Shown here: positions 1 to 39,423 of the stretch, piece after piece
Position numbering within the stretch: position 1 is the first letter of the stretch
How the letters are laid out: every line of letters begins with the position of its first letter
Source of the DNA: Escherichia coli
GTDB taxonomy: Bacteria; Pseudomonadota; Gammaproteobacteria; Enterobacterales; Enterobacteriaceae
NCBI RefSeq assembly: GCF_003334255.1
Contig: NZ_QOWU01000054.1
Length of the DNA stretch: 39,423 nucleotides
Reading direction: 5' to 3' (one strand)
Notes under the pieces: model-generated
Told to the model about the DNA's origin: nothing
Databases searched by the model: none
What the model saw: the letters and a program-made list of their open reading frames with translations, nothing else
Made by a program: the position numbers and the translations under genes

Positions 1-117
1 CTGGCGGCAGTAGCGCGGTGGTCCCACCTGACCCCATGCCGAACTCAGAAGTGAAACGCCGTAGCGCCGATGGTAGTGTGGGGTCTCCTCATGCGAGAGT
101 AGGGAACTGCCAGGCAT
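1..117 (+). rRNA. rrf: 5S ribosomal RNA, 5'-truncated by window edge (window begins at about nt 4 of the 120-nt 5S)
   Basis: Sequence CTGGCGGCAGTAGCGCGGTGGTCCCACCTGACCCCATGCCGAACTCAGAAGTGAAACGCC...GGGAACTGCCAGGCAT matches E. coli 5S rRNA from memory; followed by distal tRNAs typical of an rrn operon. Confidence 0.9.
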
Positions 118-169
118 CAAATTAAGCAGTAAGCCGGTCATAAAACCGGTGGTTGTAAAAGAATTCGGT

Positions 170-246
170 GGAGCGGTAGTTCAGTCGGTTAGAATACCTG
201 CCTGTCACGCAGGGGGTCGCGGGTTCGAGTCCCGTCCGTTCCGCCA
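170..246 (+). tRNA. aspT: tRNA-Asp (anticodon GTC), 77 nt with encoded CCA
   Basis: GGAGCGGTAGTTCAGTCGGTTAGAATACCTGCCTGTCACGCAGGGGGTCGCGGGTTCGAGTCCCGTCCGTTCCGCCA read directly; cloverleaf-compatible. Confidence 0.95.
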
Positions 247-254
247 CCCTAATT

Positions 255-330
255 AGGGGCGTAGTTCAATTGGTAGAGCACCGGTCTCCAAAACCGGGTG
301 TTGGGAGTTCGAGTCTCTCCGCCCCTGCCA
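255..330 (+). tRNA. trpT: tRNA-Trp (anticodon CCA), 76 nt with encoded CCA
   Basis: AGGGGCGTAGTTCAATTGGTAGAGCACCGGTCTCCAAAACCGGGTGTTGGGAGTTCGAGTCTCTCCGCCCCTGCCA read directly. Confidence 0.95.
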
Positions 331-336
331 GAAATC

Positions 337-366
337 ATCCTTAGCGAAAGCTAAGGATTTTTTTTA
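337..366 (+). terminator. Rho-independent terminator of the rrn operon
   Basis: Perfect 9-bp stem ATCCTTAGC / GCTAAGGAT with GAAA loop followed by T8 run. Confidence 0.75.
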
Positions 367-425
367 TCTGAAATAACCCTCTCCGAAGTAAATCCTTCTA
401 CCGGCATCCTTGCCAGCCATTCATA

Positions 426-1265
426 TTAATACACTTCATCCAGCACGTTAATTTTCAAAAGATCGCGAATCAACGCATTTTTATCGCTATTTTGCAGCCA
501 TATGGCATAAAGCGGCCGTGAAAGTGTTGTGCTATCGACAACGGTATGCAGGCCGCCTTTTTTACGCGCCCAGCTGACGGGTAGCCAGGTGCAACCATTA
601 AGCATCGCAATCTGTTGCTGTGCCAGTTCAGCAGAACTGGTTGTCAGAATGGGCACTTCGTCAGCACCGATCAAACCTGCCTCATGCTGTTGAAAATCTG
701 GCCCCCACTCAAGTCGCAGATAATTAAGATCTCCCTTTAGTTTTGAAGGGGCACTGGTATAAAGCGCTAAAGTGAAATATCCCAGCAACTGACTACTAAA
801 TTCGTCCATTTTGGGCGCTTCAGTGGTAATAAGAAGATCAAGCTGGCGTTCATGCAGCTGTTTTACCAGAGACTGCCGTTGGGCAATTCGCGCTTCGAAC
901 TGTAAGCCTGTATGGGCATCCTGATTTTGATACAAGCGTCCCAGCCACTGATTAAGCATACATTCCCACAACGAGGCGCTGGCACCGATAGAAAACTCGT
1001 TATGTCGTGAGGTATGCGCCACCTCCTTACGGGCGGCCTGCCAGGTGCTCATGAGCGTTTCTGCATAAGGCAGTAGTTTTTCACCGGCAGCGGTTAAACG
1101 GATATTGTTTCTGTGGCGGGTGAAAAGGTTCACACCCAGTTGATTTTCCAGTTGTCTGATTCGAAAGCTCACTGCTGACTGGGTCAGATAGAGCGATTCA
1201 GCCGCTCGACCAAAGTGACGCGTTCGGCTAACTTCCAGGAAAGTTTTTAACAATTCCGTATCCAC
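426..1265 (-). CDS. hdfR: LysR-family transcriptional regulator HdfR (279 aa)
   Basis: ORF track 279 aa; N-terminal HTH region ([33 protein letters not shown]) typical of LysR family; position next to rrn-distal tRNAs as in E. coli. Confidence 0.9.
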
Positions 1266-1383
1266 AGTGCTCTCCGCAAAATTATTTGTCGTTATGATTT
1301 AAATGTTTTGTTTTACACTCTGTCAAGCGTAACTAATACTCCGCGCCATAACTAGCTCGGTCAAAGAATTAGGAGCGTGCAGG

Positions 1384-1722
1384 ATGGCGGAAAGCTTTAC
1401 GACGACTAATCGATATTTCGACAATAAACATTATCCACGTGGATTCTCTCGTCATGGTGATTTCACCATCAAAGAGGCACAACTGCTTGAGCGTCATGGT
1501 TATGCCTTCAATGAGTTGGATCTTGGCAAACGCGAGCCGGTTACCGAGGAAGAGAAACTCTTCGTAGCAGTATGCCGTGGCGAACGTGAGCCAGTGACAG
1601 AAGCAGAACGCGTGTGGTCCAAGTATATGACGCGTATTAAGCGTCCAAAACGTTTTCACACCCTTTCCGGCGGTAAACCGCAGGTTGAAGGTGCTGAAGA
1701 CTACACCGATTCTGACGATTAA
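1384..1722 (+). CDS. maoP: YifE/MaoP family protein (112 aa)
   Basis: ORF track 112 aa [27 protein letters not shown]...; divergent from hdfR; recognised as YifE from memory. Confidence 0.85.
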
Positions 1723-1723
1723 T

Positions 1724-1748
1724 AAAAAGGGCGAAATGCCCTTTTTTT
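1724..1748. terminator. Bidirectional Rho-independent terminator between convergent yifE and comM
   Basis: AAAAAGGGC-GAAAT-GCCCTTTTTTT: GC stem flanked by A-run and T-run on both sides. Confidence 0.65.
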
Positions 1749-3267
1749 ATGTCAGTAGTTTCTGCAGATGGATGAGCAAACGGTCAATCGCTCGATAGCT
1801 AACTGCCTCCTGCAAATGCTGACGTGTGATAATGTCAGACTGATCAATATCAGCAATGGTTCGTGCAACTTTCAATAACCGCTGCCAGGCACGAATCGAT
1901 AACCCCAGATGGATCAGTGTTCCTTCCAACCACATCGCATCTTCGCTCTCAAGTTTGCAGAATTGGCGTATTTCCGGACTATCCAGCCAGGCATTCAGTT
2001 TATTCTGCCGCTTAAATTGGCGCTCTCTGGCGGCCATTACGCGTTGTTTAACGGTGGCGCTGCTTTCTCCCGGCACTACCGTTTTACTCAAAATGCCGGG
2101 GGGTGGTAATGGGATCTCCAGTGAGAGATCGAAGCGGTCGAGAAAGGGCCCCGAGAGCCGGTTGAGATAACGTAATGTCTGTTCTGGCGTGCAGCGGTTA
2201 TGGTTTCCCTGATAATGTCCGGTAGGGCTGGGATTCATCGCCGCAACAAGCTGGAAACGGGCTGGATAGGTTATTTTTGCTCGTGTGCGTGAAAGATGGA
2301 TCTGCCCGGATTCAATCGGCTCTCGCAAGGCATCCAGTGTACGCCGTTCAAATTCAGGTAGCTCATCAAGAAAAAGCACGCCGTTATGCGCCAGCGAAAT
2401 TTCACCGGGCCCTGGAATTGCGCCACCGCCTACCATCGCAGTTAACGATGCACTGTGATGAGGTGAGCGGAACGGGCGCTGCCGCCATTGTTTTTGTACT
2501 GATTCAGCATTTACCAGACTTAATATCGCAGCACTCTCCAGTGCCTCTTCATTGCTTAAATCTGGCAACAGGCCATTAATACGGCTGGCGAGCATTGTTT
2601 TACCTGTTCCCGGCGGCCCAATCAGTAAAAGGTTGTGCCCGCCAGCAGCGGTAATTTCCAGTCCTCGCTTTCCTTGTTCCTGACCGATAACATCACTGAG
2701 ATCATGTTGTAGCGCCCGGGATACTGCATCAGTTGGTTTCGGGCGTTCGAGAGCGTGCTTACCTTCCAGAAACGCACAGACAGCTTGCAGATGATCGGCT
2801 ATCAGGCATCCTTCACCGTTAATTAGCCCCACTTCATCTTCGTTATCTTTCGCGACGATAATTTTTCTGCCCGACTTAATAGCTTCAGTTGCACTGGAGA
2901 TTGCGCCGGGAACGCCACGCAGAGCGCCTGTAAGCGCCAGTTCTCCGACTAATTCATATTCATCTAACTTATTGGCTGTAAGCTGTTCTGAGGCCGCCAG
3001 CAACGCAATGGCGATAGGTAAATCATATCGTCCCCCTTCTTTTGGCAGATCAGCTGGAGCCAGGTTGATGGTGATTTTTTTCGCCGGATATTCATATCCG
3101 CTATTGATAATGGCGCTGCGCACGCGATCGCGAGCTTCTTTTACCGTTGTTTCTGGTAAGCCCACCATCGTTAAGCCGGGTAGACCTTTACTGATATGTA
3201 CCTCAACAGTGATCGGGGGCGCATTTACTCCCAGGGCTGCGCGGGTATGAACAATTGACAGTGACAT
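1747..3267 (-). CDS. comM: ComM/YifB Mg-chelatase-like AAA+ ATPase (506 aa from the second in-frame ATG)
   Basis: ORF track 516 aa; Walker A GPPGTGKT present; internal ATG (MSLSIVHTRA...) preferred because GGAGGG Shine-Dalgarno lies 4 nt upstream of it; first ATG at 3297 is an alternative. Confidence 0.85.
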   Translation of the reverse strand: MSLSIVHTRAALGVNAPPITVEVHISKGLPGLTMVGLPETTVKEARDRVRSAIINSGYEYPAKKITINLAPADLPKEGGRYDLPIAIALLAASEQLTANKLDEYELVGELALTGALRGVPGAISSATEAIKSGRKIIVAKDNEDEVGLINGEGCLIADHLQAVCAFLEGKHALERPKPTDAVSRALQHDLSDVIGQEQGKRGLEITAAGGHNLLLIGPPGTGKTMLASRINGLLPDLSNEEALESAAILSLVNAESVQKQWRQRPFRSPHHSASLTAMVGGGAIPGPGEISLAHNGVLFLDELPEFERRTLDALREPIESGQIHLSRTRAKITYPARFQLVAAMNPSPTGHYQGNHNRCTPEQTLRYLNRLSGPFLDRFDLSLEIPLPPPGILSKTVVPGESSATVKQRVMAARERQFKRQNKLNAWLDSPEIRQFCKLESEDAMWLEGTLIHLGLSIRAWQRLLKVARTIADIDQSDIITRQHLQEAVSYRAIDRLLIHLQKLLT

Positions 3268-3439
3268 AAGCCCTCCTTGAGTCACCATTATGTGCATAAG
3301 ATATCGCTGCTGTAGCCCGCTAATTCGTGAATTTTAGTGGCTGATTCCTGTTTATTTGTGCAAGTGAAGTTGAGTTGTTCTGGCGGTGGAATGATGCTCG
3401 CAAAAATGCAGCGGACAAAGGATGAACTACGAGGAAGGG

Positions 3440-3619
3440 AACAACATTCATACTGAAATTGAATTTTTTTCACTCACTATTTTATTTTTAAAAAACAACA
3501 ATTTATATTGAAATTATTAAACGCATCATAAAAATCGGCCAAAAAATATCTTGTACTATTTACAAAACCTATGGTAACTCTTTAGGCATTCCTTCGAACA
3601 AGATGCAAGAAAAGACAAA
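3440..3619 (+). promoter_or_regulatory. ilvLXGMEDA promoter/leader region: AT-rich upstream tract with candidate promoter hexamers TTGTAC (3551-3556) and TATGGT (3570-3575)
   Basis: Very AT-rich bendable sequence immediately upstream of the leader peptide ORF; the two hexamers are only 13 nt apart so exact promoter assignment is uncertain. Confidence 0.4.
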
Positions 3620-3703
3620 ATGACAGCCCTTCTACGAGTGATTAGCCTGGTGGTGATTATTATCCCACCGTGCGGGGCTGCACTTGGACGAGGAAAGGCT
3701 TAG
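3620..3703 (+). CDS. ilvL: ilv operon leader peptide, 27 aa MTALLRVISLVVIIIPPCGAALGRGKA, rich in Leu/Val/Ile regulatory codons
   Basis: Direct translation of atgacagcccttctacgagtgattagcctggtggtgattattatcccaccgtgcggggctgcacttggacgaggaaaggcttag; followed by attenuator hairpin. Confidence 0.85.
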   Translation: MTALLRVISLVVIIIPPCGAALGRGKA

Positions 3704-3726
3704 AGATCAAGCCTTAACGAACTAAG

Positions 3727-3759
3727 ACCCCCGCACCGAAAGGTCCGGGGGTTTTTTTT
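3727..3759 (+). terminator. ilv attenuator (Rho-independent terminator of the leader transcript)
   Basis: CCCCCGCACC-GAAA-GGTCCGGGGG stem-loop followed by T8. Confidence 0.8.
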
Positions 3760-3789
3760 GACCTTAAAAACATAACCGAGGAGCAGACA

Positions 3790-3840
3790 ATGAATAACAG
3801 CACAAAATTCTGTTTCTCAAGATTCAGGACGGGGAACTAA
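3790..3840 (+). CDS. ilvX: Small ORF, 16 aa [16 protein letters not shown], between attenuator and ilvG
   Basis: ATG preceded by GAGGAG Shine-Dalgarno; stop 2 nt before ilvG start; matches remembered ilvX small protein. Confidence 0.5.
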
Positions 3841-3842
3841 CT

Positions 3843-5489
3843 ATGAATGGCGCACAGTGGGTGGTACATGCGTTGCGGGCACAGGGTGTGAACACCGTTT
3901 TCGGTTATCCGGGTGGCGCAATTATGCCGGTTTACGATGCATTGTATGACGGCGGCGTGGAGCACTTGCTATGCCGACATGAGCAGGGTGCGGCAATGGC
4001 GGCTATCGGTTATGCTCGTGCTACCGGCAAAACTGGCGTATGTATCGCCACGTCTGGTCCGGGCGCAACCAACCTGATAACCGGGCTTGCGGACGCACTG
4101 TTAGATTCCATCCCTGTTGTTGCCATCACCGGTCAAGTGTCCGCACCGTTTATCGGCACTGACGCATTTCAGGAAGTGGATGTCCTGGGATTGTCGTTAG
4201 CCTGTACCAAGCACAGCTTTCTGGTGCAGTCGCTGGAAGAGTTGCCGCGCATCATGGCTGAAGCATTCGACGTTGCCTGCTCAGGTCGTCCTGGTCCGGT
4301 TCTGGTCGATATCCCAAAAGATATCCAGTTAGCCAGCGGTGACCTGGAACCGTGGTTCACCACCGTTGAAAACGAAGTGACTTTCCCACATGCCGAAGTT
4401 GAGCAAGCGCGCCAGATGCTGGCAAAAGCGCAAAAACCGATGCTGTACGTTGGCGGTGGCGTGGGTATGGCGCAGGCAGTTCCGGCTTTGCGTGAATTTC
4501 TCGCTGCCACAAAAATGCCTGCCACCTGTACGCTGAAAGGGCTGGGCGCAGTAGAAGCAGATTATCCGTACTATCTGGGCATGCTGGGGATGCACGGCAC
4601 CAAAGCGGCAAACTTCGCGGTGCAGGAGTGTGACCTGCTGATCGCCGTGGGCGCACGTTTTGATGACCGGGTGACCGGCAAACTGAACACCTTCGCGCCA
4701 CACGCCAGTGTTATCCATATGGATATCGACCCGGCAGAAATGAACAAGCTGCGTCAGGCACATGTGGCATTACAAGGTGATTTAAATGCTCTGTTACCAG
4801 CATTACAGCAGCCGTTAAATATCAATGACTGGCAGCAACACTGCGCGCAGCTGCGTGATGAACATTCCTGGCGTTACGACCATCCCGGTGACGCTATCTA
4901 CGCGCCGTTGTTGTTAAAACAACTGTCGGATCGTAAACCTGCGGATTGCGTCGTGACCACAGATGTGGGGCAGCACCAGATGTGGGCTGCGCAGCACATC
5001 GCCCACACTCGCCCGGAAAATTTCATCACCTCCAGCGGTTTAGGTACCATGGGTTTTGGTTTACCGGCGGCGGTTGGCGCACAAGTCGCGCGACCGAACG
5101 ATACCGTTGTCTGTATCTCCGGTGACGGCTCTTTCATGATGAATGTGCAAGAGCTGGGCACCGTAAAACGCAAGCAGTTACCGTTGAAAATCGTCTTACT
5201 CGATAACCAACGGTTAGGGATGGTTCGACAATGGCAGCAACTGTTTTTTCAGGAACGATACAGCGAAACCACCCTTACTGATAACCCCGATTTCCTCATG
5301 TTAGCCAGCGCCTTCGGCATCCATGGCCAACACATCACCCGGAAAGACCAGGTTGAAGCGGCACTCGACACCATGCTGAACAGTGATGGGCCATACCTGC
5401 TTCATGTCTCAATCGACGAACTTGAGAACGTCTGGCCGCTGGTGCCGCCTGGCGCCAGTAATTCAGAAATGTTGGAGAAATTATCATGA
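3843..5489 (+). CDS. ilvG: Acetolactate synthase II (AHAS II) large subunit, intact 548 aa
   Basis: ORF track 548 aa uninterrupted; thiamine-diphosphate enzyme motifs (e.g. [14 protein letters not shown]); first gene of the ilvGMEDA order. Confidence 0.95.
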
Positions 5490-5749
5490 TGCAACATCAG
5501 GTCAATGTATCGGCTCGCTTCAATCCAGAAACCTTAGAACGTGTTTTACGCGTGGTGCGTCATCGTGGTTTCCACGTCTGCTCAATGAATATGGCCGCCG
5601 CCAGCGATGCACAAAATATAAATATCGAATTGACCGTTGCCAGCCCACGGTCGGTCGACTTACTGTTTAGTCAGTTAAATAAACTGGTGGACGTCGCACA
5701 CGTTGCCATCTGCCAGAGCACAACCACATCACAACAAATCCGCGCCTGA
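5486..5749 (+). CDS. ilvM: Acetolactate synthase II small (regulatory) subunit, 87 aa
   Basis: ORF track 87 aa [29 protein letters not shown]...; ATGA start/stop overlap with ilvG. Confidence 0.9.
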
Positions 5750-5768
5750 GCGCAAAAGGAATATAAAA

Positions 5769-6698
5769 ATGACCACGAAGAAAGCTGATTACATTTGGTT
5801 CAATGGGGAGATGGTTCGCTGGGAAGACGCGAAGGTGCATGTGATGTCGCACGCGCTGCACTATGGCACTTCGGTTTTTGAAGGCATCCGTTGCTACGAC
5901 TCGCACAAAGGACCGGTTGTATTCCGCCATCGTGATCATATGCAGCGTCTGCATGACTCCGCCAAAATCTATCGCTTCCCGGTTTCGCAGAGCATTGATG
6001 AGCTGATGGAAGCTTGTCGTGACGTGATCCGCAAAAACAATCTCACCAGCGCCTATATCCGTCCGCTGATCTTCGTCGGTGATGTTGGCATGGGAGTAAA
6101 CCCGCCAGCGGGATACTCAACCGACGTGATTATCGCTGCTTTCCCGTGGGGAGCGTATCTGGGCGCAGAAGCGCTGGAGCAGGGGATCGATGCGATGGTT
6201 TCCTCCTGGAACCGCGCAGCACCAAACACCATCCCGACGGCGGCAAAAGCCGGTGGTAACTACCTCTCTTCCCTGCTGGTGGGTAGCGAAGCGCGCCGCC
6301 ACGGTTATCAGGAAGGTATCGCGCTGGATGTGAACGGTTATATCTCTGAAGGCGCAGGCGAAAACCTGTTTGAAGTGAAAGATGGTGTGCTGTTCACCCC
6401 ACCGTTCACCTCCTCCGCGCTGCCGGGTATTACCCGTGATGCCATCATCAAACTGGCGAAAGAGCTGGGAATTGAAGTACGTGAGCAGGTGCTGTCGCGC
6501 GAATCCCTGTACCTGGCGGATGAAGTGTTTATGTCCGGTACGGCGGCAGAAATCACGCCAGTGCGCAGCGTAGACGGTATTCAGGTTGGCGAAGGCCGTT
6601 GTGGCCCGGTTACCAAACGCATTCAGCAAGCCTTCTTCGGCCTCTTCACTGGCGAAACCGAAGATAAATGGGGCTGGTTAGATCAAGTTAATCAATAA
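5769..6698 (+). CDS. ilvE: Branched-chain amino acid aminotransferase, 309 aa
   Basis: ORF track frame 5703..6698; start set at MTTKKADYIWFNGEM with AAGGA Shine-Dalgarno upstream, matching known IlvE N-terminus. Confidence 0.95.
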   Translation: MTTKKADYIWFNGEMVRWEDAKVHVMSHALHYGTSVFEGIRCYDSHKGPVVFRHRDHMQRLHDSAKIYRFPVSQSIDELMEACRDVIRKNNLTSAYIRPLIFVGDVGMGVNPPAGYSTDVIIAAFPWGAYLGAEALEQGIDAMVSSWNRAAPNTIPTAAKAGGNYLSSLLVGSEARRHGYQEGIALDVNGYISEGAGENLFEVKDGVLFTPPFTSSALPGITRDAIIKLAKELGIEVREQVLSRESLYLADEVFMSGTAAEITPVRSVDGIQVGEGRCGPVTKRIQQAFFGLFTGETEDKWGWLDQVNQ

Positions 6699-6762
6699 AT
6701 ACAAAAAATGGGACGGCACGCACCGTCCCATTTACGAGACAGACACTGGGAGTAAATAAAGT

Positions 6763-8613
6763 ATGCCTAAGTACCGTTCCGCCACCACCACTCATGGTCG
6801 TAATATGGCGGGTGCTCGTGCGCTGTGGCGCGCCACCGGAATGACCGACGCCGATTTCGGTAAGCCGATTATCGCGGTTGTGAACTCGTTCACCCAATTT
6901 GTACCGGGTCACGTCCATCTGCGCGATCTCGGTAAACTGGTCGCCGAACAAATTGAAGCGGCTGGCGGCGTTGCCAAAGAGTTCAACACCATTGCGGTGG
7001 ATGATGGGATTGCCATGGGCCACGGGGGGATGCTTTATTCACTGCCATCTCGCGAACTGATCGCTGATTCCGTTGAGTATATGGTCAACGCCCACTGCGC
7101 CGACGCCATGGTCTGCATCTCTAACTGCGACAAAATCACCCCGGGGATGCTGATGGCTTCCCTGCGCCTGAATATTCCGGTGATCTTTGTTTCCGGCGGC
7201 CCGATGGAGGCCGGGAAAACCAAACTTTCCGATCAGATCATCAAGCTCGATCTGGTTGATGCGATGATCCAGGGCGCAGACCCGAAAGTATCTGACTCCC
7301 AGAGCGATCAGGTTGAACGTTCCGCGTGTCCGACCTGCGGTTCCTGCTCCGGGATGTTTACCGCTAACTCAATGAACTGCCTGACCGAAGCGCTGGGCCT
7401 GTCGCAGCCGGGCAACGGCTCGCTGCTGGCAACCCACGCCGACCGTAAGCAGCTGTTCCTTAATGCTGGTAAACGCATTGTTGAATTGACCAAACGTTAT
7501 TACGAGCAAAACGACGAAAGTGCACTGCCGCGTAATATCGCCAGTAAGGCGGCGTTTGAAAACGCCATGACGCTGGATATCGCGATGGGTGGATCGACTA
7601 ACACCGTACTTCACCTGCTGGCGGCGGCGCAGGAAGCGGAAATCGACTTCACCATGAGTGATATCGATAAGCTTTCCCGCAAGGTTCCACAGCTGTGTAA
7701 AGTTGCGCCGAGCACCCAGAAATACCATATGGAAGATGTTCACCGTGCTGGTGGTGTTATCGGTATTCTCGGCGAACTGGATCGCGCGGGGTTACTGAAC
7801 CGTGATGTGAAAAACGTACTTGGCCTGACGTTGCCGCAAACGCTGGAACAATACGACGTTATGCTGACCCAGGATGACGCGGTAAAAAATATGTTCCGCG
7901 CAGGTCCTGCAGGCATTCGTACCACACAGGCATTCTCGCAAGATTGCCGTTGGGATACGCTGGACGACGATCGCGCCAATGGCTGTATCCGCTCGCTGGA
8001 ACACGCCTACAGCAAAGACGGCGGCCTGGCGGTGCTCTACGGTAACTTTGCGGAAAACGGCTGCATCGTGAAAACGGCAGGCGTCGATGACAGCATCCTC
8101 AAATTCACCGGCCCGGCGAAAGTGTACGAAAGCCAGGACGATGCGGTAGAAGCGATTCTCGGCGGTAAAGTTGTCGCCGGAGATGTGGTAGTAATTCGCT
8201 ATGAAGGCCCGAAAGGCGGTCCGGGGATGCAGGAAATGCTCTACCCAACCAGCTTCCTGAAATCAATGGGTCTCGGCAAAGCCTGTGCGCTGATCACCGA
8301 CGGTCGTTTCTCTGGTGGCACCTCTGGTCTTTCCATCGGCCACGTCTCACCGGAAGCGGCAAGCGGCGGCAGCATTGGCCTGATTGAAGATGGTGACCTG
8401 ATCGCTATCGACATCCCGAACCGTGGCATTCAGTTACAGGTAAGCGATGCCGAACTGGCGGCGCGTCGTGAAGCGCAGGACGCTCGAGGTGACAAAGCCT
8501 GGACGCCGAAAAATCGTGAACGTCAGGTCTCCTTTGCCCTGCGTGCTTATGCCAGCCTGGCAACCAGCGCCGACAAAGGCGCGGTGCGCGATAAATCGAA
8601 ACTGGGGGATTAA
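6763..8613 (+). CDS. ilvD: Dihydroxy-acid dehydratase, 616 aa
   Basis: ORF track 616 aa [26 protein letters not shown]...; Fe-S cluster Cys motifs (CDKITPG, CPTCGSC). Confidence 0.95.
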
Positions 8614-8615
8614 TA

Positions 8616-10160
8616 ATGGCTGACTTGCAACCCCTGTCCGGTGCTCCGGAAGGTGCCGAATATTTAAGAGCAGTGCTGCGCGCGCCGGTTTACGAGGCGG
8701 CGCAGGTTACGCCGCTACAAAAAATGGAAAAACTGTCGTCGCGTCTTGATAACGTCATTCTGGTGAAGCGCGAAGATCGCCAGCCAGTGCACAGCTTTAA
8801 GCTGCGCGGCGCATACGCCATGATGGCGGGCCTGACGGAAGAACAGAAAGCGCACGGCGTGATCACTGCTTCTGCGGGTAACCACGCGCAGGGCGTCGCG
8901 TTTTCTTCTGCGCGGTTAGGCGTGAAGGCCCTGATCGTTATGCCAACCGCCACCGCCGACATCAAAGTCGACGCGGTGCGCGGCTTCGGCGGCGAAGTGC
9001 TGCTCCACGGCGCGAACTTTGATGAAGCGAAAGCCAAAGCGATCGAACTGTCACAGCAGCAGGGGTTCACCTGGGTGCCGCCGTTCGACCATCCGATGGT
9101 GATTGCCGGGCAAGGCACGCTGGCGCTGGAACTGCTCCAGCAGGACGCCCATCTCGACCGCGTATTTGTGCCAGTCGGCGGCGGCGGTCTGGCTGCTGGC
9201 GTGGCGGTGCTGATCAAACAACTGATGCCGCAAATCAAAGTGATCGCCGTAGAAGCGGAAGACTCCGCCTGCCTGAAAGCAGCGCTGGATGCGGGTCATC
9301 CGGTTGATCTGCCGCGCGTAGGGCTATTTGCTGAAGGCGTAGCGGTAAAACGCATCGGTGACGAAACCTTCCGTTTATGCCAGGAGTATCTCGACGACAT
9401 CATCACCGTCGATAGCGATGCGATCTGTGCGGCGATGAAGGATTTATTCGAAGATGTGCGCGCGGTGGCGGAACCCTCTGGCGCGCTGGCGCTGGCGGGA
9501 ATGAAAAAATATATCGCCCTGCACAACATTCGCGGCGAACGGCTGGCGCATATTCTTTCCGGTGCCAACGTGAACTTCCACGGCCTGCGCTACGTCTCAG
9601 AACGCTGCGAACTGGGCGAACAGCGTGAAGCGTTGTTGGCGGTGACCATTCCGGAAGAAAAAGGCAGCTTCCTCAAATTCTGCCAACTGCTTGGCGGGCG
9701 TTCGGTCACCGAGTTCAACTACCGTTTTGCCGATGCCAAAAACGCCTGCATCTTTGTCGGTGTGCGCCTGAGCCGCGGCCTCGAAGAGCGCAAAGAAATT
9801 TTGCAGATGCTCAACGACGGCGGCTACAGCGTGGTTGATCTCTCCGACGACGAAATGGCGAAGCTACACGTGCGCTATATGGTCGGCGGACGTCCATCGC
9901 ATCCGTTGCAGGAACGCCTCTACAGCTTCGAATTCCCGGAATCACCGGGCGCGCTGCTGCGCTTCCTCAACACGCTGGGTACGTACTGGAACATTTCTTT
10001 GTTCCACTATCGCAGCCATGGCACCGACTACGGGCGCGTACTGGCGGCGTTCGAACTTGGCGACCATGAACCGGATTTCGAAACCCGGCTGAATGAGCTG
10101 GGCTACGATTGCCACGACGAAACCAATAACCCGGCGTTCAGGTTCTTTTTGGCGGGTTAG
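8616..10160 (+). CDS. ilvA: Threonine deaminase (biosynthetic threonine dehydratase), 514 aa
   Basis: ORF track 514 aa; PLP-binding region (HSFKLRGA) and C-terminal regulatory domains. Confidence 0.95.
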   Translation: MADLQPLSGAPEGAEYLRAVLRAPVYEAAQVTPLQKMEKLSSRLDNVILVKREDRQPVHSFKLRGAYAMMAGLTEEQKAHGVITASAGNHAQGVAFSSARLGVKALIVMPTATADIKVDAVRGFGGEVLLHGANFDEAKAKAIELSQQQGFTWVPPFDHPMVIAGQGTLALELLQQDAHLDRVFVPVGGGGLAAGVAVLIKQLMPQIKVIAVEAEDSACLKAALDAGHPVDLPRVGLFAEGVAVKRIGDETFRLCQEYLDDIITVDSDAICAAMKDLFEDVRAVAEPSGALALAGMKKYIALHNIRGERLAHILSGANVNFHGLRYVSERCELGEQREALLAVTIPEEKGSFLKFCQLLGGRSVTEFNYRFADAKNACIFVGVRLSRGLEERKEILQMLNDGGYSVVDLSDDEMAKLHVRYMVGGRPSHPLQERLYSFEFPESPGALLRFLNTLGTYWNISLFHYRSHGTDYGRVLAAFELGDHEPDFETRLNELGYDCHDETNNPAFRFFLAG

Positions 10161-10168
10161 GGAAAAAT

Positions 10169-10200
10169 GCCTGATAGCGCTTCGCTTATCAGGCCTACCC
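10169..10200. repeat. REP (repetitive extragenic palindromic) element
   Basis: GCCTGATAGCGCTTCGCTTATCAGGCCTAC imperfect palindrome with the typical REP consensus, between convergent ilvA and ilvY. Confidence 0.6.
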
Positions 10201-10211
10201 GCGCGACAACG

Positions 10212-11105
10212 TCATTTGTGGTTCGGCAAAATCTTCCAGAATGCCTCAATTAGCGGCTCATGTAGCCGCTTTTTCTGCGCACACACGCCCAGCTCAAACG
10301 GCGTTTTCTCATCGCTGCGCTCTAAAATCATCACGCGGTTACGCACCGGTTCGGGGCTGTTTTCCAGCACCACTTCCGGCAACAATGCCACGCCACAGCC
10401 GAGTGCCACCATCGATACCATCGCTTCATGCCCGCCAACCGTGGCGTAAATCATCGGGTTACTGATTTTATTGCGTCGAAACCACAGTTCAATGCGGCGG
10501 CGTACCGGCCCCTGATCGGCCATAATAAACGGCACCGTTGACCAGTCCGGCTTCTCTACCGACACCTGATTACGCACCGGGCAGGGCAGCGCGGGGGCAA
10601 TCAGCACTACTGCCAGATTCTCCAGCATCGAAAACGCCACTGCGCCGGGCAAGGTTTCCGGTTTACCCGCAATCGCCAGATCCGCTTCACCAGTGACCAC
10701 CTTTTCCATCGCATCTGCCGCATCACCAGTAGTAAGTTTAATCTCCACCGACGGGTGTTCCGCGCGGAAGCGATCCAGAATCGGCGGCAGATGGCTGTAG
10801 GCAGCGGTCACCGAGCAGAAGATATGTAATTCGCCAGAGAGCGACGGCCCTTGCTGATCGATGGTGTGGCGCAACTGCTGATACTGCAACAGCGTTTGCT
10901 GGGCGAAAACGCGCAGCTCTTCGCCCGCTTCAGTCAGCGTCACCGTGCGGTTATCGCGCACAAACAGCGGCTGACCGAGATCTTCTTCCAGGCGCTGAAT
11001 CTGCCGTGAGAGCGTGGATGGGCTAACGTGCATCGCCCGCGCGCTGCGGCCAAAATGGCGGCTTTCCGCCAGATGCAGGAAGGTTTTCAGATCGCGTAAA
11101 TCCAC
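10212..11105 (-). CDS. ilvY: LysR-family regulator IlvY (297 aa), GTG start
   Basis: ORF track frame 10212..11189; known IlvY N-terminus [40 protein letters not shown] begins at an in-frame GTG (11105-11103). Confidence 0.9.
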
Positions 11106-11254
11106 AGGGACAGCCCTCGATGTTGACGTTGCAAAAATTGCAATGTGACGTTGTGAATATATCAATTTCCGCAATAAATTTCCTGTCATATAGTGAATTC
11201 AATCTCGCAAACGCGAACCGAACAATAAGAAGCACAACATCACGAGGAATCACC
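11106..11254. promoter_or_regulatory. Divergent ilvY / ilvC promoter-operator region
   Basis: Contains tandem self-complementary TTGCAA hexamers (ATTGCAAAAATTGCAAT, about 11128-11144) of the kind bound by a LysR-type regulator, between divergent ilvY and ilvC. Confidence 0.6.
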
Positions 11255-12730
11255 ATGGCTAACTACTTCAATACACTGAATCTGCGCCAGCAGCTGGCAC
11301 AGCTGGGCAAATGTCGCTTTATGGGCCGCGATGAATTCGCCGATGGCGCGAGCTACCTTCAGGGTAAAAAAGTAGTCATCGTCGGCTGTGGCGCACAGGG
11401 TCTGAACCAGGGCCTGAACATGCGTGATTCTGGTCTCGATATCTCCTACGCTCTGCGTAAAGAAGCGATTGCCGAGAAGCGCGCGTCCTGGCGTAAAGCG
11501 ACCGAAAATGGTTTTAAAGTGGGTACTTACGAAGAACTGATCCCACAGGCGGATCTGGTGATTAACCTGACGCCGGACAAGCAGCACTCTGATGTAGTGC
11601 GCACCGTACAGCCACTGATGAAAGACGGCGCGGCGCTGGGCTACTCGCACGGTTTCAACATCGTCGAAGTGGGCGAGCAGATCCGTAAAGATATCACCGT
11701 AGTGATGGTTGCGCCGAAATGCCCAGGCACCGAAGTGCGTGAAGAGTACAAACGTGGGTTCGGCGTACCGACGCTGATTGCCGTTCACCCGGAAAACGAT
11801 CCGAAAGGCGAAGGCATGGCGATTGCCAAAGCCTGGGCGGCTGCAACCGGTGGTCACCGTGCGGGTGTGCTGGAATCGTCCTTCGTTGCGGAAGTGAAAT
11901 CTGACCTGATGGGCGAGCAAACCATCCTGTGCGGTATGTTGCAGGCTGGCTCTCTGCTGTGCTTCGACAAGCTGGTGGAAGAAGGTACCGATCCAGCATA
12001 CGCAGAAAAACTGATTCAGTTCGGTTGGGAAACCATCACCGAAGCACTGAAACAGGGCGGCATCACCCTGATGATGGACCGTCTCTCTAACCCGGCGAAA
12101 CTGCGTGCTTATGCGCTTTCTGAACAGCTGAAAGAGATCATGGCACCCCTGTTCCAGAAACATATGGACGACATCATCTCCGGCGAATTCTCTTCCGGTA
12201 TGATGGCGGACTGGGCCAACGATGATAAGAAACTGCTGACCTGGCGTGAAGAGACCGGCAAAACCGCGTTTGAAACCGCGCCGCAGTATGAAGGCAAAAT
12301 CGGCGAGCAGGAGTACTTCGATAAAGGCGTACTGATGATTGCGATGGTGAAAGCGGGCGTTGAACTGGCGTTCGAAACCATGGTCGATTCCGGCATCATT
12401 GAAGAGTCTGCATATTATGAATCACTGCACGAGCTGCCGCTGATTGCCAACACCATCGCCCGTAAGCGTCTGTACGAAATGAACGTGGTTATCTCTGATA
12501 CCGCTGAGTACGGTAACTATCTGTTCTCTTACGCTTGTGTGCCGTTGCTGAAACCGTTTATGGCAGAGCTGCAACCGGGCGACCTGGGTAAAGCTATTCC
12601 GGAAGGCGCGGTAGATAACGGGCAACTGCGTGATGTGAACGAAGCGATTCGCAGCCATGCGATTGAGCAGGTAGGTAAGAAACTGCGCGGCTATATGACA
12701 GATATGAAACGTATTGCTGTTGCGGGTTAA
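11255..12730 (+). CDS. ilvC: Ketol-acid reductoisomerase, 491 aa
   Basis: ORF track frame 11120..12730; start set at [22 protein letters not shown] with GAGGA Shine-Dalgarno; NADPH-binding GCGAQG motif. Confidence 0.95.
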
Positions 12731-12745
12731 GTGCGCGCTGATGCC

Positions 12746-12812
12746 CTCACCCCGACCCTCTCCCACAGGGAGAGGGAGAAAACACTCAAGGCCTTCTCCT
12801 GGAGAAGGCCTT
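12746..12812. terminator. Two GC-rich hairpins between convergent ilvC and ppiC (likely bidirectional terminator / palindromic unit)
   Basis: CCCTCTCCC-ACA-GGGAGAGGG and AAGGCCTTCTCC-T-GGAGAAGGCCTT inverted repeats. Confidence 0.5.
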
Positions 12813-12816
12813 GCTA

Positions 12817-13122
<306 letters not shown>

Positions 13123-13199
13123 TCAGGCGGCGATTTTAGCATGATCCGCAGATGCTAACGTAATTGTCAGTCAGGGAGTGGCTGGTACATATATGGCAA

Positions 13200-13220
13200 A
13201 AGCCCGGAAAATCCGGGCTT
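13200..13220 (-). terminator. Candidate stem-loop downstream of yifN on the minus strand
   Basis: AAGCCCGG-AAAAT-CCGGGCTT hairpin; weak T-tract on minus strand so low confidence. Confidence 0.3.
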
Positions 13221-13296
13221 CGCAGGTCCCTCAAGGGGAGAAAACTTAGGGCCTCTATGGGCTACAAAGTCATTATCGGGGATGGTTATTTTATTG

Positions 13297-13787
13297 TCAA
13301 TTTATGAGCGATATGGCATTGATTGACTTGATGACCGCCCTCTGTATGTCTGCAACCAACTCATGTGGCAAACATTGATTAAGATACCCTCTGTAAGTCC
13401 TTGCTCTGTTTAATCTGTTTCGACTGACTTGTTGTACCAGGTCGGCTTTGGCCCAACGAATCTGCTGATCAAAGAATTGCAGGTCATTGATAACATTACT
13501 GGCTATTTCAACATGCATTCCACGTTTTAACTTGTCTGGTCGCGAGTGGTTGATAATGGAACGACGATGCATGCGTTGCCATTAATTTTTCCGTTGAGCA
13601 CGACAACTAACCTGTTTTTTATCATTTCAGGAGGAATGCGGCCATCGTAATACGTCGTGCTGAACGGTCCATTTTGGCTAACAGGATAGTTACCAAAGTT
13701 GCATTCCAGTATTTCACCAACCTTAGGGCTGAAATTAATCGCCACGAGTAAACCTCTCCTTAGTAAACTCTGAAAAAGTAATAACAC
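13297..13787 (-). pseudogene. yifN: PemK/MazF (Kid)-family toxin-like gene split by a frameshift into two overlapping ORFs
   Basis: ORF track 13527..13787 (86 aa) and 13297..13572 (91 aa) on the same strand in different frames; N-part GEILECNFG...RLVVVLN...CIVVPLSTT and C-part GMHVEIASN...LPHELVADIQRAVIKSI resemble the two halves of Kid/MazF. Confidence 0.5.
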
Positions 13788-13961
13788 AACGTTACGACCC
13801 GATATTTTCTAAGTCTAATGGATTCACGATGAACTCCGATTTCGGTCTTCTCTCTCTGATTTAAACATCCGCAGCCAACCGGTTAGCGGCTTACACGCGG
13901 TCACATTCAAATGCGATTCTGCTACAATCCTCCCCCCGTTCGAAGATTGAGCAATACACCT

Positions 13962-15983
13962 ATGCGTCTAAACCCCGGCCAACAACAAGCTGTCGAATTC
14001 GTTACCGGCCCCTGCCTGGTGCTGGCGGGCGCGGGTTCCGGTAAAACTCGTGTTATCACCAATAAAATCGCCCATCTGATCCGCGGTTGCGGTTATCAGG
14101 CGCGGCACATTGCGGCGGTGACCTTTACTAATAAAGCAGCGCGCGAGATGAAAGAGCGTGTAGGGCAGACGCTGGGGCGCAAAGAGGCGCGTGGGCTGAT
14201 GATCTCCACTTTCCATACGTTGGGGCTGGATATCATCAAACGCGAGTATGCGGCGCTTGGGATGAAAGCGAACTTCTCGTTGTTTGACGATACCGATCAG
14301 CTTGCTTTGCTTAAAGAGTTGACCGAGGGGCTGATTGAAGATGACAAAGTTCTCCTGCAACAACTGATTTCGACCATCTCTAACTGGAAGAATGATCTCA
14401 AAACACCGTCCCAGGCGGCAGCAAGTGCGATTGGCGAGCGGGACCGTATTTTTGCCCATTGTTATGGGCTGTATGATGCACACCTGAAAGCCTGTAACGT
14501 TCTCGACTTCGATGATCTGATTTTATTGCCGACGTTGCTGCTGCAACGCAATGAAGAAGTCCGCGAGCGCTGGCAGAACAAAATTCGCTATCTGCTGGTG
14601 GATGAGTATCAGGACACCAACACCAGCCAGTATGAGCTGGTGAAACTGCTGGTGGGCAGCCGCGCGCGCTTTACCGTGGTGGGTGACGATGACCAGTCGA
14701 TCTACTCCTGGCGCGGTGCACGTCCGCAAAACTTGGTGCTGCTGAGTCAGGATTTTCCGGCGCTGAAGGTGATTAAGCTTGAGCAGAACTATCGCTCTTC
14801 CGGGCGTATTCTGAAAGCGGCGAACATCCTGATCGCCAATAACCCGCACGTCTTTGAAAAGCGTCTGTTCTCCGAACTGGGTTATGGCGCGGAGCTAAAA
14901 GTATTAAGCGCGAATAACGAAGAACATGAGGCTGAGCGCGTTACTGGCGAGCTGATCGCCCATCACTTCGTCAATAAAACGCAGTACAAAGATTACGCCA
15001 TTCTTTATCGCGGTAACCATCAGTCGCGGGTGTTTGAAAAATTCCTGATGCAAAACCGCATCCCGTACAAAATATCTGGTGGTACGTCGTTTTTCTCTCG
15101 TCCTGAAATCAAGGACTTGCTGGCTTATCTGCGCGTGCTGACTAACCCGGACGATGACAGCGCATTTCTGCGTATCGTTAACACGCCGAAGCGAGAGATT
15201 GGCCCGGCTACGCTGAAAAAGCTGGGTGAGTGGGCGATGACGCGCAATAAAAGCATGTTTACCGCCAGCTTTGATATGGGCCTGAGTCAGACGCTTAGCG
15301 GACGTGGTTATGAAGCATTGACCCGCTTCACTCACTGGTTGGCAGAAATCCAGCGTCTGGCGGAGCGGGAGCCGATTGCCGCGGTGCGTGATCTGATCCA
15401 TGGCATGGATTATGAATCCTGGCTGTACGAAACATCGCCCAGCCCGAAAGCCGCCGAAATGCGCATGAAGAACGTCAACCAACTGTTTAGCTGGATGACG
15501 GAGATGCTGGAAGGCAGTGAACTGGATGAGCCGATGACGCTCACCCAGGTGGTGACGCGCTTTACTTTGCGCGACATGATGGAGCGTGGTGAGAGTGAAG
15601 AAGAGCTGGATCAGGTGCAACTGATGACTCTCCACGCGTCGAAAGGGCTGGAGTTTCCTTATGTCTACATGGTCGGTATGGAAGAAGGGTTTTTGCCGCA
15701 CCAGAGCAGCATCGATGAAGATAATATCGATGAGGAGCGGCGGCTGGCCTATGTCGGCATTACCCGCGCCCAGAAGGAATTGACCTTTACGCTGTGTAAA
15801 GAACGCCGTCAGTACGGCGAACTGGTGCGCCCGGAGCCGAGCCGCTTTTTGCTGGAGCTGCCGCAGGATGATCTGATTTGGGAACAGGAGCGCAAAGTGG
15901 TCAGCGCCGAAGAACGGATGCAGAAAGGGCAAAGCCATCTGGCGAATCTGAAAGCGATGATGGCGGCAAAACGAGGGAAATAA
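13962..15983 (+). CDS. rep: ATP-dependent DNA helicase Rep, 673 aa
   Basis: ORF track frame 13911..15983; start set at [39 protein letters not shown] (UvrD/Rep superfamily 1 helicase, Walker A GAGSGKT). Confidence 0.95.
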
Positions 15984-15985
15984 TC

Positions 15986-16022
15986 AAGGCCGGAAAAGAT
16001 GCGTCAGCATCGCATCCGGCAC
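15986..16022. repeat. REP element between convergent rep and gpp
   Basis: GCCGGAAAAGATGCGTCAGCATCGCATCCGGCAC; the same GATGCGTCAGCATCGCATCCGGCA core recurs at 37585-37609. Confidence 0.6.
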
Positions 16023-16029
16023 TTACTCA

Positions 16030-17514
16030 TTAATGCACTTCCAGCGGCCAGTGGACATAGCTCTGCCACTGGCTTTCCTGAGCAATAATCTCTTTACCCA
16101 GCGGATGTTGGGTTAGCCAACCTTGCGGAAGCGTCAAGGTCAACAGTTCATGGTTAGCCTGTAATGTCATCTCTGGCACGAGATCGTCACGGCGACGGCT
16201 GGCAAAAATGATGGCCAGGCGTAGTAAACGGCAGAGTTGTTCTGCGACGCGCGGCGGTACGGCATTTTGCTGATGCAGCGATGAGAGATCGACCGGATTA
16301 GTCTGGTTGAGCAGTAGCGTCGCCAGCAATTTTTTCTGTGCGGGGGTAAAACCGGGAAGATCCAGATTACGCACCAGATAAGCAGCGTGTTGCGGCGCTT
16401 GTTTGAAGTCAACGCTCAGGCCGATTTCATGAAGCTGACAGGCGCTGATGAGCAAATCGCGGCTTATTGCTTCAAGATGCCATTCGTTTTCCACCTGATC
16501 GAAGAAGTTAGCCGCAACTTTGGCTACGCGCTGTGCCTGATCAATATCGATCATAAAGCGGCGTTGAATATTACGCAGCGTACGGCTGCGAATATCCTGC
16601 TCGACGGCCAGATGCAACATGCCGTAGACCAGGCCTTCACGCAGCGCACCGCCCGCCAGGGTCATACACTGAATATTCAGTTCGGTAAAAATGGCGATCA
16701 GGATCGCCAGACCACTCGGGAACACTAACGCACGTTCCAGCGTCAGCCCGTCAATCTCCAGTTCCTCCAGCCGACCGCAATGAATGGCTCGCTGTTTCAA
16801 TTGCTGCAACTTTTCCAGGGTAATGCGTTCATCCATCCCCTGTGCCATCATGATTTCCTGTAACGCCTGCACGGTGCCGGAAGCACCAACGCACACTTTC
16901 CAGCCGTGATACCGTAATTCATCGGCAACCGGACGTAACACTTCGCGTGCCGCTTTTTCTGCAGCATCAAAATTTTCCTGCCCCAGATTACGATCGGCAA
17001 AATAGCGTTCCAGCCAGGTGACGCAGCCCATCGACAGGCTGAACAACGAGGTGGTTTGTGCACCCGTGCCGGTTACCAGTTCAGTACTGGCTCCGCCTAT
17101 ATCCACCACCAGGCGCTGATCGGCACCACCAGTGGTGTGAGCAACGCCCTGATAAATCAGACGTGCTTCCTCTTCACCGCTGATCACCTGTACCGGACAA
17201 CCGAGAATTTCCTGCGCTTTGGCAATAAAATCACCCGCATTGACGGCAAGGCGTAACGTCGCCGTAGCGACAACGCGAATTTGCGAGGGAGGAATATCTT
17301 GCAGACGTTCAGCAAACAGGCGCAAACATTGCCAACCGCGCTCCATTGCTTCATTGGAGAGGGCATTTTCGCTATTCAGGCCAGCAGCCAGACGCACTTT
17401 GCGTTTTATTCGCGTCAGCGTCTGGATGCTTCCAGCCACCTCGCGCACAACCAGCATATGAAAACTATTCGAACCGAGATCAATGGCTGCATACAGCGAC
17501 GAGGTGGAACCCAT
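16030..17514 (-). CDS. gppA: Guanosine pentaphosphate phosphohydrolase / exopolyphosphatase family, 494 aa
   Basis: ORF track 497 aa; start set at second ATG ([21 protein letters not shown]) which has AAGGA 8-9 nt upstream; Ppx/GppA actin-like ATPase fold motifs. Confidence 0.9.
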
Positions 17515-17649
17515 ACTCTTCATCCTTCAATCTGTCTCTGTGTTGGCTGCATTCTTTCACCTGAATCACTTACTACAGTAAGCTCATCGGGATTCATTCT
17601 CTTGCCATCTTGATACAGTTTGAATGATTTTGAGTATGACATTTTTTAT

Positions 17650-18915
17650 TTAACCTGAACGACGACGATTACGCGGAGCGCCAGTACGACGCGGACCATT
17701 GCCTGTGCGCGGGCGCGTGAGGCGCAGCGGTTTTGGCAGATCGGTCATCAATGCGTCCGGATTGTATTTGCTTACCGGAATTGAGTGACCAATATAGGTC
17801 TCAATAGCAGGCAAATTCAATGCATACTCTTCACACGCCAGGCTGATAGAGTGACCGCTTGCGCCTGCGCGACCTGTACGACCAATACGGTGAACGTAAT
17901 CTTCACAGTCATCGGGTAAATCGTAGTTAAAGACGTGCGTCACTGCCGGAATATGCAAACCACGCGCGGCAACGTCGGTGGCAACCAGAATATCCAGATC
18001 GCCACGGGTAAATTCATCAAGAATACGCAGACGTTTTTTCTGCGCGACATCGCCTGTCAATAAACCGACACGATGACCATCTGCTGCCAGGTGGCCCCAG
18101 ATCTCTTCACAACGGTGTTTGGTGTTGGCGAAAATAATCGCTCTGTCTGGCCACTCTTCTTCGATCAGCGTTTGCAGCAAACGCATTTTTTCTTCGTTAG
18201 AAGGGTAGAAAAGCTCTTCTTTAATACGGTGGCCCGTTTTCTGTTCCGGTTCCACTTCAATATATTCGGCATTGTTCATCTGCTCGAACGCCAGTTCACG
18301 TACCCGGTACGAAAGCGTGGCGGAGAACAGCATGTTGAGGCGCTGGTTTGCAGGCGGCATACGGCGGAACAGCCAGCGGATATCTTTAATAAAGCCCAGA
18401 TCGTACATGCGATCGGCTTCGTCCAGTACCACCACCTGAATGGCACCGAGGTTAATGTGGTTCTGCTTGGCGTAGTCAATTAAACGCCCCGTGGTGCCAA
18501 TCAGAATGTCAACGCCGCTTTCCAGCACTTTCAGCTGTTTGTCGTAGCCATCACCACCGTAAGCCAGACCCAGCTTCAGGCCAGTAGCTTCCGCCAGCGG
18601 TTCTGCGTCGGCATGGATCTGCACGGCAAGTTCACGCGTCGGTGCCATAATTAAGGCACGCGGCTGATTCACCTTGCGATCGGCAATCGCAGGATGAGAG
18701 AGAAGATAATGAAACGTTGACGTAAGAAACGCCATCGTTTTCCCGGTACCGGTTTGCGCCTGCCCGGCTACGTCACGACCCGCCAGCGTCAGCGGAAGGG
18801 CCAGTGCCTGAATGGGCGTACAGTTATGAAACCCTTTTTTTTCAAGGGCTTCTACAACCTTCGGATGCAGGGCGAAGTCGGAAAACTTCTGTTCTGTTAA
18901 ATGTGTTTTGCTCAT
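17650..18915 (-). CDS. rhlB: DEAD-box ATP-dependent RNA helicase RhlB, 421 aa
   Basis: ORF track 421 aa; Q-motif, Walker [13 protein letters not shown] box VLDEADRM, Arg-rich C-terminus. Confidence 0.95.
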
Positions 18916-19045
18916 AGTGTGGTAGAATATCAGCTTACTATTGCTTTACGAAAGCGTATCCGGTGAAATAAAGTCAACCTTTAGTTGGTTAATGTTACAC
19001 CAACAACGAAACCAACACGCCAGGCTTATTCCTGTGGAGTTATAT

Positions 19046-19375
19046 ATGAGCGATAAAATTATTCACCTGACTGACGACAGTTTTGACACGGATGTACTCA
19101 AAGCGGACGGGGCGATCCTCGTCGATTTCTGGGCAGAGTGGTGCGGTCCGTGCAAAATGATCGCCCCGATTCTGGATGAAATCGCTGACGAATATCAGGG
19201 CAAACTGACCGTTGCAAAACTGAACATCGATCAAAACCCTGGCACTGCGCCGAAATATGGCATCCGTGGTATCCCGACTCTGCTGCTGTTCAAAAACGGT
19301 GAAGTGGCGGCAACCAAAGTGGGTGCACTGTCTAAAGGTCAGTTGAAAGAGTTCCTCGACGCTAACCTGGCGTAA
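19046..19375 (+). CDS. trxA: Thioredoxin 1, 109 aa
   Basis: ORF track frame 18941..19375; start set at [41 protein letters not shown] (WCGPC active site). Confidence 0.95.
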
Positions 19376-19444
19376 GGGAATTTCATGTTCGGGTGCCCCG
19401 TCGCTAAAAACTGGACGCCCGGCGTGAGTCATGCTAACTTAGTG

Positions 19445-19473
19445 TTGACTTCGTATTAAACATACCTTATTAA
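19445..19473 (+). promoter_or_regulatory. Candidate sigma-70 promoter for rhoL-rho: TTGACT - 17 nt - TATTAA
   Basis: Hexamers read directly at 19445-19450 and 19468-19473 with 17-nt spacer, about 45 nt upstream of rhoL. Confidence 0.45.
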
Positions 19474-19515
19474 GTTTGAATCTTGTAATTTCCAACGCTT
19501 CCCGTTTTATCTTAA

Positions 19516-19617
19516 ATGCGAAGTGAACAGATTTCTGGCTCGTCACTCAATCCGTCTTGTCGTTTCAGTTCTGCGTACTCTCCTGTGACCAGGCAGCGAA
19601 AAGACATGAGTCGATGA
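19516..19617 (+). CDS. rhoL: rho operon leader peptide, 33 aa MRSEQISGSSLNPSCRFSSAYSPVTRQRKDMSR
   Basis: Direct translation; located in the long rho 5' leader; matches remembered rhoL. Confidence 0.7.
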   Translation: MRSEQISGSSLNPSCRFSSAYSPVTRQRKDMSR

Positions 19618-19701
19618 CCGTAAACAGGCATGGATGATCCTGCCATACCATTCACAACATTAAGTTCGAGATTTACCCCAAGTTTAAGAACTCACACCAC
19701 T

Positions 19702-20961
19702 ATGAATCTTACCGAATTAAAGAATACGCCGGTTTCTGAGCTGATCACTCTCGGCGAAAATATGGGGCTGGAAAACCTGGCTCGTATGCGTAAGCAGGAC
19801 ATTATTTTTGCCATCCTGAAGCAGCACGCAAAGAGTGGCGAAGATATCTTTGGTGATGGCGTACTGGAGATATTGCAGGATGGATTTGGTTTCCTCCGTT
19901 CCGCAGACAGCTCCTACCTCGCCGGTCCTGATGACATCTACGTTTCCCCTAGCCAAATCCGCCGTTTCAACCTCCGCACTGGTGATACCATCTCTGGTAA
20001 GATTCGCCCGCCGAAAGAAGGTGAACGCTATTTTGCGCTGCTGAAAGTTAACGAAGTTAACTTCGACAAACCTGAAAACGCCCGCAACAAAATCCTCTTT
20101 GAGAACTTAACCCCGCTGCACGCAAACTCTCGTCTGCGTATGGAACGTGGTAACGGTTCTACTGAAGATTTAACTGCTCGCGTACTGGATCTGGCATCAC
20201 CTATCGGTCGTGGTCAGCGTGGTCTGATTGTGGCACCGCCGAAAGCCGGTAAAACCATGCTGCTGCAGAACATTGCTCAGAGCATTGCTTACAACCACCC
20301 GGATTGTGTGCTGATGGTTCTGCTGATCGACGAACGTCCGGAAGAAGTAACCGAGATGCAGCGTCTGGTAAAAGGTGAAGTTGTTGCTTCTACCTTTGAC
20401 GAACCCGCATCTCGCCACGTTCAGGTTGCGGAAATGGTGATCGAGAAGGCCAAACGCCTGGTTGAGCACAAGAAAGACGTTATCATTCTGCTCGACTCCA
20501 TCACTCGTCTGGCGCGCGCTTACAACACCGTTGTTCCGGCGTCAGGTAAAGTGTTGACCGGTGGTGTGGATGCCAACGCCCTGCATCGTCCGAAACGCTT
20601 CTTTGGTGCGGCGCGTAACGTGGAAGAGGGCGGCAGCCTGACCATTATCGCGACGGCGCTTATCGATACCGGTTCTAAAATGGACGAAGTTATCTACGAA
20701 GAGTTTAAAGGTACAGGCAACATGGAACTGCACCTCTCTCGTAAGATCGCTGAAAAACGCGTCTTCCCGGCTATCGACTACAACCGTTCTGGTACCCGTA
20801 AAGAAGAGCTGCTCACGACTCAGGAAGAACTGCAGAAAATGTGGATCCTGCGCAAAATCATTCACCCGATGGGCGAAATCGATGCAATGGAATTCCTCAT
20901 TAATAAACTGGCAATGACCAAGACCAATGACGATTTCTTCGAAATGATGAAACGCTCATAA
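19702..20961 (+). CDS. rho: Transcription termination factor Rho, 419 aa
   Basis: ORF track frame 19630..20961; start set at [33 protein letters not shown]; Walker A APPKAGKT. Confidence 0.95.
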
Positions 20962-20978
20962 ATTTGTCTTATGCCAAA

Positions 20979-21010
20979 AACGCCACGTGTTTACGTGGCG
21001 TTTTGCTTTT
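20979..21010 (+). terminator. Rho-independent terminator after rho
   Basis: AACGCCACGT-GTTT-ACGTGGCGTT stem-loop followed by TTTGCTTTT. Confidence 0.65.
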
Positions 21011-21200
21011 ATATCTGTAATCTTAATGCCGCGCTGGCGATGTTAGGAAAATTCCTGGAATTTGCTGGCATGTTATGCAATTTGCATATCAAATGGTTGA
21101 TTTTTGCACAGGACTGGTGGGTTTGGAACGGACTTTCCCTTCTGAATAAAGGTCTTCGTGGTTATACTTCTGCTAATAATTTTCTCTGAGAGCATGCATT

Positions 21201-22304
21201 GTGAATTTACTGACAGTGAGTACTGATCTCATCAGTATTTTTTTATTCACGACACTGTTTCTGTTTTTTGCCCGTAAGGTGGCAAAAAAAGTCGGTTTAG
21301 TGGATAAACCAAACTTCCGCAAACGTCACCAGGGATTGATACCTCTCGTTGGGGGGATTTCGGTTTACGCAGGGATTTGCTTCACGTTCGGAATTGTCGA
21401 TTACTATATTCCGCATGCATCTCTCTATCTCGCTTGTGCCGGTGTGCTTGTTTTCATTGGCGCGCTGGATGACCGTTTTGATATCAGCGTAAAAATCCGT
21501 GCCACCATACAGGCCGCTGTTGGCATTGTTATGATGGTGTTCGGCAAGCTTTATCTCAGTAGCCTGGGTTATATCTTTGGCTCCTGGGAGATGGTGCTCG
21601 GACCGTTTGGTTACTTCCTGACGCTATTTGCCGTCTGGGCGGCCATTAATGCGTTCAACATGGTTGATGGCATTGATGGCTTGCTGGGCGGGTTGTCCTG
21701 CGTCTCGTTTGCAGCAATCGGTATGATTTTGTGGTTCGACGGGCAAACCAGCCTCGCAATCTGGTGCTTTGCGATGATCGCCGCCATCCTGCCATACATC
21801 ATGCTTAACCTTGGTATCCTGGGTCGCCGCTACAAAGTCTTTATGGGTGATGCGGGCAGTACGCTGATTGGTTTTACCGTTATCTGGATCCTGCTCGAAA
21901 CGACCCAGGGCAAAACCCATCCCATCAGCCCGGTTACCGCTTTGTGGATAATCGCCATTCCGCTAATGGATATGGTGGCGATTATGTACCGTCGCCTGCG
22001 TAAAGGCATGAGCCCATTCTCTCCTGACCGTCAGCATATTCACCATTTGATCATGCGTGCCGGGTTTACTTCCCGTCAGGCGTTTGTGCTGATTACCCTT
22101 GCCGCAGCACTGCTCGCTTCCATTGGCGTGCTGGCAGAATATTCTCATTTTGTCCCGGAGTGGGTCATGCTGGTGCTCTTTTTGCTAGCATTCTTCCTCT
22201 ATGGATATTGCATTAAGCGTGCCTGGAAAGTTGCTCGCTTTATTAAGCGCGTAAAACGCAGACTGCGTAGAAATCGTGGTGGCAGCCCCAATTTAACCAA
22301 ATAA
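21201..22304 (+). CDS. wecA: UDP-GlcNAc:undecaprenyl-phosphate GlcNAc-1-phosphate transferase, 367 aa, GTG start
   Basis: ORF track 367 aa, polytopic membrane protein MNLLTVSTDLISIFLFTTLFLFFARKV...; first gene of the ECA cluster. Confidence 0.9.
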   Translation: MNLLTVSTDLISIFLFTTLFLFFARKVAKKVGLVDKPNFRKRHQGLIPLVGGISVYAGICFTFGIVDYYIPHASLYLACAGVLVFIGALDDRFDISVKIRATIQAAVGIVMMVFGKLYLSSLGYIFGSWEMVLGPFGYFLTLFAVWAAINAFNMVDGIDGLLGGLSCVSFAAIGMILWFDGQTSLAIWCFAMIAAILPYIMLNLGILGRRYKVFMGDAGSTLIGFTVIWILLETTQGKTHPISPVTALWIIAIPLMDMVAIMYRRLRKGMSPFSPDRQHIHHLIMRAGFTSRQAFVLITLAAALLASIGVLAEYSHFVPEWVMLVLFLLAFFLYGYCIKRAWKVARFIKRVKRRLRRNRGGSPNLTK

Positions 22305-22315
22305 ATGAGGATGTG

Positions 22316-23362
22316 ATGACACAACCAATGCCTGGGAAACCGGCCGAAGACGCTGAAAATGAACTGGATATTCGTGGGTTGTTTCGTACCTTGTGGGCTG
22401 GGAAGCTATGGATTATTGGCATGGGGCTGGCGTTTGCGTTAATCGCGCTGGCGTATACGTTTTTTGCTCGTCAGGAGTGGAGCTCGACGGCGATTACCGA
22501 TCGTCCAACGGTGAATATGCTGGGGGGATATTACTCGCAGCAGCAATTTTTGCGTAACCTGGATGTCCGTTCAAACATGGCTTCTGCCGACCAACCATCG
22601 GTCATGGACGAAGCCTATAAAGAGTTTGTTATGCAACTGGCCTCGTGGGATACCCGCAGAGAGTTCTGGCTGCAAACCGACTATTACAAACAGCGGATGG
22701 TGGGCAACAGCAAAGCCGATGCGGCGTTGCTGGATGAAATGATTAACAACATCCAGTTTATCCCCGGAGACTTTACCCGCGCGGTCAATGACAGCGTGAA
22801 GCTTATTGCCGAAACCGCGCCTGACGCTAATAACCTGTTACGTCAGTATGTTGCTTTTGCCAGCCAGCGTGCAGCCAGCCATCTGAATGATGAGCTGAAA
22901 GGCGCATGGGCGGCGCGTACCATCCAGATGAAAGCTCAGGTGAAGCGTCAGGAAGAGGTGGCGAAAGCCATCTACGACCGCCGGATGAACAGCATTGAGC
23001 AGGCGCTGAAAATTGCTGAGCAGCATAATATTTCGCGCAGTGCGACAGATGTACCTGCCGAGGAATTACCTGATTCAGAAATGTTCCTGCTTGGGCGTCC
23101 AATGCTTCAGGCTCGACTGGAAAATTTACAGGCCGTCGGTCCGGCCTTTGATCTCGACTATGATCAGAATCGGGCCATGTTAAACACCCTGAATGTTGGT
23201 CCAACCCTGGATCCGCGTTTTCAGACCTATCGCTATTTGCGTACGCCGGAAGAACCGGTAAAACGCGATAGCCCACGTCGTGCCTTCCTGATGATTATGT
23301 GGGGCATTGTCGGGGGGCTGATCGGGGCTGGTGTCGCATTAACCCGCCGTTGCTCGAAATAG
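22316..23362 (+). CDS. wzzE: ECA polysaccharide chain-length modulator, 348 aa
   Basis: ORF track 349 aa MMTQPMPG...; second codon ATG chosen because GAGGA lies 5 nt upstream; Wzz-type N- and C-terminal TM segments. Confidence 0.9.
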
Positions 23363-23417
23363 CAACACTGCTGCGGTGAGCGCAAAGGCGCTCGCCGCTT
23401 ATTCGAAGAGAATCGAT

Positions 23418-24548
23418 GTGAAAGTACTGACTGTATTTGGTACGCGCCCGGAAGCCATCAAGATGGCGCCGTTGGTGCATGCGTTGGCAAAAGATCCTTT
23501 TTTTGAGGCTAAAGTTTGCGTCACTGCGCAGCATCGGGAGATGCTCGATCAGGTGCTGAAACTCTTTTCCATTGTACCTGACTACGATCTCAACATAATG
23601 CAGCCAGGACAGGGCCTGACAGAGATAACCTGTCGGATTCTGGAAGGGCTAAAACCTATTCTTGCCGAGTTCAAACCAGACGTCGTGCTGGTTCACGGCG
23701 ATACGACGACGACGCTGGCAACCAGCCTGGCGGCGTTTTATCAGCGTATTCCTGTTGGTCACGTTGAGGCTGGTCTGCGCACGGGCGATCTCTATTCGCC
23801 GTGGCCGGAAGAGGCTAACCGTACATTGACCGGGCATCTGGCGATGTATCACTTCTCTCCAACCGAAACTTCCCGGCAAAACTTGCTGCGTGAAAACGTT
23901 GCGGATAGCCGAATCTTCATTACCGGTAATACAGTCATTGATGCACTGTTATGGGTGCGTGACCAGGTGATGAGCAGCGACAAGCTGCGTTCAGAACTGG
24001 CGGCAAATTACCCGTTTATCGACCCCGATAAAAAGATGATTCTGGTGACCGGTCACAGGCGTGAGAGTTTCGGTCGTGGCTTTGAAGAAATCTGCCACGC
24101 GCTGGCAGACATCGCCACCACGCACCAGGACATCCAGATTGTCTATCCGGTGCATCTCAACCCGAACGTCAGAGAGCCGGTCAATCGCATTCTGGGGCAT
24201 GTGAAAAATGTCATTCTGATCGATCCCCAGGAGTATTTACCGTTTGTCTGGCTGATGAACCACGCCTGGCTGATTTTGACCGACTCAGGCGGCATTCAGG
24301 AAGAAGCGCCTTCGCTGGGGAAACCTGTGCTGGTGATGCGCGATACCACTGAGCGTCCGGAAGCGGTGACGGCGGGTACGGTGCGTCTGGTAGGCACGGA
24401 TAAGCAGCGAATTGTCGAGGAAGTGACGCGTCTTTTAAAAGACGAAAACGAATATCAAGCTATGAGCCGCGCCCATAACCCGTATGGTGATGGTCAGGCA
24501 TGCTCTCGCATTCTGGAAGCGTTAAAAAATAATCGGATATCACTATGA
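23418..24548 (+). CDS. wecB: UDP-N-acetylglucosamine 2-epimerase, 376 aa, GTG start
   Basis: ORF track frame 23376..24548; known N-terminus [20 protein letters not shown] begins at in-frame GTG 23418. Confidence 0.9.
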
Positions 24549-25807
24549 GTTTTGCGACCATTTCTGTTATCGGACTGGGTTATATCGGGCTGCCAACGGC
24601 AGCAGCGTTTGCCTCACGGCAAAAACAGGTAATTGGTGTCGATATCAACCAACATGCGGTTGATACCATCAATCGTGGCGAAATCCATATCGTCGAACCT
24701 GATTTGGCGAGTGTAGTAAAAACTGCCGTAGAAGGCGGTTTTTTACGAGCGAGCACGACGCCAGTTGAAGCGGATGCCTGGCTGATTGCTGTACCCACGC
24801 CGTTTAAGGGCGATCATGAGCCAGATATGACCTACGTTGAATCGGCTGCTCGCTCCATTGCGCCAGTGCTGAAAAAAGGCGCGCTGGTGATCCTTGAATC
24901 CACCTCGCCGGTGGGGTCAACCGAGAAGATGGCAGAATGGTTAGCAGAGATGCGTCCGGATCTCACTTTCCCGCAGCAGGTGGGCGAGCAGGCGGACGTC
25001 AACATTGCTTACTGCCCGGAACGCGTGTTACCAGGACAGGTAATGGTCGAGCTGATTAAAAACGATCGCGTGATTGGTGGTATGACGCCGGTTTGTTCGG
25101 CCCGCGCCAGCGAACTGTACAAAATTTTCCTCGAAGGTGAGTGTGTCGTCACTAACTCGCGGACGGCGGAAATGTGTAAGCTCACCGAAAACAGCTTCCG
25201 CGATGTGAATATCGCTTTTGCTAATGAATTGTCGCTGATTTGTGCCGATCAGGGGATTAACGTCTGGGAACTGATTCGCCTGGCGAATCGTCACCCTCGC
25301 GTTAATATTCTTCAGCCTGGCCCTGGCGTGGGCGGTCACTGCATTGCTGTTGATCCGTGGTTTATCGTGGCACAGAACCCCCAGCAGGCGCGGCTTATCC
25401 GTACCGCGCGCGAAGTGAACGATCACAAACCGTTCTGGGTTATCGATCAGGTGAAAGCGGCGGTGGCTGATTGCCTGGCGGCTACCGATAAACGCGCCAG
25501 TGAACTGAAAATCGCCTGCTTTGGTCTGGCGTTTAAACCGAATATTGATGACCTGCGCGAAAGCCCGGCGATGGAAATCGCTGAACTGATCGCCCAGTGG
25601 CATAGCGGCGAAACTCTGGTTGTTGAGCCTAACATCCACCAGTTGCCGAAAAAACTGACCGGGCTTTGTACTCTGGCGCAGCTTGACGAGGCGCTGGCAA
25701 CGGCAGACGTGCTGGTGATGCTGGTCGATCATAGTCAGTTCAAAGTTATCAATGGCGACAATGTCCATCAGCAGTATGTCGTCGATGCCAAAGGAGTCTG
25801 GCGCTGA
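24545..25807 (+). CDS. wecC: UDP-N-acetyl-D-mannosamine dehydrogenase, 420 aa
   Basis: ORF track 420 aa; N-terminal Rossmann GxGxxG ([10 protein letters not shown]); ATGA overlap with wecB. Confidence 0.95.
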
Positions 25808-26874
25808 TGAGAAAAATTCTGATAACAGGTGGTGCCGGGTTTATTGGCTCGGCGCTGGTGCGTTATATCATCAACGAAACGAGCGACGCGGTGGTAGTGG
25901 TCGATAAGCTGACCTACGCCGGAAACCTGATGTCGCTGGCACCGGTCGCGCAAAGCGAGCGCTTTGCCTTTGAGAAAGTTGATATCTGCGATCGGGCAGA
26001 ACTGGCACGCGTATTCACTGAGCATCAGCCAGACTGTGTCATGCATCTGGCAGCCGAAAGCCATGTTGACCGTTCTATTGACGGCCCGGCAGCGTTTATT
26101 GAAACCAACATTGTCGGGACTTATACATTGCTTGAAGCGGCGCGGGCTTACTGGAATGCGCTGACGGAAGATAAAAAATCAGCGTTCCGTTTTCATCATA
26201 TCTCCACTGACGAAGTATATGGTGACCTGCACTCGACGGATGATTTCTTCACCGAAACCACGCCGTATGCGCCGAGCAGCCCTTATTCCGCGTCAAAAGC
26301 CAGCAGCGACCATCTGGTGCGCGCCTGGCTGCGGACCTATGGTCTGCCGACGCTTATCACCAACTGCTCGAATAACTACGGCCCTTACCACTTTCCGGAA
26401 AAACTGATCCCGCTGATGATCCTCAACGCGCTGGCGGGTAAATCGCTGCCGGTATATGGCAACGGGCAGCAAATCCGTGACTGGCTGTATGTGGAAGATC
26501 ACGCCCGCGCGCTGTATTGCGTGGCGACCACCGGGAAAGTCGGTGAAACCTATAATATTGGTGGTCACAACGAGCGTAAGAATCTCGATGTTGTGGAAAC
26601 CATTTGCGAGCTGCTGGAAGAACTGGCTCCGAACAAGCCGCACGGCGTGGCGCACTATCGTGACCTGATCACCTTTGTCGCTGACCGTCCGGGGCATGAT
26701 CTGCGTTATGCCATTGATGCTTCGAAAATTGCCCGTGAACTTGGCTGGCTGCCGCAGGAAACCTTTGAAAGTGGAATGCGTAAAACGGTTCAGTGGTATC
26801 TGGCTAATGAAAGCTGGTGGAAGCAGGTGCAGGACGGCAGCTATCAGGGCGAGCGTTTAGGTCTGAAAGGCTAA
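25807..26874 (+). CDS. rffG: dTDP-glucose 4,6-dehydratase, 355 aa
   Basis: ORF track 355 aa; [11 protein letters not shown]-binding motif, SDR YxxxK (YSASK). Confidence 0.95.
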
Positions 26875-26892
26875 TTTTCAGCGGAGGCAAAC

Positions 26893-27774
26893 ATGAAAGG
26901 TATTATCCTGGCGGGCGGTTCCGGCACCCGATTGCATCCGATTACGCGCGGCGTATCGAAGCAACTGTTGCCGATTTACGATAAGCCAATGATTTACTAT
27001 CCGCTGTCGGTGCTGATGCTGGCCGGTATCAGCGAAATTCTCATCATCACTACGCCGGAAGATAAAGGTTATTTCCAGCGCCTGCTGGGCGATGGTAGTG
27101 AGTTCGGTATCCAGCTGGAATATGCCGAACAGCCCAGCCCGGACGGTCTGGCGCAGGCCTTTATCATCGGTGAAACCTTCCTTAATGGTGAACCTTCTTG
27201 TCTGGTGCTGGGCGATAACATCTTCTTCGGTCAGGGCTTCAGTCCGAAGCTGCGTCATGTTGCGGCGCGCACCGAAGGGGCGACGGTTTTTGGCTATCAG
27301 GTGATGGACCCGGAACGCTTTGGCGTGGTGGAGTTTGACGACAATTTCCGCGCTATCTCGCTGGAAGAAAAGCCAAAACAGCCGAAGTCAAACTGGGCGG
27401 TGACCGGGCTTTATTTCTACGACAGTAAAGTCGTGGAGTACGCAAAGCAGGTGAAGCCGTCGGAGCGTGGTGAACTGGAGATTACCTCCATCAACCAGAT
27501 GTACCTCGAGGCGGGCAACCTGACCGTTGAACTGCTCGGGCGCGGATTTGCCTGGCTGGATACCGGCACTCACGACAGCCTGATTGAAGCCAGCACCTTT
27601 GTACAGACGGTGGAAAAACGCCAGGGCTTTAAGATTGCCTGCCTGGAAGAGATTGCCTGGCGTAACGGCTGGCTCGATGACGAGGGTGTGAAGCGTGCTG
27701 CCAGTTCATTAGCGAAAACTGGCTACGGCCAATATCTGCTGGAGTTACTTCGTGCCCGTCCGCGCCAGTATTGA
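26893..27774 (+). CDS. rffH: Glucose-1-phosphate thymidylyltransferase, 293 aa
   Basis: ORF track 293 aa [18 protein letters not shown]... (nucleotidyltransferase G-rich loop). Confidence 0.95.
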
Positions 27775-28426
27775 GCCACTAACCTGGGAAAACGCCTTCT
27801 TTGGTGTTAACAGCGCCATCGTGCGCATTACGTCTGAAGCACCGCTCCTGACGCCAGACGCGTTAGCGCCGTGGTCACGGGTGCAGGCCAAAATTGCGGC
27901 ATCAAATACGGGTGAACTGGATGCCCTGCAACAGCTGGGATTCTCCCTGGTAGAAGGTGAAGTTGATTTGGCGCTACCCGTGAACAATGCCAGTGATAGC
28001 GGTGCTGTAGTGGCACAAGAGACCGATATTCCCGCATTACGTCAGTTAGCCAGCGCCGCATTTGCGCAAAGCCGTTTTCGTGCGCCGTGGTATGCGCCTG
28101 ACGCCAGCAGTCGCTTTTATGCACAGTGGATTGAAAATGCCGTGCGCGGCACCTTTGATCATCAATGTCTGATTTTACGTGCGGCGTCCGGCGATATTCG
28201 CGGCTATGTCTCTTTACGGGAACTCAATGCGACAGATGCGCGAATTGGCCTGCTGGCTGGACGCGGTGCAGGTGCTGAGCTGATGCAAACGGCGCTAAAC
28301 TGGGCGTATGCTCGCGGTAAAACAACTTTGCGGGTGGCGACCCAAATGGGCAACACCGCCGCGCTTAAACGATACATACAAAGTGGTGCGAATGTAGAAA
28401 GCACCGCGTACTGGTTATACAGGTGA
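27752..28426 (+). CDS. wecD: dTDP-fucosamine acetyltransferase (GNAT family), 224 aa as the longest ORF
   Basis: ORF track 224 aa; overlaps rffH 3' end by 23 nt, so a downstream start giving a shorter protein cannot be excluded. Confidence 0.75.
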
Positions 28427-28430
28427 TCAC

Positions 28431-29561
28431 ATGATTCCATTTAACGCACCGCCGGTGGTGGGAACCGAACTCGACTATATGCAGTCGGCAATGGGTAGCG
28501 GCAAACTGTGTGGCGATGGCGGTTTTACCCGTCGCTGCCAGCAGTGGCTGGAGCAACGTTTTGGCAGCGCCAAAGTGTTACTGACGCCGTCCTGCACCGC
28601 TTCGCTGGAGATGGCGGCGCTGCTGCTCGATATCCAGCCTGGCGATGAAGTGATCATGCCGAGCTACACCTTTGTCTCCACCGCCAATGCCTTTGTGCTG
28701 CGTGGCGCAAAAATCGTTTTTGTGGATGTTCGCCCGGACACCATGAACATCGACGAAACGCTGATTGAAGCGGCGATCACCGACAAAACGCGCGTTATCG
28801 TGCCGGTCCATTACGCGGGTGTGGCCTGCGAAATGGACACCATTATGGCGTTGGCGAAAAAGCATAATTTGTTTGTGGTAGAAGATGCCGCTCAGGGCGT
28901 GATGTCCACTTACAAAGGGCGTGCACTGGGAACCATTGGTCATATTGGCTGCTTTAGCTTCCATGAAACCAAAAACTACACGGCGGGCGGTGAAGGCGGC
29001 GCGACGCTGATTAACGATAAAGCGTTAATCGAACGAGCCGAGATCATCCGTGAAAAGGGCACTAACCGCAGCCAGTTCTTCCGTGGTCAGGTCGATAAAT
29101 ATACCTGGCGCGATATTGGCTCCAGCTATTTGATGTCCGATCTGCAAGCTGCATACCTGTGGGCGCAACTGGAAGCAGCGGATCGTATCAACCAGCAACG
29201 TCTGGCGCTGTGGCAAAACTACTACGATGCGTTAGCGCCTCTGGCGAAAGCCGGGCGTATCGAGCTGCCGTCGATTCCCGATGGCTGCGTGCAGAACGCG
29301 CATATGTTCTACATTAAACTGCGGGATATTGATGACCGGAGCGCGTTGATTAACTTTCTGAAAGAAGCGGAAATCATGGCGGTGTTTCATTACATTCCGC
29401 TGCACGGTTGCCCTGCGGGGGAACACTTTGGTGAGTTCCACGGTGAAGATCGCTACACCACCAAAGAGAGCGAGCGCCTGCTGCGCCTGCCGCTGTTCTA
29501 CAACCTGTCGCCCGTCAATCAGCGTACGGTAATTGCGACTTTGTTGAACTACTTTTCCTGA
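28431..29561 (+). CDS. wecE: dTDP-4-amino-4,6-dideoxygalactose transaminase (DegT/AHBA family, PLP-dependent), 376 aa
   Basis: ORF track 376 aa MIPFNAPPVVGTELDYMQSAMGSGKL... Confidence 0.95.
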   Translation: MIPFNAPPVVGTELDYMQSAMGSGKLCGDGGFTRRCQQWLEQRFGSAKVLLTPSCTASLEMAALLLDIQPGDEVIMPSYTFVSTANAFVLRGAKIVFVDVRPDTMNIDETLIEAAITDKTRVIVPVHYAGVACEMDTIMALAKKHNLFVVEDAAQGVMSTYKGRALGTIGHIGCFSFHETKNYTAGGEGGATLINDKALIERAEIIREKGTNRSQFFRGQVDKYTWRDIGSSYLMSDLQAAYLWAQLEAADRINQQRLALWQNYYDALAPLAKAGRIELPSIPDGCVQNAHMFYIKLRDIDDRSALINFLKEAEIMAVFHYIPLHGCPAGEHFGEFHGEDRYTTKESERLLRLPLFYNLSPVNQRTVIATLLNYFS

Positions 29562-29562
29562 T

Positions 29563-30813
29563 ATGTCGTTGGCAAAAGCGTCCTTGTGGACGGCGGCCAG
29601 TACACTGGTCAAGATTGGTGCCGGGTTACTGGTCGGTAAGTTGCTGGCGGTGTCATTTGGTCCGGCGGGGCTTGGGCTGGCGGCAAATTTCCGCCAGTTG
29701 ATTACCGTGCTCGGCGTGCTTGCCGGGGCTGGCATCTTTAACGGTGTAACCAAATACGTTGCCCAGTACCATGATAATCCGCAACAGCTGCGCCGCGTGG
29801 TCGGCACTTCATCAGCGATGGTACTTGGTTTCTCTACGCTGATGGCGCTGGTTTTTGTGCTGGCAGCTGCGCCAATCAGCCAGGGATTGTTTGGTAATAC
29901 CGACTATCAGGGGCTGGTGCGTTTAGTGGCGCTGGTGCAAATGGGGATCGCCTGGGGCAACCTGTTACTGGCGCTGATGAAAGGCTTTCGCGATGCCGCA
30001 GGTAATGCGTTATCGCTGATTGTCGGCAGCTTGATTGGCGTTCTCGCGTACTACGTCAGTTACCGTTTGGGCGGTTATGAAGGGGCGTTGCTGGGTCTGG
30101 CGCTGATTCCCGCGCTGGTGGTAATTCCTGCCGCCATCATGTTGATCAAACGTGGTGTCATCCCGTTAAGCTATCTGAAACCCAGCTGGGATAACGGTCT
30201 GGCAGGGCAGTTGAGCAAATTTACGCTCATGGCGTTGATTACGTCGGTGACCTTGCCTGTTGCTTACATCATGATGCGTAAACTGCTGGCGGCGCAGTAT
30301 AGCTGGGATGAGGTGGGGATCTGGCAAGGGGTGAGCAGTATTTCCGATGCCTACCTGCAATTTATTACGGCATCGTTCAGCGTATATTTGCTGCCCACGT
30401 TGTCGCGGCTAACGGAAAAGCGCGATATCACCCGGGAAGTGGTTAAATCGCTGAAATTCGTCTTACCGGCAGTGGCGGCGGCGAGTTTTACCGTCTGGCT
30501 GCTGCGTGATTTTGCTATCTGGCTGCTGTTGTCGAATAAATTTACCGCTATGCGCGATCTCTTTGCCTGGCAGTTAGTGGGTGATGTGTTAAAAGTGGGC
30601 GCTTATGTCTTTGGTTATCTGGTGATCGCCAAAGCGTCACTGCGGTTTTATATTCTGGCGGAAGTCAGCCAGTTCACTTTATTGATGGTATTTGCCCACT
30701 GGCTAATCCCTGCGCATGGTGCACTGGGCGCGGCGCAGGCATATATGGCAACTTATATCGTCTATTTTTCTCTTTGTTGTGGCGTGTTTTTACTCTGGCG
30801 TAGGCGGGCATGA
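29563..30813 (+). CDS. wzxE: ECA lipid III flippase (polytopic membrane protein), 416 aa
   Basis: ORF track 416 aa, highly hydrophobic; position in cluster. Confidence 0.9.
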
Positions 30814-31889
30814 CTGTACTGATTCACGTACTGGGATCGGATATCCCTCACCATAACCGAACCGTTTTGCGGTTTTTCAATGACGCGCTGGCCGCGACGA
30901 GCGAGCACGCGCGCGAGTTTATGGTTGTTGGCAAGGACGACGGCTTAAGTGATAGCTGTCCGGCGCTTTCTGTGCAATTTTTCCCTGGGAAAAAATCGCT
31001 GGCGGAAGCGGTCATCGCGAAAGCAAAAGCTAACCGTCAGCAGCGTTTTTTCTTCCACGGTCAGTTCAATCCCACACTGTGGCTGGCTCTGCTGAGTGGT
31101 GGCATTAAGCCCAGCCAGTTTTTCTGGCATATCTGGGGGGCAGACCTGTATGAGCTTTCCAGTGGCTTGAGATATAAGCTTTTTTACCCACTACGTCGCC
31201 TGGCGCAAAAGCGAGTCGGCTGTGTATTTGCCACCCGCGGCGATTTGAGCTTTTTTGCCAAAACGCACCCAAAGGTGCGGGGCGAACTGCTGTTCTTCCC
31301 GACGCGGATGGACCCTTCGCTCAATACGATGGCGAACGATCGGCAACGTGAAGGGAAAATGACCATTCTGGTGGGGAACTCCGGCGACCGCAGCAATGAG
31401 CATATTGCTGCCTTGCGCGCCGTTCATCAGCAATTTGGCGATACGGTAAAAGTGGTGGTGCCGATGGGATATCCGCCTAATAACGAAGCGTACATTGAGG
31501 AAGTTCGTCAGGCGGGGCTGGAGTTATTCAGCGAAGAAAATCTACAAATTCTGAGCGAAAAACTGGAATTTGACGCCTATCTGGCGCTACTTCGTCAGTG
31601 CGATCTTGGTTACTTTATTTTTGCCCGCCAGCAGGGCATTGGTACGCTGTGCTTACTGATTCAGGCGGGCATTCCTTGTGTGCTTAACCGGGAAAATCCG
31701 TTCTGGCAGGATATGACGGAACAACATTTGCCGGTGCTGTTTACTACCGACGATCTCAACGAGGATATTGTGCGTGAAGCGCAGCGCCAGTTGGCGTCGG
31801 TGGATAAAAACACCATTGCCTTCTTTAGCCCTAACTATCTACAAGGCTGGCAGCGGGCGTTGGCGATTGCCGCCGGGGAGGTCGCATGA
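30810..31889 (+). CDS. wecF: TDP-N-acetylfucosamine:lipid II N-acetylfucosaminyltransferase, 359 aa
   Basis: ORF track 359 aa; ATGA overlaps on both sides (wzxE and wzyE). Confidence 0.9.
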
Positions 31890-33238
31890 GTCTGCTGCAA
31901 TTCAGTGGCCTGTTTATTGTCTGGCTGCTCTGCACGCTGTTTATTGCCACGCTGACCTGGTTTGAGTTTCGCCGTGTGCGCTTTAACTTCAATGTCTTCT
32001 TTTCATTGCTGTTTTTGCTCACCTTTTTCTTCGGCTTCCCGCTGACCAGCGTGCTGGTATTTCGCTTTGATGTTGGTGTCGCGCCGCCAGAAATCTTGTT
32101 GCAGGCGTTGCTTTCTGCGGGCTGCTTCTACGCGGTTTACTATGTCACCTACAAAACCCGCCTACGCAAACGCGTTGCTGATGTACCGCGCCGTCCGCTG
32201 TTTACCATGAACCGCGTGGAGACCAATCTTACGTGGGTGATCCTGATGGGTATCGCGCTGGTAAGCGTCGGCATCTTCTTCATGCACAACGGCTTTTTGC
32301 TGTTCCGGCTTAACTCCTACAGTCAGATCTTTTCCAGTGAAGTCTCCGGCGTGGCGTTAAAACGCTTCTTTTACTTTTTCATCCCGGCGATGCTGGTGGT
32401 CTACTTTCTGCGCCAGGACAGCAAAGCGTGGCTGTTTTTCCTCGTCAGCACGGTCGCCTTTGGCTTGCTGACTTATATGATTGTCGGCGGCACTCGCGCC
32501 AATATCATCATCGCATTCGCTATCTTCCTGTTTATTGGCATTATTCGCGGCTGGATTTCGTTGTGGATGCTGGCGGCGGCGGGCGTGCTGGGGATTGTTG
32601 GCATGTTCTGGCTGGCACTAAAACGCTATGGAATGAATGTGAGCGGCGATGAAGCGTTCTATACGTTTCTCTATCTCACTCGCGACACCTTCTCGCCGTG
32701 GGAGAATCTGGCGTTGCTGTTGCAGAACTACGACAACATCGACTTCCAGGGCCTGGCTCCAATTGTCCGCGATTTCTATGTCTTTATCCCTTCCTGGCTG
32801 TGGCCGGGTCGCCCGAGTATGGTGCTGAACTCAGCCAACTACTTTACCTGGGAAGTGCTGAATAACCACTCCGGACTGGCGATCTCGCCTACGCTTATAG
32901 GCTCACTGGTGGTGATGGGCGGCGCGTTGTTCATCCCGCTCGGGGCGATCGTGGTTGGTCTGATCATCAAATGGTTCGACTGGCTGTATGAGCTGGGCAA
33001 CCGCGAGCCTAATCGCTATAAAGCTGCGATATTGCACAGTTTCTGCTTTGGGGCGATCTTCAATATGATCGTGCTGGCGCGTGAAGGGCTGGATTCGTTT
33101 GTCTCACGCGTGGTCTTTTTTATCGTGGTCTTCGGCGCATGTCTGATGATCGCAAAACTGTTGTACTGGCTTTTTGAAAGCGCCGGACTCATTCATAAAC
33201 GTACAAAATCATCGCTCCGGACGCAGGTTGAAGGATAA
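31886..33238 (+). CDS. wzyE: ECA polymerase (polytopic membrane protein), 450 aa
   Basis: ORF track 450 aa, multiple TM segments. Confidence 0.9.
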
Positions 33239-33240
33239 CA

Positions 33241-33981
33241 ATGAATAACAACACCACGGCACCAACCTATACGCTGCGTGGCTTACAGTTGATTGGTTGG
33301 CGTGATATGCAGCACGCCCTCGATTATCTGTTTGCTGACGGGCAGCTTAAGCAGGGAACGCTGGTTGCCATTAATGCTGAAAAAATGCTGACTATTGAAG
33401 ATAACGCCGAGGTCAGGGAGTTAATTAACGCTGCCGAATTTAAATATGCGGATGGCATCAGCGTTGTACGTTCAGTACGTAAAAAGTACCCGCAGGCGCA
33501 GGTTTCCCGCGTTGCCGGTGCCGATCTCTGGGAAGAGCTGATGGCGCGCGCAGGCAAAGAAGGGACGCCGGTATTTCTTGTGGGCGGTAAACCTGAAGTG
33601 CTGGCGCAAACTGAAGCTAAACTGCGCAACCAGTGGAATGTGAATATCGTTGGCAGTCAGGATGGTTATTTTAAACCCGAGCAGCGTCAGGCGCTGTTTG
33701 AACGCATTCATGCCAGCGGTGCGCAAATCGTCACCGTTGCGATGGGATCGCCAAAGCAGGAGATCATCATGCGCGACTGCCGTCTGGTACATCCAGATGC
33801 GCTGTATATGGGCGTTGGCGGGACTTACGATGTTTTCACCGGTCACGTAAAACGCGCACCGAAAATCTGGCAAACGCTGGGGCTGGAGTGGCTCTACCGC
33901 CTGCTTTCGCAGCCGAGCCGCATTAAGCGTCAGCTTCGTTTGCTGCGTTATTTACGCTGGCACTACACCGGCAACCTATGA
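33241..33981 (+). CDS. wecG: UDP-N-acetyl-D-mannosaminuronic acid transferase (WecG/TagA family), 246 aa
   Basis: ORF track 246 aa [31 protein letters not shown]... Confidence 0.9.
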
Positions 33982-34000
33982 TTTTCCTCTCTTTGTAAAG

Positions 34001-34038
34001 CGACGGAGTGGTCACTCCGTCGCCTGTCTGCTTTTTTA
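34001..34038 (+). terminator. Candidate terminator after the ECA cluster
   Basis: CGACGGAGTG-GT-CACTCCGTCG inverted repeat followed 9 nt later by T6; spacing is non-canonical. Confidence 0.5.
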
Positions 34039-34171
34039 TTACACAAAGCATTCAAATTTTTAATGCTTTATTTGCCATTTCTCCTGAATTACGAAAACAT
34101 TTGCAACACTCGATGTACCCATAACGATAACCGGTAACACCGGAAAGCATGCAAACACAACACGAGGATTT

Positions 34172-35557
34172 ATGGCAGATAACAAACCAGAGCTACAGCG
34201 TGGGCTGGAAGCTCGACATATCGAACTCATCGCCCTGGGGGGCACCATTGGCGTCGGCCTGTTTATGGGGGCCGCCAGTACCCTGAAATGGGCCGGGCCA
34301 TCCGTATTGTTGGCCTATATCATCGCCGGGCTGTTCGTCTTTTTCATCATGCGTTCAATGGGCGAAATGTTGTTCCTCGAACCGGTTACCGGTTCGTTCG
34401 CCGTTTATGCGCATCGTTATATGAGCCCGTTCTTTGGCTATCTCACCGCCTGGTCTTACTGGTTTATGTGGATGGCGGTGGGGATCTCTGAAATCACCGC
34501 CATTGGCGTTTATGTCCAGTTCTGGTTCCCGGAGATGGCGCAGTGGATACCCGCATTGATCGCAGTGGCGCTGGTGGCGTTGGCGAATCTGGCGGCGGTG
34601 CGGTTGTACGGCGAAATCGAGTTCTGGTTCGCGATGATCAAAGTCACCACGATTATCGTGATGATTGTCATTGGCCTGGGCGTGATTTTCTTTGGCTTTG
34701 GCAATGGCGGGCAGTCGATTGGTTTTAGCAATCTCACAGAGCATGGCGGTTTCTTTGCGGGTGGCTGGAAAGGGTTCCTGACCGCTCTGTGTATTGTGGT
34801 GGCGTCCTACCAGGGCGTGGAGCTGATTGGCATTACTGCCGGTGAAGCGAAGAATCCGCAGGTGACGCTGCGCAGTGCCGTAGGCAAGGTGCTGTGGCGG
34901 ATCCTGATTTTCTACGTAGGCGCGATTTTCGTTATCGTCACCATCTTCCCGTGGAATGAAATAGGCAGCAACGGCAGCCCGTTCGTACTGACTTTTGCCA
35001 AAATCGGTATTACCGCAGCGGCGGGCATTATCAACTTTGTGGTGCTGACGGCTGCGCTCTCTGGCTGTAACAGCGGCATGTACAGTTGCGGACGTATGCT
35101 CTACGCACTGGCGAAAAACCGTCAGTTACCGGCGGCAATGGCGAAAGTTTCCCGTCACGGCGTACCGGTTGCGGGTGTGGCAGTATCTATTGCTATTCTG
35201 CTAATTGGCTCATGCCTGAACTACATCATTCCCAATCCGCAGCGTGTGTTTGTCTACGTCTACAGTGCCAGCGTGCTTCCGGGGATGGTGCCATGGTTTG
35301 TGATATTGATAAGCCAGCTGCGTTTTCGGCGTGCACATAAAGCGGCGATTGCCAGCCATCCGTTCCGCTCAATCCTGTTCCCGTGGGCCAATTACGTAAC
35401 AATGGCATTCCTGATTTGCGTTTTGATCGGCATGTACTTTAATGAAGATACGCGTATGTCGCTGTTTGTTGGCATCATCTTTATGCTGGCGGTGACGGCG
35501 ATTTATAAAGTTTTTGGCCTTAATCGCCACGGGAAAGCGCATAAACTGGAGGAATAA
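34172..35557 (+). CDS. yifK: APC-family amino acid permease, 461 aa
   Basis: ORF track 461 aa with 12 predicted TM stretches; recognised as YifK from memory. Confidence 0.9.
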
Positions 35558-35609
35558 GCAGCAAAACGCACAAACCGTAACCAAACGCGCAATTTATTTA
35601 AAAAGGGAC

Positions 35610-35638
35610 TAGACAGAGGGGTGGGAAGTCCGTATTAT
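35610..35638 (+). promoter_or_regulatory. Candidate sigma-70 promoter of the tRNA operon: TAGACA - 17 nt - TATTAT, AT-rich UP-like tract upstream and GC-rich discriminator (CCACCCCC) downstream
   Basis: Hexamers read directly at 35610-35615 and 35633-35638, 21 nt upstream of tRNA-Arg. Confidence 0.5.
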
Positions 35639-35659
35639 CCACCCCCGCAACGGCGCTAA

Positions 35660-35736
<77 letters not shown>

Positions 35737-35793
35737 TTTAGTCCCGGCGCTTGAGCTGCGGTGGTAGTAATACCGCGTAACAAGATTTGTAGT

Positions 35794-35870
35794 GGTGGCT
35801 ATAGCTCAGTTGGTAGAGCCCTGGATTGTGATTCCAGTTGTCGTGGGTTCGAATCCCATTAGCCACCCCA
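35794..35870 (+). tRNA. hisR: tRNA-His (anticodon GTG), 77 nt including the extra 5' G(-1)
   Basis: GGTGGCTATAGCTCAGTTGGTAGAGCCCTGGATTGTGATTCCAGTTGTCGTGGGTTCGAATCCCATTAGCCACCCCA. Confidence 0.95.
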
Positions 35871-35890
35871 TTATTAGAAGTTGTGACAAT

Positions 35891-35977
35891 GCGAAGGTGG
35901 CGGAATTGGTAGACGCGCTAGCTTCAGGTGTTAGTGTCCTTACGGACGTGGGGGTTCAAGTCCCCCCCCTCGCACCA
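35891..35977 (+). tRNA. leuT: tRNA-Leu (anticodon CAG), 87 nt, long variable arm
   Basis: GCGAAGGTGGCGGAATTGGTAGACGCGCTAGCTTCAGGTGTTAGTGTCCTTACGGACGTGGGGGTTCAAGTCCCCCCCCTCGCACCA. Confidence 0.95.
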
Positions 35978-36019
35978 CGACTTTAAAGAATTGAACTAAA
36001 AATTCAAAAAGCAGTATTT

Positions 36020-36096
36020 CGGCGAGTAGCGCAGCTTGGTAGCGCAACTGGTTTGGGACCAGTGGGTCGGAGGTTCGAATCCTCTCTCGCCGACCA
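36020..36096 (+). tRNA. proM: tRNA-Pro (anticodon TGG), 77 nt
   Basis: CGGCGAGTAGCGCAGCTTGGTAGCGCAACTGGTTTGGGACCAGTGGGTCGGAGGTTCGAATCCTCTCTCGCCGACCA. Confidence 0.95.
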
Positions 36097-36104
36097 ATTT
36101 TGAA

Positions 36105-36130
36105 CCCCGCTTCGGCGGGGTTTTTTGTTT
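36105..36130 (+). terminator. Rho-independent terminator of the tRNA operon
   Basis: CCCCGC-TTCG-GCGGGG hairpin followed by TTTTTTGTTTT. Confidence 0.75.
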
Positions 36131-36242
36131 TCTGTGCATTTCGTCACCCTCCCTTCGCAATAAACGCCCGTAATAACTCATTGCCCCACGGTATGATTTC
36201 GCCCTTAACGTATTGAAGGATGACTTCAGGCAAGGAGCGACC

Positions 36243-37478
36243 ATGCTGCAACAGGTTCCAACGCGTGCTTTTCATGTGATGGCGAAACCGAGCGGTTCCG
36301 ATTGTAATCTGAACTGTGACTACTGTTTTTATCTCGAAAAACAATCCCTTTACCGCGAAAAGCCAGTCACGCATATGGACGATGACACGCTGGAAGCGTA
36401 TGTCCGTCACTATATCGCTGCCAGCGAACCGCAAAACGAAGTGGCTTTTACCTGGCAGGGCGGCGAACCAAGGCTACTCGGGCTGGCGTTTTACCGCCGT
36501 GCCGTAGCGCTACAGGCGAAATATGGTGCTGGCAGGAAGATAAGTAACAGCTTCCAGACTAACGGCGTGCTGCTGGATGACGAATGGTGCGCGTTTCTCG
36601 CGGAGCATCATTTTCTTGTTGGTTTATCGCTGGATGGCCCGCCTGAGATCCACAATCAATATCGCGTGACTAAAGGTGGCAGACCCACGCATAAGCTGGT
36701 GATGCGTGCCCTGACGCTCCTGCAAAAACATCATGTCGACTATAACGTGCTGGTCTGCGTTAATCGCACCAGCGCGCAGCAACCGTTGCAGGTATATGAT
36801 TTTTTGTGCGATGCGGGAGTCGAATTCATCCAGTTTATTCCGGTGGTCGAGCGCCTGGCTGATGAAACAACTGCCCGCGATGGACTTAAGTTACATGCGC
36901 CTGGTGATATTCAGGGTGAGCTAACGGAATGGTCGGTGCGCCCCGAGGAGTTCGGTGAGTTTCTGGTGGCGATATTCGACCACTGGATCAAACGCGACGT
37001 CGGCAAGATTTTCGTGATGAATATCGAATGGGCGTTTGCCAATTTTGTCGGTGCGCCGGGTGCGGTTTGCCATCATCAGCCAACCTGTGGGCGCTCGGTG
37101 ATTGTTGAGCACAACGGCGACGTTTACGCCTGTGATCACTATGTTTATCCGCAATATTGGCTGGGGAATATGCACCAGCAAACAATTGCAGAAATGATCG
37201 ATTCCCCGCAACAGCAGGCGTTTGGTGAAGATAAATTTAAGCAGTTACCGGCGCAGTGTCGCAGTTGTAACGTGTTAAAAGCGTGCTGGGGAGGCTGCCC
37301 GAAACACCGCTTCATGCTCGATGCCAGCGGCAAACCGGGACTGAATTATTTGTGTGCCGGGTATCAGCGTTATTTCCGCCATCTACCGCCATATCTTAAA
37401 GCAATGGCTGATTTGCTGGCGCACGGTCGCCCGGCCAGCGACATTATGCATGCGCATTTGCTGGTGGTGAGTAAGTAG
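36243..37478 (+). CDS. aslB: Anaerobic sulfatase-maturating enzyme homolog (radical SAM / SPASM), 411 aa
   Basis: ORF track frame 36213..37478; start at MLQQVPTRAF with AAGGAG Shine-Dalgarno; CX3CX2C radical-SAM motif (CNLNCDYC) and C-terminal Cys clusters. Confidence 0.9.
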   Translation: MLQQVPTRAFHVMAKPSGSDCNLNCDYCFYLEKQSLYREKPVTHMDDDTLEAYVRHYIAASEPQNEVAFTWQGGEPRLLGLAFYRRAVALQAKYGAGRKISNSFQTNGVLLDDEWCAFLAEHHFLVGLSLDGPPEIHNQYRVTKGGRPTHKLVMRALTLLQKHHVDYNVLVCVNRTSAQQPLQVYDFLCDAGVEFIQFIPVVERLADETTARDGLKLHAPGDIQGELTEWSVRPEEFGEFLVAIFDHWIKRDVGKIFVMNIEWAFANFVGAPGAVCHHQPTCGRSVIVEHNGDVYACDHYVYPQYWLGNMHQQTIAEMIDSPQQQAFGEDKFKQLPAQCRSCNVLKACWGGCPKHRFMLDASGKPGLNYLCAGYQRYFRHLPPYLKAMADLLAHGRPASDIMHAHLLVVSK

Positions 37479-37504
37479 AAATCGGCGGCCGCCTGCGGTT
37501 GATT

Positions 37505-37609
<105 letters not shown>

Positions 37610-37636
37610 AAGGCAGATCTCAGCGATAGCGCCGGC

Positions 37637-39292
37637 TTAGTCAGATTTAATCTGCGCGCGTGGTGGATATTTTTTCAGGATCTCCATATACGCGTGCATT
37701 TCGGTCTGTAGCGGTACACCCATCGGAATATGGCGCACGCCGATGGAGTCGCTTTCCTGCGGATCGGTGTAGAGGTTAAACACCGACGATCCCGCCGTTT
37801 GCATTACTGTGCCGGTGAATCCACCCTGATATCCGCTCTGGGTATAAGCGTAAGGTTGCTGAATCAGGACGTGATACTTGAACTCATCCATACGCACAGC
37901 AGCGAGTTTACCGTTGAGGAAGTAGTGCTCGGCCTTACGGTTAGACTGACCATTTGTTCCCAGGAAGAAGGATGTCTGGTCCACACCATCGATAAAGGTG
38001 GTTTTCGGCACTAAATTCGCCACTTTCGCTCCAGGATGCCCTGCCAGATCCAGCGCGGTAGGGAAGAGATCTGCCAGATCGACAATACCGTCAGATTTAC
38101 GCGGTTGGATCATCCCTTTCCAGTAAACGAAAGTCGGTACGCGAACGCCGCCTTCCCAGGTCGAACCTTTCGCACCACGGAACGGGGTGCGTCCGTGCGG
38201 CGGTACTTCGGCTTCCGGTCCGTTATCGGAGGTAAAGACGATCAGCGTGTTATCAAGCTGACCGTTTTTCTCCAGTGTTTTATACAGATTAGCGAACACA
38301 TCGTTCATCTCCACCATGCAGTCGCCATACGAGGTGCGTGCCGGAGAGCTACCCGCATATTTCGCATTTGGGTAGTTATCGAAGTGGCAGCCACGAGTGC
38401 CGTAGTAGAGGAAGAATGGTTTATCGCTCTTCGCCATCTTGTCGAGGAACTTAACGCCATAGTCCATCCAGCGTTGATCCAGATCTTCCATATATTTCGG
38501 CGTAATGTCGGCAATGGCCTGTTGTTCGCCGCCGCGCACCGCATGAACGTCATCTTTGCTGAACGGTAATTGCTTGATGTATTCAGAACGGTCCGGACTC
38601 AGGGCCACTTCCGGATTGACGTGAACGTCGCGCCATTCGGTGTACATATCAGACACCGAGTTAAAGCCACGGAAATCATCAAAGCCAACGTTCTGCGGCT
38701 GCGACTCTTTGTTTTCCCCCATATGCCATTTTCCGATGGCCTGAGTGACGTAGCCCTGATCGTGCAGCAACTGCGGCAGCGTGGTTAACCCTTGCAGCCC
38801 GCCCGGTTGCCCGTACATTGGCGGCATCAGAATGCCGTGGTGGATGGAGTATTGTCCGGTGAGAATGGTGGCGCGGGTTGGGGAAGAGCTTGGTTGAGAA
38901 TACGCCGAAGTTAAAATCAGCCCCTGGCTGGCAACGGCGTCGATATCTGGTGTAGGGTTACCCACCGCCACGCCGCCACCGTTAAAACCGACGTCCATCC
39001 AGCCCACATCGTCCAGCAAGAAAACAACCACATTCGGTTTCTTACCGGTTTTTTTCTCAAGTTCTGCCAGCTTCTGCTGGGTTTCTTTATCCTGCGCCGG
39101 ATGCTGCATTACTGGCATCATATTGTCGGCAATAGTGGTCGCCGGTTTAACCAGATACTGGTTTGGGTGATCGTATCCGGCAAAGCCTTTGCGTGCGGTG
39201 GCAGTTGACGGGGTATCTGCTGCGCTGGCCATGAGAGGAAGAGCGGCGGCGACAGCAACAACAAGACGTTTGGGTGAAAACGAAAATTCCAT
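37637..39292 (-). CDS. aslA: Arylsulfatase-family protein with N-terminal signal peptide, 551 aa
   Basis: ORF track 551 aa; signal peptide [25 protein letters not shown]; sulfatase signature [11 protein letters not shown] (S-x-P-x-R). Confidence 0.9.
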
Positions 39293-39344
39293 GCAAAATG
39301 CTCCGGTTTCATGTCATCAAAATGATGACGTAATTAAGCATTGA

Positions 39345-39423
39345 TAGGTGATGCTGCCAACTTACTGATTTAGTGTATGATGGTGTTTTTGAGGTGCTCC
39401 AGTGGCTTCTGTTTCTATCAGCT
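39345..39423 (+). mobile_element. IS1: Left end of insertion sequence IS1 (terminal inverted repeat and start of insA), truncated by the window edge
   Basis: GGTGATGCTGCCAACTTACTGATTTAGTGTATGATGGTGTTTTTGAGGTGCTCCAGTGGCTTCTGTTTCTATCAGCT matches the IS1 IRL-proximal sequence from memory. Confidence 0.8.
39400..39423 (+). CDS. insA: IS1 InsA N-terminus (partial, continues beyond window): V/M-A-S-V-S-I-S
   Basis: GTG GCT TCT GTT TCT ATC AGC reads MASVSIS, the remembered InsA N-terminus; only 8 codons are inside the window. Confidence 0.5.

Follow-up and report, generated by a model that had tools for sequence, protein, structure and literature searches.

Among multivalent control systems that act through the ribosome, the ilvGMEDA attenuator is a classic model. 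In the Escherichia coli contig analysed here, a stretch of 39,423 nt that is referred to as the window, the leader ORF in front of this operon appeared to be five codons short. The locus raises the questions of what this short leader is, how it arose and whether it would still regulate. An earlier note made from the sequence had described a leader of 27 codons, had given the K-12 leader as 32 aa, and had ascribed the difference to an in-frame 15-bp deletion, while allowing that it might simply be an allelic or an assembly variant.

Translation of the ORF at 3620-3703 (+), which runs from ATG to TAG, gave the 27-aa product MTALLRVISLVVIIIPPCGAALGRGKA, and the K-12 ilvL product (locus L002) was MTALLRVISLVVISVVVIIIPPCGAALGRGKA, an exact match to the 32-aa leader given in the note. 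In a three-way DNA alignment, the window leader was separated from K-12 by a single clean 15-nt gap with all other bases identical, in agreement with the proposed deletion; at the peptide level the gap is equivalent to the loss of Ile-Ser-Val-Val-Val. The Val codons decreased from six in the wild type to three in the window and the Ile codons from five to four, with Leu remaining at four, which confirmed by count that fewer Val and Ile codons are read before the hairpins. Leu, Val and Ile still make up 11 of the 27 codons, which fits a short ORF rich in codons for the end products of the pathway.

The NCBIfam profile NF007744 matched the 27-aa peptide with E = 2e-15 and 56 bits, residues 1-27 aligning to profile positions 1-32. 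This score is 3 bits below the equivalog cut-off of 59 bits, because of the five-residue gap (the wild type scores 81.9), and the cut-off is an annotation threshold rather than a biological criterion. The 27-residue alleles generally scored 56-58 bits (the 27- and 37-residue forms are covered by entries P0016, P0017, P0020 and P0022 of the protein collection), and their NCBI product name differs from that of the 32- and 37-residue forms, probably because the score lies under the cut-off. Canonical IlvL peptides are 31-33 residues long, 20 of which precede PPCG; the window peptide departs from this length in having only 15 there. The gene order in the window is yifB - ilvL - ilvX - ilvGMEDA, as in the annotated E. 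coli locus. Based on this synteny, the near-identity to K-12 and the end-to-end profile match, the feature is ilvL. For annotation, a form that falls just under the profile cut-off, is too short for many gene callers and is skipped by tools set to a minimum of 30-40 aa is easily missed.

Downstream of the leader, the small ORF ilvX (3790-3840, +; 16 codons) was unchanged, as judged from the sequence and the annotation of an identical stretch. The first structural gene under the attenuator, ilvG (3843-5489, +), was found from its ORF and annotation to be intact, encoding 548 aa, unlike the K-12 ilvG, which is a frameshifted pseudogene. The attenuator therefore controls a functional acetolactate synthase II. 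At the sequence level, the features of an attenuator present in the window were the leader ORF rich in regulatory codons and an intrinsic terminator between this ORF and the first structural gene.

To locate the origin of the gap, the wild-type leader was examined for repeats. Tandem Repeats Finder, run on K-12, returned an array of period 15 and 2.5 copies, with units GTGATTAGCCTGGTC, GTGATTAGCGTGGTG and GTGATTATT coding for VISLV, VISVV and VII. The array is ~37 nt long and its units differ at 2 of the 15 positions. According to this result and the alignments, what is left of it in the window (3638-3661, +) is a hybrid unit, GTGATTAGCCTGGTG, followed by the partial unit GTGATTATT. The hybrid takes its 5' end from unit 1 and its 3' end from unit 2. 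The junction reads GATTAGCC followed directly by TGGTGGTG, with 15 nt absent. From the alignments, with the gap placed after 3647, the lost 15 nt correspond to CGTGATTAGCGTGGT or an equivalent register, and the junction falls in a TGGT microhomology at 3648-3651 (+). Since the C at unit position 10 (unit 1) and the G at position 15 (unit 2) were both kept, the crossover lies between them, within the common TGGT. The earlier suggestion of slippage between short GTGGTGATTA-like repeats thus came close: the wild type does hold a period-15 array of 2.5 copies, with the junction in TGGT. The most likely cause would be slipped-strand mispairing in the course of replication, units 1 and 2 having crossed over in the 4-nt TGGT that they share. 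The event would then be a recent, spontaneous one-unit contraction of the 15-nt tandem repeat within the regulatory-codon block.

The age of the contraction was judged from the nearest complete genome, that of strain G6/7, which was isolated in Germany from the faeces of a healthy human. Over 39,346 nt, the two differed by four SNPs and one indel, the 15-nt gap. The other closest genomes showed a span of 20,015 nt for a 20,000-nt query, that is, they carry the extra 15 nt. With only four SNPs and this single indel relative to G6/7, and the closest genomes being longer, the contraction is private and recent. Outside the leader, the stretch between rep and ppiC (~13297-13745, -) is annotated in G6/7 (L129, 25784-26232) as a frameshifted pseudogene of a PemK/MazF-family toxin; as no differences between the window and G6/7 were found there, the same pseudogene is presumably present. 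Rfam placed the trxA 5'UTR thermometer RF02773 at 18976-19075, two tRNA genes (170-327; Asp and Trp according to the G6/7 annotation) beside the 5S rRNA gene, and a cluster of four tRNA genes at 35660-36093 (Arg-His-Leu-Pro according to the same annotation); all of these are standard features, and none was unusual.

Positions 1-115 start inside a 5S rRNA gene, and the last 77 nt (39347-39423) are an IS1 end, 100% identical to IS1A copies, of which E. coli genomes have a median of 10. Repeats thus delimit the window on both sides, and it is probably an entire contig of a draft assembly. The IS1 end sits 54 nt upstream of aslA, where G6/7 has unrelated sequence, and the strain probably carries an IS1 insertion upstream of aslA that is missing from its nearest relative.

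As a draft contig that begins within a 5S rRNA gene and ends in IS1, the window probably comes from short-read assembly, and no indel other than the 15-nt gap separated it from the nearest genome. Both points would be in keeping with an artefact, the strain truly having 32 codons and the gap having been introduced by the assembler or by read errors. However, a collapse is not expected in an array that is far shorter than a read or k-mer and whose units can be told apart at 2 of 15 positions, and the missing stretch amounts to exactly one in-frame unit. Independent deposits of the identical peptide come from 31 contigs, three other alleles with one unit more or fewer are known, and the complete genome of isolate 131 bears a 27-codon allele. 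Because of the short array with differing units, the exact in-frame unit gap and the repeated independent deposits of the peptide, an artefact is considered very unlikely, and a genuine deletion is the reading adopted below.

To place the allele among E. coli, a 241-nt query across the leader was searched against the complete genomes and matched all 5,426 of them. In 5,425 the match contained a 15-nt gap and fell in the 90-95% identity band, with a span of 253-256 nt among the matches listed, which indicates the standard-length allele. The ungapped match was confined to isolate 131 from Madrid (NZ_OW849064.1, L001), the sole complete E. coli genome with a 27-codon ilvL. Isolate 131 retained the unit GTGATTAGCGTGGTG, with the crossover in the 9-nt GTGATTAGC, and had other SNPs in addition; because of the different junction and these SNPs, its deletion was an independent event. 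No +15-nt allele was present in the 5,426 complete genomes.

A wider sample was assembled with a pattern located downstream of the repeat in the conserved core. It retrieved 120 species-representative loci (L003-L122), 118 with a readable ORF, and by its design excluded species with divergent leaders. The genera covered included Escherichia, Citrobacter, Enterobacter, Klebsiella, Serratia, Yersinia, Dickeya, Pectobacterium, Photorhabdus, Proteus, Providencia, Morganella, Hafnia, Edwardsiella and Budvicia. Exactly 20 residues preceded PPCG in 117 of the 118 species and 19 in the remaining one (L105, one codon fewer), and the 27-codon form was found in none of these Enterobacterales representatives. 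Neither deletion junction was seen in any metagenome contig, compared to at least 100 contigs with the wild-type two-unit sequence. The possibility that the 27-codon form is the common wild-type allele was thereby rejected, at one in 5,426 complete E. coli genomes, none of 118 species and zero versus at least 100 metagenome contigs.

In the NCBI protein records, the identical 27-aa peptide is held as a MULTISPECIES 'IlvGEDA operon leader peptide' from 31 contigs, including Salmonella Paratyphi B, which bears out the cautious remark in the earlier note that this might simply be an allelic variant. The other 27-aa junction type (...VISVVVIII..., P0017), found in E. coli isolate 131 and in Salmonella, was on 418 contigs. 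Leaders of 37 aa (+15 nt) were also present in the protein collection, as VISLV-VISLV-VISVV on 94 contigs and VISLV-VISVV-VISVV on 38, and in six retrieved E. coli loci unit 1 was cleanly duplicated at the DNA level. The wild-type 32-aa peptide was on at least 1,000 contigs; all these counts mirror sampling and clonal expansion, not independent events. A 22-aa double contraction and several other recombinant peptides were absent from the protein collection. One-unit contractions and expansions, with two junction types each, were thus seen across E. coli, Salmonella and Klebsiella. Judged against established mutational mechanisms, one-unit gains and losses at two alternative microhomologies would be the mark of a short tandem repeat undergoing slipped-strand mispairing or unequal exchange. 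Fixation of a short allele in one lineage could account for the 418 contigs of the other junction type, and would be a poor fit to a mildly deleterious allele. A full-text literature search found no paper describing natural ilvL length variants. The window allele is not new: it is real, rare and recurrent, and already catalogued in public databases.

The repeated occurrence of the peptide also bears on whether the allele might be laboratory-derived or engineered, for example in a valine or isoleucine production strain or through selection for analogue resistance. Mutations of the ilvL attenuator are classic routes to altered ilv expression. However, the same peptide is present in surveillance genomes, the background is almost identical to that of a faecal isolate from a healthy human, ilvG is in its intact wild-type form, and the terminator, which production strains usually remove or cripple, was untouched. 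A laboratory origin, to which no feature of the data points, is considered extremely unlikely.

To determine whether the switch itself survived, the leader RNA was folded. The protector hairpin was placed by folding at 3645-3673 (+), over the Val-Val-Ile-Ile-Ile-Pro-Pro codons, as GCCUGGUGG-U-GAU/UAUU/AUC-CCACCGUGC; it is predicted to sequester the start of the antiterminator strand, and in the window its stem has a C-U mismatch at the third pair from the base. The wild-type hairpin, over Val-Val-Val-Ile-Ile-Ile-Pro-Pro, was computed at -15.5 kcal/mol versus -15.3 for the window. The putative 5' strand of the antiterminator, GUGCGGGG (3670-3677, +; codons Pro-Cys-Gly), was recognized by its complementarity to CCCCGCAC at 3729-3736, and the resulting duplex was predicted at -17.7 kcal/mol in both wild type and window. 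A small hairpin that holds the ilvL stop codon, GGCUU AGAGAUC AAGCC, was assigned to 3697-3713 (+) from the fold and from covariation.

The same two kinds of evidence placed the intrinsic terminator, the attenuator proper, at 3724-3759 (+), with the stem AAGACCCCCG-C-ACC / GGU-C-CGGGGGUUUU, a GAAA loop and a U tract. The last four stem pairs are drawn from the first U's of a run of eight, leaving the remaining U's after the stem, and the 5' arm at 3729-3736 doubles as the 3' strand of the antiterminator. Its predicted stability was -21.2 kcal/mol in both wild type and window. A simple consensus scan for promoters and terminators detected neither the leader promoter nor a terminator on the + strand; the terminator was missed because of its internal mismatches. 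Transcription would start near 3588, given as an estimate only. The minimum free energy folds of the 27- and 32-codon leaders had the same architecture. The folding proposed in the earlier note thus found the protector, antiterminator and terminator pairings preserved with essentially unchanged predicted stability; the folds show the protector hairpin, antiterminator strand, stop-codon hairpin and terminator all retained in the predicted structure of the 27-codon leader. The only structure lost in the window, the upstream stem UACGA/UCGUG, was considered as a functional element and ruled out, as it is not conserved beyond close E. coli relatives.

The conservation of these elements was assessed in an alignment of 117 sequences, with pairing statistics over 116 of them. 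The protector hairpin was 99.7% paired and almost invariant, and the antiterminator was 99.8% paired with seven of its eight pairs invariant; because the pairings are near-invariant, neither carries covariation information. Compensatory changes were observed in two of nine pairs of the terminator and, across genera, in three of five pairs of the stop-codon hairpin, which from this comparison looks like a conserved element of the attenuator and might act as a pause hairpin or in ribosome release. Third-codon positions were 92-100% conserved in codons 14-17, 21 and 27-32. Those of codons 2-13 were mostly 46-94% conserved, with Ser9 invariant. Within codons 18-26, the search pattern itself had set several third positions, which hence were not counted as evidence. 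Taken together, the alignment suggests RNA-level constraint on the 3' half of the leader, and amino-acid and length constraint on the 5' half. Across Enterobacterales, the nucleotide sequence from codon 14 onward (3659-3703 in the window) was near-invariant, and codons 2-13 varied in sequence with a constant length, L105 excepted.

With these elements in place, the 27-codon leader would still act as a ribosome-mediated attenuator. The sensor would be altered, with half of the valine codons gone and the path of the ribosome to the antiterminator strand five codons shorter. For the 32-codon allele, an increase in read-through under limiting cognate aminoacyl-tRNAs is established (PMC8384417, citing Nargang et al. 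1980). The K-12 ilv attenuator terminates strongly, with a ~45-fold RNA drop between ilvL and ilvG; ribosome pausing in ilvL relieves this termination, and pausing at Pro21-Pro22 raises ilvG ~3-fold (PMC8384417). According to general theory, attenuation is more sensitive the more regulatory codons a leader has and the larger the fraction they make up (PMC1183508).

The two alleles were compared in a ribosome-mask equilibrium model in which only the RNA 3' of the ribosome was folded. A variant allowing pairs across the stalled ribosome was dropped, as it gave an implausible antiterminator around the terminating ribosome. In the model, the antiterminator formed in every allele with any stall upstream of region 2, the antiterminator 5' strand, and the productive stall codons were L3 V6 I3-4 for the wild type compared to L3 V3 I2-3 for the window. 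Stalls at Pro21-Pro22 were called non-productive, the ribosome covering the antiterminator strand, contrary to the published result (PMC8384417), and the model is incomplete in this respect. As these two codons lie 3' of the deletion, the comparison between alleles is unaffected by the misfit.

Because the equilibrium model separates the alleles by codon counts only, three toy kinetic models were added in which the ribosome and RNA polymerase race each other, their parameters lying within the range of Elf & Ehrenberg (PMC1183508); they serve to illustrate and do not stand for measurements. In all three variants the 27-codon allele responded less to moderate valine limitation, and in two of the three it had lower basal read-through. 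In the third variant, where the polymerase is released once the ribosome reaches the hairpin, basal read-through and the Ile response were unchanged and the Leu response was stronger; among the models, this variant fits best the ~45-fold drop in RNA from ilvL to ilvG in K-12. The only prediction robust to the choice of model is that moderate valine limitation would derepress the operon less. The pause position of RNA polymerase would decide whether basal read-through drops or stays the same, and whether the response to leucine stays the same or increases. On this modelling, the shift in set-point that the earlier note had thought possible is plausible.

Isolate 131 (NZ_OW849064.1) has in addition a synonymous CCG to CCA change at Pro22, equivalent to position 3669 of the window, in the overlap between protector and antiterminator. 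This change took the predicted stability of the protector from -15.5 to -18.9 kcal/mol and that of the antiterminator from -17.7 to -14.5. It may be a compensation for the deletion or a coincidence.

A changed valine sensitivity, if the models hold, raises the possibility of adaptive tuning, in which changes of one unit serve as a selectable knob for the branched-chain amino-acid set-point, and selection in the niche of this strain favoured the 27-codon allele. Contractions and expansions do arise repeatedly in E. coli, Salmonella and Klebsiella, both of them through two types of junction, one junction type reaches 418 contigs, and the SNP that accompanies the deletion in isolate 131 tips the helix balance toward termination, as compensation might. 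However, the contig counts possibly reflect outbreak sampling, and the alleles were very rare in every sample. An array of 2.5 units is a poor mutational hotspot compared to true contingency loci, and the 39-kb window gave no other sign of selection, with just four SNPs. The near-invariant leader length in 118 species also indicates purifying selection on length. Adaptive tuning is accordingly regarded as unlikely.

The near-invariance of length in these species, despite recurrent rare variants of one unit more or fewer, suggests selection on length. Because the standard length is held in 117 of 118 species and the recurrent +/-15-nt alleles stay rare, the 27-codon allele is probably a transient polymorphism, neutral or mildly deleterious, and not an adaptation. 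The best explanation overall, held with good confidence, is that the window contains the ilvL of the ilvGMEDA attenuator with a recent, spontaneous one-unit contraction, the switch being retained and the sensor altered.

A more novel proposal, which is quite improbable, is that the ilvL 15-nt repeat is a conserved mutational 'dial' that resets the valine versus leucine/isoleucine response of ilvGMEDA, lineages such as the 418-contig Salmonella clade, the window strain and isolate 131 with its possibly compensating SNP keeping lengths suited to their niches. If true, a textbook attenuator would prove to be a set-point device that can evolve naturally. In itself, the allele is a rare polymorphism of an ordinary kind, with no sign of phenotypic importance. 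The natural alleles with one unit more or fewer offer clean in vivo material on which to test the theory relating sensitivity to the number and fraction of regulatory codons (PMC1183508), and they bear on why leader length stays near-constant across the sampled Enterobacterales.

Among known systems, the Rfam family RF02744 (Rev39_5p_UTR) matched the region of ilvL, attenuator and ilvX (3546-3823) with 135.4 bits against a gathering score of 88. The leader and attenuator of ilv evidently fall within this family, named 'Soft rot Enterobacteriaceae Rev 39 5'UTR', which differs from the window in the ~11-15 nt gap left in the alignment at the deleted unit. Its name and its consensus long-range pairing derive from soft-rot genera, with the attenuation mechanism left undescribed, and it appears to be the ilvGMEDA leader under another name.

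In its exact loss of one unit, junction microhomology and independent recurrence, the ilvL repeat resembles the classic slipped-strand deletions of the lacI-hotspot type and phase-variable loci. Unlike phase-variable repeat loci, it has only 2.5 imperfect units, a very low population frequency and no sign of high-rate reversible switching. Status as a contingency locus was ruled out on the basis of the 2.5 imperfect units and the frequency of length variants (1 of 5,426 complete genomes; 0 versus at least 100 metagenome contigs). The P0017-type 27-aa allele and the 37-aa P0020 and P0022 arose, like the window allele, when the same 15-nt repeat gained or lost one unit, and they share with it their rarity and the retention of the downstream switch. 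In the P0017 type, however, the crossover in the 9-nt repeat changes Leu10 to Val, whereas the crossover in TGGT retains Leu10 in the window.

The closest counterpart is the ilvL of E. coli K-12 and Salmonella, the leader peptide and attenuator of ilvGMEDA (ilvGEDA; NCBIfam NF007744, Pfam PF08046), reportedly described by Lawther & Hatfield in 1980 and by Nargang et al. in 1980. Shared with the window are the locus and its flanks, the promoter-proximal UTR, the start codon, the Leu-Leu block, the Ile-Ile-Ile-Pro-Pro-Cys-Gly block and the stop codon, together with the protector hairpin, antiterminator strand and terminator. The differences are the 32 codons there compared to 27 in the window, one 15-nt repeat unit fewer, and the small upstream stem, present there and gone in the window. 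An altered length of the ilvGMEDA leader coding region is also, judging by its title, the subject of a study by Chen, Harms & Umbarger (1991, J Bacteriol 173:2341, PMC207787), which makes it the most relevant experimental precedent; its length and codon mutants of the leader were engineered, whereas the window allele is natural.

Follow-up and report, generated by a model that had tools for sequence, protein, structure and literature searches.

Does the ilvG gene at this locus encode a working acetohydroxy-acid synthase II (AHAS II), and what would an intact copy tell us about the strain that carries it? The frameshift in ilvG of Escherichia coli K-12, and the valine sensitivity that goes with it, have been textbook knowledge since 1981. 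The original prediction was that the ilvG examined here is intact, that it would make the strain valine-resistant and that its state would be a useful indicator of strain lineage. We analysed the whole stretch of DNA that contains it, 39,423 nucleotides in length and called the window below. In our reading, the window very probably carries the ordinary, ancestral ilvG within ilvLXGMEDA and stems from a natural E. coli strain, very closely related to K-12 but distinct from it.

The reading frame of ilvG is uninterrupted, just as first reported: the listing of open reading frames and a separate re-translation agree on 548 residues with one terminal stop, and careful re-translation uncovered neither a frameshift nor a premature stop. 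This is a real gene and not a chance ORF, because its product scores 1073.9 bits against the NCBIfam equivalog NF006524 ('acetolactate synthase 2 catalytic subunit'; cut-off 738), because three Pfam domains are found in it (TPP_enzyme_N, PF02776, at residues 1-115, covering model positions 1-117 of 119; TPP_enzyme_M, PF00205, at 186-321 and TPP_enzyme_C, PF02775, at 374-522, both models matched end to end) and because its DNA matches, with 100% identity over all 1647 bases, the ilvG that is annotated in many natural isolates (WP_001012607.1). The alignment to NF006524 spans 1-547 of 548 profile positions. The protein also passes TIGR00118 (718 bits, cut-off 538), and the equivalogs for AHAS III and other large subunits all stay under their own cut-offs. 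In the translation, E47, F109, Q110, M250, R276, V375 and W464 stand at the expected positions and a GDG...DN motif for ThDP and Mg is present from residue 427; we take these, from mutagenesis of AHAS II, to be the catalytic Glu47, the GDG...(D/N)N motif and the substrate-specificity residues F109, Q110, M250, R276, V375 and W464.

A PDB search with IlvG found no structure of AHAS II, its best match being the large subunit of E. coli AHAS I (6lpi; E=6e-162, residues 2-544). That protein, IlvB, shares fold family and reaction with IlvG, but it belongs to another isozyme with IlvN as its small subunit and is inhibited by valine, unlike AHAS II (PMC8605374). In the protein collection that we searched, the 90%-identity cluster that contains IlvG is represented by a 1041-aa CusA/CzcA efflux pump from Bacteroides and has several such members, which looks like an artefact of clustering or look-up.

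Where, then, does K-12 differ? That K-12 carries a frameshift in ilvG is borne out by the pseudogene annotation in NC_000913 (b4488, NC_000913.3 3950560-3952204) and by a 2-bp loss in the alignment, and the nature of the lesion is derived here from our own alignment. Aligning the window to this pseudogene, the check proposed along with the original prediction, located the lesion: the window has an additional AT at 4819-4820, after MG1655 3951535, the placement of the 2-bp gap inside the ATAT at 4819-4822 being arbitrary. The window reads CCG TTA AAT ATC AAT GAC TGG (P L N I N D W), whereas K-12 reads CCG TTA AAT CAA TGA (P324 L325 N326 Q327 stop) and terminates at codon 328. The K-12 frameshift sequence, ...TTA AAT CAA TGA, is absent from the window, which has TTA AAT ATC AAT GAC in its place. 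All bases of the pseudogene match the ilvG of the window except at this lesion, where one AT is missing, with a truncated product and valine sensitivity as the outcome (PMC8605374). In fact, across leader, ilvG and ilvM together, the only differences from MG1655 are this AT and a 15-bp gap in ilvL, to which we return below.

The gene stands in its usual surroundings. The order ilvL-ilvX-ilvG-ilvM-ilvE-ilvD-ilvA is present and co-linear with the annotated operons of MG1655 and of G1/2, an isolate from healthy human faeces in Germany (Table 1). The ATGA overlap between ilvG and ilvM was read correctly: in tcATGAtg, the TGA of ilvG occupies 5487-5489 and the ATG of ilvM 5486-5488, an arrangement that suggests translational coupling of the two subunits. 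The wild-type ilvG of natural isolates has the same operon position and the same overlap. The wider neighbourhood is canonical, with the 5S rRNA gene, tRNA-Asp, tRNA-Trp, hdfR, maoP and yifB before the ilv operon, then ilvY and ilvC, and beyond ilvC the ECA cluster, thrP, four tRNAs, aslB and aslA. An Rfam match to RF02773 (TrxA thermometer) lies at 18976-19075, upstream of trxA.

Table 1. Features of the ilv region and amino acid differences from K-12 in the window
Feature	Position	Strand	Description	Basis
ilvL	3620..3703	+	leader peptide, 27 codons (MTALLRVISLVVIIIPPCGAALGRGKA) vs 32 (MTALLRVISLVVISVVVIIIPPCGAALGRGKA)	sequence, alignment
Attenuator terminator	3725..3759	+	hairpin and T-run, same as K-12	alignment, RNAfold
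ilvX	3790..3840	+	16-codon small ORF between attenuator and ilvG, same as K-12	K-12/RefSeq annotation of the identical stretch
ilvG	3843..5489	+	AHAS II catalytic (large) subunit	548 codons + TGA, ATG start, no internal stop
ATAT in ilvG	4819..4822	+	codons 326-327 (AAT ATC); K-12 lacks one AT	alignments to MG1655, both alleles translated
ilvM	5486..5749	+	AHAS II small subunit, 87 aa	ORF; NF008362 ('acetolactate synthase 2 small subunit') 133.9 bits, cut-off 68
ilvE, ilvD, ilvA	5769..10160	+	intact, downstream in the ilvG operon	ORFs; co-linear with MG1655 and G1/2 annotation
Nonsynonymous differences from K-12 (1)	5936, 8609, 8626, 14565		ilvE E56D, ilvD G616D, ilvA S4L, rep K202E	
Nonsynonymous differences from K-12 (2)	27031, 31875, 31916, 36472, 37158		rffH R47S, wecF R356G, wzyE V11I, aslB T77R, aslB R306W	

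What would this enzyme do for the cell? As the catalytic subunit of AHAS II, IlvG depends on ThDP, FAD and Mg, and IlvM is the small subunit; the holoenzyme condenses pyruvate with a second pyruvate or with 2-ketobutyrate, the first common step on the way to valine and leucine and to isoleucine. Unlike isozymes I and III, AHAS II escapes inhibition by valine, and a strain that makes it continues to produce isoleucine when valine is added. K-12, with an AT lost from the ATAT and a stop at codon 328, is valine-sensitive. Published physiology runs along these lines: added valine starves K-12 for isoleucine (PMC8605374; PMC3446290), K-12 with a restored ilvG frame grows on 1 mg/ml valine (PMC8605374) and the growth of E. 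coli B on valine dipeptides has been explained by its intact ilvG (PMC3446290). For the window, with ilvG and ilvM both intact, we predict an AHAS II that valine does not inhibit, and we infer both expression and activity of this enzyme in the source strain. Valine resistance is a reasonable prediction and the phenotype to be expected, because both genes are intact and the promoter, the terminator and the start region of ilvG are the same as in K-12; the alignment finds the antiterminator arm and the ribosome-binding region of ilvG to be the same as well.

How much does an intact ilvG say about lineage? Isolates with the identical gene come from humans, chickens, dogs, cattle and river water; G1/2, 300709, ML35 and NCTC86 are natural isolates with the same ilvG as the window, and the identical protein is found on at least 1000 contigs. 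A search of 5426 complete E. coli genomes with a 64-mer centred on the K-12 lesion finds the exact lesion in 340 of them. Every match covers at least 80% of this 64-mer with the lesion in its centre, so an ungapped match at 99% or more must span the lesion. Five genomes at 100% among the matches listed (ER1709, K-12 CETR2G40, XL10-gold, TP10-2 and MC1061) bear names typical for laboratory stocks, and all sampled rows below 100% have a 2-base gap against the K-12 64-mer (66 bases of the record to 64 of the query, or 63 and 60 to 61 and 58). From these comparisons, the intact gene is the ancestral and common state. As a marker it therefore excludes K-12 and nothing finer, and the proposal that it is a useful strain-lineage indicator has to be given up: with the lesion in so few genomes and the identical protein so widespread, an intact ilvG means just 'not K-12'.

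The leader gene of the operon is less ordinary. Relative to MG1655, 15 bp (3950350-3950364) are missing in frame from ilvL after position 3647 (breakpoint 3647/3648, ambiguous within the TGGT at 3648-3651 that the repeat copies share). The wild-type gene has a 15-bp tandem repeat in 2.5 copies (GTGATTAGCCTGGTC / GTGATTAGCGTGGTG / GTGATTA...) and the window has lost one of these copies. Its score against the NCBIfam equivalog for the ilv operon leader peptide, NF007744, is 56 bits with a cut-off of 59, below threshold because five leader residues are absent; its position, and the fact that what remains of the leader is 100% identical to K-12, are the reasons why we nonetheless regard it as the probable orthologous ilv leader. 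At the RNA level, Rfam family RF02744 ('Rev39 5'UTR', from soft-rot Enterobacteriaceae) covers 3546-3823 at 135.4 bits and seems to describe the ilvGMEDA leader by a different name.

How rare is this allele? None of the 5426 complete E. coli genomes matches the leader of the window without a gap, and G1/2 and 300709 retain the 15 bp that the window has lost. One of these 5426 genomes, NZ_OW849064 (isolate 131, Madrid), has lost 15 bp of ilvL independently, with another breakpoint (..VISVVVIII..) and in a background that mismatches the 241-base leader query at 7 positions. In a collection of 15 billion proteins, the exact leader peptide of the window is found on 31 contigs and the NZ_OW849064-type variant on 418, and the source names given for 27-codon leader peptides include Salmonella enterica, Klebsiella pneumoniae and 'MULTISPECIES Enterobacteriaceae'. 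The deletion is not a one-off assembly error, because the Logan contig ERR3331253_7 (3 samples), from an independent assembly, carries the same allele; it is 100% identical to positions 763-14613 of the window with the ilvL deletion included. An exact-pattern search for the deletion junction had no match in GTDB species representatives or in JGI metagenome contigs, and literature searches for a 15-bp or in-frame deletion in ilvL returned nothing specific.

Would the shortened leader still attenuate? In RNAfold predictions for full and truncated leaders, the 5' arm of the terminator, CCCCGCAC (3729-3736), can pair alternatively with GTGCGGGG (3670-3677) to form the antiterminator; this pairing of GUGCGGGG (3670-3677) with CCCCGCAC (3729-3736) is unaffected by the deletion, and so is the terminator. 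The upstream 'protector' hairpin, GC(G/C)UGGUGGUGAUUAUUAUCCCACCGUGC, is also kept. From the 32-codon to the 27-codon leader, the regulatory codons go from 6 to 3 for Val and from 5 to 4 for Ile and stay at 4 for Leu, and the deletion also shifts their spacing from the ilvL start codon. A crude equilibrium simulation of stalled ribosomes, in which the footprint was masked codon by codon and formation of the antiterminator was scored, could not tell stalled from unstalled ribosomes even with the wild-type leader, and we base no conclusion about regulation on it. Our preferred guess is that the leader still attenuates and that the input from valine is somewhat reduced.

One could imagine, then, a strain in which ilvG is intact and the altered attenuation of the shortened leader nonetheless leaves too little AHAS II for valine resistance. 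Five of the 32 leader codons are gone, by composition three Val, one Ile and one Ser, and the leader falls just under its NCBIfam cut-off. Against this scenario, however, the terminator, the antiterminator arm and the protector hairpin are all kept, the hairpin with a similar predicted stability (-15.5 vs -16.3 kcal/mol), Val, Ile and Leu codons still lie in its 5' arm, and cells need the operon for prototrophy. A 27-codon leader, either this one or an equivalent, is found in Escherichia, Salmonella and Klebsiella, and its recurrence on 31 and 418 contigs means that such leaders are tolerated in nature. We thus consider a failure of valine resistance by this route very unlikely, and resistance remains the expected phenotype.

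The second challenge comes from how little the window differs from K-12. It aligns in one co-linear piece to MG1655 3946703-3986061, with 14 SNPs and two indels across 39,346 bases (99.96% identity at substitutions), the indels being the K-12 ilvG lesion and the 15 bp in ilvL. Could the window stem from a laboratory derivative of K-12 that had regained its ilvG, by spontaneous reversion to valine resistance or by engineered repair, an option that the original prediction had left standing? Duplication of the AT in the AAATCAA of K-12 would recreate the sequence of the window exactly, and repair of ilvG has been selected repeatedly in laboratory evolution (PMC8605374; PMC7937436). But the published revertants have either lost 1 bp at the TGA or gained 1 bp, and none of them shows a precise re-insertion of AT (PMC8605374; PMC7937436). 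The 14 SNPs lie scattered and include different mutation types, and at 11 of these 14 sites the window agrees with the wild faecal isolate G1/2. This isolate is the closest complete genome and is closer overall than K-12, with five SNPs and the ilvL indel over the same 39,346 bases, and the ilvG DNA itself is the same as in many wild isolates. A restored K-12 is therefore a highly improbable source, slightly more so than the failure of resistance weighed above. Over window positions 5500-30000, the best complete-genome matches are likewise wild isolates, for example G1/2, G6/7, G8, 300709, ML35 and NCTC86. The description of the background as non-K-12-like thus stands in so far as the strain is not K-12; it misleads in so far as 14 SNPs and two indels in 39.3 kb mark a very close natural relative. 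In the region analysed, the window is among the closest natural relatives of K-12.

The differences from K-12 include 11 in coding sequence, nine of them nonsynonymous and two synonymous (Table 1). We discarded this 9:2 ratio as a signal, given that it is near the expectation for unselected mutations between very recent relatives and that the sample is small. The ilvD change G616D at 8609, in the last codon (616), sets the window apart from K-12, G1/2 and 300709 alike. A private mutation that would hint at selection on the operon was considered for it and rejected: an identical IlvD is found in two lineages (L006 and L008) that are about 66 SNPs away in this region, and the change is a standing polymorphism, possibly brought in by recombination. 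The gene for a yifN/PemK-MazF-like toxin, at about 13297-13745 on the minus strand, appears frameshifted in the window as it does in K-12 and G1/2; its equivalent in the loci of L006 and L008 is intact, as a 149-aa PemK_toxin ORF.

The far end of the window offers a better marker of lineage. Annotated IS1 copies in complete genomes match the final 77 bases (39347-39423), which start with GGTGATGCTGCCAACTTACTGATTTAGTGTATG, in our view a terminal inverted repeat of IS1. The element has gone into the intergenic stretch between aslA and glmZ, 54 bp upstream of where aslA starts, the MG1655 alignment ending at 3986061 and aslA starting at 3986007. The suggestion that this junction could serve as a strain indicator holds up well: it is strain-specific, with no contiguous 100% match to the exact junction (39346/39347) among the 5426 complete genomes. 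In a few complete genomes IS1 is inserted nearby, at sites unlike that of the window, and the aslA-glmZ region may be a preferred IS1 target. Since the window begins at the 5' end of the 5S rRNA gene and finishes inside IS1, it has the look of a draft-assembly contig with a repeat at each end. What really marks the lineage here is the deletion in ilvL together with the junction to IS1, not ilvG.

The finding of an intact ilvG is thus correct, ordinary and already known; nearly every non-laboratory E. coli has an intact copy, and in this respect the finding matters little. [quoted passage not shown] The shortened ilvL leader is the sole mildly unusual item, and a rare, recurrent 27-codon leader is of possible interest both for the study of transcription attenuation and for lineage typing in E. 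coli.

One further reading of this leader deserves mention, namely that the loss of 15 bp is a recurrent regulatory variant which, with fewer Val codons but an intact protector hairpin, resets the multivalent attenuation of ilvGMEDA, as opposed to neutral slippage; the tandem repeat of the wild-type leader would let it arise again and again. We hold this to be unlikely, though less so than either of the two alternatives weighed above. In laboratory evolution, recurrent mutations in or next to ilvL, of whatever kind, are described for 30 of 115 high-temperature lines (PMC4557228), SNPs in the terminator region near ilvL are described in a second study (PMC4166923) and ilvL or adjacent mutations in a further one (PMC7937436). 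If the reading were true, the 15-bp repeat would make ilvL a small mutational hotspot that tunes the synthesis of branched-chain amino acids.

Follow-up and report, generated by a model that had tools for sequence, protein, structure and literature searches.

The question raised by the spacer between ppiC and rep in an Escherichia coli contig (NZ_QOWU01000054.1, assembly GCF_003334255.1; the whole stretch of 39,423 nucleotides that was analysed is called the window below) is whether the broken toxin gene that it contains is an orphan or half of a pair. A first-pass annotation of positions 13297–13787, made from the sequence alone, had described an orphan, frameshifted PemK/MazF-like remnant and had considered it consistent with a decayed, horizontally acquired toxin-antitoxin module. 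A pseudogene of this kind is, by itself, routine; the new point is a conserved RNA partner encoded just outside that interval, of which the existing annotation of the gene, yifN, carries no trace. To our knowledge, MazF/PemK is the textbook type II family and has always been described with protein antitoxins. A MazF/PemK subfamily that travels with a dedicated small RNA (sRNA) would, if this is true, make the line between type II and type III systems less sharp, and we consider the locus a candidate for a new toxin-antitoxin organisation.

The gene order ilvC–ppiC–yifN–rep is that of the corresponding region of E. coli K-12, and a 671-bp query around the locus is 100% identical to K-12 MG1655 and to many other E. 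coli chromosomes. It is virtually certain that the locus is yifN, a pseudogene whose designation we take to be yifN (b3776/b3777). The RefSeq entry, a frameshifted "PemK/MazF family toxin" at 13297–13745, agrees with the analysis in coordinates, frameshift note and product name, and the protein gene is therefore annotated already and offers nothing new in itself. The two overlapping minus-strand open reading frames (13527–13787, 86 aa, and 13297–13572, 91 aa), which lie in different frames and had been taken for the halves of a single toxin, are indeed such halves according to Pfam, the predicted fold and RefSeq. The break, previously placed near 13530–13570, was located by alignment with two intact alleles from other E. 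coli and consists of a deletion between 13536 and 13537, by which CGC GAC CAT GAC AAG (R-D-H-D-K) became CGC GAC CAG ACA AGT TAA in K-12, and the peptide ...RDHDKLK... became ...RDQTS followed by a stop. Translation most likely begins at the GTG at 13745, as in RefSeq, in view of that annotation and of the Shine-Dalgarno sequence GGAGAGG that precedes it by 8 nt, the GTG at 13787 being simply the start of the longest open reading frame. A Ribo-RET preprint (10.1101/520783) reports initiation signals for yifN at two in-frame positions, the annotated start and one upstream of it. The coordinates of all features are collected in Table 1.

Table 1. Features of the yifN locus and of the adjoining sRNA gene, in window coordinates.
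Feature	Position	Strand	Description
AT-rich segment	~13115..13945		sRNA, yifN and diverged rep upstream region; present or absent in E. coli
Shine-Dalgarno sequence of yifN	13754..13760	-	GGAGAGG, 8 nt before the GTG start at 13745
yifN pseudogene	13297..13745	-	PemK/MazF-family endoribonuclease gene; 149 codons once repaired
N-terminal fragment	13527..13745	-	YifN residues 1–69, then Q-T-S-stop; holds conserved Arg45 and Ser65
Frameshift site	13536..13537	-	one coding-strand T missing between the two bases
C-terminal fragment	13297..13535	-	YifN residues 71–149, -1 frame; within the 91-aa ORF 13297..13572
Sigma-70 promoter of sRNA	13272..13300	-	-35 TTGACA 13300–13295, 17-nt spacer, -10 GATAAT 13277–13272; from promoter scan
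Partner sRNA (ecr3777)	13196..13265	-	directly downstream of yifN, ~70–75 nt
sRNA hairpin 1	13251–13262	-	GCC-CAUAGA-GGC, then U-rich spacer
sRNA hairpin 2	13227–13239	-	UCCC-CUUGA-GGGA
sRNA intrinsic terminator	13196–13223	-	strong hairpin, then UUUU

Of 5426 complete E. coli genomes, 4017 have the yifN locus and 1228 carry the K-12 deletion allele, as scored with a 44-mer spanning the deletion; the carriers include isolates from humans, animals and water. The first-pass annotation had allowed that resequencing might reveal a single intact reading frame, and the recurrence of the same allele in 1228 genomes, many of them of natural isolates, argues instead for a real lineage allele and against a sequencing error. 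A 45-mer for the intact site was found in 1090 further genomes, while some 1700 yifN-positive genomes fall outside both counts because nearby SNPs defeat such short queries. All seven non-K-12 E. coli alleles that were opened are intact genes of 149 codons, and pN/pS between divergent intact alleles is 0.04–0.10 (for example, 15 synonymous versus 2–4 non-synonymous changes), which indicates purifying selection on intact yifN. A single-base deletion inactivated the gene in the K-12/phylogroup-A lineage; in some strains yifN is interrupted by IS1 or otherwise truncated. The ~0.8-kb segment is missing entirely from about 1400 complete E. coli genomes, and the ppiC–rep spacer of alleles that lack it is 86 bp (strain HH97 was set aside as an example of this state, since its C-rich junk is probably an assembly artefact, and a clean yifN-less allele was used). 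Outside E. coli, the order rep–yifN–ppiC is shared by Superficieibacter electus, with a protein identity of 85%; this was the sole match within the family Enterobacteriaceae in a scan of one genome per species. The G+C content of 0.41–0.43 over 13250–13850, against 0.52–0.57 in ilvC, ppiC and rep, bears out the earlier remark that the locus is richer in AT than its neighbours. Low G+C content and patchy presence fit horizontal acquisition, and to that extent the proposed history of the locus stands; the description of the module as decayed does not, given the intact alleles and the selection acting on them.

The repaired 149-aa protein matches the Pfam family PemK_toxin (PF02452) with an E-value of 1.1e-10 and 42 bits, and the match runs across the break, from residue 38 to 141 of YifN and from position 15 to 108 of the 109 in the model, so that a profile search of the conceptually repaired translation agrees with the family originally suggested. 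The precomputed PF02452 domain is also present on nearly all YifN homologues. An AF2 model computed from a family alignment of 38 sequences has a mean pLDDT of 79.5 and a pTM of 0.75, and when it was compared with the PDB using Foldseek the best 50 matches were all MazF-type toxins (E-values 8e-6 to 6e-4, target TM-scores 0.63–0.79, identities 10–19%), including the structures from S. aureus, B. subtilis, M. tuberculosis and E. coli. The predicted structure of YifN is the SH3-like barrel of the MazF/Kid/CcdB type. Sixteen residues are invariant among the 38 sequences of the family, Arg45 and Ser65 among them, and hhalign pairs these two with Arg29 and Thr52 of E. coli MazF, in a match that is weak (E-value 0.013, probability 3%); Arg45 and Ser65 are the probable catalytic residues. 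Searches of the PDB by sequence alone, with both the protein and the family profile, reached no solved MazF structure, NCBIfam models gave no match to YifN and PADLOC reported nothing at the locus, all of which marks YifN as a distant and distinct subfamily. An insignificant PDB match to DarA in the same sequence searches (E-value 0.3–0.8) was taken as chance. The only match in PHROGs is PHROG 15698, a family annotated without a function, and the family name given to the homologues in IMG is "uncharacterized protein YifN (PemK superfamily)". No paper with experiments on YifN emerged from a literature search, and yifN is not mentioned in a review of the type II systems of E. coli published in 2025.

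Homologues with 40–85% identity are encoded in other Enterobacterales and in Pseudomonas, Xanthomonas, Shewanella, Legionellaceae, Roseateles, Herbaspirillum and Massilia, on 134 plasmids, including mobilizable ones of 4–6 kb, and in 11 small Vibrio phages; those on integrative elements adjoin RadC, AbiJ or arrays of small unannotated ORFs. The absence of an antitoxin-sized reading frame upstream of yifN, pointed out in the first-pass annotation, extends to both sides of the gene, the coding strand of the yifN–rep and yifN–ppiC spacers being free of ORFs of at least 50 aa. The suggestion that an intact toxin-plus-antitoxin version would be found in other genomes came true for the toxin alone: across ~45 homologous loci there is no conserved antitoxin-like small ORF flanking yifN, and the protein neighbours vary with the context. 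A link between yifN and rep or a UvrD-like helicase, hinted at by two of the contexts, was dropped because other contexts have no helicase.

The element that does accompany the gene is an RNA. When six unrelated contexts were aligned, a promoter and an RNA proved to be conserved downstream of yifN, and everything beyond them differed. The promoter in the window matches the consensus at 11 of 12 positions, the yifN stop codon TGA (13299–13297) falls within its -35 element, and the sRNA starts about 7 nt past the -10 element. Its two hairpins have similar loops (C-A/U-U-N-G-A); the RNA is free of ORFs, and the lengths of its indels are not divisible by three. Among five diverged E. coli alleles, which diverge by as much as 4.5% in the coding sequence and 10% in the promoter spacer, none of the 70 positions of the sRNA carries a substitution.

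The association was explored with a covariance model (R1) built from 10 sequences and searched in 316 kb of fetched loci. Full-length matches of 25–97 bits were obtained about 40–100 nt downstream of nearly every full-length YifN homologue, on the same strand, and no full-length match was found elsewhere in the 316 kb. They cover Enterobacterales, Pseudomonas, Xanthomonas, Legionellaceae, Cellvibrio, Roseateles, Herbaspirillum and Rubrivivax; positions 13196..13265 of the window, as well as sites beside yifN homologues, score 77–83 bits. A second covariance model, built from 36 hits, gave the same picture. Further matches lie in gamma proteobacterium L18, in Haemophilus and on two plasmids, one of the IncF/X type (77 bits) and a 4.3-kb one of the ColE1 type; on a third, the 6.3-kb plasmid pHN61, the RNA was recognised by eye. 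No intact yifN without the RNA was encountered within the reach of the model, which has no match in the most distant homologues, those of the Vibrio phages (27% identity) and of an alphaproteobacterial MAG (33%). The link holds in the opposite direction too: a pattern scan of metagenome contigs that started from the RNA returned 28 loci with yifN directly upstream in 24, and the other four, which the covariance model rejects and which are embedded in long ORFs, are chance matches. Within E. coli, the RNA region occurs in 4016 complete genomes and the yifN locus, as stated above, in one more. Disrupted yifN genes retain the RNA in K-12, in Serratia quinivorans (locus L040), in Rahnella (L060) and in Haemophilus (L061), and short N-terminal remnants of yifN have lost it. 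Taken as a whole, the linkage of the RNA to YifN is very probably real.

Could the RNA nevertheless be an appendage of its neighbours? According to this reading, yifN is the orphan of a decaying type II module whose antitoxin has been lost, and the RNA is the terminator of yifN, a leader of ppiC or the product of pervasive transcription. The frameshift in K-12, the lack of a protein antitoxin ORF and the AT-rich segment would all be expected from such a remnant. What it leaves unaccounted for is that the RNA has its own conserved promoter and that its sequence is kept beside yifN whatever the downstream gene may be, convergent genes included. The orientation of the RNA changes in some loci: it is convergent with yifN in Shewanella, and Massilia and one Herbaspirillum encode it on the strand opposite to yifN, ~0.8 kb upstream, the Herbaspirillum locus having two copies. 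Such convergent or divergent placement, in three loci, indicates that the RNA is a gene in its own right rather than a 3' UTR. A promoter resembling TTGAC(A)-N17-TAnAAT was recognised by eye at an equal distance in most of 36 copies of the RNA and is weaker in a few.

The structure of the RNA, outside the terminator as well, is likewise maintained. Across 36 distinct sequences, in an alignment fitted to the model, 98.4% of the cells are paired and 13 of the 18 base pairs have changed on both sides, with the reservation that independent covariation events are fewer than the cell counts because many hits are related sequences; none of 500 shuffles was as good, and sliding the partners destroys the signal. 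In Pasteurellaceae, the GCC/GGC of both stems is replaced by CGG/CCG while the loops are still CUUAGA and CAUAGA, and in a distant plasmid clade both hairpins read GCC-GCAA-GGC. Two betaproteobacterial loci have extra hairpin copies, the RNA otherwise having two, rarely three, hairpins, and the loop sequence varies between protein clades. Covariation outside the terminator and the invariance of the RNA within E. coli speak against the orphan reading, as does a YifN family that is intact and conserved across Proteobacteria without a protein antitoxin. That reading is largely refuted, and we regard it as very improbable. Nor is "orphan" an apt term for the gene in the window, since the YifN subfamily is constantly linked to a conserved sRNA gene that is intact in K-12; with intact alleles elsewhere and the RNA linkage conserved, K-12 is better described as having a recently inactivated toxin gene and a surviving RNA partner than as keeping the last piece of a type II module.

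A transcript corresponding to this gene has been seen before. The 79-nt sRNA ecr3777 (d+), in the ppiC–yifO(N) spacer and on the same strand, was detected in MG1655 by RNA-seq and northern blot in 2014 (PMC4681348), and Conway et al. 2014 saw it too, according to Romero et al. 2014 (PMC4681348); it was reported as a new sRNA without an assigned function (PMC4681348). The partner sRNA described here has the same place, strand and size. The sRNA gene next to yifN is conserved and structured, has its own promoter and is reciprocally linked to the YifN subfamily, and an sRNA has been detected at its position in K-12. A literature search, of incomplete coverage, retrieved no conservation analysis of ecr3777 and no paper linking YifN to RNA.

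Known RNA families do not include it. A search of the window with Rfam 15 gave no match at E <= 1, and in 11 other loci, searched at E <= 0.1, the only match at the position of the RNA was on the opposite strand of one locus (L012). This match is at noise level (27.7 bits; gathering score 114), and the best sub-threshold match, to RF01772 (rnk_pseudo), was judged to be noise as well (20 bits; gathering score 55). Both sets of searches included RF02913, the pemK motif, which resembles the YifN sRNA in that it is conserved and owes its name to an association with pemK genes; it gave no match to the YifN sRNA at either threshold. The RF02913 motif, which reportedly came from a survey of '224 candidate structured RNAs', is located 5' of the pemK genes of Firmicutes, where it is regarded as a cis-regulatory element.

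What the sRNA does for yifN is a separate matter. One conceivable role is repression by pairing with the yifN ribosome-binding site through the C/U-rich stretch UUUUCUCCCC, in the manner of a type I or antisense regulator, and in E. coli UUUCUCC can indeed pair with the Shine-Dalgarno region GGAGAGG over 7 bp, including two G-U pairs. Over 36 copies of the RNA, however, the mean energy of duplexes between the sRNA and the translation initiation region is -19.2 kcal/mol for cognate pairs, -19.6 for non-cognate pairs and -18.2 for shuffled sequences; the conserved parts are the hairpins and loops and not a seed that tracks the Shine-Dalgarno sequence, and the C-rich stretch is the 5' arm of hairpin 2, with covariation. 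With no cognate advantage in the duplex energies, pairing of this type was rejected as the main mechanism, and we consider it improbable. YifN also differs from type I toxins in that it is predicted to be a soluble RNase fold of 149 aa, as opposed to a small hydrophobic peptide.

We therefore turn to roles in which the RNA acts on the protein. We lean slightly towards the view that yifN and the sRNA form a toxin/RNA-partner module, probably with a type III-like RNA antitoxin, and we give about even chances, or a little less, to the more specific proposal that the sRNA is an antitoxin acting by binding YifN. In the proposed mechanism, the antitoxin of a MazF-fold endoribonuclease would be a separately transcribed sRNA in place of a MazE-type protein, and this sRNA would be the functional partner of the enzyme and neutralise it by direct binding. 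MazF is a dimer, and the two hairpins of the sRNA might act as a pseudo-substrate, one in each RNA-binding groove of a YifN dimer, much as in type III systems. As there is no terminator between yifN and the RNA, any yifN transcript that reads through should include the element in its 3' UTR. In Gamma- and Betaproteobacteria such a module would be widespread, on chromosomes and ICEs as well as on small plasmids, and in K-12 its toxin half would be dead and its RNA half would survive. That YifN and the two-hairpin sRNA make up a previously unrecognised RNA-antitoxin class, with a dead toxin and an antidote RNA still made in K-12, is a proposal that we put forward tentatively, as somewhat short of an even chance.

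The same linkage evidence would apply if YifN and the sRNA were true partners and the RNA were no antitoxin, but a dedicated substrate of YifN, a cofactor in a ribonucleoprotein or a regulator processed by YifN; by extension, the pair might serve defence, anti-defence or plasmid biology on mobile elements. The occurrence of the pair in ICE and plasmid regions rich in small unannotated ORFs, RadC and AbiJ would suit such a role, as would the stable maintenance of intact yifN, under purifying selection, in most E. coli and the lack of an assigned function for PHROG 15698. Set against this, the predicted MazF fold and the probable retention of the catalytic Arg and Ser point to an RNase of the toxin type, mobilizable plasmids of only 4–6 kb carry the pair as they would an addiction module, and broken toxin genes keep the RNA, never the reverse. 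From these last two observations we infer, respectively, that the small plasmids may hold the yifN–RNA pair in the way that addiction modules are held, by analogy, and that loss of the toxin with retention of the RNA is the pattern expected of a toxin and its antidote. A partnership in which the RNA is not an antitoxin is accordingly rated unlikely, though well ahead of antisense pairing.

The antitoxin reading can be set beside the established classes. YifN resembles the toxins of MazEF, PemIK, ChpBIK and Kid-Kis in its PemK_toxin domain, its MazF-like predicted fold, its occurrence on plasmids and mobile elements and, to judge from the weak alignment, probably the conservation of Arg and Ser/Thr at the catalytic positions. 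It differs from them in its length, which is greater by ~40 aa and includes a long insertion within the beta1–beta2 loop (low pLDDT), and in having no protein antitoxin up- or downstream in the ~45 loci, for which reason yifN fails the definition of a type II MazEF-like system. With the type III systems ToxIN, CptIN and TenpIN it shares the combination of a protein endoribonuclease with a dedicated, structured, repeat-containing sRNA in place of a protein antitoxin, as well as the occurrence on plasmids and mobile elements; ToxN, moreover, has a Kid/MazF-like fold. The architecture, in contrast, is not that of type III. The RNA of type III systems lies upstream of the toxin gene, behind a leaky terminator and under a shared promoter, whereas that of YifN lies downstream (or elsewhere within 1 kb) and has its own promoter; it consists of two short hairpins, a minimal 'repeat', as compared with 2–5 tandem repeats of 34–36 nt; and YifN belongs to the PemK family (Pfam gives PemK_toxin only) and not to ToxN/AbiQ, CptN or TenpN. 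By analogy, the YifN module would work most like a type III system, yet it fails the architectural definitions of that type.

If the antitoxin reading is true, many annotations of an 'orphan PemK/MazF toxin' in Proteobacteria and on plasmids would be explained, and the K-12 sRNA ecr3777, described in 2014 without a role, would be given a function. One group of homologues has a different neighbourhood: in the Vibrio phages, a small LexA-like ORF lies directly upstream of yifN and could be a protein antitoxin there.

The toxin gene yifN has been inactivated in repeated and independent events, as follows from the IS1 insertions found in or adjoining it in several strains (E. coli chromosome matches H1, H86 and H98; locus L022) together with its truncation in differing ways in Shigella and other lineages (clusters of 109–135 aa). 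In the ppiC-rep spacer of E. coli HH97 (L004 1810-2480, NZ_CP116409.1), the place of yifN is taken by an unannotated sequence of low complexity, approximately 700 bp long and rich in C (ccccacccc...), which looks like an artefact of assembly or base calling and not biology.

The spacer between the terminator of the partner small RNA (sRNA, ecr3777) and ppiC (window 13099-13195) differs in a divergent E. coli lineage (L003, L018) by an indel of ~47 bp, and about 50% of its positions are changed there, directly adjoining the invariant sRNA. Two promoter-like sites lie within this spacer.

Promoter-like sites between the sRNA terminator and ppiC (window coordinates)
Feature	Position	Strand	Remark
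Weak promoter-like site for ppiC	13170-13141	-	in spacer
Weak promoter-like site for ppiC	13126-13097	-	in spacer

On the other side of the RNA, within the 60 nt upstream of it, many homologues (L023, L028-L030, L005, L037, L047, L049) carry an inverted repeat that overlaps the sRNA promoter's -35 element, for example TTGACGTCAGCGTCA, TTGACGATTTCGTCAA and TTGACAGACCTGTCAA; no inverted repeat is present over this element in E. coli. The repeat may represent an operator for some regulator.

Among Rfam families, the sRNA (window 13190-13278, minus strand) came closest to the Pseudomonas rnk leader (RF01772), with which it has UUGAGGG and a terminator in common; at 20 bits, where the gathering score is 55, this match is sub-threshold and was treated as noise. 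Residues 81-123 of YifN showed a weak and non-significant likeness to phage P1 DarA (9ukm_I) that came up in both the single-sequence (E 0.8) and the family-profile (E 0.3) searches and is probably due to chance.

On an E. coli IncF/X plasmid (L069 1182-1906, 3679-3778), the yifN-sRNA pair has two AgrB-like antisense RNAs (RF02891) as neighbours, as well as a ColE1-type RNAI (RF00106). Elements of RNA-based control are clustered in this region. At loci L023-L025, the yifN homologue resides on a mobile element that also bears AbiJ, an integrase and ParA, and its divergent neighbour encodes a 660-aa UvrD-like helicase (874-2856, minus strand). This layout resembles the divergent rep-yifN arrangement of E. 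coli (rep from window 13962 onward) and Superficieibacter; the pairing may be a coincidence, since other yifN contexts have no helicase.

The covariance model built from sRNA copies beside yifN homologues gave no match at distant PemK-like homologues of 27–33% identity, in a Vibrio phage (L100) and an alphaproteobacterial MAG (L063). Directly upstream of the phage homologue is a small LexA-like ORF. The sequence downstream is suggestive in both: the phage homologue is followed by repeated UAGAGGUC/UGAGGGUC motifs (1930-1990), and behind the MAG homologue (2920-3070) lie a sequence resembling a -10 box and a terminator that is strong. The layout of protein and downstream RNA may extend past the core family.

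Follow-up and report, generated by a model that had tools for sequence, protein, structure and literature searches.

Overlap between a stop codon and the next start codon is the commonest type of gene junction in bacterial operons, and in E. coli a distance of -4 is the most frequent, with -1 in second place. Coupling of ilvD to ilvA, in the same ilv operon as the one examined here, was reportedly described by Harms et al. in 1988. The founding coupled pairs are trpB-trpA, trpE-trpD and galT-galK (Burkhardt 2017). Published reporter assays in E. coli found four of five native -4 pairs to be coupled, bioBF being the uncoupled one, and found that coupling efficiency collapses at a spacing of about 20 nt. 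Longer unidirectional overlaps arise via displacement of the stop codon (PMC3887535).

The overlapping junctions of the wec operon are themselves already known, being catalogued in a published genome-wide table in which the E. coli K-12 distances of -4, -1, -23, -4 and -4 are given (Huber 2023, Table S2, PMC10666635). The literature that we searched contained no experiments on these specific wec junctions and nothing on ilvG/ilvM coupling; the sole mention of 'translational coupling' in the ECA literature concerns a reporter method.

Results

The window, by which we mean the whole 39,423-nt stretch of E. coli DNA analysed, carries the wec (ECA) operon at positions 21201 to 33981 of the plus strand, on which all other features described here also lie. 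The gene order, wecA-wzzE-wecB-wecC-rffG-rffH-wecD(rffC)-wecE(rffA)-wzxE-wecF(rffT)-wzyE-wecG, was established from the RefSeq annotation, the ORF list, a junction table and NCBIfam equivalogs. These 12 ECA genes stand in canonical order 3' of rho, and the cluster was found in 5425 of 5426 complete E. coli genomes. The literature treats wec as an operon with a single transcript, and K-12 mRNA levels are similar from wecA to rffH. All nine ECA proteins scanned matched NCBIfam equivalogs above cut-off, with coverage from residue 1; the ORFs are therefore real genes, and only their spacing is left to be judged against chance.

From wecA to wecG the junction distances are +11, +55, -4, -1, +18, -23, +4, +1, -4, -4 and +2. 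At wecB/wecC an ATGA unites the wecB stop TGA with the wecC start ATG (24545-24548, -4), and at wecC/rffG a TGATG has a single base common to the stop TGA and the start ATG (25805-25809, -1). ATGA recurs at -4 where the wzxE stop meets the wecF start (30810-30813), where the wecF stop meets the wzyE start (31886-31889) and, followed by TG, where the stop of an intact ilvG meets the ilvM start (5486-5489); sequence and annotation agree on all five. The ORF list, sequence and annotation likewise place a 23-nt dual-coding overlap of rffH and wecD at 27752-27774. A sequence-only reading of the window had listed these junctions, and direct reading of the sequence finds every one of them at the positions it gave, including the 23-nt overlap, which runs from GTG 27752 of the longest wecD ORF to the end of rffH at 27774. 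Nor were its coordinates mis-called: an E. coli chromosome with 100% identity to the window has identical gene limits in its RefSeq/PGAP annotation (window positions equal L001 positions plus 17299).

Equally tight junctions without overlap, which that reading did not mention, are wecD/wecE (+4), wecE/wzxE (+1), wzyE/wecG (+2), ilvX/ilvG (+2) and ilvD/ilvA (+2). From stop to start, annotation and the junction table give spacers of 4 nt at wecD/wecE (28427-28430) and 1 nt at wecE/wzxE (29562); the annotated 2-nt ilvD/ilvA spacer (8614-8615) is flanked by positions 8613 and 8616, with a Shine-Dalgarno (SD) energy of -8.4. A spacing characteristic of translationally coupled co-directional pairs, that is a -4/-1 overlap or a distance of about -8 to +10, was found at the three wec junctions of -4, at those of -1, +1, +2 and +4 and at ilvG/ilvM (-4).

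Seven of the 11 wec junctions lie within -8 to +6, compared with 707 of 2987 (24%) unidirectional E. coli pairs (binomial P = 0.0055). The five that overlap exceed the approximately 15% seen for ORF pairs (P = 0.016), and the comparison with operon pairs, of which 73 of 326 overlap (Burkhardt), gives P = 0.077. Tight junctions are thus somewhat denser in the wec cluster than average, and the cluster is no outlier among long operons.

Junction geometry is nearly invariant over 80 species of Enterobacteriaceae, which with the window made 81 sequences and in which WecD identity was at least 64%; the survey was confined to this family. The distance was -4 at wecB/wecC in 80 of 81 sequences, at wzxE/wecF in 77 of 79 and at wecF/wzyE in 78 of 79, and both wecE/wzxE (+1) and wecD/wecE (+4) kept their spacing in 76 of 80. 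Conservation of the ATGA is expected in any case, because all its bases serve a needed start or stop codon. The wecC and rffG genes overlapped in 48 of 49 sequences, alternating between -1 and -4, with a TTGA or GTGA form of the -4 overlap in other genera. The rffH/wecD distance was -23 in 46 of 48 sequences, and 47 of 48 had GTG as the wecD start. In the 32 species that lack rffGH, wecD lies directly behind wecC, and 16 of these have a 4-nt or 1-nt wecC/wecD overlap.

The genes behind these junctions differ in their SD sites, which were scored in a first scan with a 9-nt anti-SD and, for the cross-species medians, with a 13-nt 16S tail. In the window, rffG has a strong AAGGAG 10 nt 5' of its start, wzyE a very strong GGGGAGGT and wecE a strong extended AGGTGATC, which scores -11.6 with the 13-nt tail and was under-scored at -3.8 by the 9-nt anti-SD. 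Across species the median energies are -8.2 for rffG, -8.2 for wecE, -7.4 for wzyE and -10.3 for rffH. The medians for wecC (-3.9), wzxE (-1.9) and wecF (-1.8) compare with a background median of -3.8; the wecC site in the window is weak (-3.3 kcal/mol), and no SD above background was found at these three genes in the window or in 77-79 other species. Termination-reinitiation coupling is therefore plausible at wecC, wzxE and wecF, whose translation, judged from sequence, probably depends on that of the upstream gene. Gating of the junctions by RNA structure was considered and rejected as evidence. In eight 111-nt segments spanning junctions, minimum free energy folding showed no stability beyond that of dinucleotide shuffles (z -1.55 to +1.59), so a structure-gated model is unsupported here.

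The sequence-only reading had taken the overlaps to imply tight stoichiometric co-translation. Published K-12 ribosome densities do not bear out synthesis at about 1:1: they are 95.6 for wecA, 80.6 for wzzE, 138.3 for wecB, 166.9 for wecC, 110.8 for rffG, 62.8 for rffH, 24.5 for wecD and 130.0 for wecE, a 6.8-fold range over these eight genes. Two of the short overlaps have data, with downstream-to-upstream ratios of 1.21 (wecB to wecC) and 0.66 (wecC to rffG), within 1.2-1.5-fold. The ratio is 0.39 across the -23 overlap from rffH to wecD, the least translated of the eight (TE 0.21), and density then jumps 5.3-fold over the +4 junction from wecD to wecE. K-12 mRNA declines about 2-fold from wecA to wecE, with a single step, from 180 to 118, at wecD. 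Annotation names the ilvG product as the catalytic subunit and the ilvM product as the small subunit of acetolactate synthase 2 (acetolactate synthase II), and we take the two to be the only listed pair that forms two subunits of one enzyme. Heteromeric complexes, which are enriched, not obligatory, in coupled pairs, were not found among the wec pairs, all of which are marked 'CMPLX not', that is no known heteromeric complex, in Table S2 of Huber 2023 (PMC10666635).

The start of wecD, which had been described as ambiguous, is unambiguously GTG 27752. This codon falls in the last seven rffH codons (RARPRQY) and stop, and a GGAG at 27741-27744, within the rffH codons for Leu-Glu, lies 7 nt 5' of it. 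WecD, the dTDP-fucosamine acetyltransferase, is present in its full-length form of 224 aa, to which the construct of PDB 2fs5/2ft0 aligns at residues 2-224; the crystal structure shows an ordered N-terminal domain made up of residues 3-69. Residues 2-23 are conserved, with A5, L10, W12, E13, F16, F17 and S21 invariant among 14 genera-level sequences. Entropy at wobble sites is lowered in both frames of the overlap, and for rffH it is 0.47 within the overlap vs 0.97 upstream (P = 0.012). At the rffH Glu codon that contributes to the GGAG, 40 of 46 sequences have GAG, six have GAT and none has GAA. The 32 species without rffGH have the same conserved WecD N-terminus, with an ATG, GTG or TTG that aligns with the start in 22 of them and is no more than three codons away in the others. 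The start-site data of the TetRP supplement have no entry for rffC/wecD.

A start at GTG 27821 (codon 24), which would leave no true overlap of rffH and wecD, is scarcely credible. Apart from GTG 27752, no other in-frame candidate lies near the 5' end of wecD, and an older family model, TIGR02382, covers residues 44-224 only; however, the NF008212 profile aligns from residue 1 through 224, and GTG 27821 has only a background-level SD energy (-2.8 kcal/mol). Such a start would also discard the seven invariant positions and part of the crystallographic N-terminal domain, and it does not fit the constraint on rffH wobble positions within the overlap or the same N-terminus found directly after wecC where rffGH is missing. 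The missing SD, the conserved and structured residues 2-23 and the rffGH-less species effectively refute it.

Discussion

Our results make it very likely that the wec and ilvGMEDA junctions are ordinary intra-operon junctions, at which reinitiation is possible and output is unequal, with wecD translated from GTG 27752. At distances of -4, -1 and +1 to +4 a ribosome terminating on the upstream gene would sit on or beside the next start codon and could reinitiate there, and we infer that it does so at these particular junctions. Initiation at the SD-less wecC, wzxE and wecF probably occurs mainly through such a ribosome relay, while at rffG, wecE and wzyE strong SDs may add to it or dominate via de novo initiation. 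With strong SDs at some wec genes and a probable relay at others, output is unequal rather than 1:1. Initiation of wecD, inside the seven-codon C-terminal tail of rffH, proceeds via the conserved GGAG.

The overlaps might instead be neutral by-products of start and stop codon turnover, with downstream genes initiated independently and coupling playing no role. Such an origin would sit well with the uncoupled bioBF pair, with the strong SDs that rffG and wzyE have of their own and with the RmlA profile, which ends at RffH residue 286 and leaves the seven-residue tail in the -23 overlap beyond it, as expected from a stop moved downstream. It would also agree with the genome-wide finding that relative translation efficiency is about equally variable in overlapping and non-overlapping operon pairs (p = 0.06; Burkhardt 2017). 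However, an SD above background is missing from wecC, wzxE and wecF across 77-79 species, and the translation rate of wecC is nevertheless 1.2 times that of wecB. Moreover, junctions that were remodelled, at wecC/rffG from -1 to -4 and at wecC/wecD by rffGH deletion, have usually ended up overlapping again or separated by very few nucleotides, and we regard a purely neutral origin as unlikely.

It is also conceivable, if somewhat unlikely, that compact junctions chiefly serve transcription and mRNA integrity, with continuous ribosome cover blocking Rho loading and nuclease entry on a transcript of about 12.8 kb and 12 genes. Rho requires a stretch of naked RNA, and nine of the 11 wec junctions are at or below +18 nt, the largest being 55 nt. 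The modest loss of mRNA by wecE, with its sole step at the poorly translated wecD, points the same way. However, protection of the transcript is compatible with termination-reinitiation and does not exclude it.

A more speculative extension of the reinitiation reading, which we consider improbable, concerns the -23 overlap. With a GTG start, an SD buried in rffH and the least accessible start region, it may act as a conserved throttle on translation that holds WecD production below that of all other wec enzymes measured. Repeated excision of rffGH, leaving 4-nt or 1-nt wecC/wecD overlaps in half of the species concerned, would then point to selection that keeps ribosomes passing from gene to gene along the wec mRNA without a break.

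The wec and ilv junctions represent textbook operon architecture and have little import beyond good annotation practice. Gene overlap should not be taken as equal protein output, given the approximately 7-fold differences in translation among eight wec genes. GTG 27752 can be used with confidence as the wecD start. In-frame wec deletions or insertions should keep the final ~25 nt of the upstream gene, which hold the ribosome-binding site and start codon of the next.

Like the overlapping pairs of two genome-wide studies (PMC6728339, 2019; PMC10666635, 2023), the wec junctions have ATGA and TGATG motifs, a co-directional operon context and the same distance classes. In the second study, however, the wec pairs are only counted, and its rationale, the stoichiometry of heteromer subunits, fits ilvG/ilvM alone among the pairs considered here. 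The wec genes share with trpB-trpA, trpE-trpD, galT-galK and ilvD-ilvA a stop/start overlap or a gap of a few nucleotides within one operon; the classical pairs were demonstrated genetically, whereas the evidence for wec is comparative and from ribosome profiling. The rffH/wecD junction resembles the longer overlaps of PMC3887535 in that an rffH tail past the RmlA core runs to the next stop inside wecD. Unlike those overlaps, it is fixed in at least 46 species with both frames under constraint, and is therefore old and maintained rather than a recent accident.

Results

The overlapping stop and start codons listed by the sequence-only reading are all present, as bases read directly and identical PGAP starts and stops agree. 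On the plus strand, ATGA is shared by wecB/wecC (24545-24548), wzxE/wecF (30810-30813) and wecF/wzyE (31886-31889), each a distance of -4 (negative values are nucleotides of overlap), and by ilvG/ilvM (5486-5489); wecC/rffG share TGATG (25805-25809; -1), and the wecD reading frame, from GTG 27752, overlaps rffH, which ends at 27774, by 23 nt. That list missed three equally tight wec junctions without overlap, wecD/wecE (28426-28431; +4), wecE/wzxE (29561-29563; +1) and wzyE/wecG (33238-33241; +2), as well as ilvX/ilvG (3790-3843; +2) and ilvD/ilvA (8613-8616; +2). In operon order the wec distances are +11, +55, -4, -1, +18, -23, +4, +1, -4, -4 and +2. NCBIfam equivalog matches above curated cut-offs begin at residue 1 for wecB, wecC, rffG, rffH, wecD, wecE, wzxE, wecF, wzyE and IlvM.

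In the RefSeq annotation of an identical chromosome, the gene order is ilvLXGMEDA-ilvY-ilvC-ppiC-rep-gppA-rhlB-trxA-rhoL-rho, the 12-gene wec operon, thrP, four tRNAs and aslBA. Several complete E. coli chromosomes match the 10 kb around the junctions at 100% identity; among complete E. coli genomes generally, 5425 of 5426 have the region. The ilvG gene is intact (3843-5489; 548 codons); laboratory strains of K-12 carry a frameshift in this gene, so the window represents a non-K-12 E. coli. A frameshifted pseudogene of a PemK/MazF-family toxin lies between ppiC and rep (13297-13787, minus strand; reading frames 13297-13572 and 13527-13787). In strain 300709, the annotation reference, an ISEc20 (IS110-like) insertion splits a yifB-family gene (positions 1-3300 of the fetched locus, L002), the counterpart of which is a single uninterrupted 516-codon frame here (1747-3297, minus strand).

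A WecD alignment was built and used to fetch 80 loci, one per species of Enterobacteriaceae (WecD identity, 64-94%); the 12 E. coli proteins were placed on each by tblastn, and every junction was measured in these and the window (81 sequences). The commonest distance was -4 for wecB/wecC (80/81), wzxE/wecF (77/79) and wecF/wzyE (78/79), +4 for wecD/wecE (76/80), +1 for wecE/wzxE (76/80) and -23 for rffH/wecD (46/48, with a GTG start in 47/48); wzyE/wecG varied from -8 to +14. Conservation of ATGA is partly trivial because each base serves a required start or stop codon. The wecC/rffG overlap is preserved in 48 of 49 sequences despite having two forms, TGATG or TAATG (-1) in Escherichia, Citrobacter and Salmonella and TTGA or GTGA (-4) in other genera. 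In the latter, at loci homologous to 25805-25809 (L025, L028-L029, L032-L033, L036, L039-L044, L047-L048, L050-L054, L059-L065, L072 and L079), the rffG start codon inside the 4-nt overlap is TTG in 19 species and GTG in 9, unlike the ATG within the 1-nt overlap of E. coli. That an overlap survives such remodelling is more telling than plain ATGA conservation.

Both rffG and rffH are missing from the cluster in 32 of 80 species (L006, L012, L017, L019, L026-L027, L030-L031, L034-L035, L037-L038, L045-L046, L055-L058, L066-L071, L073, L075-L078 and L080-L082), with wecD directly adjoining wecC; the site lies ~10 kb into each locus and corresponds to 25807-27774. Several Raoultella/Klebsiella/Enterobacter-type loci carry a 78-nt scar in which the rffH 3' end is joined to the rffG 5' end; at others wecC and wecD overlap cleanly by 4 nt, and one (L016) lacks rffH alone. 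Loss appears to be recurrent. Between wecC and wecD, 13 species have a 4-nt overlap and others a short spacer with a good Shine-Dalgarno (SD) sequence.

The wecD start had been called ambiguous, but six independent lines of comparative and structural evidence settle it at GTG 27752. This is the first start codon in the frame and has a GGAG 7 nt upstream (-5.9 kcal/mol); the sole nearby alternative, GTG 27821, lacks an SD (-2.8, background level). At the rffH glutamate codon supplying the SD, 40 of 46 species have GAG, 6 have GAT and none has GAA, while nearby wobble sites vary freely. WecD is conserved across residues 2-23 (A5, L10, W12, E13, F16, F17 and S21 are invariant among 14 genera-level sequences), and the crystallised protein spans residues 2-224 with an ordered N-terminal domain of residues 3-69. 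Within the overlap, each rffH wobble position is the second position of a wecD codon; mean entropy at these sites is 0.47 versus 0.97 upstream (Mann-Whitney P = 0.012), and wecD wobble positions are invariant (0.00 versus 1.35; P = 6e-5). The 32 species without rffGH retain the same conserved N-terminus; 22 have ATG, GTG or TTG at the aligned start, and the others have one no more than three codons away. The older NCBIfam model TIGR02382 (wecD_rffC; 191 positions) aligns only to residues 44-224 of WecD (27752-28426), and NF008212 to 1-224; the former may stem from an earlier and shorter gene model, for which there is no present support. Within rffH, the overlap covers a tail of seven residues, RARPRQY (27751-27771), which coincide exactly with those past the end of the RmlA profile (TIGR01207 stops at residue 286 of 293); this fits an overlap that arose when the rffH stop codon was displaced.

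Discussion

Termination-reinitiation coupling is likely at several of the junctions. Scored as duplex energy against the 16S 3' tail (in-gene background median, -3.8), the SDs of wecC (median, -3.9), wzxE (-1.9) and wecF (-1.8) are at background or weaker across species, and strong SDs are retained at rffG (-8.2), rffH (-10.3), wecE (-8.2) and wzyE (-7.4). In published reporter assays, four of five native E. coli -4 pairs were coupled, the SD usually helping, and coupling collapsed at a spacing of about 20 nt. Taken together, the weak SDs and the coupling of -4 pairs suggest that ribosomes finishing the upstream gene would provide most of the initiation at wecC, wzxE and wecF; at the SD-bearing genes, de novo initiation would also be possible. 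Junction RNA folds did not differ from shuffled controls, and our literature search found no paper testing coupling within the wec operon. GTG is the start codon of both wecA (21201) and wecB (23418), where the SDs are weak, at about -2.7 and -2.9 to -3.6 kcal/mol, respectively; the wecB GTG is retained in 78/78 sequences.

Coupling had been taken to imply tight stoichiometric co-translation, which published ribosome profiling contradicts for the wec enzymes. The K-12 ribosome densities (translation efficiencies) in Supplementary File 1 of Burkhardt et al. 2017 are 95.6 (0.39) for rfe/wecA, 80.6 (0.31) for wzzE, 138.3 (0.59) for rffE/wecB, 166.9 (0.77) for rffD/wecC, 110.8 (0.55) for rffG, 62.8 (0.35) for rffH, 24.5 (0.21) for rffC/wecD and 130.0 (1.10) for rffA/wecE. 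Density ratios at the two short overlaps with data, wecB/wecC (1.21) and wecC/rffG (0.66), are compatible with coupling but no tighter than that at the +11 junction (0.84); the ratio is 0.39 across the -23 overlap (rffH/wecD) and 5.3 across the +4 junction (wecD/wecE). Since density ranges 6.8-fold over these eight genes, and Burkhardt et al. found relative translation about equally variable in overlapping and non-overlapping pairs, stoichiometric co-translation is unsupported here. The wec enzymes catalyse successive steps of a pathway and are not parts of one complex; Huber et al. 2023 (PMC10666635) mark all five overlapping wec pairs 'CMPLX not'. Matched co-translation remains reasonable for ilvG/ilvM; their annotation is catalytic and small subunit, respectively, of acetolactate synthase 2. 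In the data of Burkhardt et al., mRNA drops from about 180 (rffH) to 118 (rffC, rffA) at the poorly translated wecD (26893-28426), for which partial termination or faster decay is possible.

Among E. coli unidirectional neighbours, -4 is the most frequent distance and -1 the next, and 707 of 2987 pairs (24%) lie within -8 to +6. Seven of the 11 wec junctions do so (P = 0.0055 versus all unidirectional pairs), and five overlap (P = 0.016 versus the ~15% of E. coli ORF pairs given by Burkhardt et al.; P = 0.077 versus 73 of their 326 operon pairs). The cluster is above average in junction density, yet no outlier among long operons. Supplementary Table S2 of Huber et al. lists the same K-12 distances, wecB/wecC -4, wecC/rffG -1, rffH/rffC -23, wzxE/wecF -4 and wecF/wzyE -4, and their multi-genome table gives about -3 to -4 as typical of the WecB-WecC COG pair. 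The wec junctions are standard bacterial operon architecture, already tabulated, and the observation itself is not new.

Follow-up and report, generated by a model that had tools for sequence, protein, structure and literature searches.

An inverted repeat beside the −35 box of the Escherichia coli yifK (thrP) promoter, possibly a piece of UP-like upstream DNA

Introduction

The stretch between wecG (rffM) and thrP (formerly yifK) is present in all 5,426 complete Escherichia coli genomes, and it carries a short, perfect inverted repeat upstream of the thrP start codon. This raises the question of what the symmetry stands for. The repeat may be an operator for a dimeric regulator of the permease gene or a secondary-structure element, as the original prediction proposed, or it may belong to promoter DNA that acts without regard to its symmetry. 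We examined it in a window of 39,423 nucleotides, the whole stretch of DNA analyzed here (RefSeq assembly GCF_003334255.1, contig NZ_QOWU01000054.1). Every base of the 190-bp wecG-yifK spacer in this window is the same as in K-12 MG1655, where the thrP ATG lies at NC_000913.3 3980887.

The yifK promoter has been dissected in Salmonella only (Yang, Figueroa-Bossi and Bossi 2014, PMC3879156). The recent thrP papers do not discuss the promoter, and in the literature mentioning yifK or thrP we found neither a description of the repeat nor protein-binding data for its site. That the gene product is a high-affinity threonine/serine permease has been recognized only recently, and the gene sits where the Lrp and GcvB networks cross. 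At −63 to −39, the repeat is a concrete target for footprinting or deletion. If it served Lrp as an upstream contact or were itself a specific operator, this would fill a small gap in what is known of amino acid uptake control, and no reading of the repeat changes any general concept.

Results

Position of the repeat relative to the yifK promoter

The features of the locus are listed here with window coordinates, and promoter positions are counted from the transcription start given in the list.

33241..33981, + strand: wecG (rffM) coding sequence, last gene of the enterobacterial common antigen cluster
34000..34037, + strand: wecG 3' hairpin with arms GCGACGGAGT/ACTCCGTCGC (34000-34023), then 8 nt, then T6 (34032-34037); putative non-canonical terminator
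34045..34052, no strand: left arm AAAGCATT, −63 to −56
34053..34061, no strand: spacer CAAATTTTT with AAA/TTT inner pairs; centre T34057 = −51
34062..34069, no strand: right arm AATGCTTT, −46 to −39; 2 bp from the −35 hexamer
34072..34077, + strand: −35 hexamer TTGCCA, placed by the Salmonella −33 mutation position (C34075)
34095..34100, + strand: −10 hexamer AAACAT after a 17-bp spacer, inferred from its spacing to the −35 box and +1
34108 (NC_000913.3 3980823), + strand: inferred transcription start A, 64 nt before the ATG, transferred from Salmonella primer extension
34108..34171, + strand: yifK 5' UTR, with the CCGGTAACACCGG hairpin and an ACA-rich GcvB target just before the Shine-Dalgarno sequence (PMC3879156)
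34172..35557, + strand: yifK = thrP coding sequence, a threonine/serine:H+ symporter (PMC10070963)

The two arms pair at all eight positions, and AAA/TTT extends the symmetry inward, giving 11 of 12 complementary pairs around the single central T34057, with one C/T mismatch (repeat finder, 12-nt arms). The perfect 8-bp inverted repeat that had been predicted is thus present; its right end was correctly placed at 34069, while its left end is at 34045 rather than 34046 and its spacer measures 9 nt rather than 8 nt. The local order is TTTTTTATTACAC-AAAGCATT-CAAATTTTT-AATGCTTT-AT-TTGCCA, and the repeat region is 80% A+T. Measured from the yifK ATG, the right end lies 103 bp and the centre 115 bp upstream. 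On its other side, the repeat starts 8 nt past the T-run of the wecG hairpin, which bears out its placement downstream of a putative wecG terminator.

The wecG hairpin itself folds with −18.5 kcal/mol (z = −4.0), and because 8 nt separate its stem from the T-run it is not a canonical intrinsic terminator. Our promoter/terminator consensus scan made no call in the hairpin region (34000-34037), and the Term-seq tables (Adams et al. 2021) hold no 3' end there. The sole terminator-like match of the scan is on the minus strand at 34131-34143, unrelated to the repeat, and the scan returned no promoter-like sites. The hairpin stretch is highly polymorphic within E. coli, T-run included.

In Salmonella, the yifK mRNA has a single 5' end, 64 nt before the AUG by primer extension, and a C-to-A change at −33, which makes the −35 box TTGACA, increases expression by a factor of more than 10; the wild-type mRNA is undetectable on Northern blots, and GcvB pairs just upstream of the Shine-Dalgarno sequence (PMC3879156). 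To transfer this start, we stepped 64 nt upstream from the ATG in the window and likewise in two Salmonella loci; all three agree in having U at +21, G at +27 and +59, and C at −33, within TTGCCA. A directly mapped E. coli start had no entry at 3980700-3980899, or at the equivalents in older versions, in the Cappable-seq and Kim 2012 supplements. Counted from the start inferred via Salmonella, the repeat is part of the yifK/thrP promoter, spanning −63 to −39 and centred at −51.

Two observations concern the leader. Term-seq data (Adams et al. 2021, eLife supplement) list an "orphan" 3' end at 3980881, which is window position 34166, 6 nt before the yifK ATG and beside the Shine-Dalgarno sequence and the GcvB target, from which it follows that E. 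coli accumulates a processing product or a short leader RNA. The 5'-UTR hairpin CCGGTAACACCGG (34131-34143) keeps its pairing with other sequences elsewhere, for example CCGGCAAAAGCCGG and CCCGCAGCGTCGGG, and is apparently the "presumptive secondary structure" struck by G27A in Yang et al. 2014.

An alternative promoter and an RNA hairpin

Genomic SELEX with RNA polymerase-RpoD holoenzyme as the only protein recovers the rffM-yifK spacer, and the study in question gives the hexamer pair ATTACA/TTTAAT for this spacer (PMC3946193). It is conceivable that the repeat holds an alternative sigma-70 promoter, ATTACA (34038-43), 15 bp, TTTAAT (34059-64), and CTTACA-15-TTTAAT is indeed kept in Salmonella. 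However, the A at position 2 of a −10 hexamer is near-essential, and TTTAAT lacks it at that position; the spacer is only 15 bp, no promoter-like site came out of the consensus scan, and neither Enterobacter nor Citrobacter conserves the −35-like part. The published pair is, moreover, a sequence guess inside a low-resolution SELEX peak, whereas the single Salmonella 5' end 64 nt from the AUG is strengthened by the −33 mutation in TTGCCA. We consider this alternative highly improbable.

Another possibility is that the repeat works as an RNA hairpin, be it a secondary wecG terminator, a 3'-end stabilizer or part of a longer yifK leader. It is predicted to fold beside the strong wecG hairpin, and the U-rich UUUAUUUG follows it. 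Yet only 2 of its 8 pairs are G-C, its folding energy is −5.3 kcal/mol (z = −1.4), and 16 of 200 shuffled sequences fold as well. The G+C-rich stem, U-tract and mapped 3' end that characterize an intrinsic terminator or 3'-UTR hairpin are not found together here: the terminator scan makes no call at the repeat, and the Term-seq tables (Adams et al. 2021) are without a 3' end at 3980700-3980799. An Rfam scan of 33800-34400 at a permissive E-value returned sub-threshold chance matches only (E of at least 0.026), none of them meaningful over the repeat. The start mapped in Salmonella is downstream of the repeat, the arms do not covary even with G-U pairs allowed, and the repeat shares the low E. 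coli polymorphism of the yifK promoter, whereas the wecG 3' region varies (both below). With a weak fold, no Rfam match and no mapped 3' end nearby, the secondary-structure element of the original prediction is not supported, and we reject an RNA role as very unlikely.

Conservation within Escherichia

Across eight divergent E. coli genomes, we counted the variable sites in the 351 bp that surround the repeat, with the following outcome.

33982-34044, wecG-proximal spacer: 11 of 63 sites variable
34045-34069, repeat: 0 of 25 sites variable
34070-34107, core promoter: 1 of 38 sites variable
34108-34171, 5' UTR: 2 of 64 sites variable

The repeat differs from the neighbouring wecG-proximal spacer with p = 0.03 by Fisher's exact test, and the same test gives p = 0.0004 when the block is taken to reach from the repeat as far as the ATG. 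The repeat is also unchanged in two genomes of cryptic Escherichia clades, in which the core promoter gains variable sites at 34081 and 34083, and in E. albertii the repeat is altered at two positions, 34056 and 34069. Because of this polymorphism contrast, we group the repeat with the constrained yifK promoter block and not with the variable wecG 3' region. Its assignment to the yifK promoter region, made earlier from the sequence, is thus upheld both by its distance from the Salmonella-inferred start and by the low polymorphism that it shares with the promoter.

One position in the core promoter is itself of note. At −6 (window 34102), the window and K-12 have T (TTTGC), as does E. albertii, and C (TTCGC) is found in all seven of the other divergent E. 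coli sampled, in the cryptic Escherichia clades and in most other genera.

Conservation of the promoter across Enterobacteriaceae

With the YifK protein as query, we found 80 loci in species-representative genomes, and with the window included the promoter could be anchored on the −35 box in 76 of 81 sequences. Distinct promoter types numbered 65. The core promoter is near-invariant in the 76 anchored sequences, TTTGCCATTT - N - AATT - N - AAACCATTCGC, although part of this conservation was forced by the anchoring pattern, which demanded most of the −35 hexamer. Most other genera have AACCAT at −10 where the window has AAACAT, and the length of the yifK 5' UTR varies widely across the family.

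Upstream of the core, the consensus across Enterobacteriaceae is TGTGCAATrCATTCA-T7-AATGCwTy, which is only partly palindromic. The best-conserved part of the repeat is the T-run from −52 to −47 (about 0.8-1.1 bit over the 65 promoter types). The left arm is the least conserved across genera, with 0.05-0.8 bit per position and 0.05-0.23 bit from −60 to −58, and the right arm stands above it, with A-45 at 1.44 bit, C-42 at 0.94 bit and T-40 at 1.42 bit. Given the low polymorphism within Escherichia and the conservation of the T-run, A-45, C-42 and T-40, at least part of the repeat is under constraint.

The symmetry fares differently from these bases. Scored in the E. coli register, the dyad is perfect (8/8) in 5 of the 65 types, namely two from Escherichia, Citrobacter sp. 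Awk 4 and the Enterobacter hormaechei/cloacae/quasihormaechei group; it reaches 7/8 in four types and 3/8 or less in 33. It is degraded in Salmonella (2-3/8 in both subspecies), the Citrobacter freundii complex, Klebsiella, Kluyvera and most other genera. Citrobacter sp. Awk 4 retains the E. coli form. The Enterobacter hormaechei/cloacae group has AATGCATT...AATGCATT, in which one pair is T:A in place of the A:T of E. coli; this two-sided change looks compensatory, yet many lineages have a mismatched T/T at the same pair. Conservation in orthologous promoters, the point on which the prediction was to be judged, therefore divides: parts of the repeat are conserved and its symmetry is not.

We assessed covariation of the arms in a MAFFT alignment of the 56 promoter types with a TTGCCA-type −35 box, against 500 column shuffles. 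There was none: 54.1% of cells pair, compared with 54.0% after shuffling, and 253 of the 500 shuffles reach the observed value; allowing G-U pairs likewise revealed none, and no measure of covariation rose above the shuffles. The true register does outscore slid registers (21-41%), an advantage due solely to the partly palindromic columns of the consensus. An ungapped test on 65 sequences with Watson-Crick pairs only had shown a small dyad excess (3.66 versus 3.35, reached by 17 of 2000 shuffles), which is gone on the MAFFT alignment, and we attribute it to relatedness and not to covariation.

Within this A+T-rich stretch, Salmonella and the Citrobacter freundii complex have short dyads of their own: GCATT-N5-AATGC, whose centre is displaced 2 bp, and ATTCA-N5-TGAAT. 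Klebsiella, Raoultella and Kluyvera keep the core promoter but have G+C-containing sequence in place of the T-run.

The core promoter and its surroundings show two further peculiarities. The core at window positions 34070-34104 is near-invariant in about 75 Enterobacteriaceae species, non-consensus bases and the poor −10 AACCAT included. Conservation far beyond the needs of sigma-70 suggests a protein site that may overlap the promoter, with the anchoring having forced part of it. In the Kluyvera group (loci L022, L023, L029 and L031), 13 bp are inserted between the upstream boxes (GTGATrCATTCAC…GATACTT) and the −35 hexamer, and the upstream block, shifted by more than one helical turn, has nonetheless kept its sequence.

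Chance expectation and the case for a symmetric operator

A perfect repeat with 8-bp arms and a short spacer is not exceptional by chance. With a spacer of at most 20 nt, the window holds 50 such matches at 27 centres, versus about 15.5 matches in dinucleotide shuffles, and 6.7% of shuffled versions of the 190-bp wecG-yifK spacer contain at least one perfect 8-bp-arm repeat. Less common is the extended palindrome, with 11 or more of 12 pairs and a gap of 0-1, which occurs three times in the window versus 0.2 ± 0.46 times per shuffled window. The core GCATT-N9-AATGC with up to one mismatch occurs once in the window, versus 2.6 expected, which is at or below chance.

It is possible, then, that the symmetry arose by chance and serves no function in itself, its conservation in Escherichia following from its short length and from its position in a slowly evolving promoter block. 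The frequency of equally good repeats in shuffled spacers is consistent with this, as are an A+T content that favours palindromes, the lack of covariation and the poorly conserved left arm. What speaks against it is the contrast between the zero polymorphism of the repeat and the neighbouring 63 bp, together with the conservation of the T-run, A-45, C-42 and T-40 across many genera. We regard a purely fortuitous repeat as unlikely.

Alternatively, the repeat could be a true operator at which a dimeric factor, Lrp or another, represses or activates yifK, with GCATT and AATGC as candidate half-sites 14 bp apart, centre to centre, around −51. Its form would suit such a role, since its two half-sites are equivalent, with 8/8 arm pairs and 11/12 in the extended palindrome, and it stands next to a core promoter element, 2 bp from the −35 hexamer. 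The rarity of the extended palindrome in shuffled windows, the invariance of the repeat in the sampled Escherichia genomes, a dyad register that scores above all slid registers, the two-sided A:T to T:A change in the 8/8 Enterobacter hormaechei/cloacae form and the E. coli form in Citrobacter sp. Awk 4 all point in the same direction. The orthologues do not: half-sites that are neither conserved (8/8 in only 5 of 65 types) nor covarying in the column-shuffle control, a left arm that is nearly unconstrained across genera, and a dyad of at most 3/8 in 33 of 65 types, including both subspecies of Salmonella, the genus in which yifK regulation was worked out, are all at odds with an operator. The different short dyads in Salmonella and the Citrobacter freundii complex are what chance symmetry would be expected to produce, and the IHF-like match in the repeat is at chance (30 versus 29 expected). 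We know of no factor whose consensus fits the spacing of the repeat. An operator in the general sense is doubtful in our view, to much the same degree as a purely fortuitous repeat.

A narrower version confines the operator to certain lineages, with a dimeric regulator acting in Escherichia and, through the form changed on both sides, in the Enterobacter hormaechei/cloacae group. This appears distinctly unlikely; if true, it would mean an extra input into threonine/serine uptake that is absent in Salmonella.

Several known sites were set against the repeat and discarded. An IHF site is one, its match being no more frequent than expected. CRP (TGTGA-N6-TCACA), the ArgR box, the TyrR box, MetR, NtrC, NsrR (AANATGCATTT-N-AAATGCATNTT) and the CytR octamers (GTTGCATT) do not fit the 9-bp spacing or the E. 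coli sequence; by eye, the sites of these seven factors share short words with the arms, and they are leads at most.

Resemblance to an UP element

The distal subsite of an UP element is reportedly AWWWWWTTTTT (Estrem et al. 1999). We found that TTCAAATTTTT (34051..34061, + strand), which lies at −57 to −47, matches this subsite at 9 of 11 positions, a score that only 0.33% of the 11-mers of the window attain. At the same position, 19 of 65 distinct orthologous promoters match it at 9 or more of the 11 positions. RNA polymerase-RpoD holoenzyme on its own also binds the rffM-yifK spacer in genomic SELEX (PMC3946193), which fits an UP-like element. The region is 80% A+T and has the right position for an UP element, an A+T-rich sequence at −57 to −38 upstream of a sigma-70 −35 hexamer. 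The consensus of the proximal subsite is AAAAAARNR, to which AATGCTTTA (−46 to −38) is by inspection a poor match, and a position-by-position comparison with the full-length UP consensus gives 7 matches at 14 specified positions.

We tentatively favour, with a probability of roughly 0.45, the reading that the repeat is A+T-rich, UP-like upstream promoter DNA, possibly also used by an Lrp repression complex.

Lrp as a possible second user of the upstream DNA

Genetic work has revealed a single transcriptional regulator of yifK, namely Lrp. It represses Salmonella yifK in minimal medium and leucine relieves this repression; an lrp insertion and leucine each derepress yifK-lacZ (PMC3879156). The literature that we searched contained no footprint or ChIP result for direct Lrp binding at yifK. 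Neither yifK, rffM, thrP nor matching coordinates occur in the text and supplement of the genomic SELEX study of 314 Lrp sites (Shimada 2015), and the supplements of Ziegler 2023 (mBio) do not list yifK, rffM or thrP.

We compared the promoters with the 15-position consensus that SELEX reportedly gave for Lrp, YAGHAWATTWTDCTR (Cui et al. 1995). The centre of the repeat matches it at 11 of 15 positions on both strands, without the informative AG and CT positions, and the window holds 289 matches of at least 11/15, which puts the match in the repeat at chance level. The earlier suggestion of Lrp as a candidate regulator is right as regards repression of yifK in Salmonella. Across the promoters, the Lrp-like match with the best positional conservation centres on −21 (mean 9.75/15, at least 11 in 26 of 73 promoters), and a weaker peak lies at −52 (mean 8.6), 31 bp farther upstream; these scores are modest and depend on base composition. 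Phased Lrp sites are about 30 bp apart. Thus, the spacing of −21 and −52 appears compatible with phased Lrp dimers, though the peak could reflect base composition.

Discussion

Our results indicate that the repeat is an ordinary piece of promoter-upstream DNA, undescribed as such but of a well-known kind. Judging from the sequence comparisons, its perfect 8-bp symmetry is the Escherichia state of the partly palindromic block AATrCATTCA-T7-AATGCwTy, and nothing in them indicates selection for symmetry. On the UP-like reading, the repeat would act as double-stranded promoter DNA, not as RNA, just upstream of a weak sigma-70 −35 hexamer. The conserved A3/T5 tract (−54 to −47) would sit where the alpha C-terminal domains contact a distal UP subsite, and from this position we infer such a contact here.

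The likeness to an UP element has its limits. As in the distal subsite of rrnB P1 (−57 to −47), an A-tract is followed by a T-tract at the same position relative to the −35 hexamer. Unlike an UP element, however, the yifK repeat has a poor proximal subsite, its T-run is absent in Klebsiella, Raoultella and Kluyvera, and the promoter is very weak in vivo, as seen in Salmonella. Because the wild-type Salmonella promoter is so weak, any UP effect must be small or masked.

A part for Lrp in the same DNA may be pictured as follows. The main Lrp site would lie in the −35/−10 spacer, at about −21, and since Lrp represses yifK and leucine relieves the repression, the A+T-rich repeat is the most plausible upstream contact; we infer direct binding at the promoter on these grounds. 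Lrp bound at about −21 and at the repeat would then occlude RNA polymerase and the alpha contacts of the polymerase. Regulation of Salmonella yifK is like that of Lrp-repressed, leucine-relieved promoters of amino acid uptake and catabolism genes, of which the oppABCDF response is an example (PMC3879156). As in such promoters, the upstream DNA of yifK is A+T-rich and has two weak consensus-like positions 31 bp apart. The sdaA and tdh promoters are also repressed by Lrp and relieved by leucine. Unlike in Lrp-repressed promoters, the YAGHAWATTWTDCTR match of the yifK repeat is at chance level and the locus is absent from the Lrp genomic SELEX list.

The comparison with classical dyad operators beside the −35 box, bound by helix-turn-helix dimers, is likewise a mixed one. 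The yifK repeat is also perfect-armed, centred at −51 and invariant within the species, but its arms are separated by a 9-bp A+T spacer and its half-sites show neither co-conservation nor covariation.

Finally, two features of other genera came to light in the same region. Compared with E. coli, Salmonella and Enterobacter, the yifK leader is extended by about 70 nt in many genera, among them Citrobacter, Leclercia, Kosakonia, Cedecea and Siccibacter (locus L005, about 2365-2440; loci L018, L036, L046, L051 and L062, upstream of position 2501). This additional stretch, …CAGTGCCGTGGTGTTTT…GCGCCA…GGTCGGTGC…GCATGGCCTGTTATG…, is conserved and structured-looking, matches no Rfam family at the gathering threshold and, from the sequences, appears to have been lost in E. 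coli. Pluralibacter, Pseudocitrobacter and relatives (loci L039, L070, L048, L025 and L056) have a perfect dyad, ATTGCRCA-N5-TGYGCAAT, at about −80 to −60, which we take to resemble NtrC-type TGCACY-N5-RGTGCA sites. The right half of this dyad is the widely conserved TGTGCAAT box, at which E. coli has diverged (TTACACAA).

Follow-up and report, generated by a model that had tools for sequence, protein, structure and literature searches.

What interrupts the DNA upstream of aslA at the end of this stretch, and what does the interruption mean for the gene? The window, by which we mean the whole analysed stretch of 39,423 nucleotides, stops shortly beyond the aslA start codon, in sequence that an earlier sequence-only reading took to be the left end of IS1, inserted here in this strain but not in K-12. 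Our comparison places the boundary exactly and sets it against other E. coli genomes, in which the same spacer has received IS1 many times. A known element with its expected behaviour has entered an often-hit region, and the junction is a routine strain difference, real but ordinary.

Results

The boundary between native DNA and IS1

The left inverted repeat of IS1 (GGTGATGCTGCC...) can be read directly in the window sequence from position 39347. In a direct comparison, identity to K-12 ends at ...GCATTGATA; from there the window continues with GGTGATGCTGCCAACTTACTGAT and K-12 with ATTGAGATCCC, which places the breakpoint between 39346 and 39347. We take GGTGATGCTGCCAACTTACTGAT to be the 23-bp left inverted repeat (IRL) of IS1, in line with established knowledge of the element; it also begins each complete IS1 copy in plus orientation that we mapped at the aslA spacer. 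Over its whole length the stub matches the first 77 nt of two complete 768-bp IS1 copies from other genomes without a mismatch (blastn of the stub in the window against the complete copies, E=2e-35), and the window contains no second IS1 segment. The sequence-only reading was therefore right to see IS1 at the window end, with 100% identity over 77 nt, but its start at 39345 lies two positions too early. Its other distances shift accordingly: the IS1 portion is 77 nt and not 79 bp, and 54 nt, not 52 bp, separate it from the start codon of aslA (39290-39292). The duplication that it had proposed, GCATTGATA, is exactly the 9 nt before the corrected boundary.

The annotation of other genomes agrees with this assignment. 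A 79-nt query taken from 39345 gave 100% matches to IS1-annotated features in thousands of E. coli records, and the matching records annotate the stub region as an IS1A/IS1B family transposase. The first codons of insA, which the earlier reading had also recognized, are GTG GCT TCT GTT TCT ATC AGC from window position 39402; this is IS1 nt 56 and matches the annotated transposase CDS start in one of the two complete copies (L003). The IRL and the insA start are on the side of aslA, and transcription of insA leads away from that gene. Our promoter scan of 39000-39423 found CTGCCA-16-TATGAT as the sole sigma-70-like site; the IS1 promoter has been described as extremely weak (PMC12428005). Over all 77 visible nucleotides, which take in the IRL, the promoter-like site within it and the first codons of insA, the stub is identical to complete copies of IS1, an element of K-12 (IS1A/IS1B-type) and other Enterobacteriaceae. 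Because the two reference copies differ from each other only at nt 253-766, the IS1 subtype is indistinguishable from these 77 nucleotides. A complete IS1 carries insA and insB', from which a programmed -1 frameshift gives the InsAB' transposase. IS1 has a length of 768 bp and makes target duplications of 8 or 9 bp (PMC12428005). The window ends at IS1 nt 77 and, as the earlier reading said, contains neither the rest of the element nor the duplicated target; the right inverted repeat (IRR) is likewise beyond its edge.

On the native side, the junction is flanked by the upstream region of aslA, which is on the minus strand, again in agreement with the earlier reading. The flank from 36645 to 39346 is 99.96% identical to K-12, with one SNP in 2,702 nt; this single difference in the aslB-aslA region is at 37158 in aslB (T against C). 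Table 1 collects the features at the junction together with those mapped in other genomes.

Table 1. Features at the window junction and IS1 insertions mapped at the same locus in other E. coli genomes. Signed positions are relative to the aslA ATG on the K-12 locus; L numbers designate loci.
Feature	Position	Strand	Remarks
IS1 left end, first 77 nt	39347..39423	+	100% identity to IS1 copies in L002 and L003; window edge cuts the element
IRL GGTGATGCTGCCAACTTACTGAT, 23 bp	39347..39369	+	read directly; contiguous with 54 further identical IS1 nt
Promoter-like site CTGCCA-16-TATGAT in IRL	39354..39381	+	directed into insA and away from aslA; equivalent of the weak IS1 promoter
insA start, 7 codons + 1 nt	39402..39423	+	GTG start, (M)ASVSIS, translation
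Predicted target site GCATTGATA (9 bp) or CATTGATA (8 bp)	39338..39346	.	last native bases before IS1; duplication at the right end inferred
Native aslA upstream DNA still joined to aslA, 54 nt	39293..39346	-	identical to K-12; GGAG Shine-Dalgarno 8 nt before ATG
aslA (arylsulfatase), intact, 551 aa	37637..39292	-	ORF; protein identical to K-12 AslA; matching genomes carry the aslA annotation
aslB (anaerobic sulfatase maturase), convergent with aslA	36243..37478	+	ORF end 37478; start deduced from the length of aslB (1,236 nt) as annotated in matching genomes
aslA 138-nt remnant	~locus 1502-1639 (1802-1939 in L004)		L004, L007, L008, L010, L017, L020, L021, L022, L024, L025
IS1 in aslA coding sequence	-20, -2
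IS1	+9
IS1 at five loci	+19		L014, L016, L017, L023, L025; both orientations; variants 93-99.7% identical to reference
IS1	+33, +34, +43, +44, +46, +53
IS1	+85, +86, +89		+85 in both orientations, target GGATGATTA
IS1	+132, +277, +286, +306, +356, +383, +384, +407

Distribution of the junction

K-12 and G1/2, the closest complete relative, both have an uninterrupted site that continues into ATTGAGATCCC, and in each the aslA ATG is 678 nt from the hemY stop. Alignment of the flanks thus gives the empty site ...GCATTGATA-ATTGAGATCCC without an IS, and the earlier reading was correct that K-12 carries no IS1 at aslA. In the great majority of 5,426 complete RefSeq E. coli genomes the flank match ends at 39346, and the exact junction was found in none of the 5,426. 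The exact 41-nt junction pattern likewise had no match in a species-representative genome collection or in JGI metagenome contigs. Within the collections searched, the insertion is, as had been proposed, strain-specific, and the junction is a unique marker for the isolate or its lineage. It is this chromosomal position, 54 nt upstream of aslA, that distinguishes the copy from known IS1 copies. The inverted repeat, the beginning of insA and the uninterrupted site in related genomes were all found here, as expected of IS1. Judging by titles, literature that brings up aslA together with IS1 consisted of gene or IS inventories, and the IS1 and aslB entries in a review of gallium evolution are unrelated mutations.

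IS1 insertions elsewhere in the aslA-glmZ spacer

In about 60 of these 5,426 genomes (~1%), IS1 occupies the aslA-glmZ spacer in one orientation or the other. IS1 near the aslA 5' end in the orientation of the window was found in 23 genomes, and a chimeric query with inverted IS1 found the opposite orientation in 27 genomes at a query coverage of at least 80% and in 12 more at 75-80%. We fetched 26 representative IS1 copies and mapped every junction onto the K-12 locus (Table 1). They occupy 21 distinct positions between -20 and +407, and the +54 of the window is a 22nd. All 26 are 767-768 bp long and are followed by normal downstream genes or far-side sequence, and each has its own 8-10 bp target duplication save the first element of a tandem pair (L016).

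The nearest neighbour is the insertion in strain E1 (NZ_CP195951.1), which has the same element in the same spacer at +53, 1 nt from the site in the window, with the duplication AGCATTGAT; there, aslA is present only as the 138-nt remnant. Since its orientation is opposite, the E1 insertion is an independent event. Three further strains share element, spacer and orientation with the window and differ from its +54 in the breakpoint: EP91B (NZ_CP149810.1) at +44, 2018-02-2CC (NZ_AP021896.1) at +43 and 20AR0300 (NZ_CP195498.1) at +46. As the breakpoints differ, the insertions in all four strains are independent of the one in the window. The AT-rich target here and the 8-9 bp duplications at neighbouring insertions in other strains are both as in classic IS1.

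Several further observations were made at these loci. The insertions at +19 share an 8-bp target, CGGTTTCA, whose K-12 equivalent (L001 2660-2667) precedes the aslA ATG by 19 nt; among them is the tandem IS1 pair, in strain QEC11-421. Strain C9 has, besides its spacer IS1 and an aslA deletion, a second IS1 (L007 331-1096) with the duplication AACAATTG that interrupts aslB. At three loci (L006, L011 and L019, from about locus position 3054 onward) the gene past the spacer is annotated as hypothetical protein WP_001260226.1 and not as hemY, which suggests that the glmZ-hemY region differs by lineage in these genomes.

Discussion

A simple insertion and its main alternative

Based on these comparisons, we propose that an ordinary IS1 would have inserted by simple transposition into the AT-rich spacer, 54 nt upstream of the aslA start codon. 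The element would be of full length (768 bp), flanked by an 8-9 bp duplication of (G)CATTGATA, with glmZ and hemY on its far side. At the right junction we predict that IS1 ends in ...AAGTTGGAGTCATTACC or ...CATTGCC and that (G)CATTGATA-ATTGAGATCCCTCTCC comes next, the native sequence on the glmZ side being ATTGAGATCCC. A strain-specific, simple, full-length insertion, of which we infer the far end and the duplication, is in our judgement highly probable. It is by far the likeliest explanation because, in the population data, every IS1 sampled at the locus fits that pattern.

The alternative that survives best, though we consider it unlikely, is that the junction is one side of an IS1-mediated rearrangement, such as an adjacent deletion, an inversion between copies, or the boundary of a composite transposon or cointegrate, so that glmZ and hemY would not follow beyond IS1. 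No sequence past IS1 nt 77 is visible in the window, and a median of about 10 IS1-matching places per E. coli genome offers substrates for recombination; the sample itself includes one strain with a tandem pair and another with a second IS1 in aslB. The same sample nevertheless speaks against it, as the far side is normal in 26 of the 26 spacer copies and their duplications are intact with the single tandem exception already given. Furthermore, glmZ, a conserved sRNA gene, and hemY are present at every sampled locus. The hemY gene is part of the hemCDXY cluster.

Target preference and selection

If the preferred reading of a simple insertion holds, the choice of site most likely would follow from the preference of IS1 for AT-rich, nucleoid-protein-bound DNA in a spacer that tolerates insertions, and not from selection. 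Under a uniform expectation calculated from 58,795 chromosomal IS1 left ends in 5,426 genomes of ~5 Mb, a 430-bp zone should contain about 5 insertions; about 62 were observed, a roughly 12-fold excess that is crude in that it ignores clonal inheritance and the general intergenic excess of IS elements. The spacer from the aslA ATG to glmZ +1 measures 425 nt and has a GC content of 32.7%, with 25-36% in 100-nt windows. IS1 favours AT-rich targets, and its transposition involves H-NS. The latter involvement is described in a passage of PMC12428005 that cites Shiga et al. 2001, and Shimada et al. mark the aslA/glmZ spacer as HNS in their Genomic SELEX table (PMC3946193).

Selection acting on aslA could in principle add to such a preference. 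In 10 of the 26 sampled cases, however, the insertion sits in a genome where aslA is already cut to the 138-nt 5' remnant, so recurrent insertion needs no selection on aslA. Target preference together with neutrality is a more economical account of the recurrence than selection. It is very unlikely that the aslA-glmZ spacer is, taken as one proposal, an undescribed natural IS1 hotspot (at least 22 points, with the micro-sites CGGTTTCA at +19 and GGATGATTA at +85 reused in both orientations) whose recurrence is partly due to selection for rewiring or silencing a cryptic, H-NS-associated aslA, and in which the allele of the window makes a hybrid IRL promoter or relieves silencing.

The gene itself appears to be repeatedly lost or decaying across E. 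coli. The 138-nt remnant is annotated as partial arylsulfatase or as a hypothetical protein in many E. coli lineages; in addition, aslA of EP91B has an internal stop and that of strain N10 a frameshift.

For the strain, the insertion matters little beyond strain typing and explaining the assembly break at this position. For IS1, the junction is one more data point for a natural hotspot, and the spacer can serve as a convenient natural example of the preference of this element for AT-rich, H-NS-associated DNA. The recurrent hits also warn against calling any one insertion here adaptive.

Consequences for aslA

IS1 is classically polar in either orientation. If aslA transcription starts more than 54 nt upstream, a polar 768-bp IS1 would cut its promoter off, and expression would probably be lower. 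A search of the literature for an experimentally mapped aslA promoter yielded nothing usable, only motif predictions. One aslA-facing candidate comes from our promoter scan, TACACA-16-TAAAAT, a predicted motif 271 nt upstream of the ATG; the other, TTAACA-18-TGTAAT, was predicted for aslA in PMC3946193 and lies 356 nt upstream of the ATG. Both of these predicted aslA-facing motifs are beyond the insertion point, and no others were found. If either is real, the insertion would separate aslA from upstream control sequences, as the earlier reading had suggested might happen. aslA expression may fall, and some studies count aslA as a virulence factor.

The opposite effect would be expected of an adaptive regulatory insertion, one that relieves H-NS silencing of aslA or supplies a hybrid outward promoter and thereby turns on a cryptic arylsulfatase. 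We regard this as highly improbable. Outward from the IRL toward aslA, TTGGCA (5 of the 6 bases of the -35 consensus) is followed after a 17-nt spacer by TTAATT, about 30 nt before the ATG. IS1 can reportedly create hybrid promoters, as Prentki and colleagues are said to have described in 1986. Moreover, the spacer carries the H-NS flag mentioned above (PMC3946193), and activation of the H-NS-silenced bgl operon by IS elements is documented. Against these points, TTAATT matches only 3 of the 6 bases of the -10 consensus and is without the key A at position 2, and our scan found zero minus-strand promoter sites in 39000-39423. The insertions have both orientations and are spread over more than 400 nt, which points to a mutational target and not to a specific regulatory solution, and those in genomes with only an aslA remnant indicate that their recurrence requires no selection on the gene.

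The comparison with bgl illustrates the difference. In both cases an IS lies in an AT-rich, H-NS-associated regulatory spacer, and the gene or operon downstream is cryptic under laboratory conditions. The IS1 and IS5 insertions at bgl were, however, selected and shown to activate, whereas insertions in the aslA spacer also occur where aslA is already deleted. As for the outward hybrid IRL promoter taken on its own, TTGGCA-17-TTAATT failed the scan criteria, and we give its action on aslA an equally small chance.

Consequences for glmZ

GlmZ was located by Rfam at L001 3073-3279, on the strand opposite aslA and 370 nt past the insertion point; the internal promoter of IS1 points toward it. Transcription of glmZ in E. 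coli depends on one constitutive sigma-70 promoter, for which the region from -40 to +32 is enough; sequence upstream of -40 is dispensable, and GlrR is not bound (Göpel et al., PMC3045617). Given this short requirement and the distance of 370 nt, glmZ should be unaffected. A disturbance of GlrR/sigma-54 control of glmZ was also considered, and is rejected on account of the constitutive sigma-70 promoter, the absence of GlrR binding (PMC3045617) and this distance.

A separate motif is listed for glmZ in PMC3946193, TTGAGA-17-GATGAT (L001 2704-2732). It adjoins the insertion point and is ~340 nt from the experimental glmZ promoter (PMC3045617). The true glmZ promoter is probably not this motif, which would be no more than a sequence match within the SELEX peak.

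The window edges

The window is bounded by multicopy repeats at both ends, namely a 5S rRNA gene from its nt 4 onward (positions 1-115, followed by tRNA-Asp and tRNA-Trp) and IS1. It is probably an entire short-read contig that ends where the assembly graph enters a multicopy repeat. A value of 77 is a common maximum k-mer of short-read assemblers, and the length of the stub suggests that it is the k-mer overlap of the assembler. A contig that stops on entering the multicopy IS1 repeat would account for the junction alone being visible.

Least likely of all is an artefact of assembly, in the form of a chimeric contig end, or a minority variant in the sequenced culture: both ends do lie in multicopy repeats (5S rRNA and IS1), and the 77-nt stub is typical of a de Bruijn k-mer overlap and hence probably of a short-read draft, but the break falls exactly on the first IRL base, where a random chimera is not expected, the site is AT-rich and belongs to a zone proven to be hit by IS1, with the independent E1 insertion 1 nt away, and de Bruijn contigs require reads that span the junction.

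The wider window

From its beginning, the window contains 5S rRNA (from nt 4), aspT, trpT, the ilv, rep, rho and wec regions, four tRNA genes, aslB and aslA, and corresponds to the part of the E. coli chromosome between rrnC and aslA. The part from 14400 to 39346 is ~100% identical to many complete E. coli genomes, both commensal and clinical. A Shigella source, considered in view of the richness of Shigella genomes in IS1, is not supported, given this identity. The best match is G1/2, from a healthy human gut, with roughly 2 mismatches over 24.9 kb as estimated from the bit score.

The ORF at the ilvG position (3843-5489) is intact and encodes 548 aa. The K-12 ilvG allele carries a frameshift. 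Because ilvG is intact and the junction occurs in no K-12 genome, the strain of the window is not K-12, despite the identical AslA. Upstream of this ORF, at 3546-3823, Rfam gave a gathering-score match to RF02744 (Rev39 5'UTR), and a second match at gathering score, to RF02773 (TrxA 5'UTR thermometer), lies at 18976-19075.
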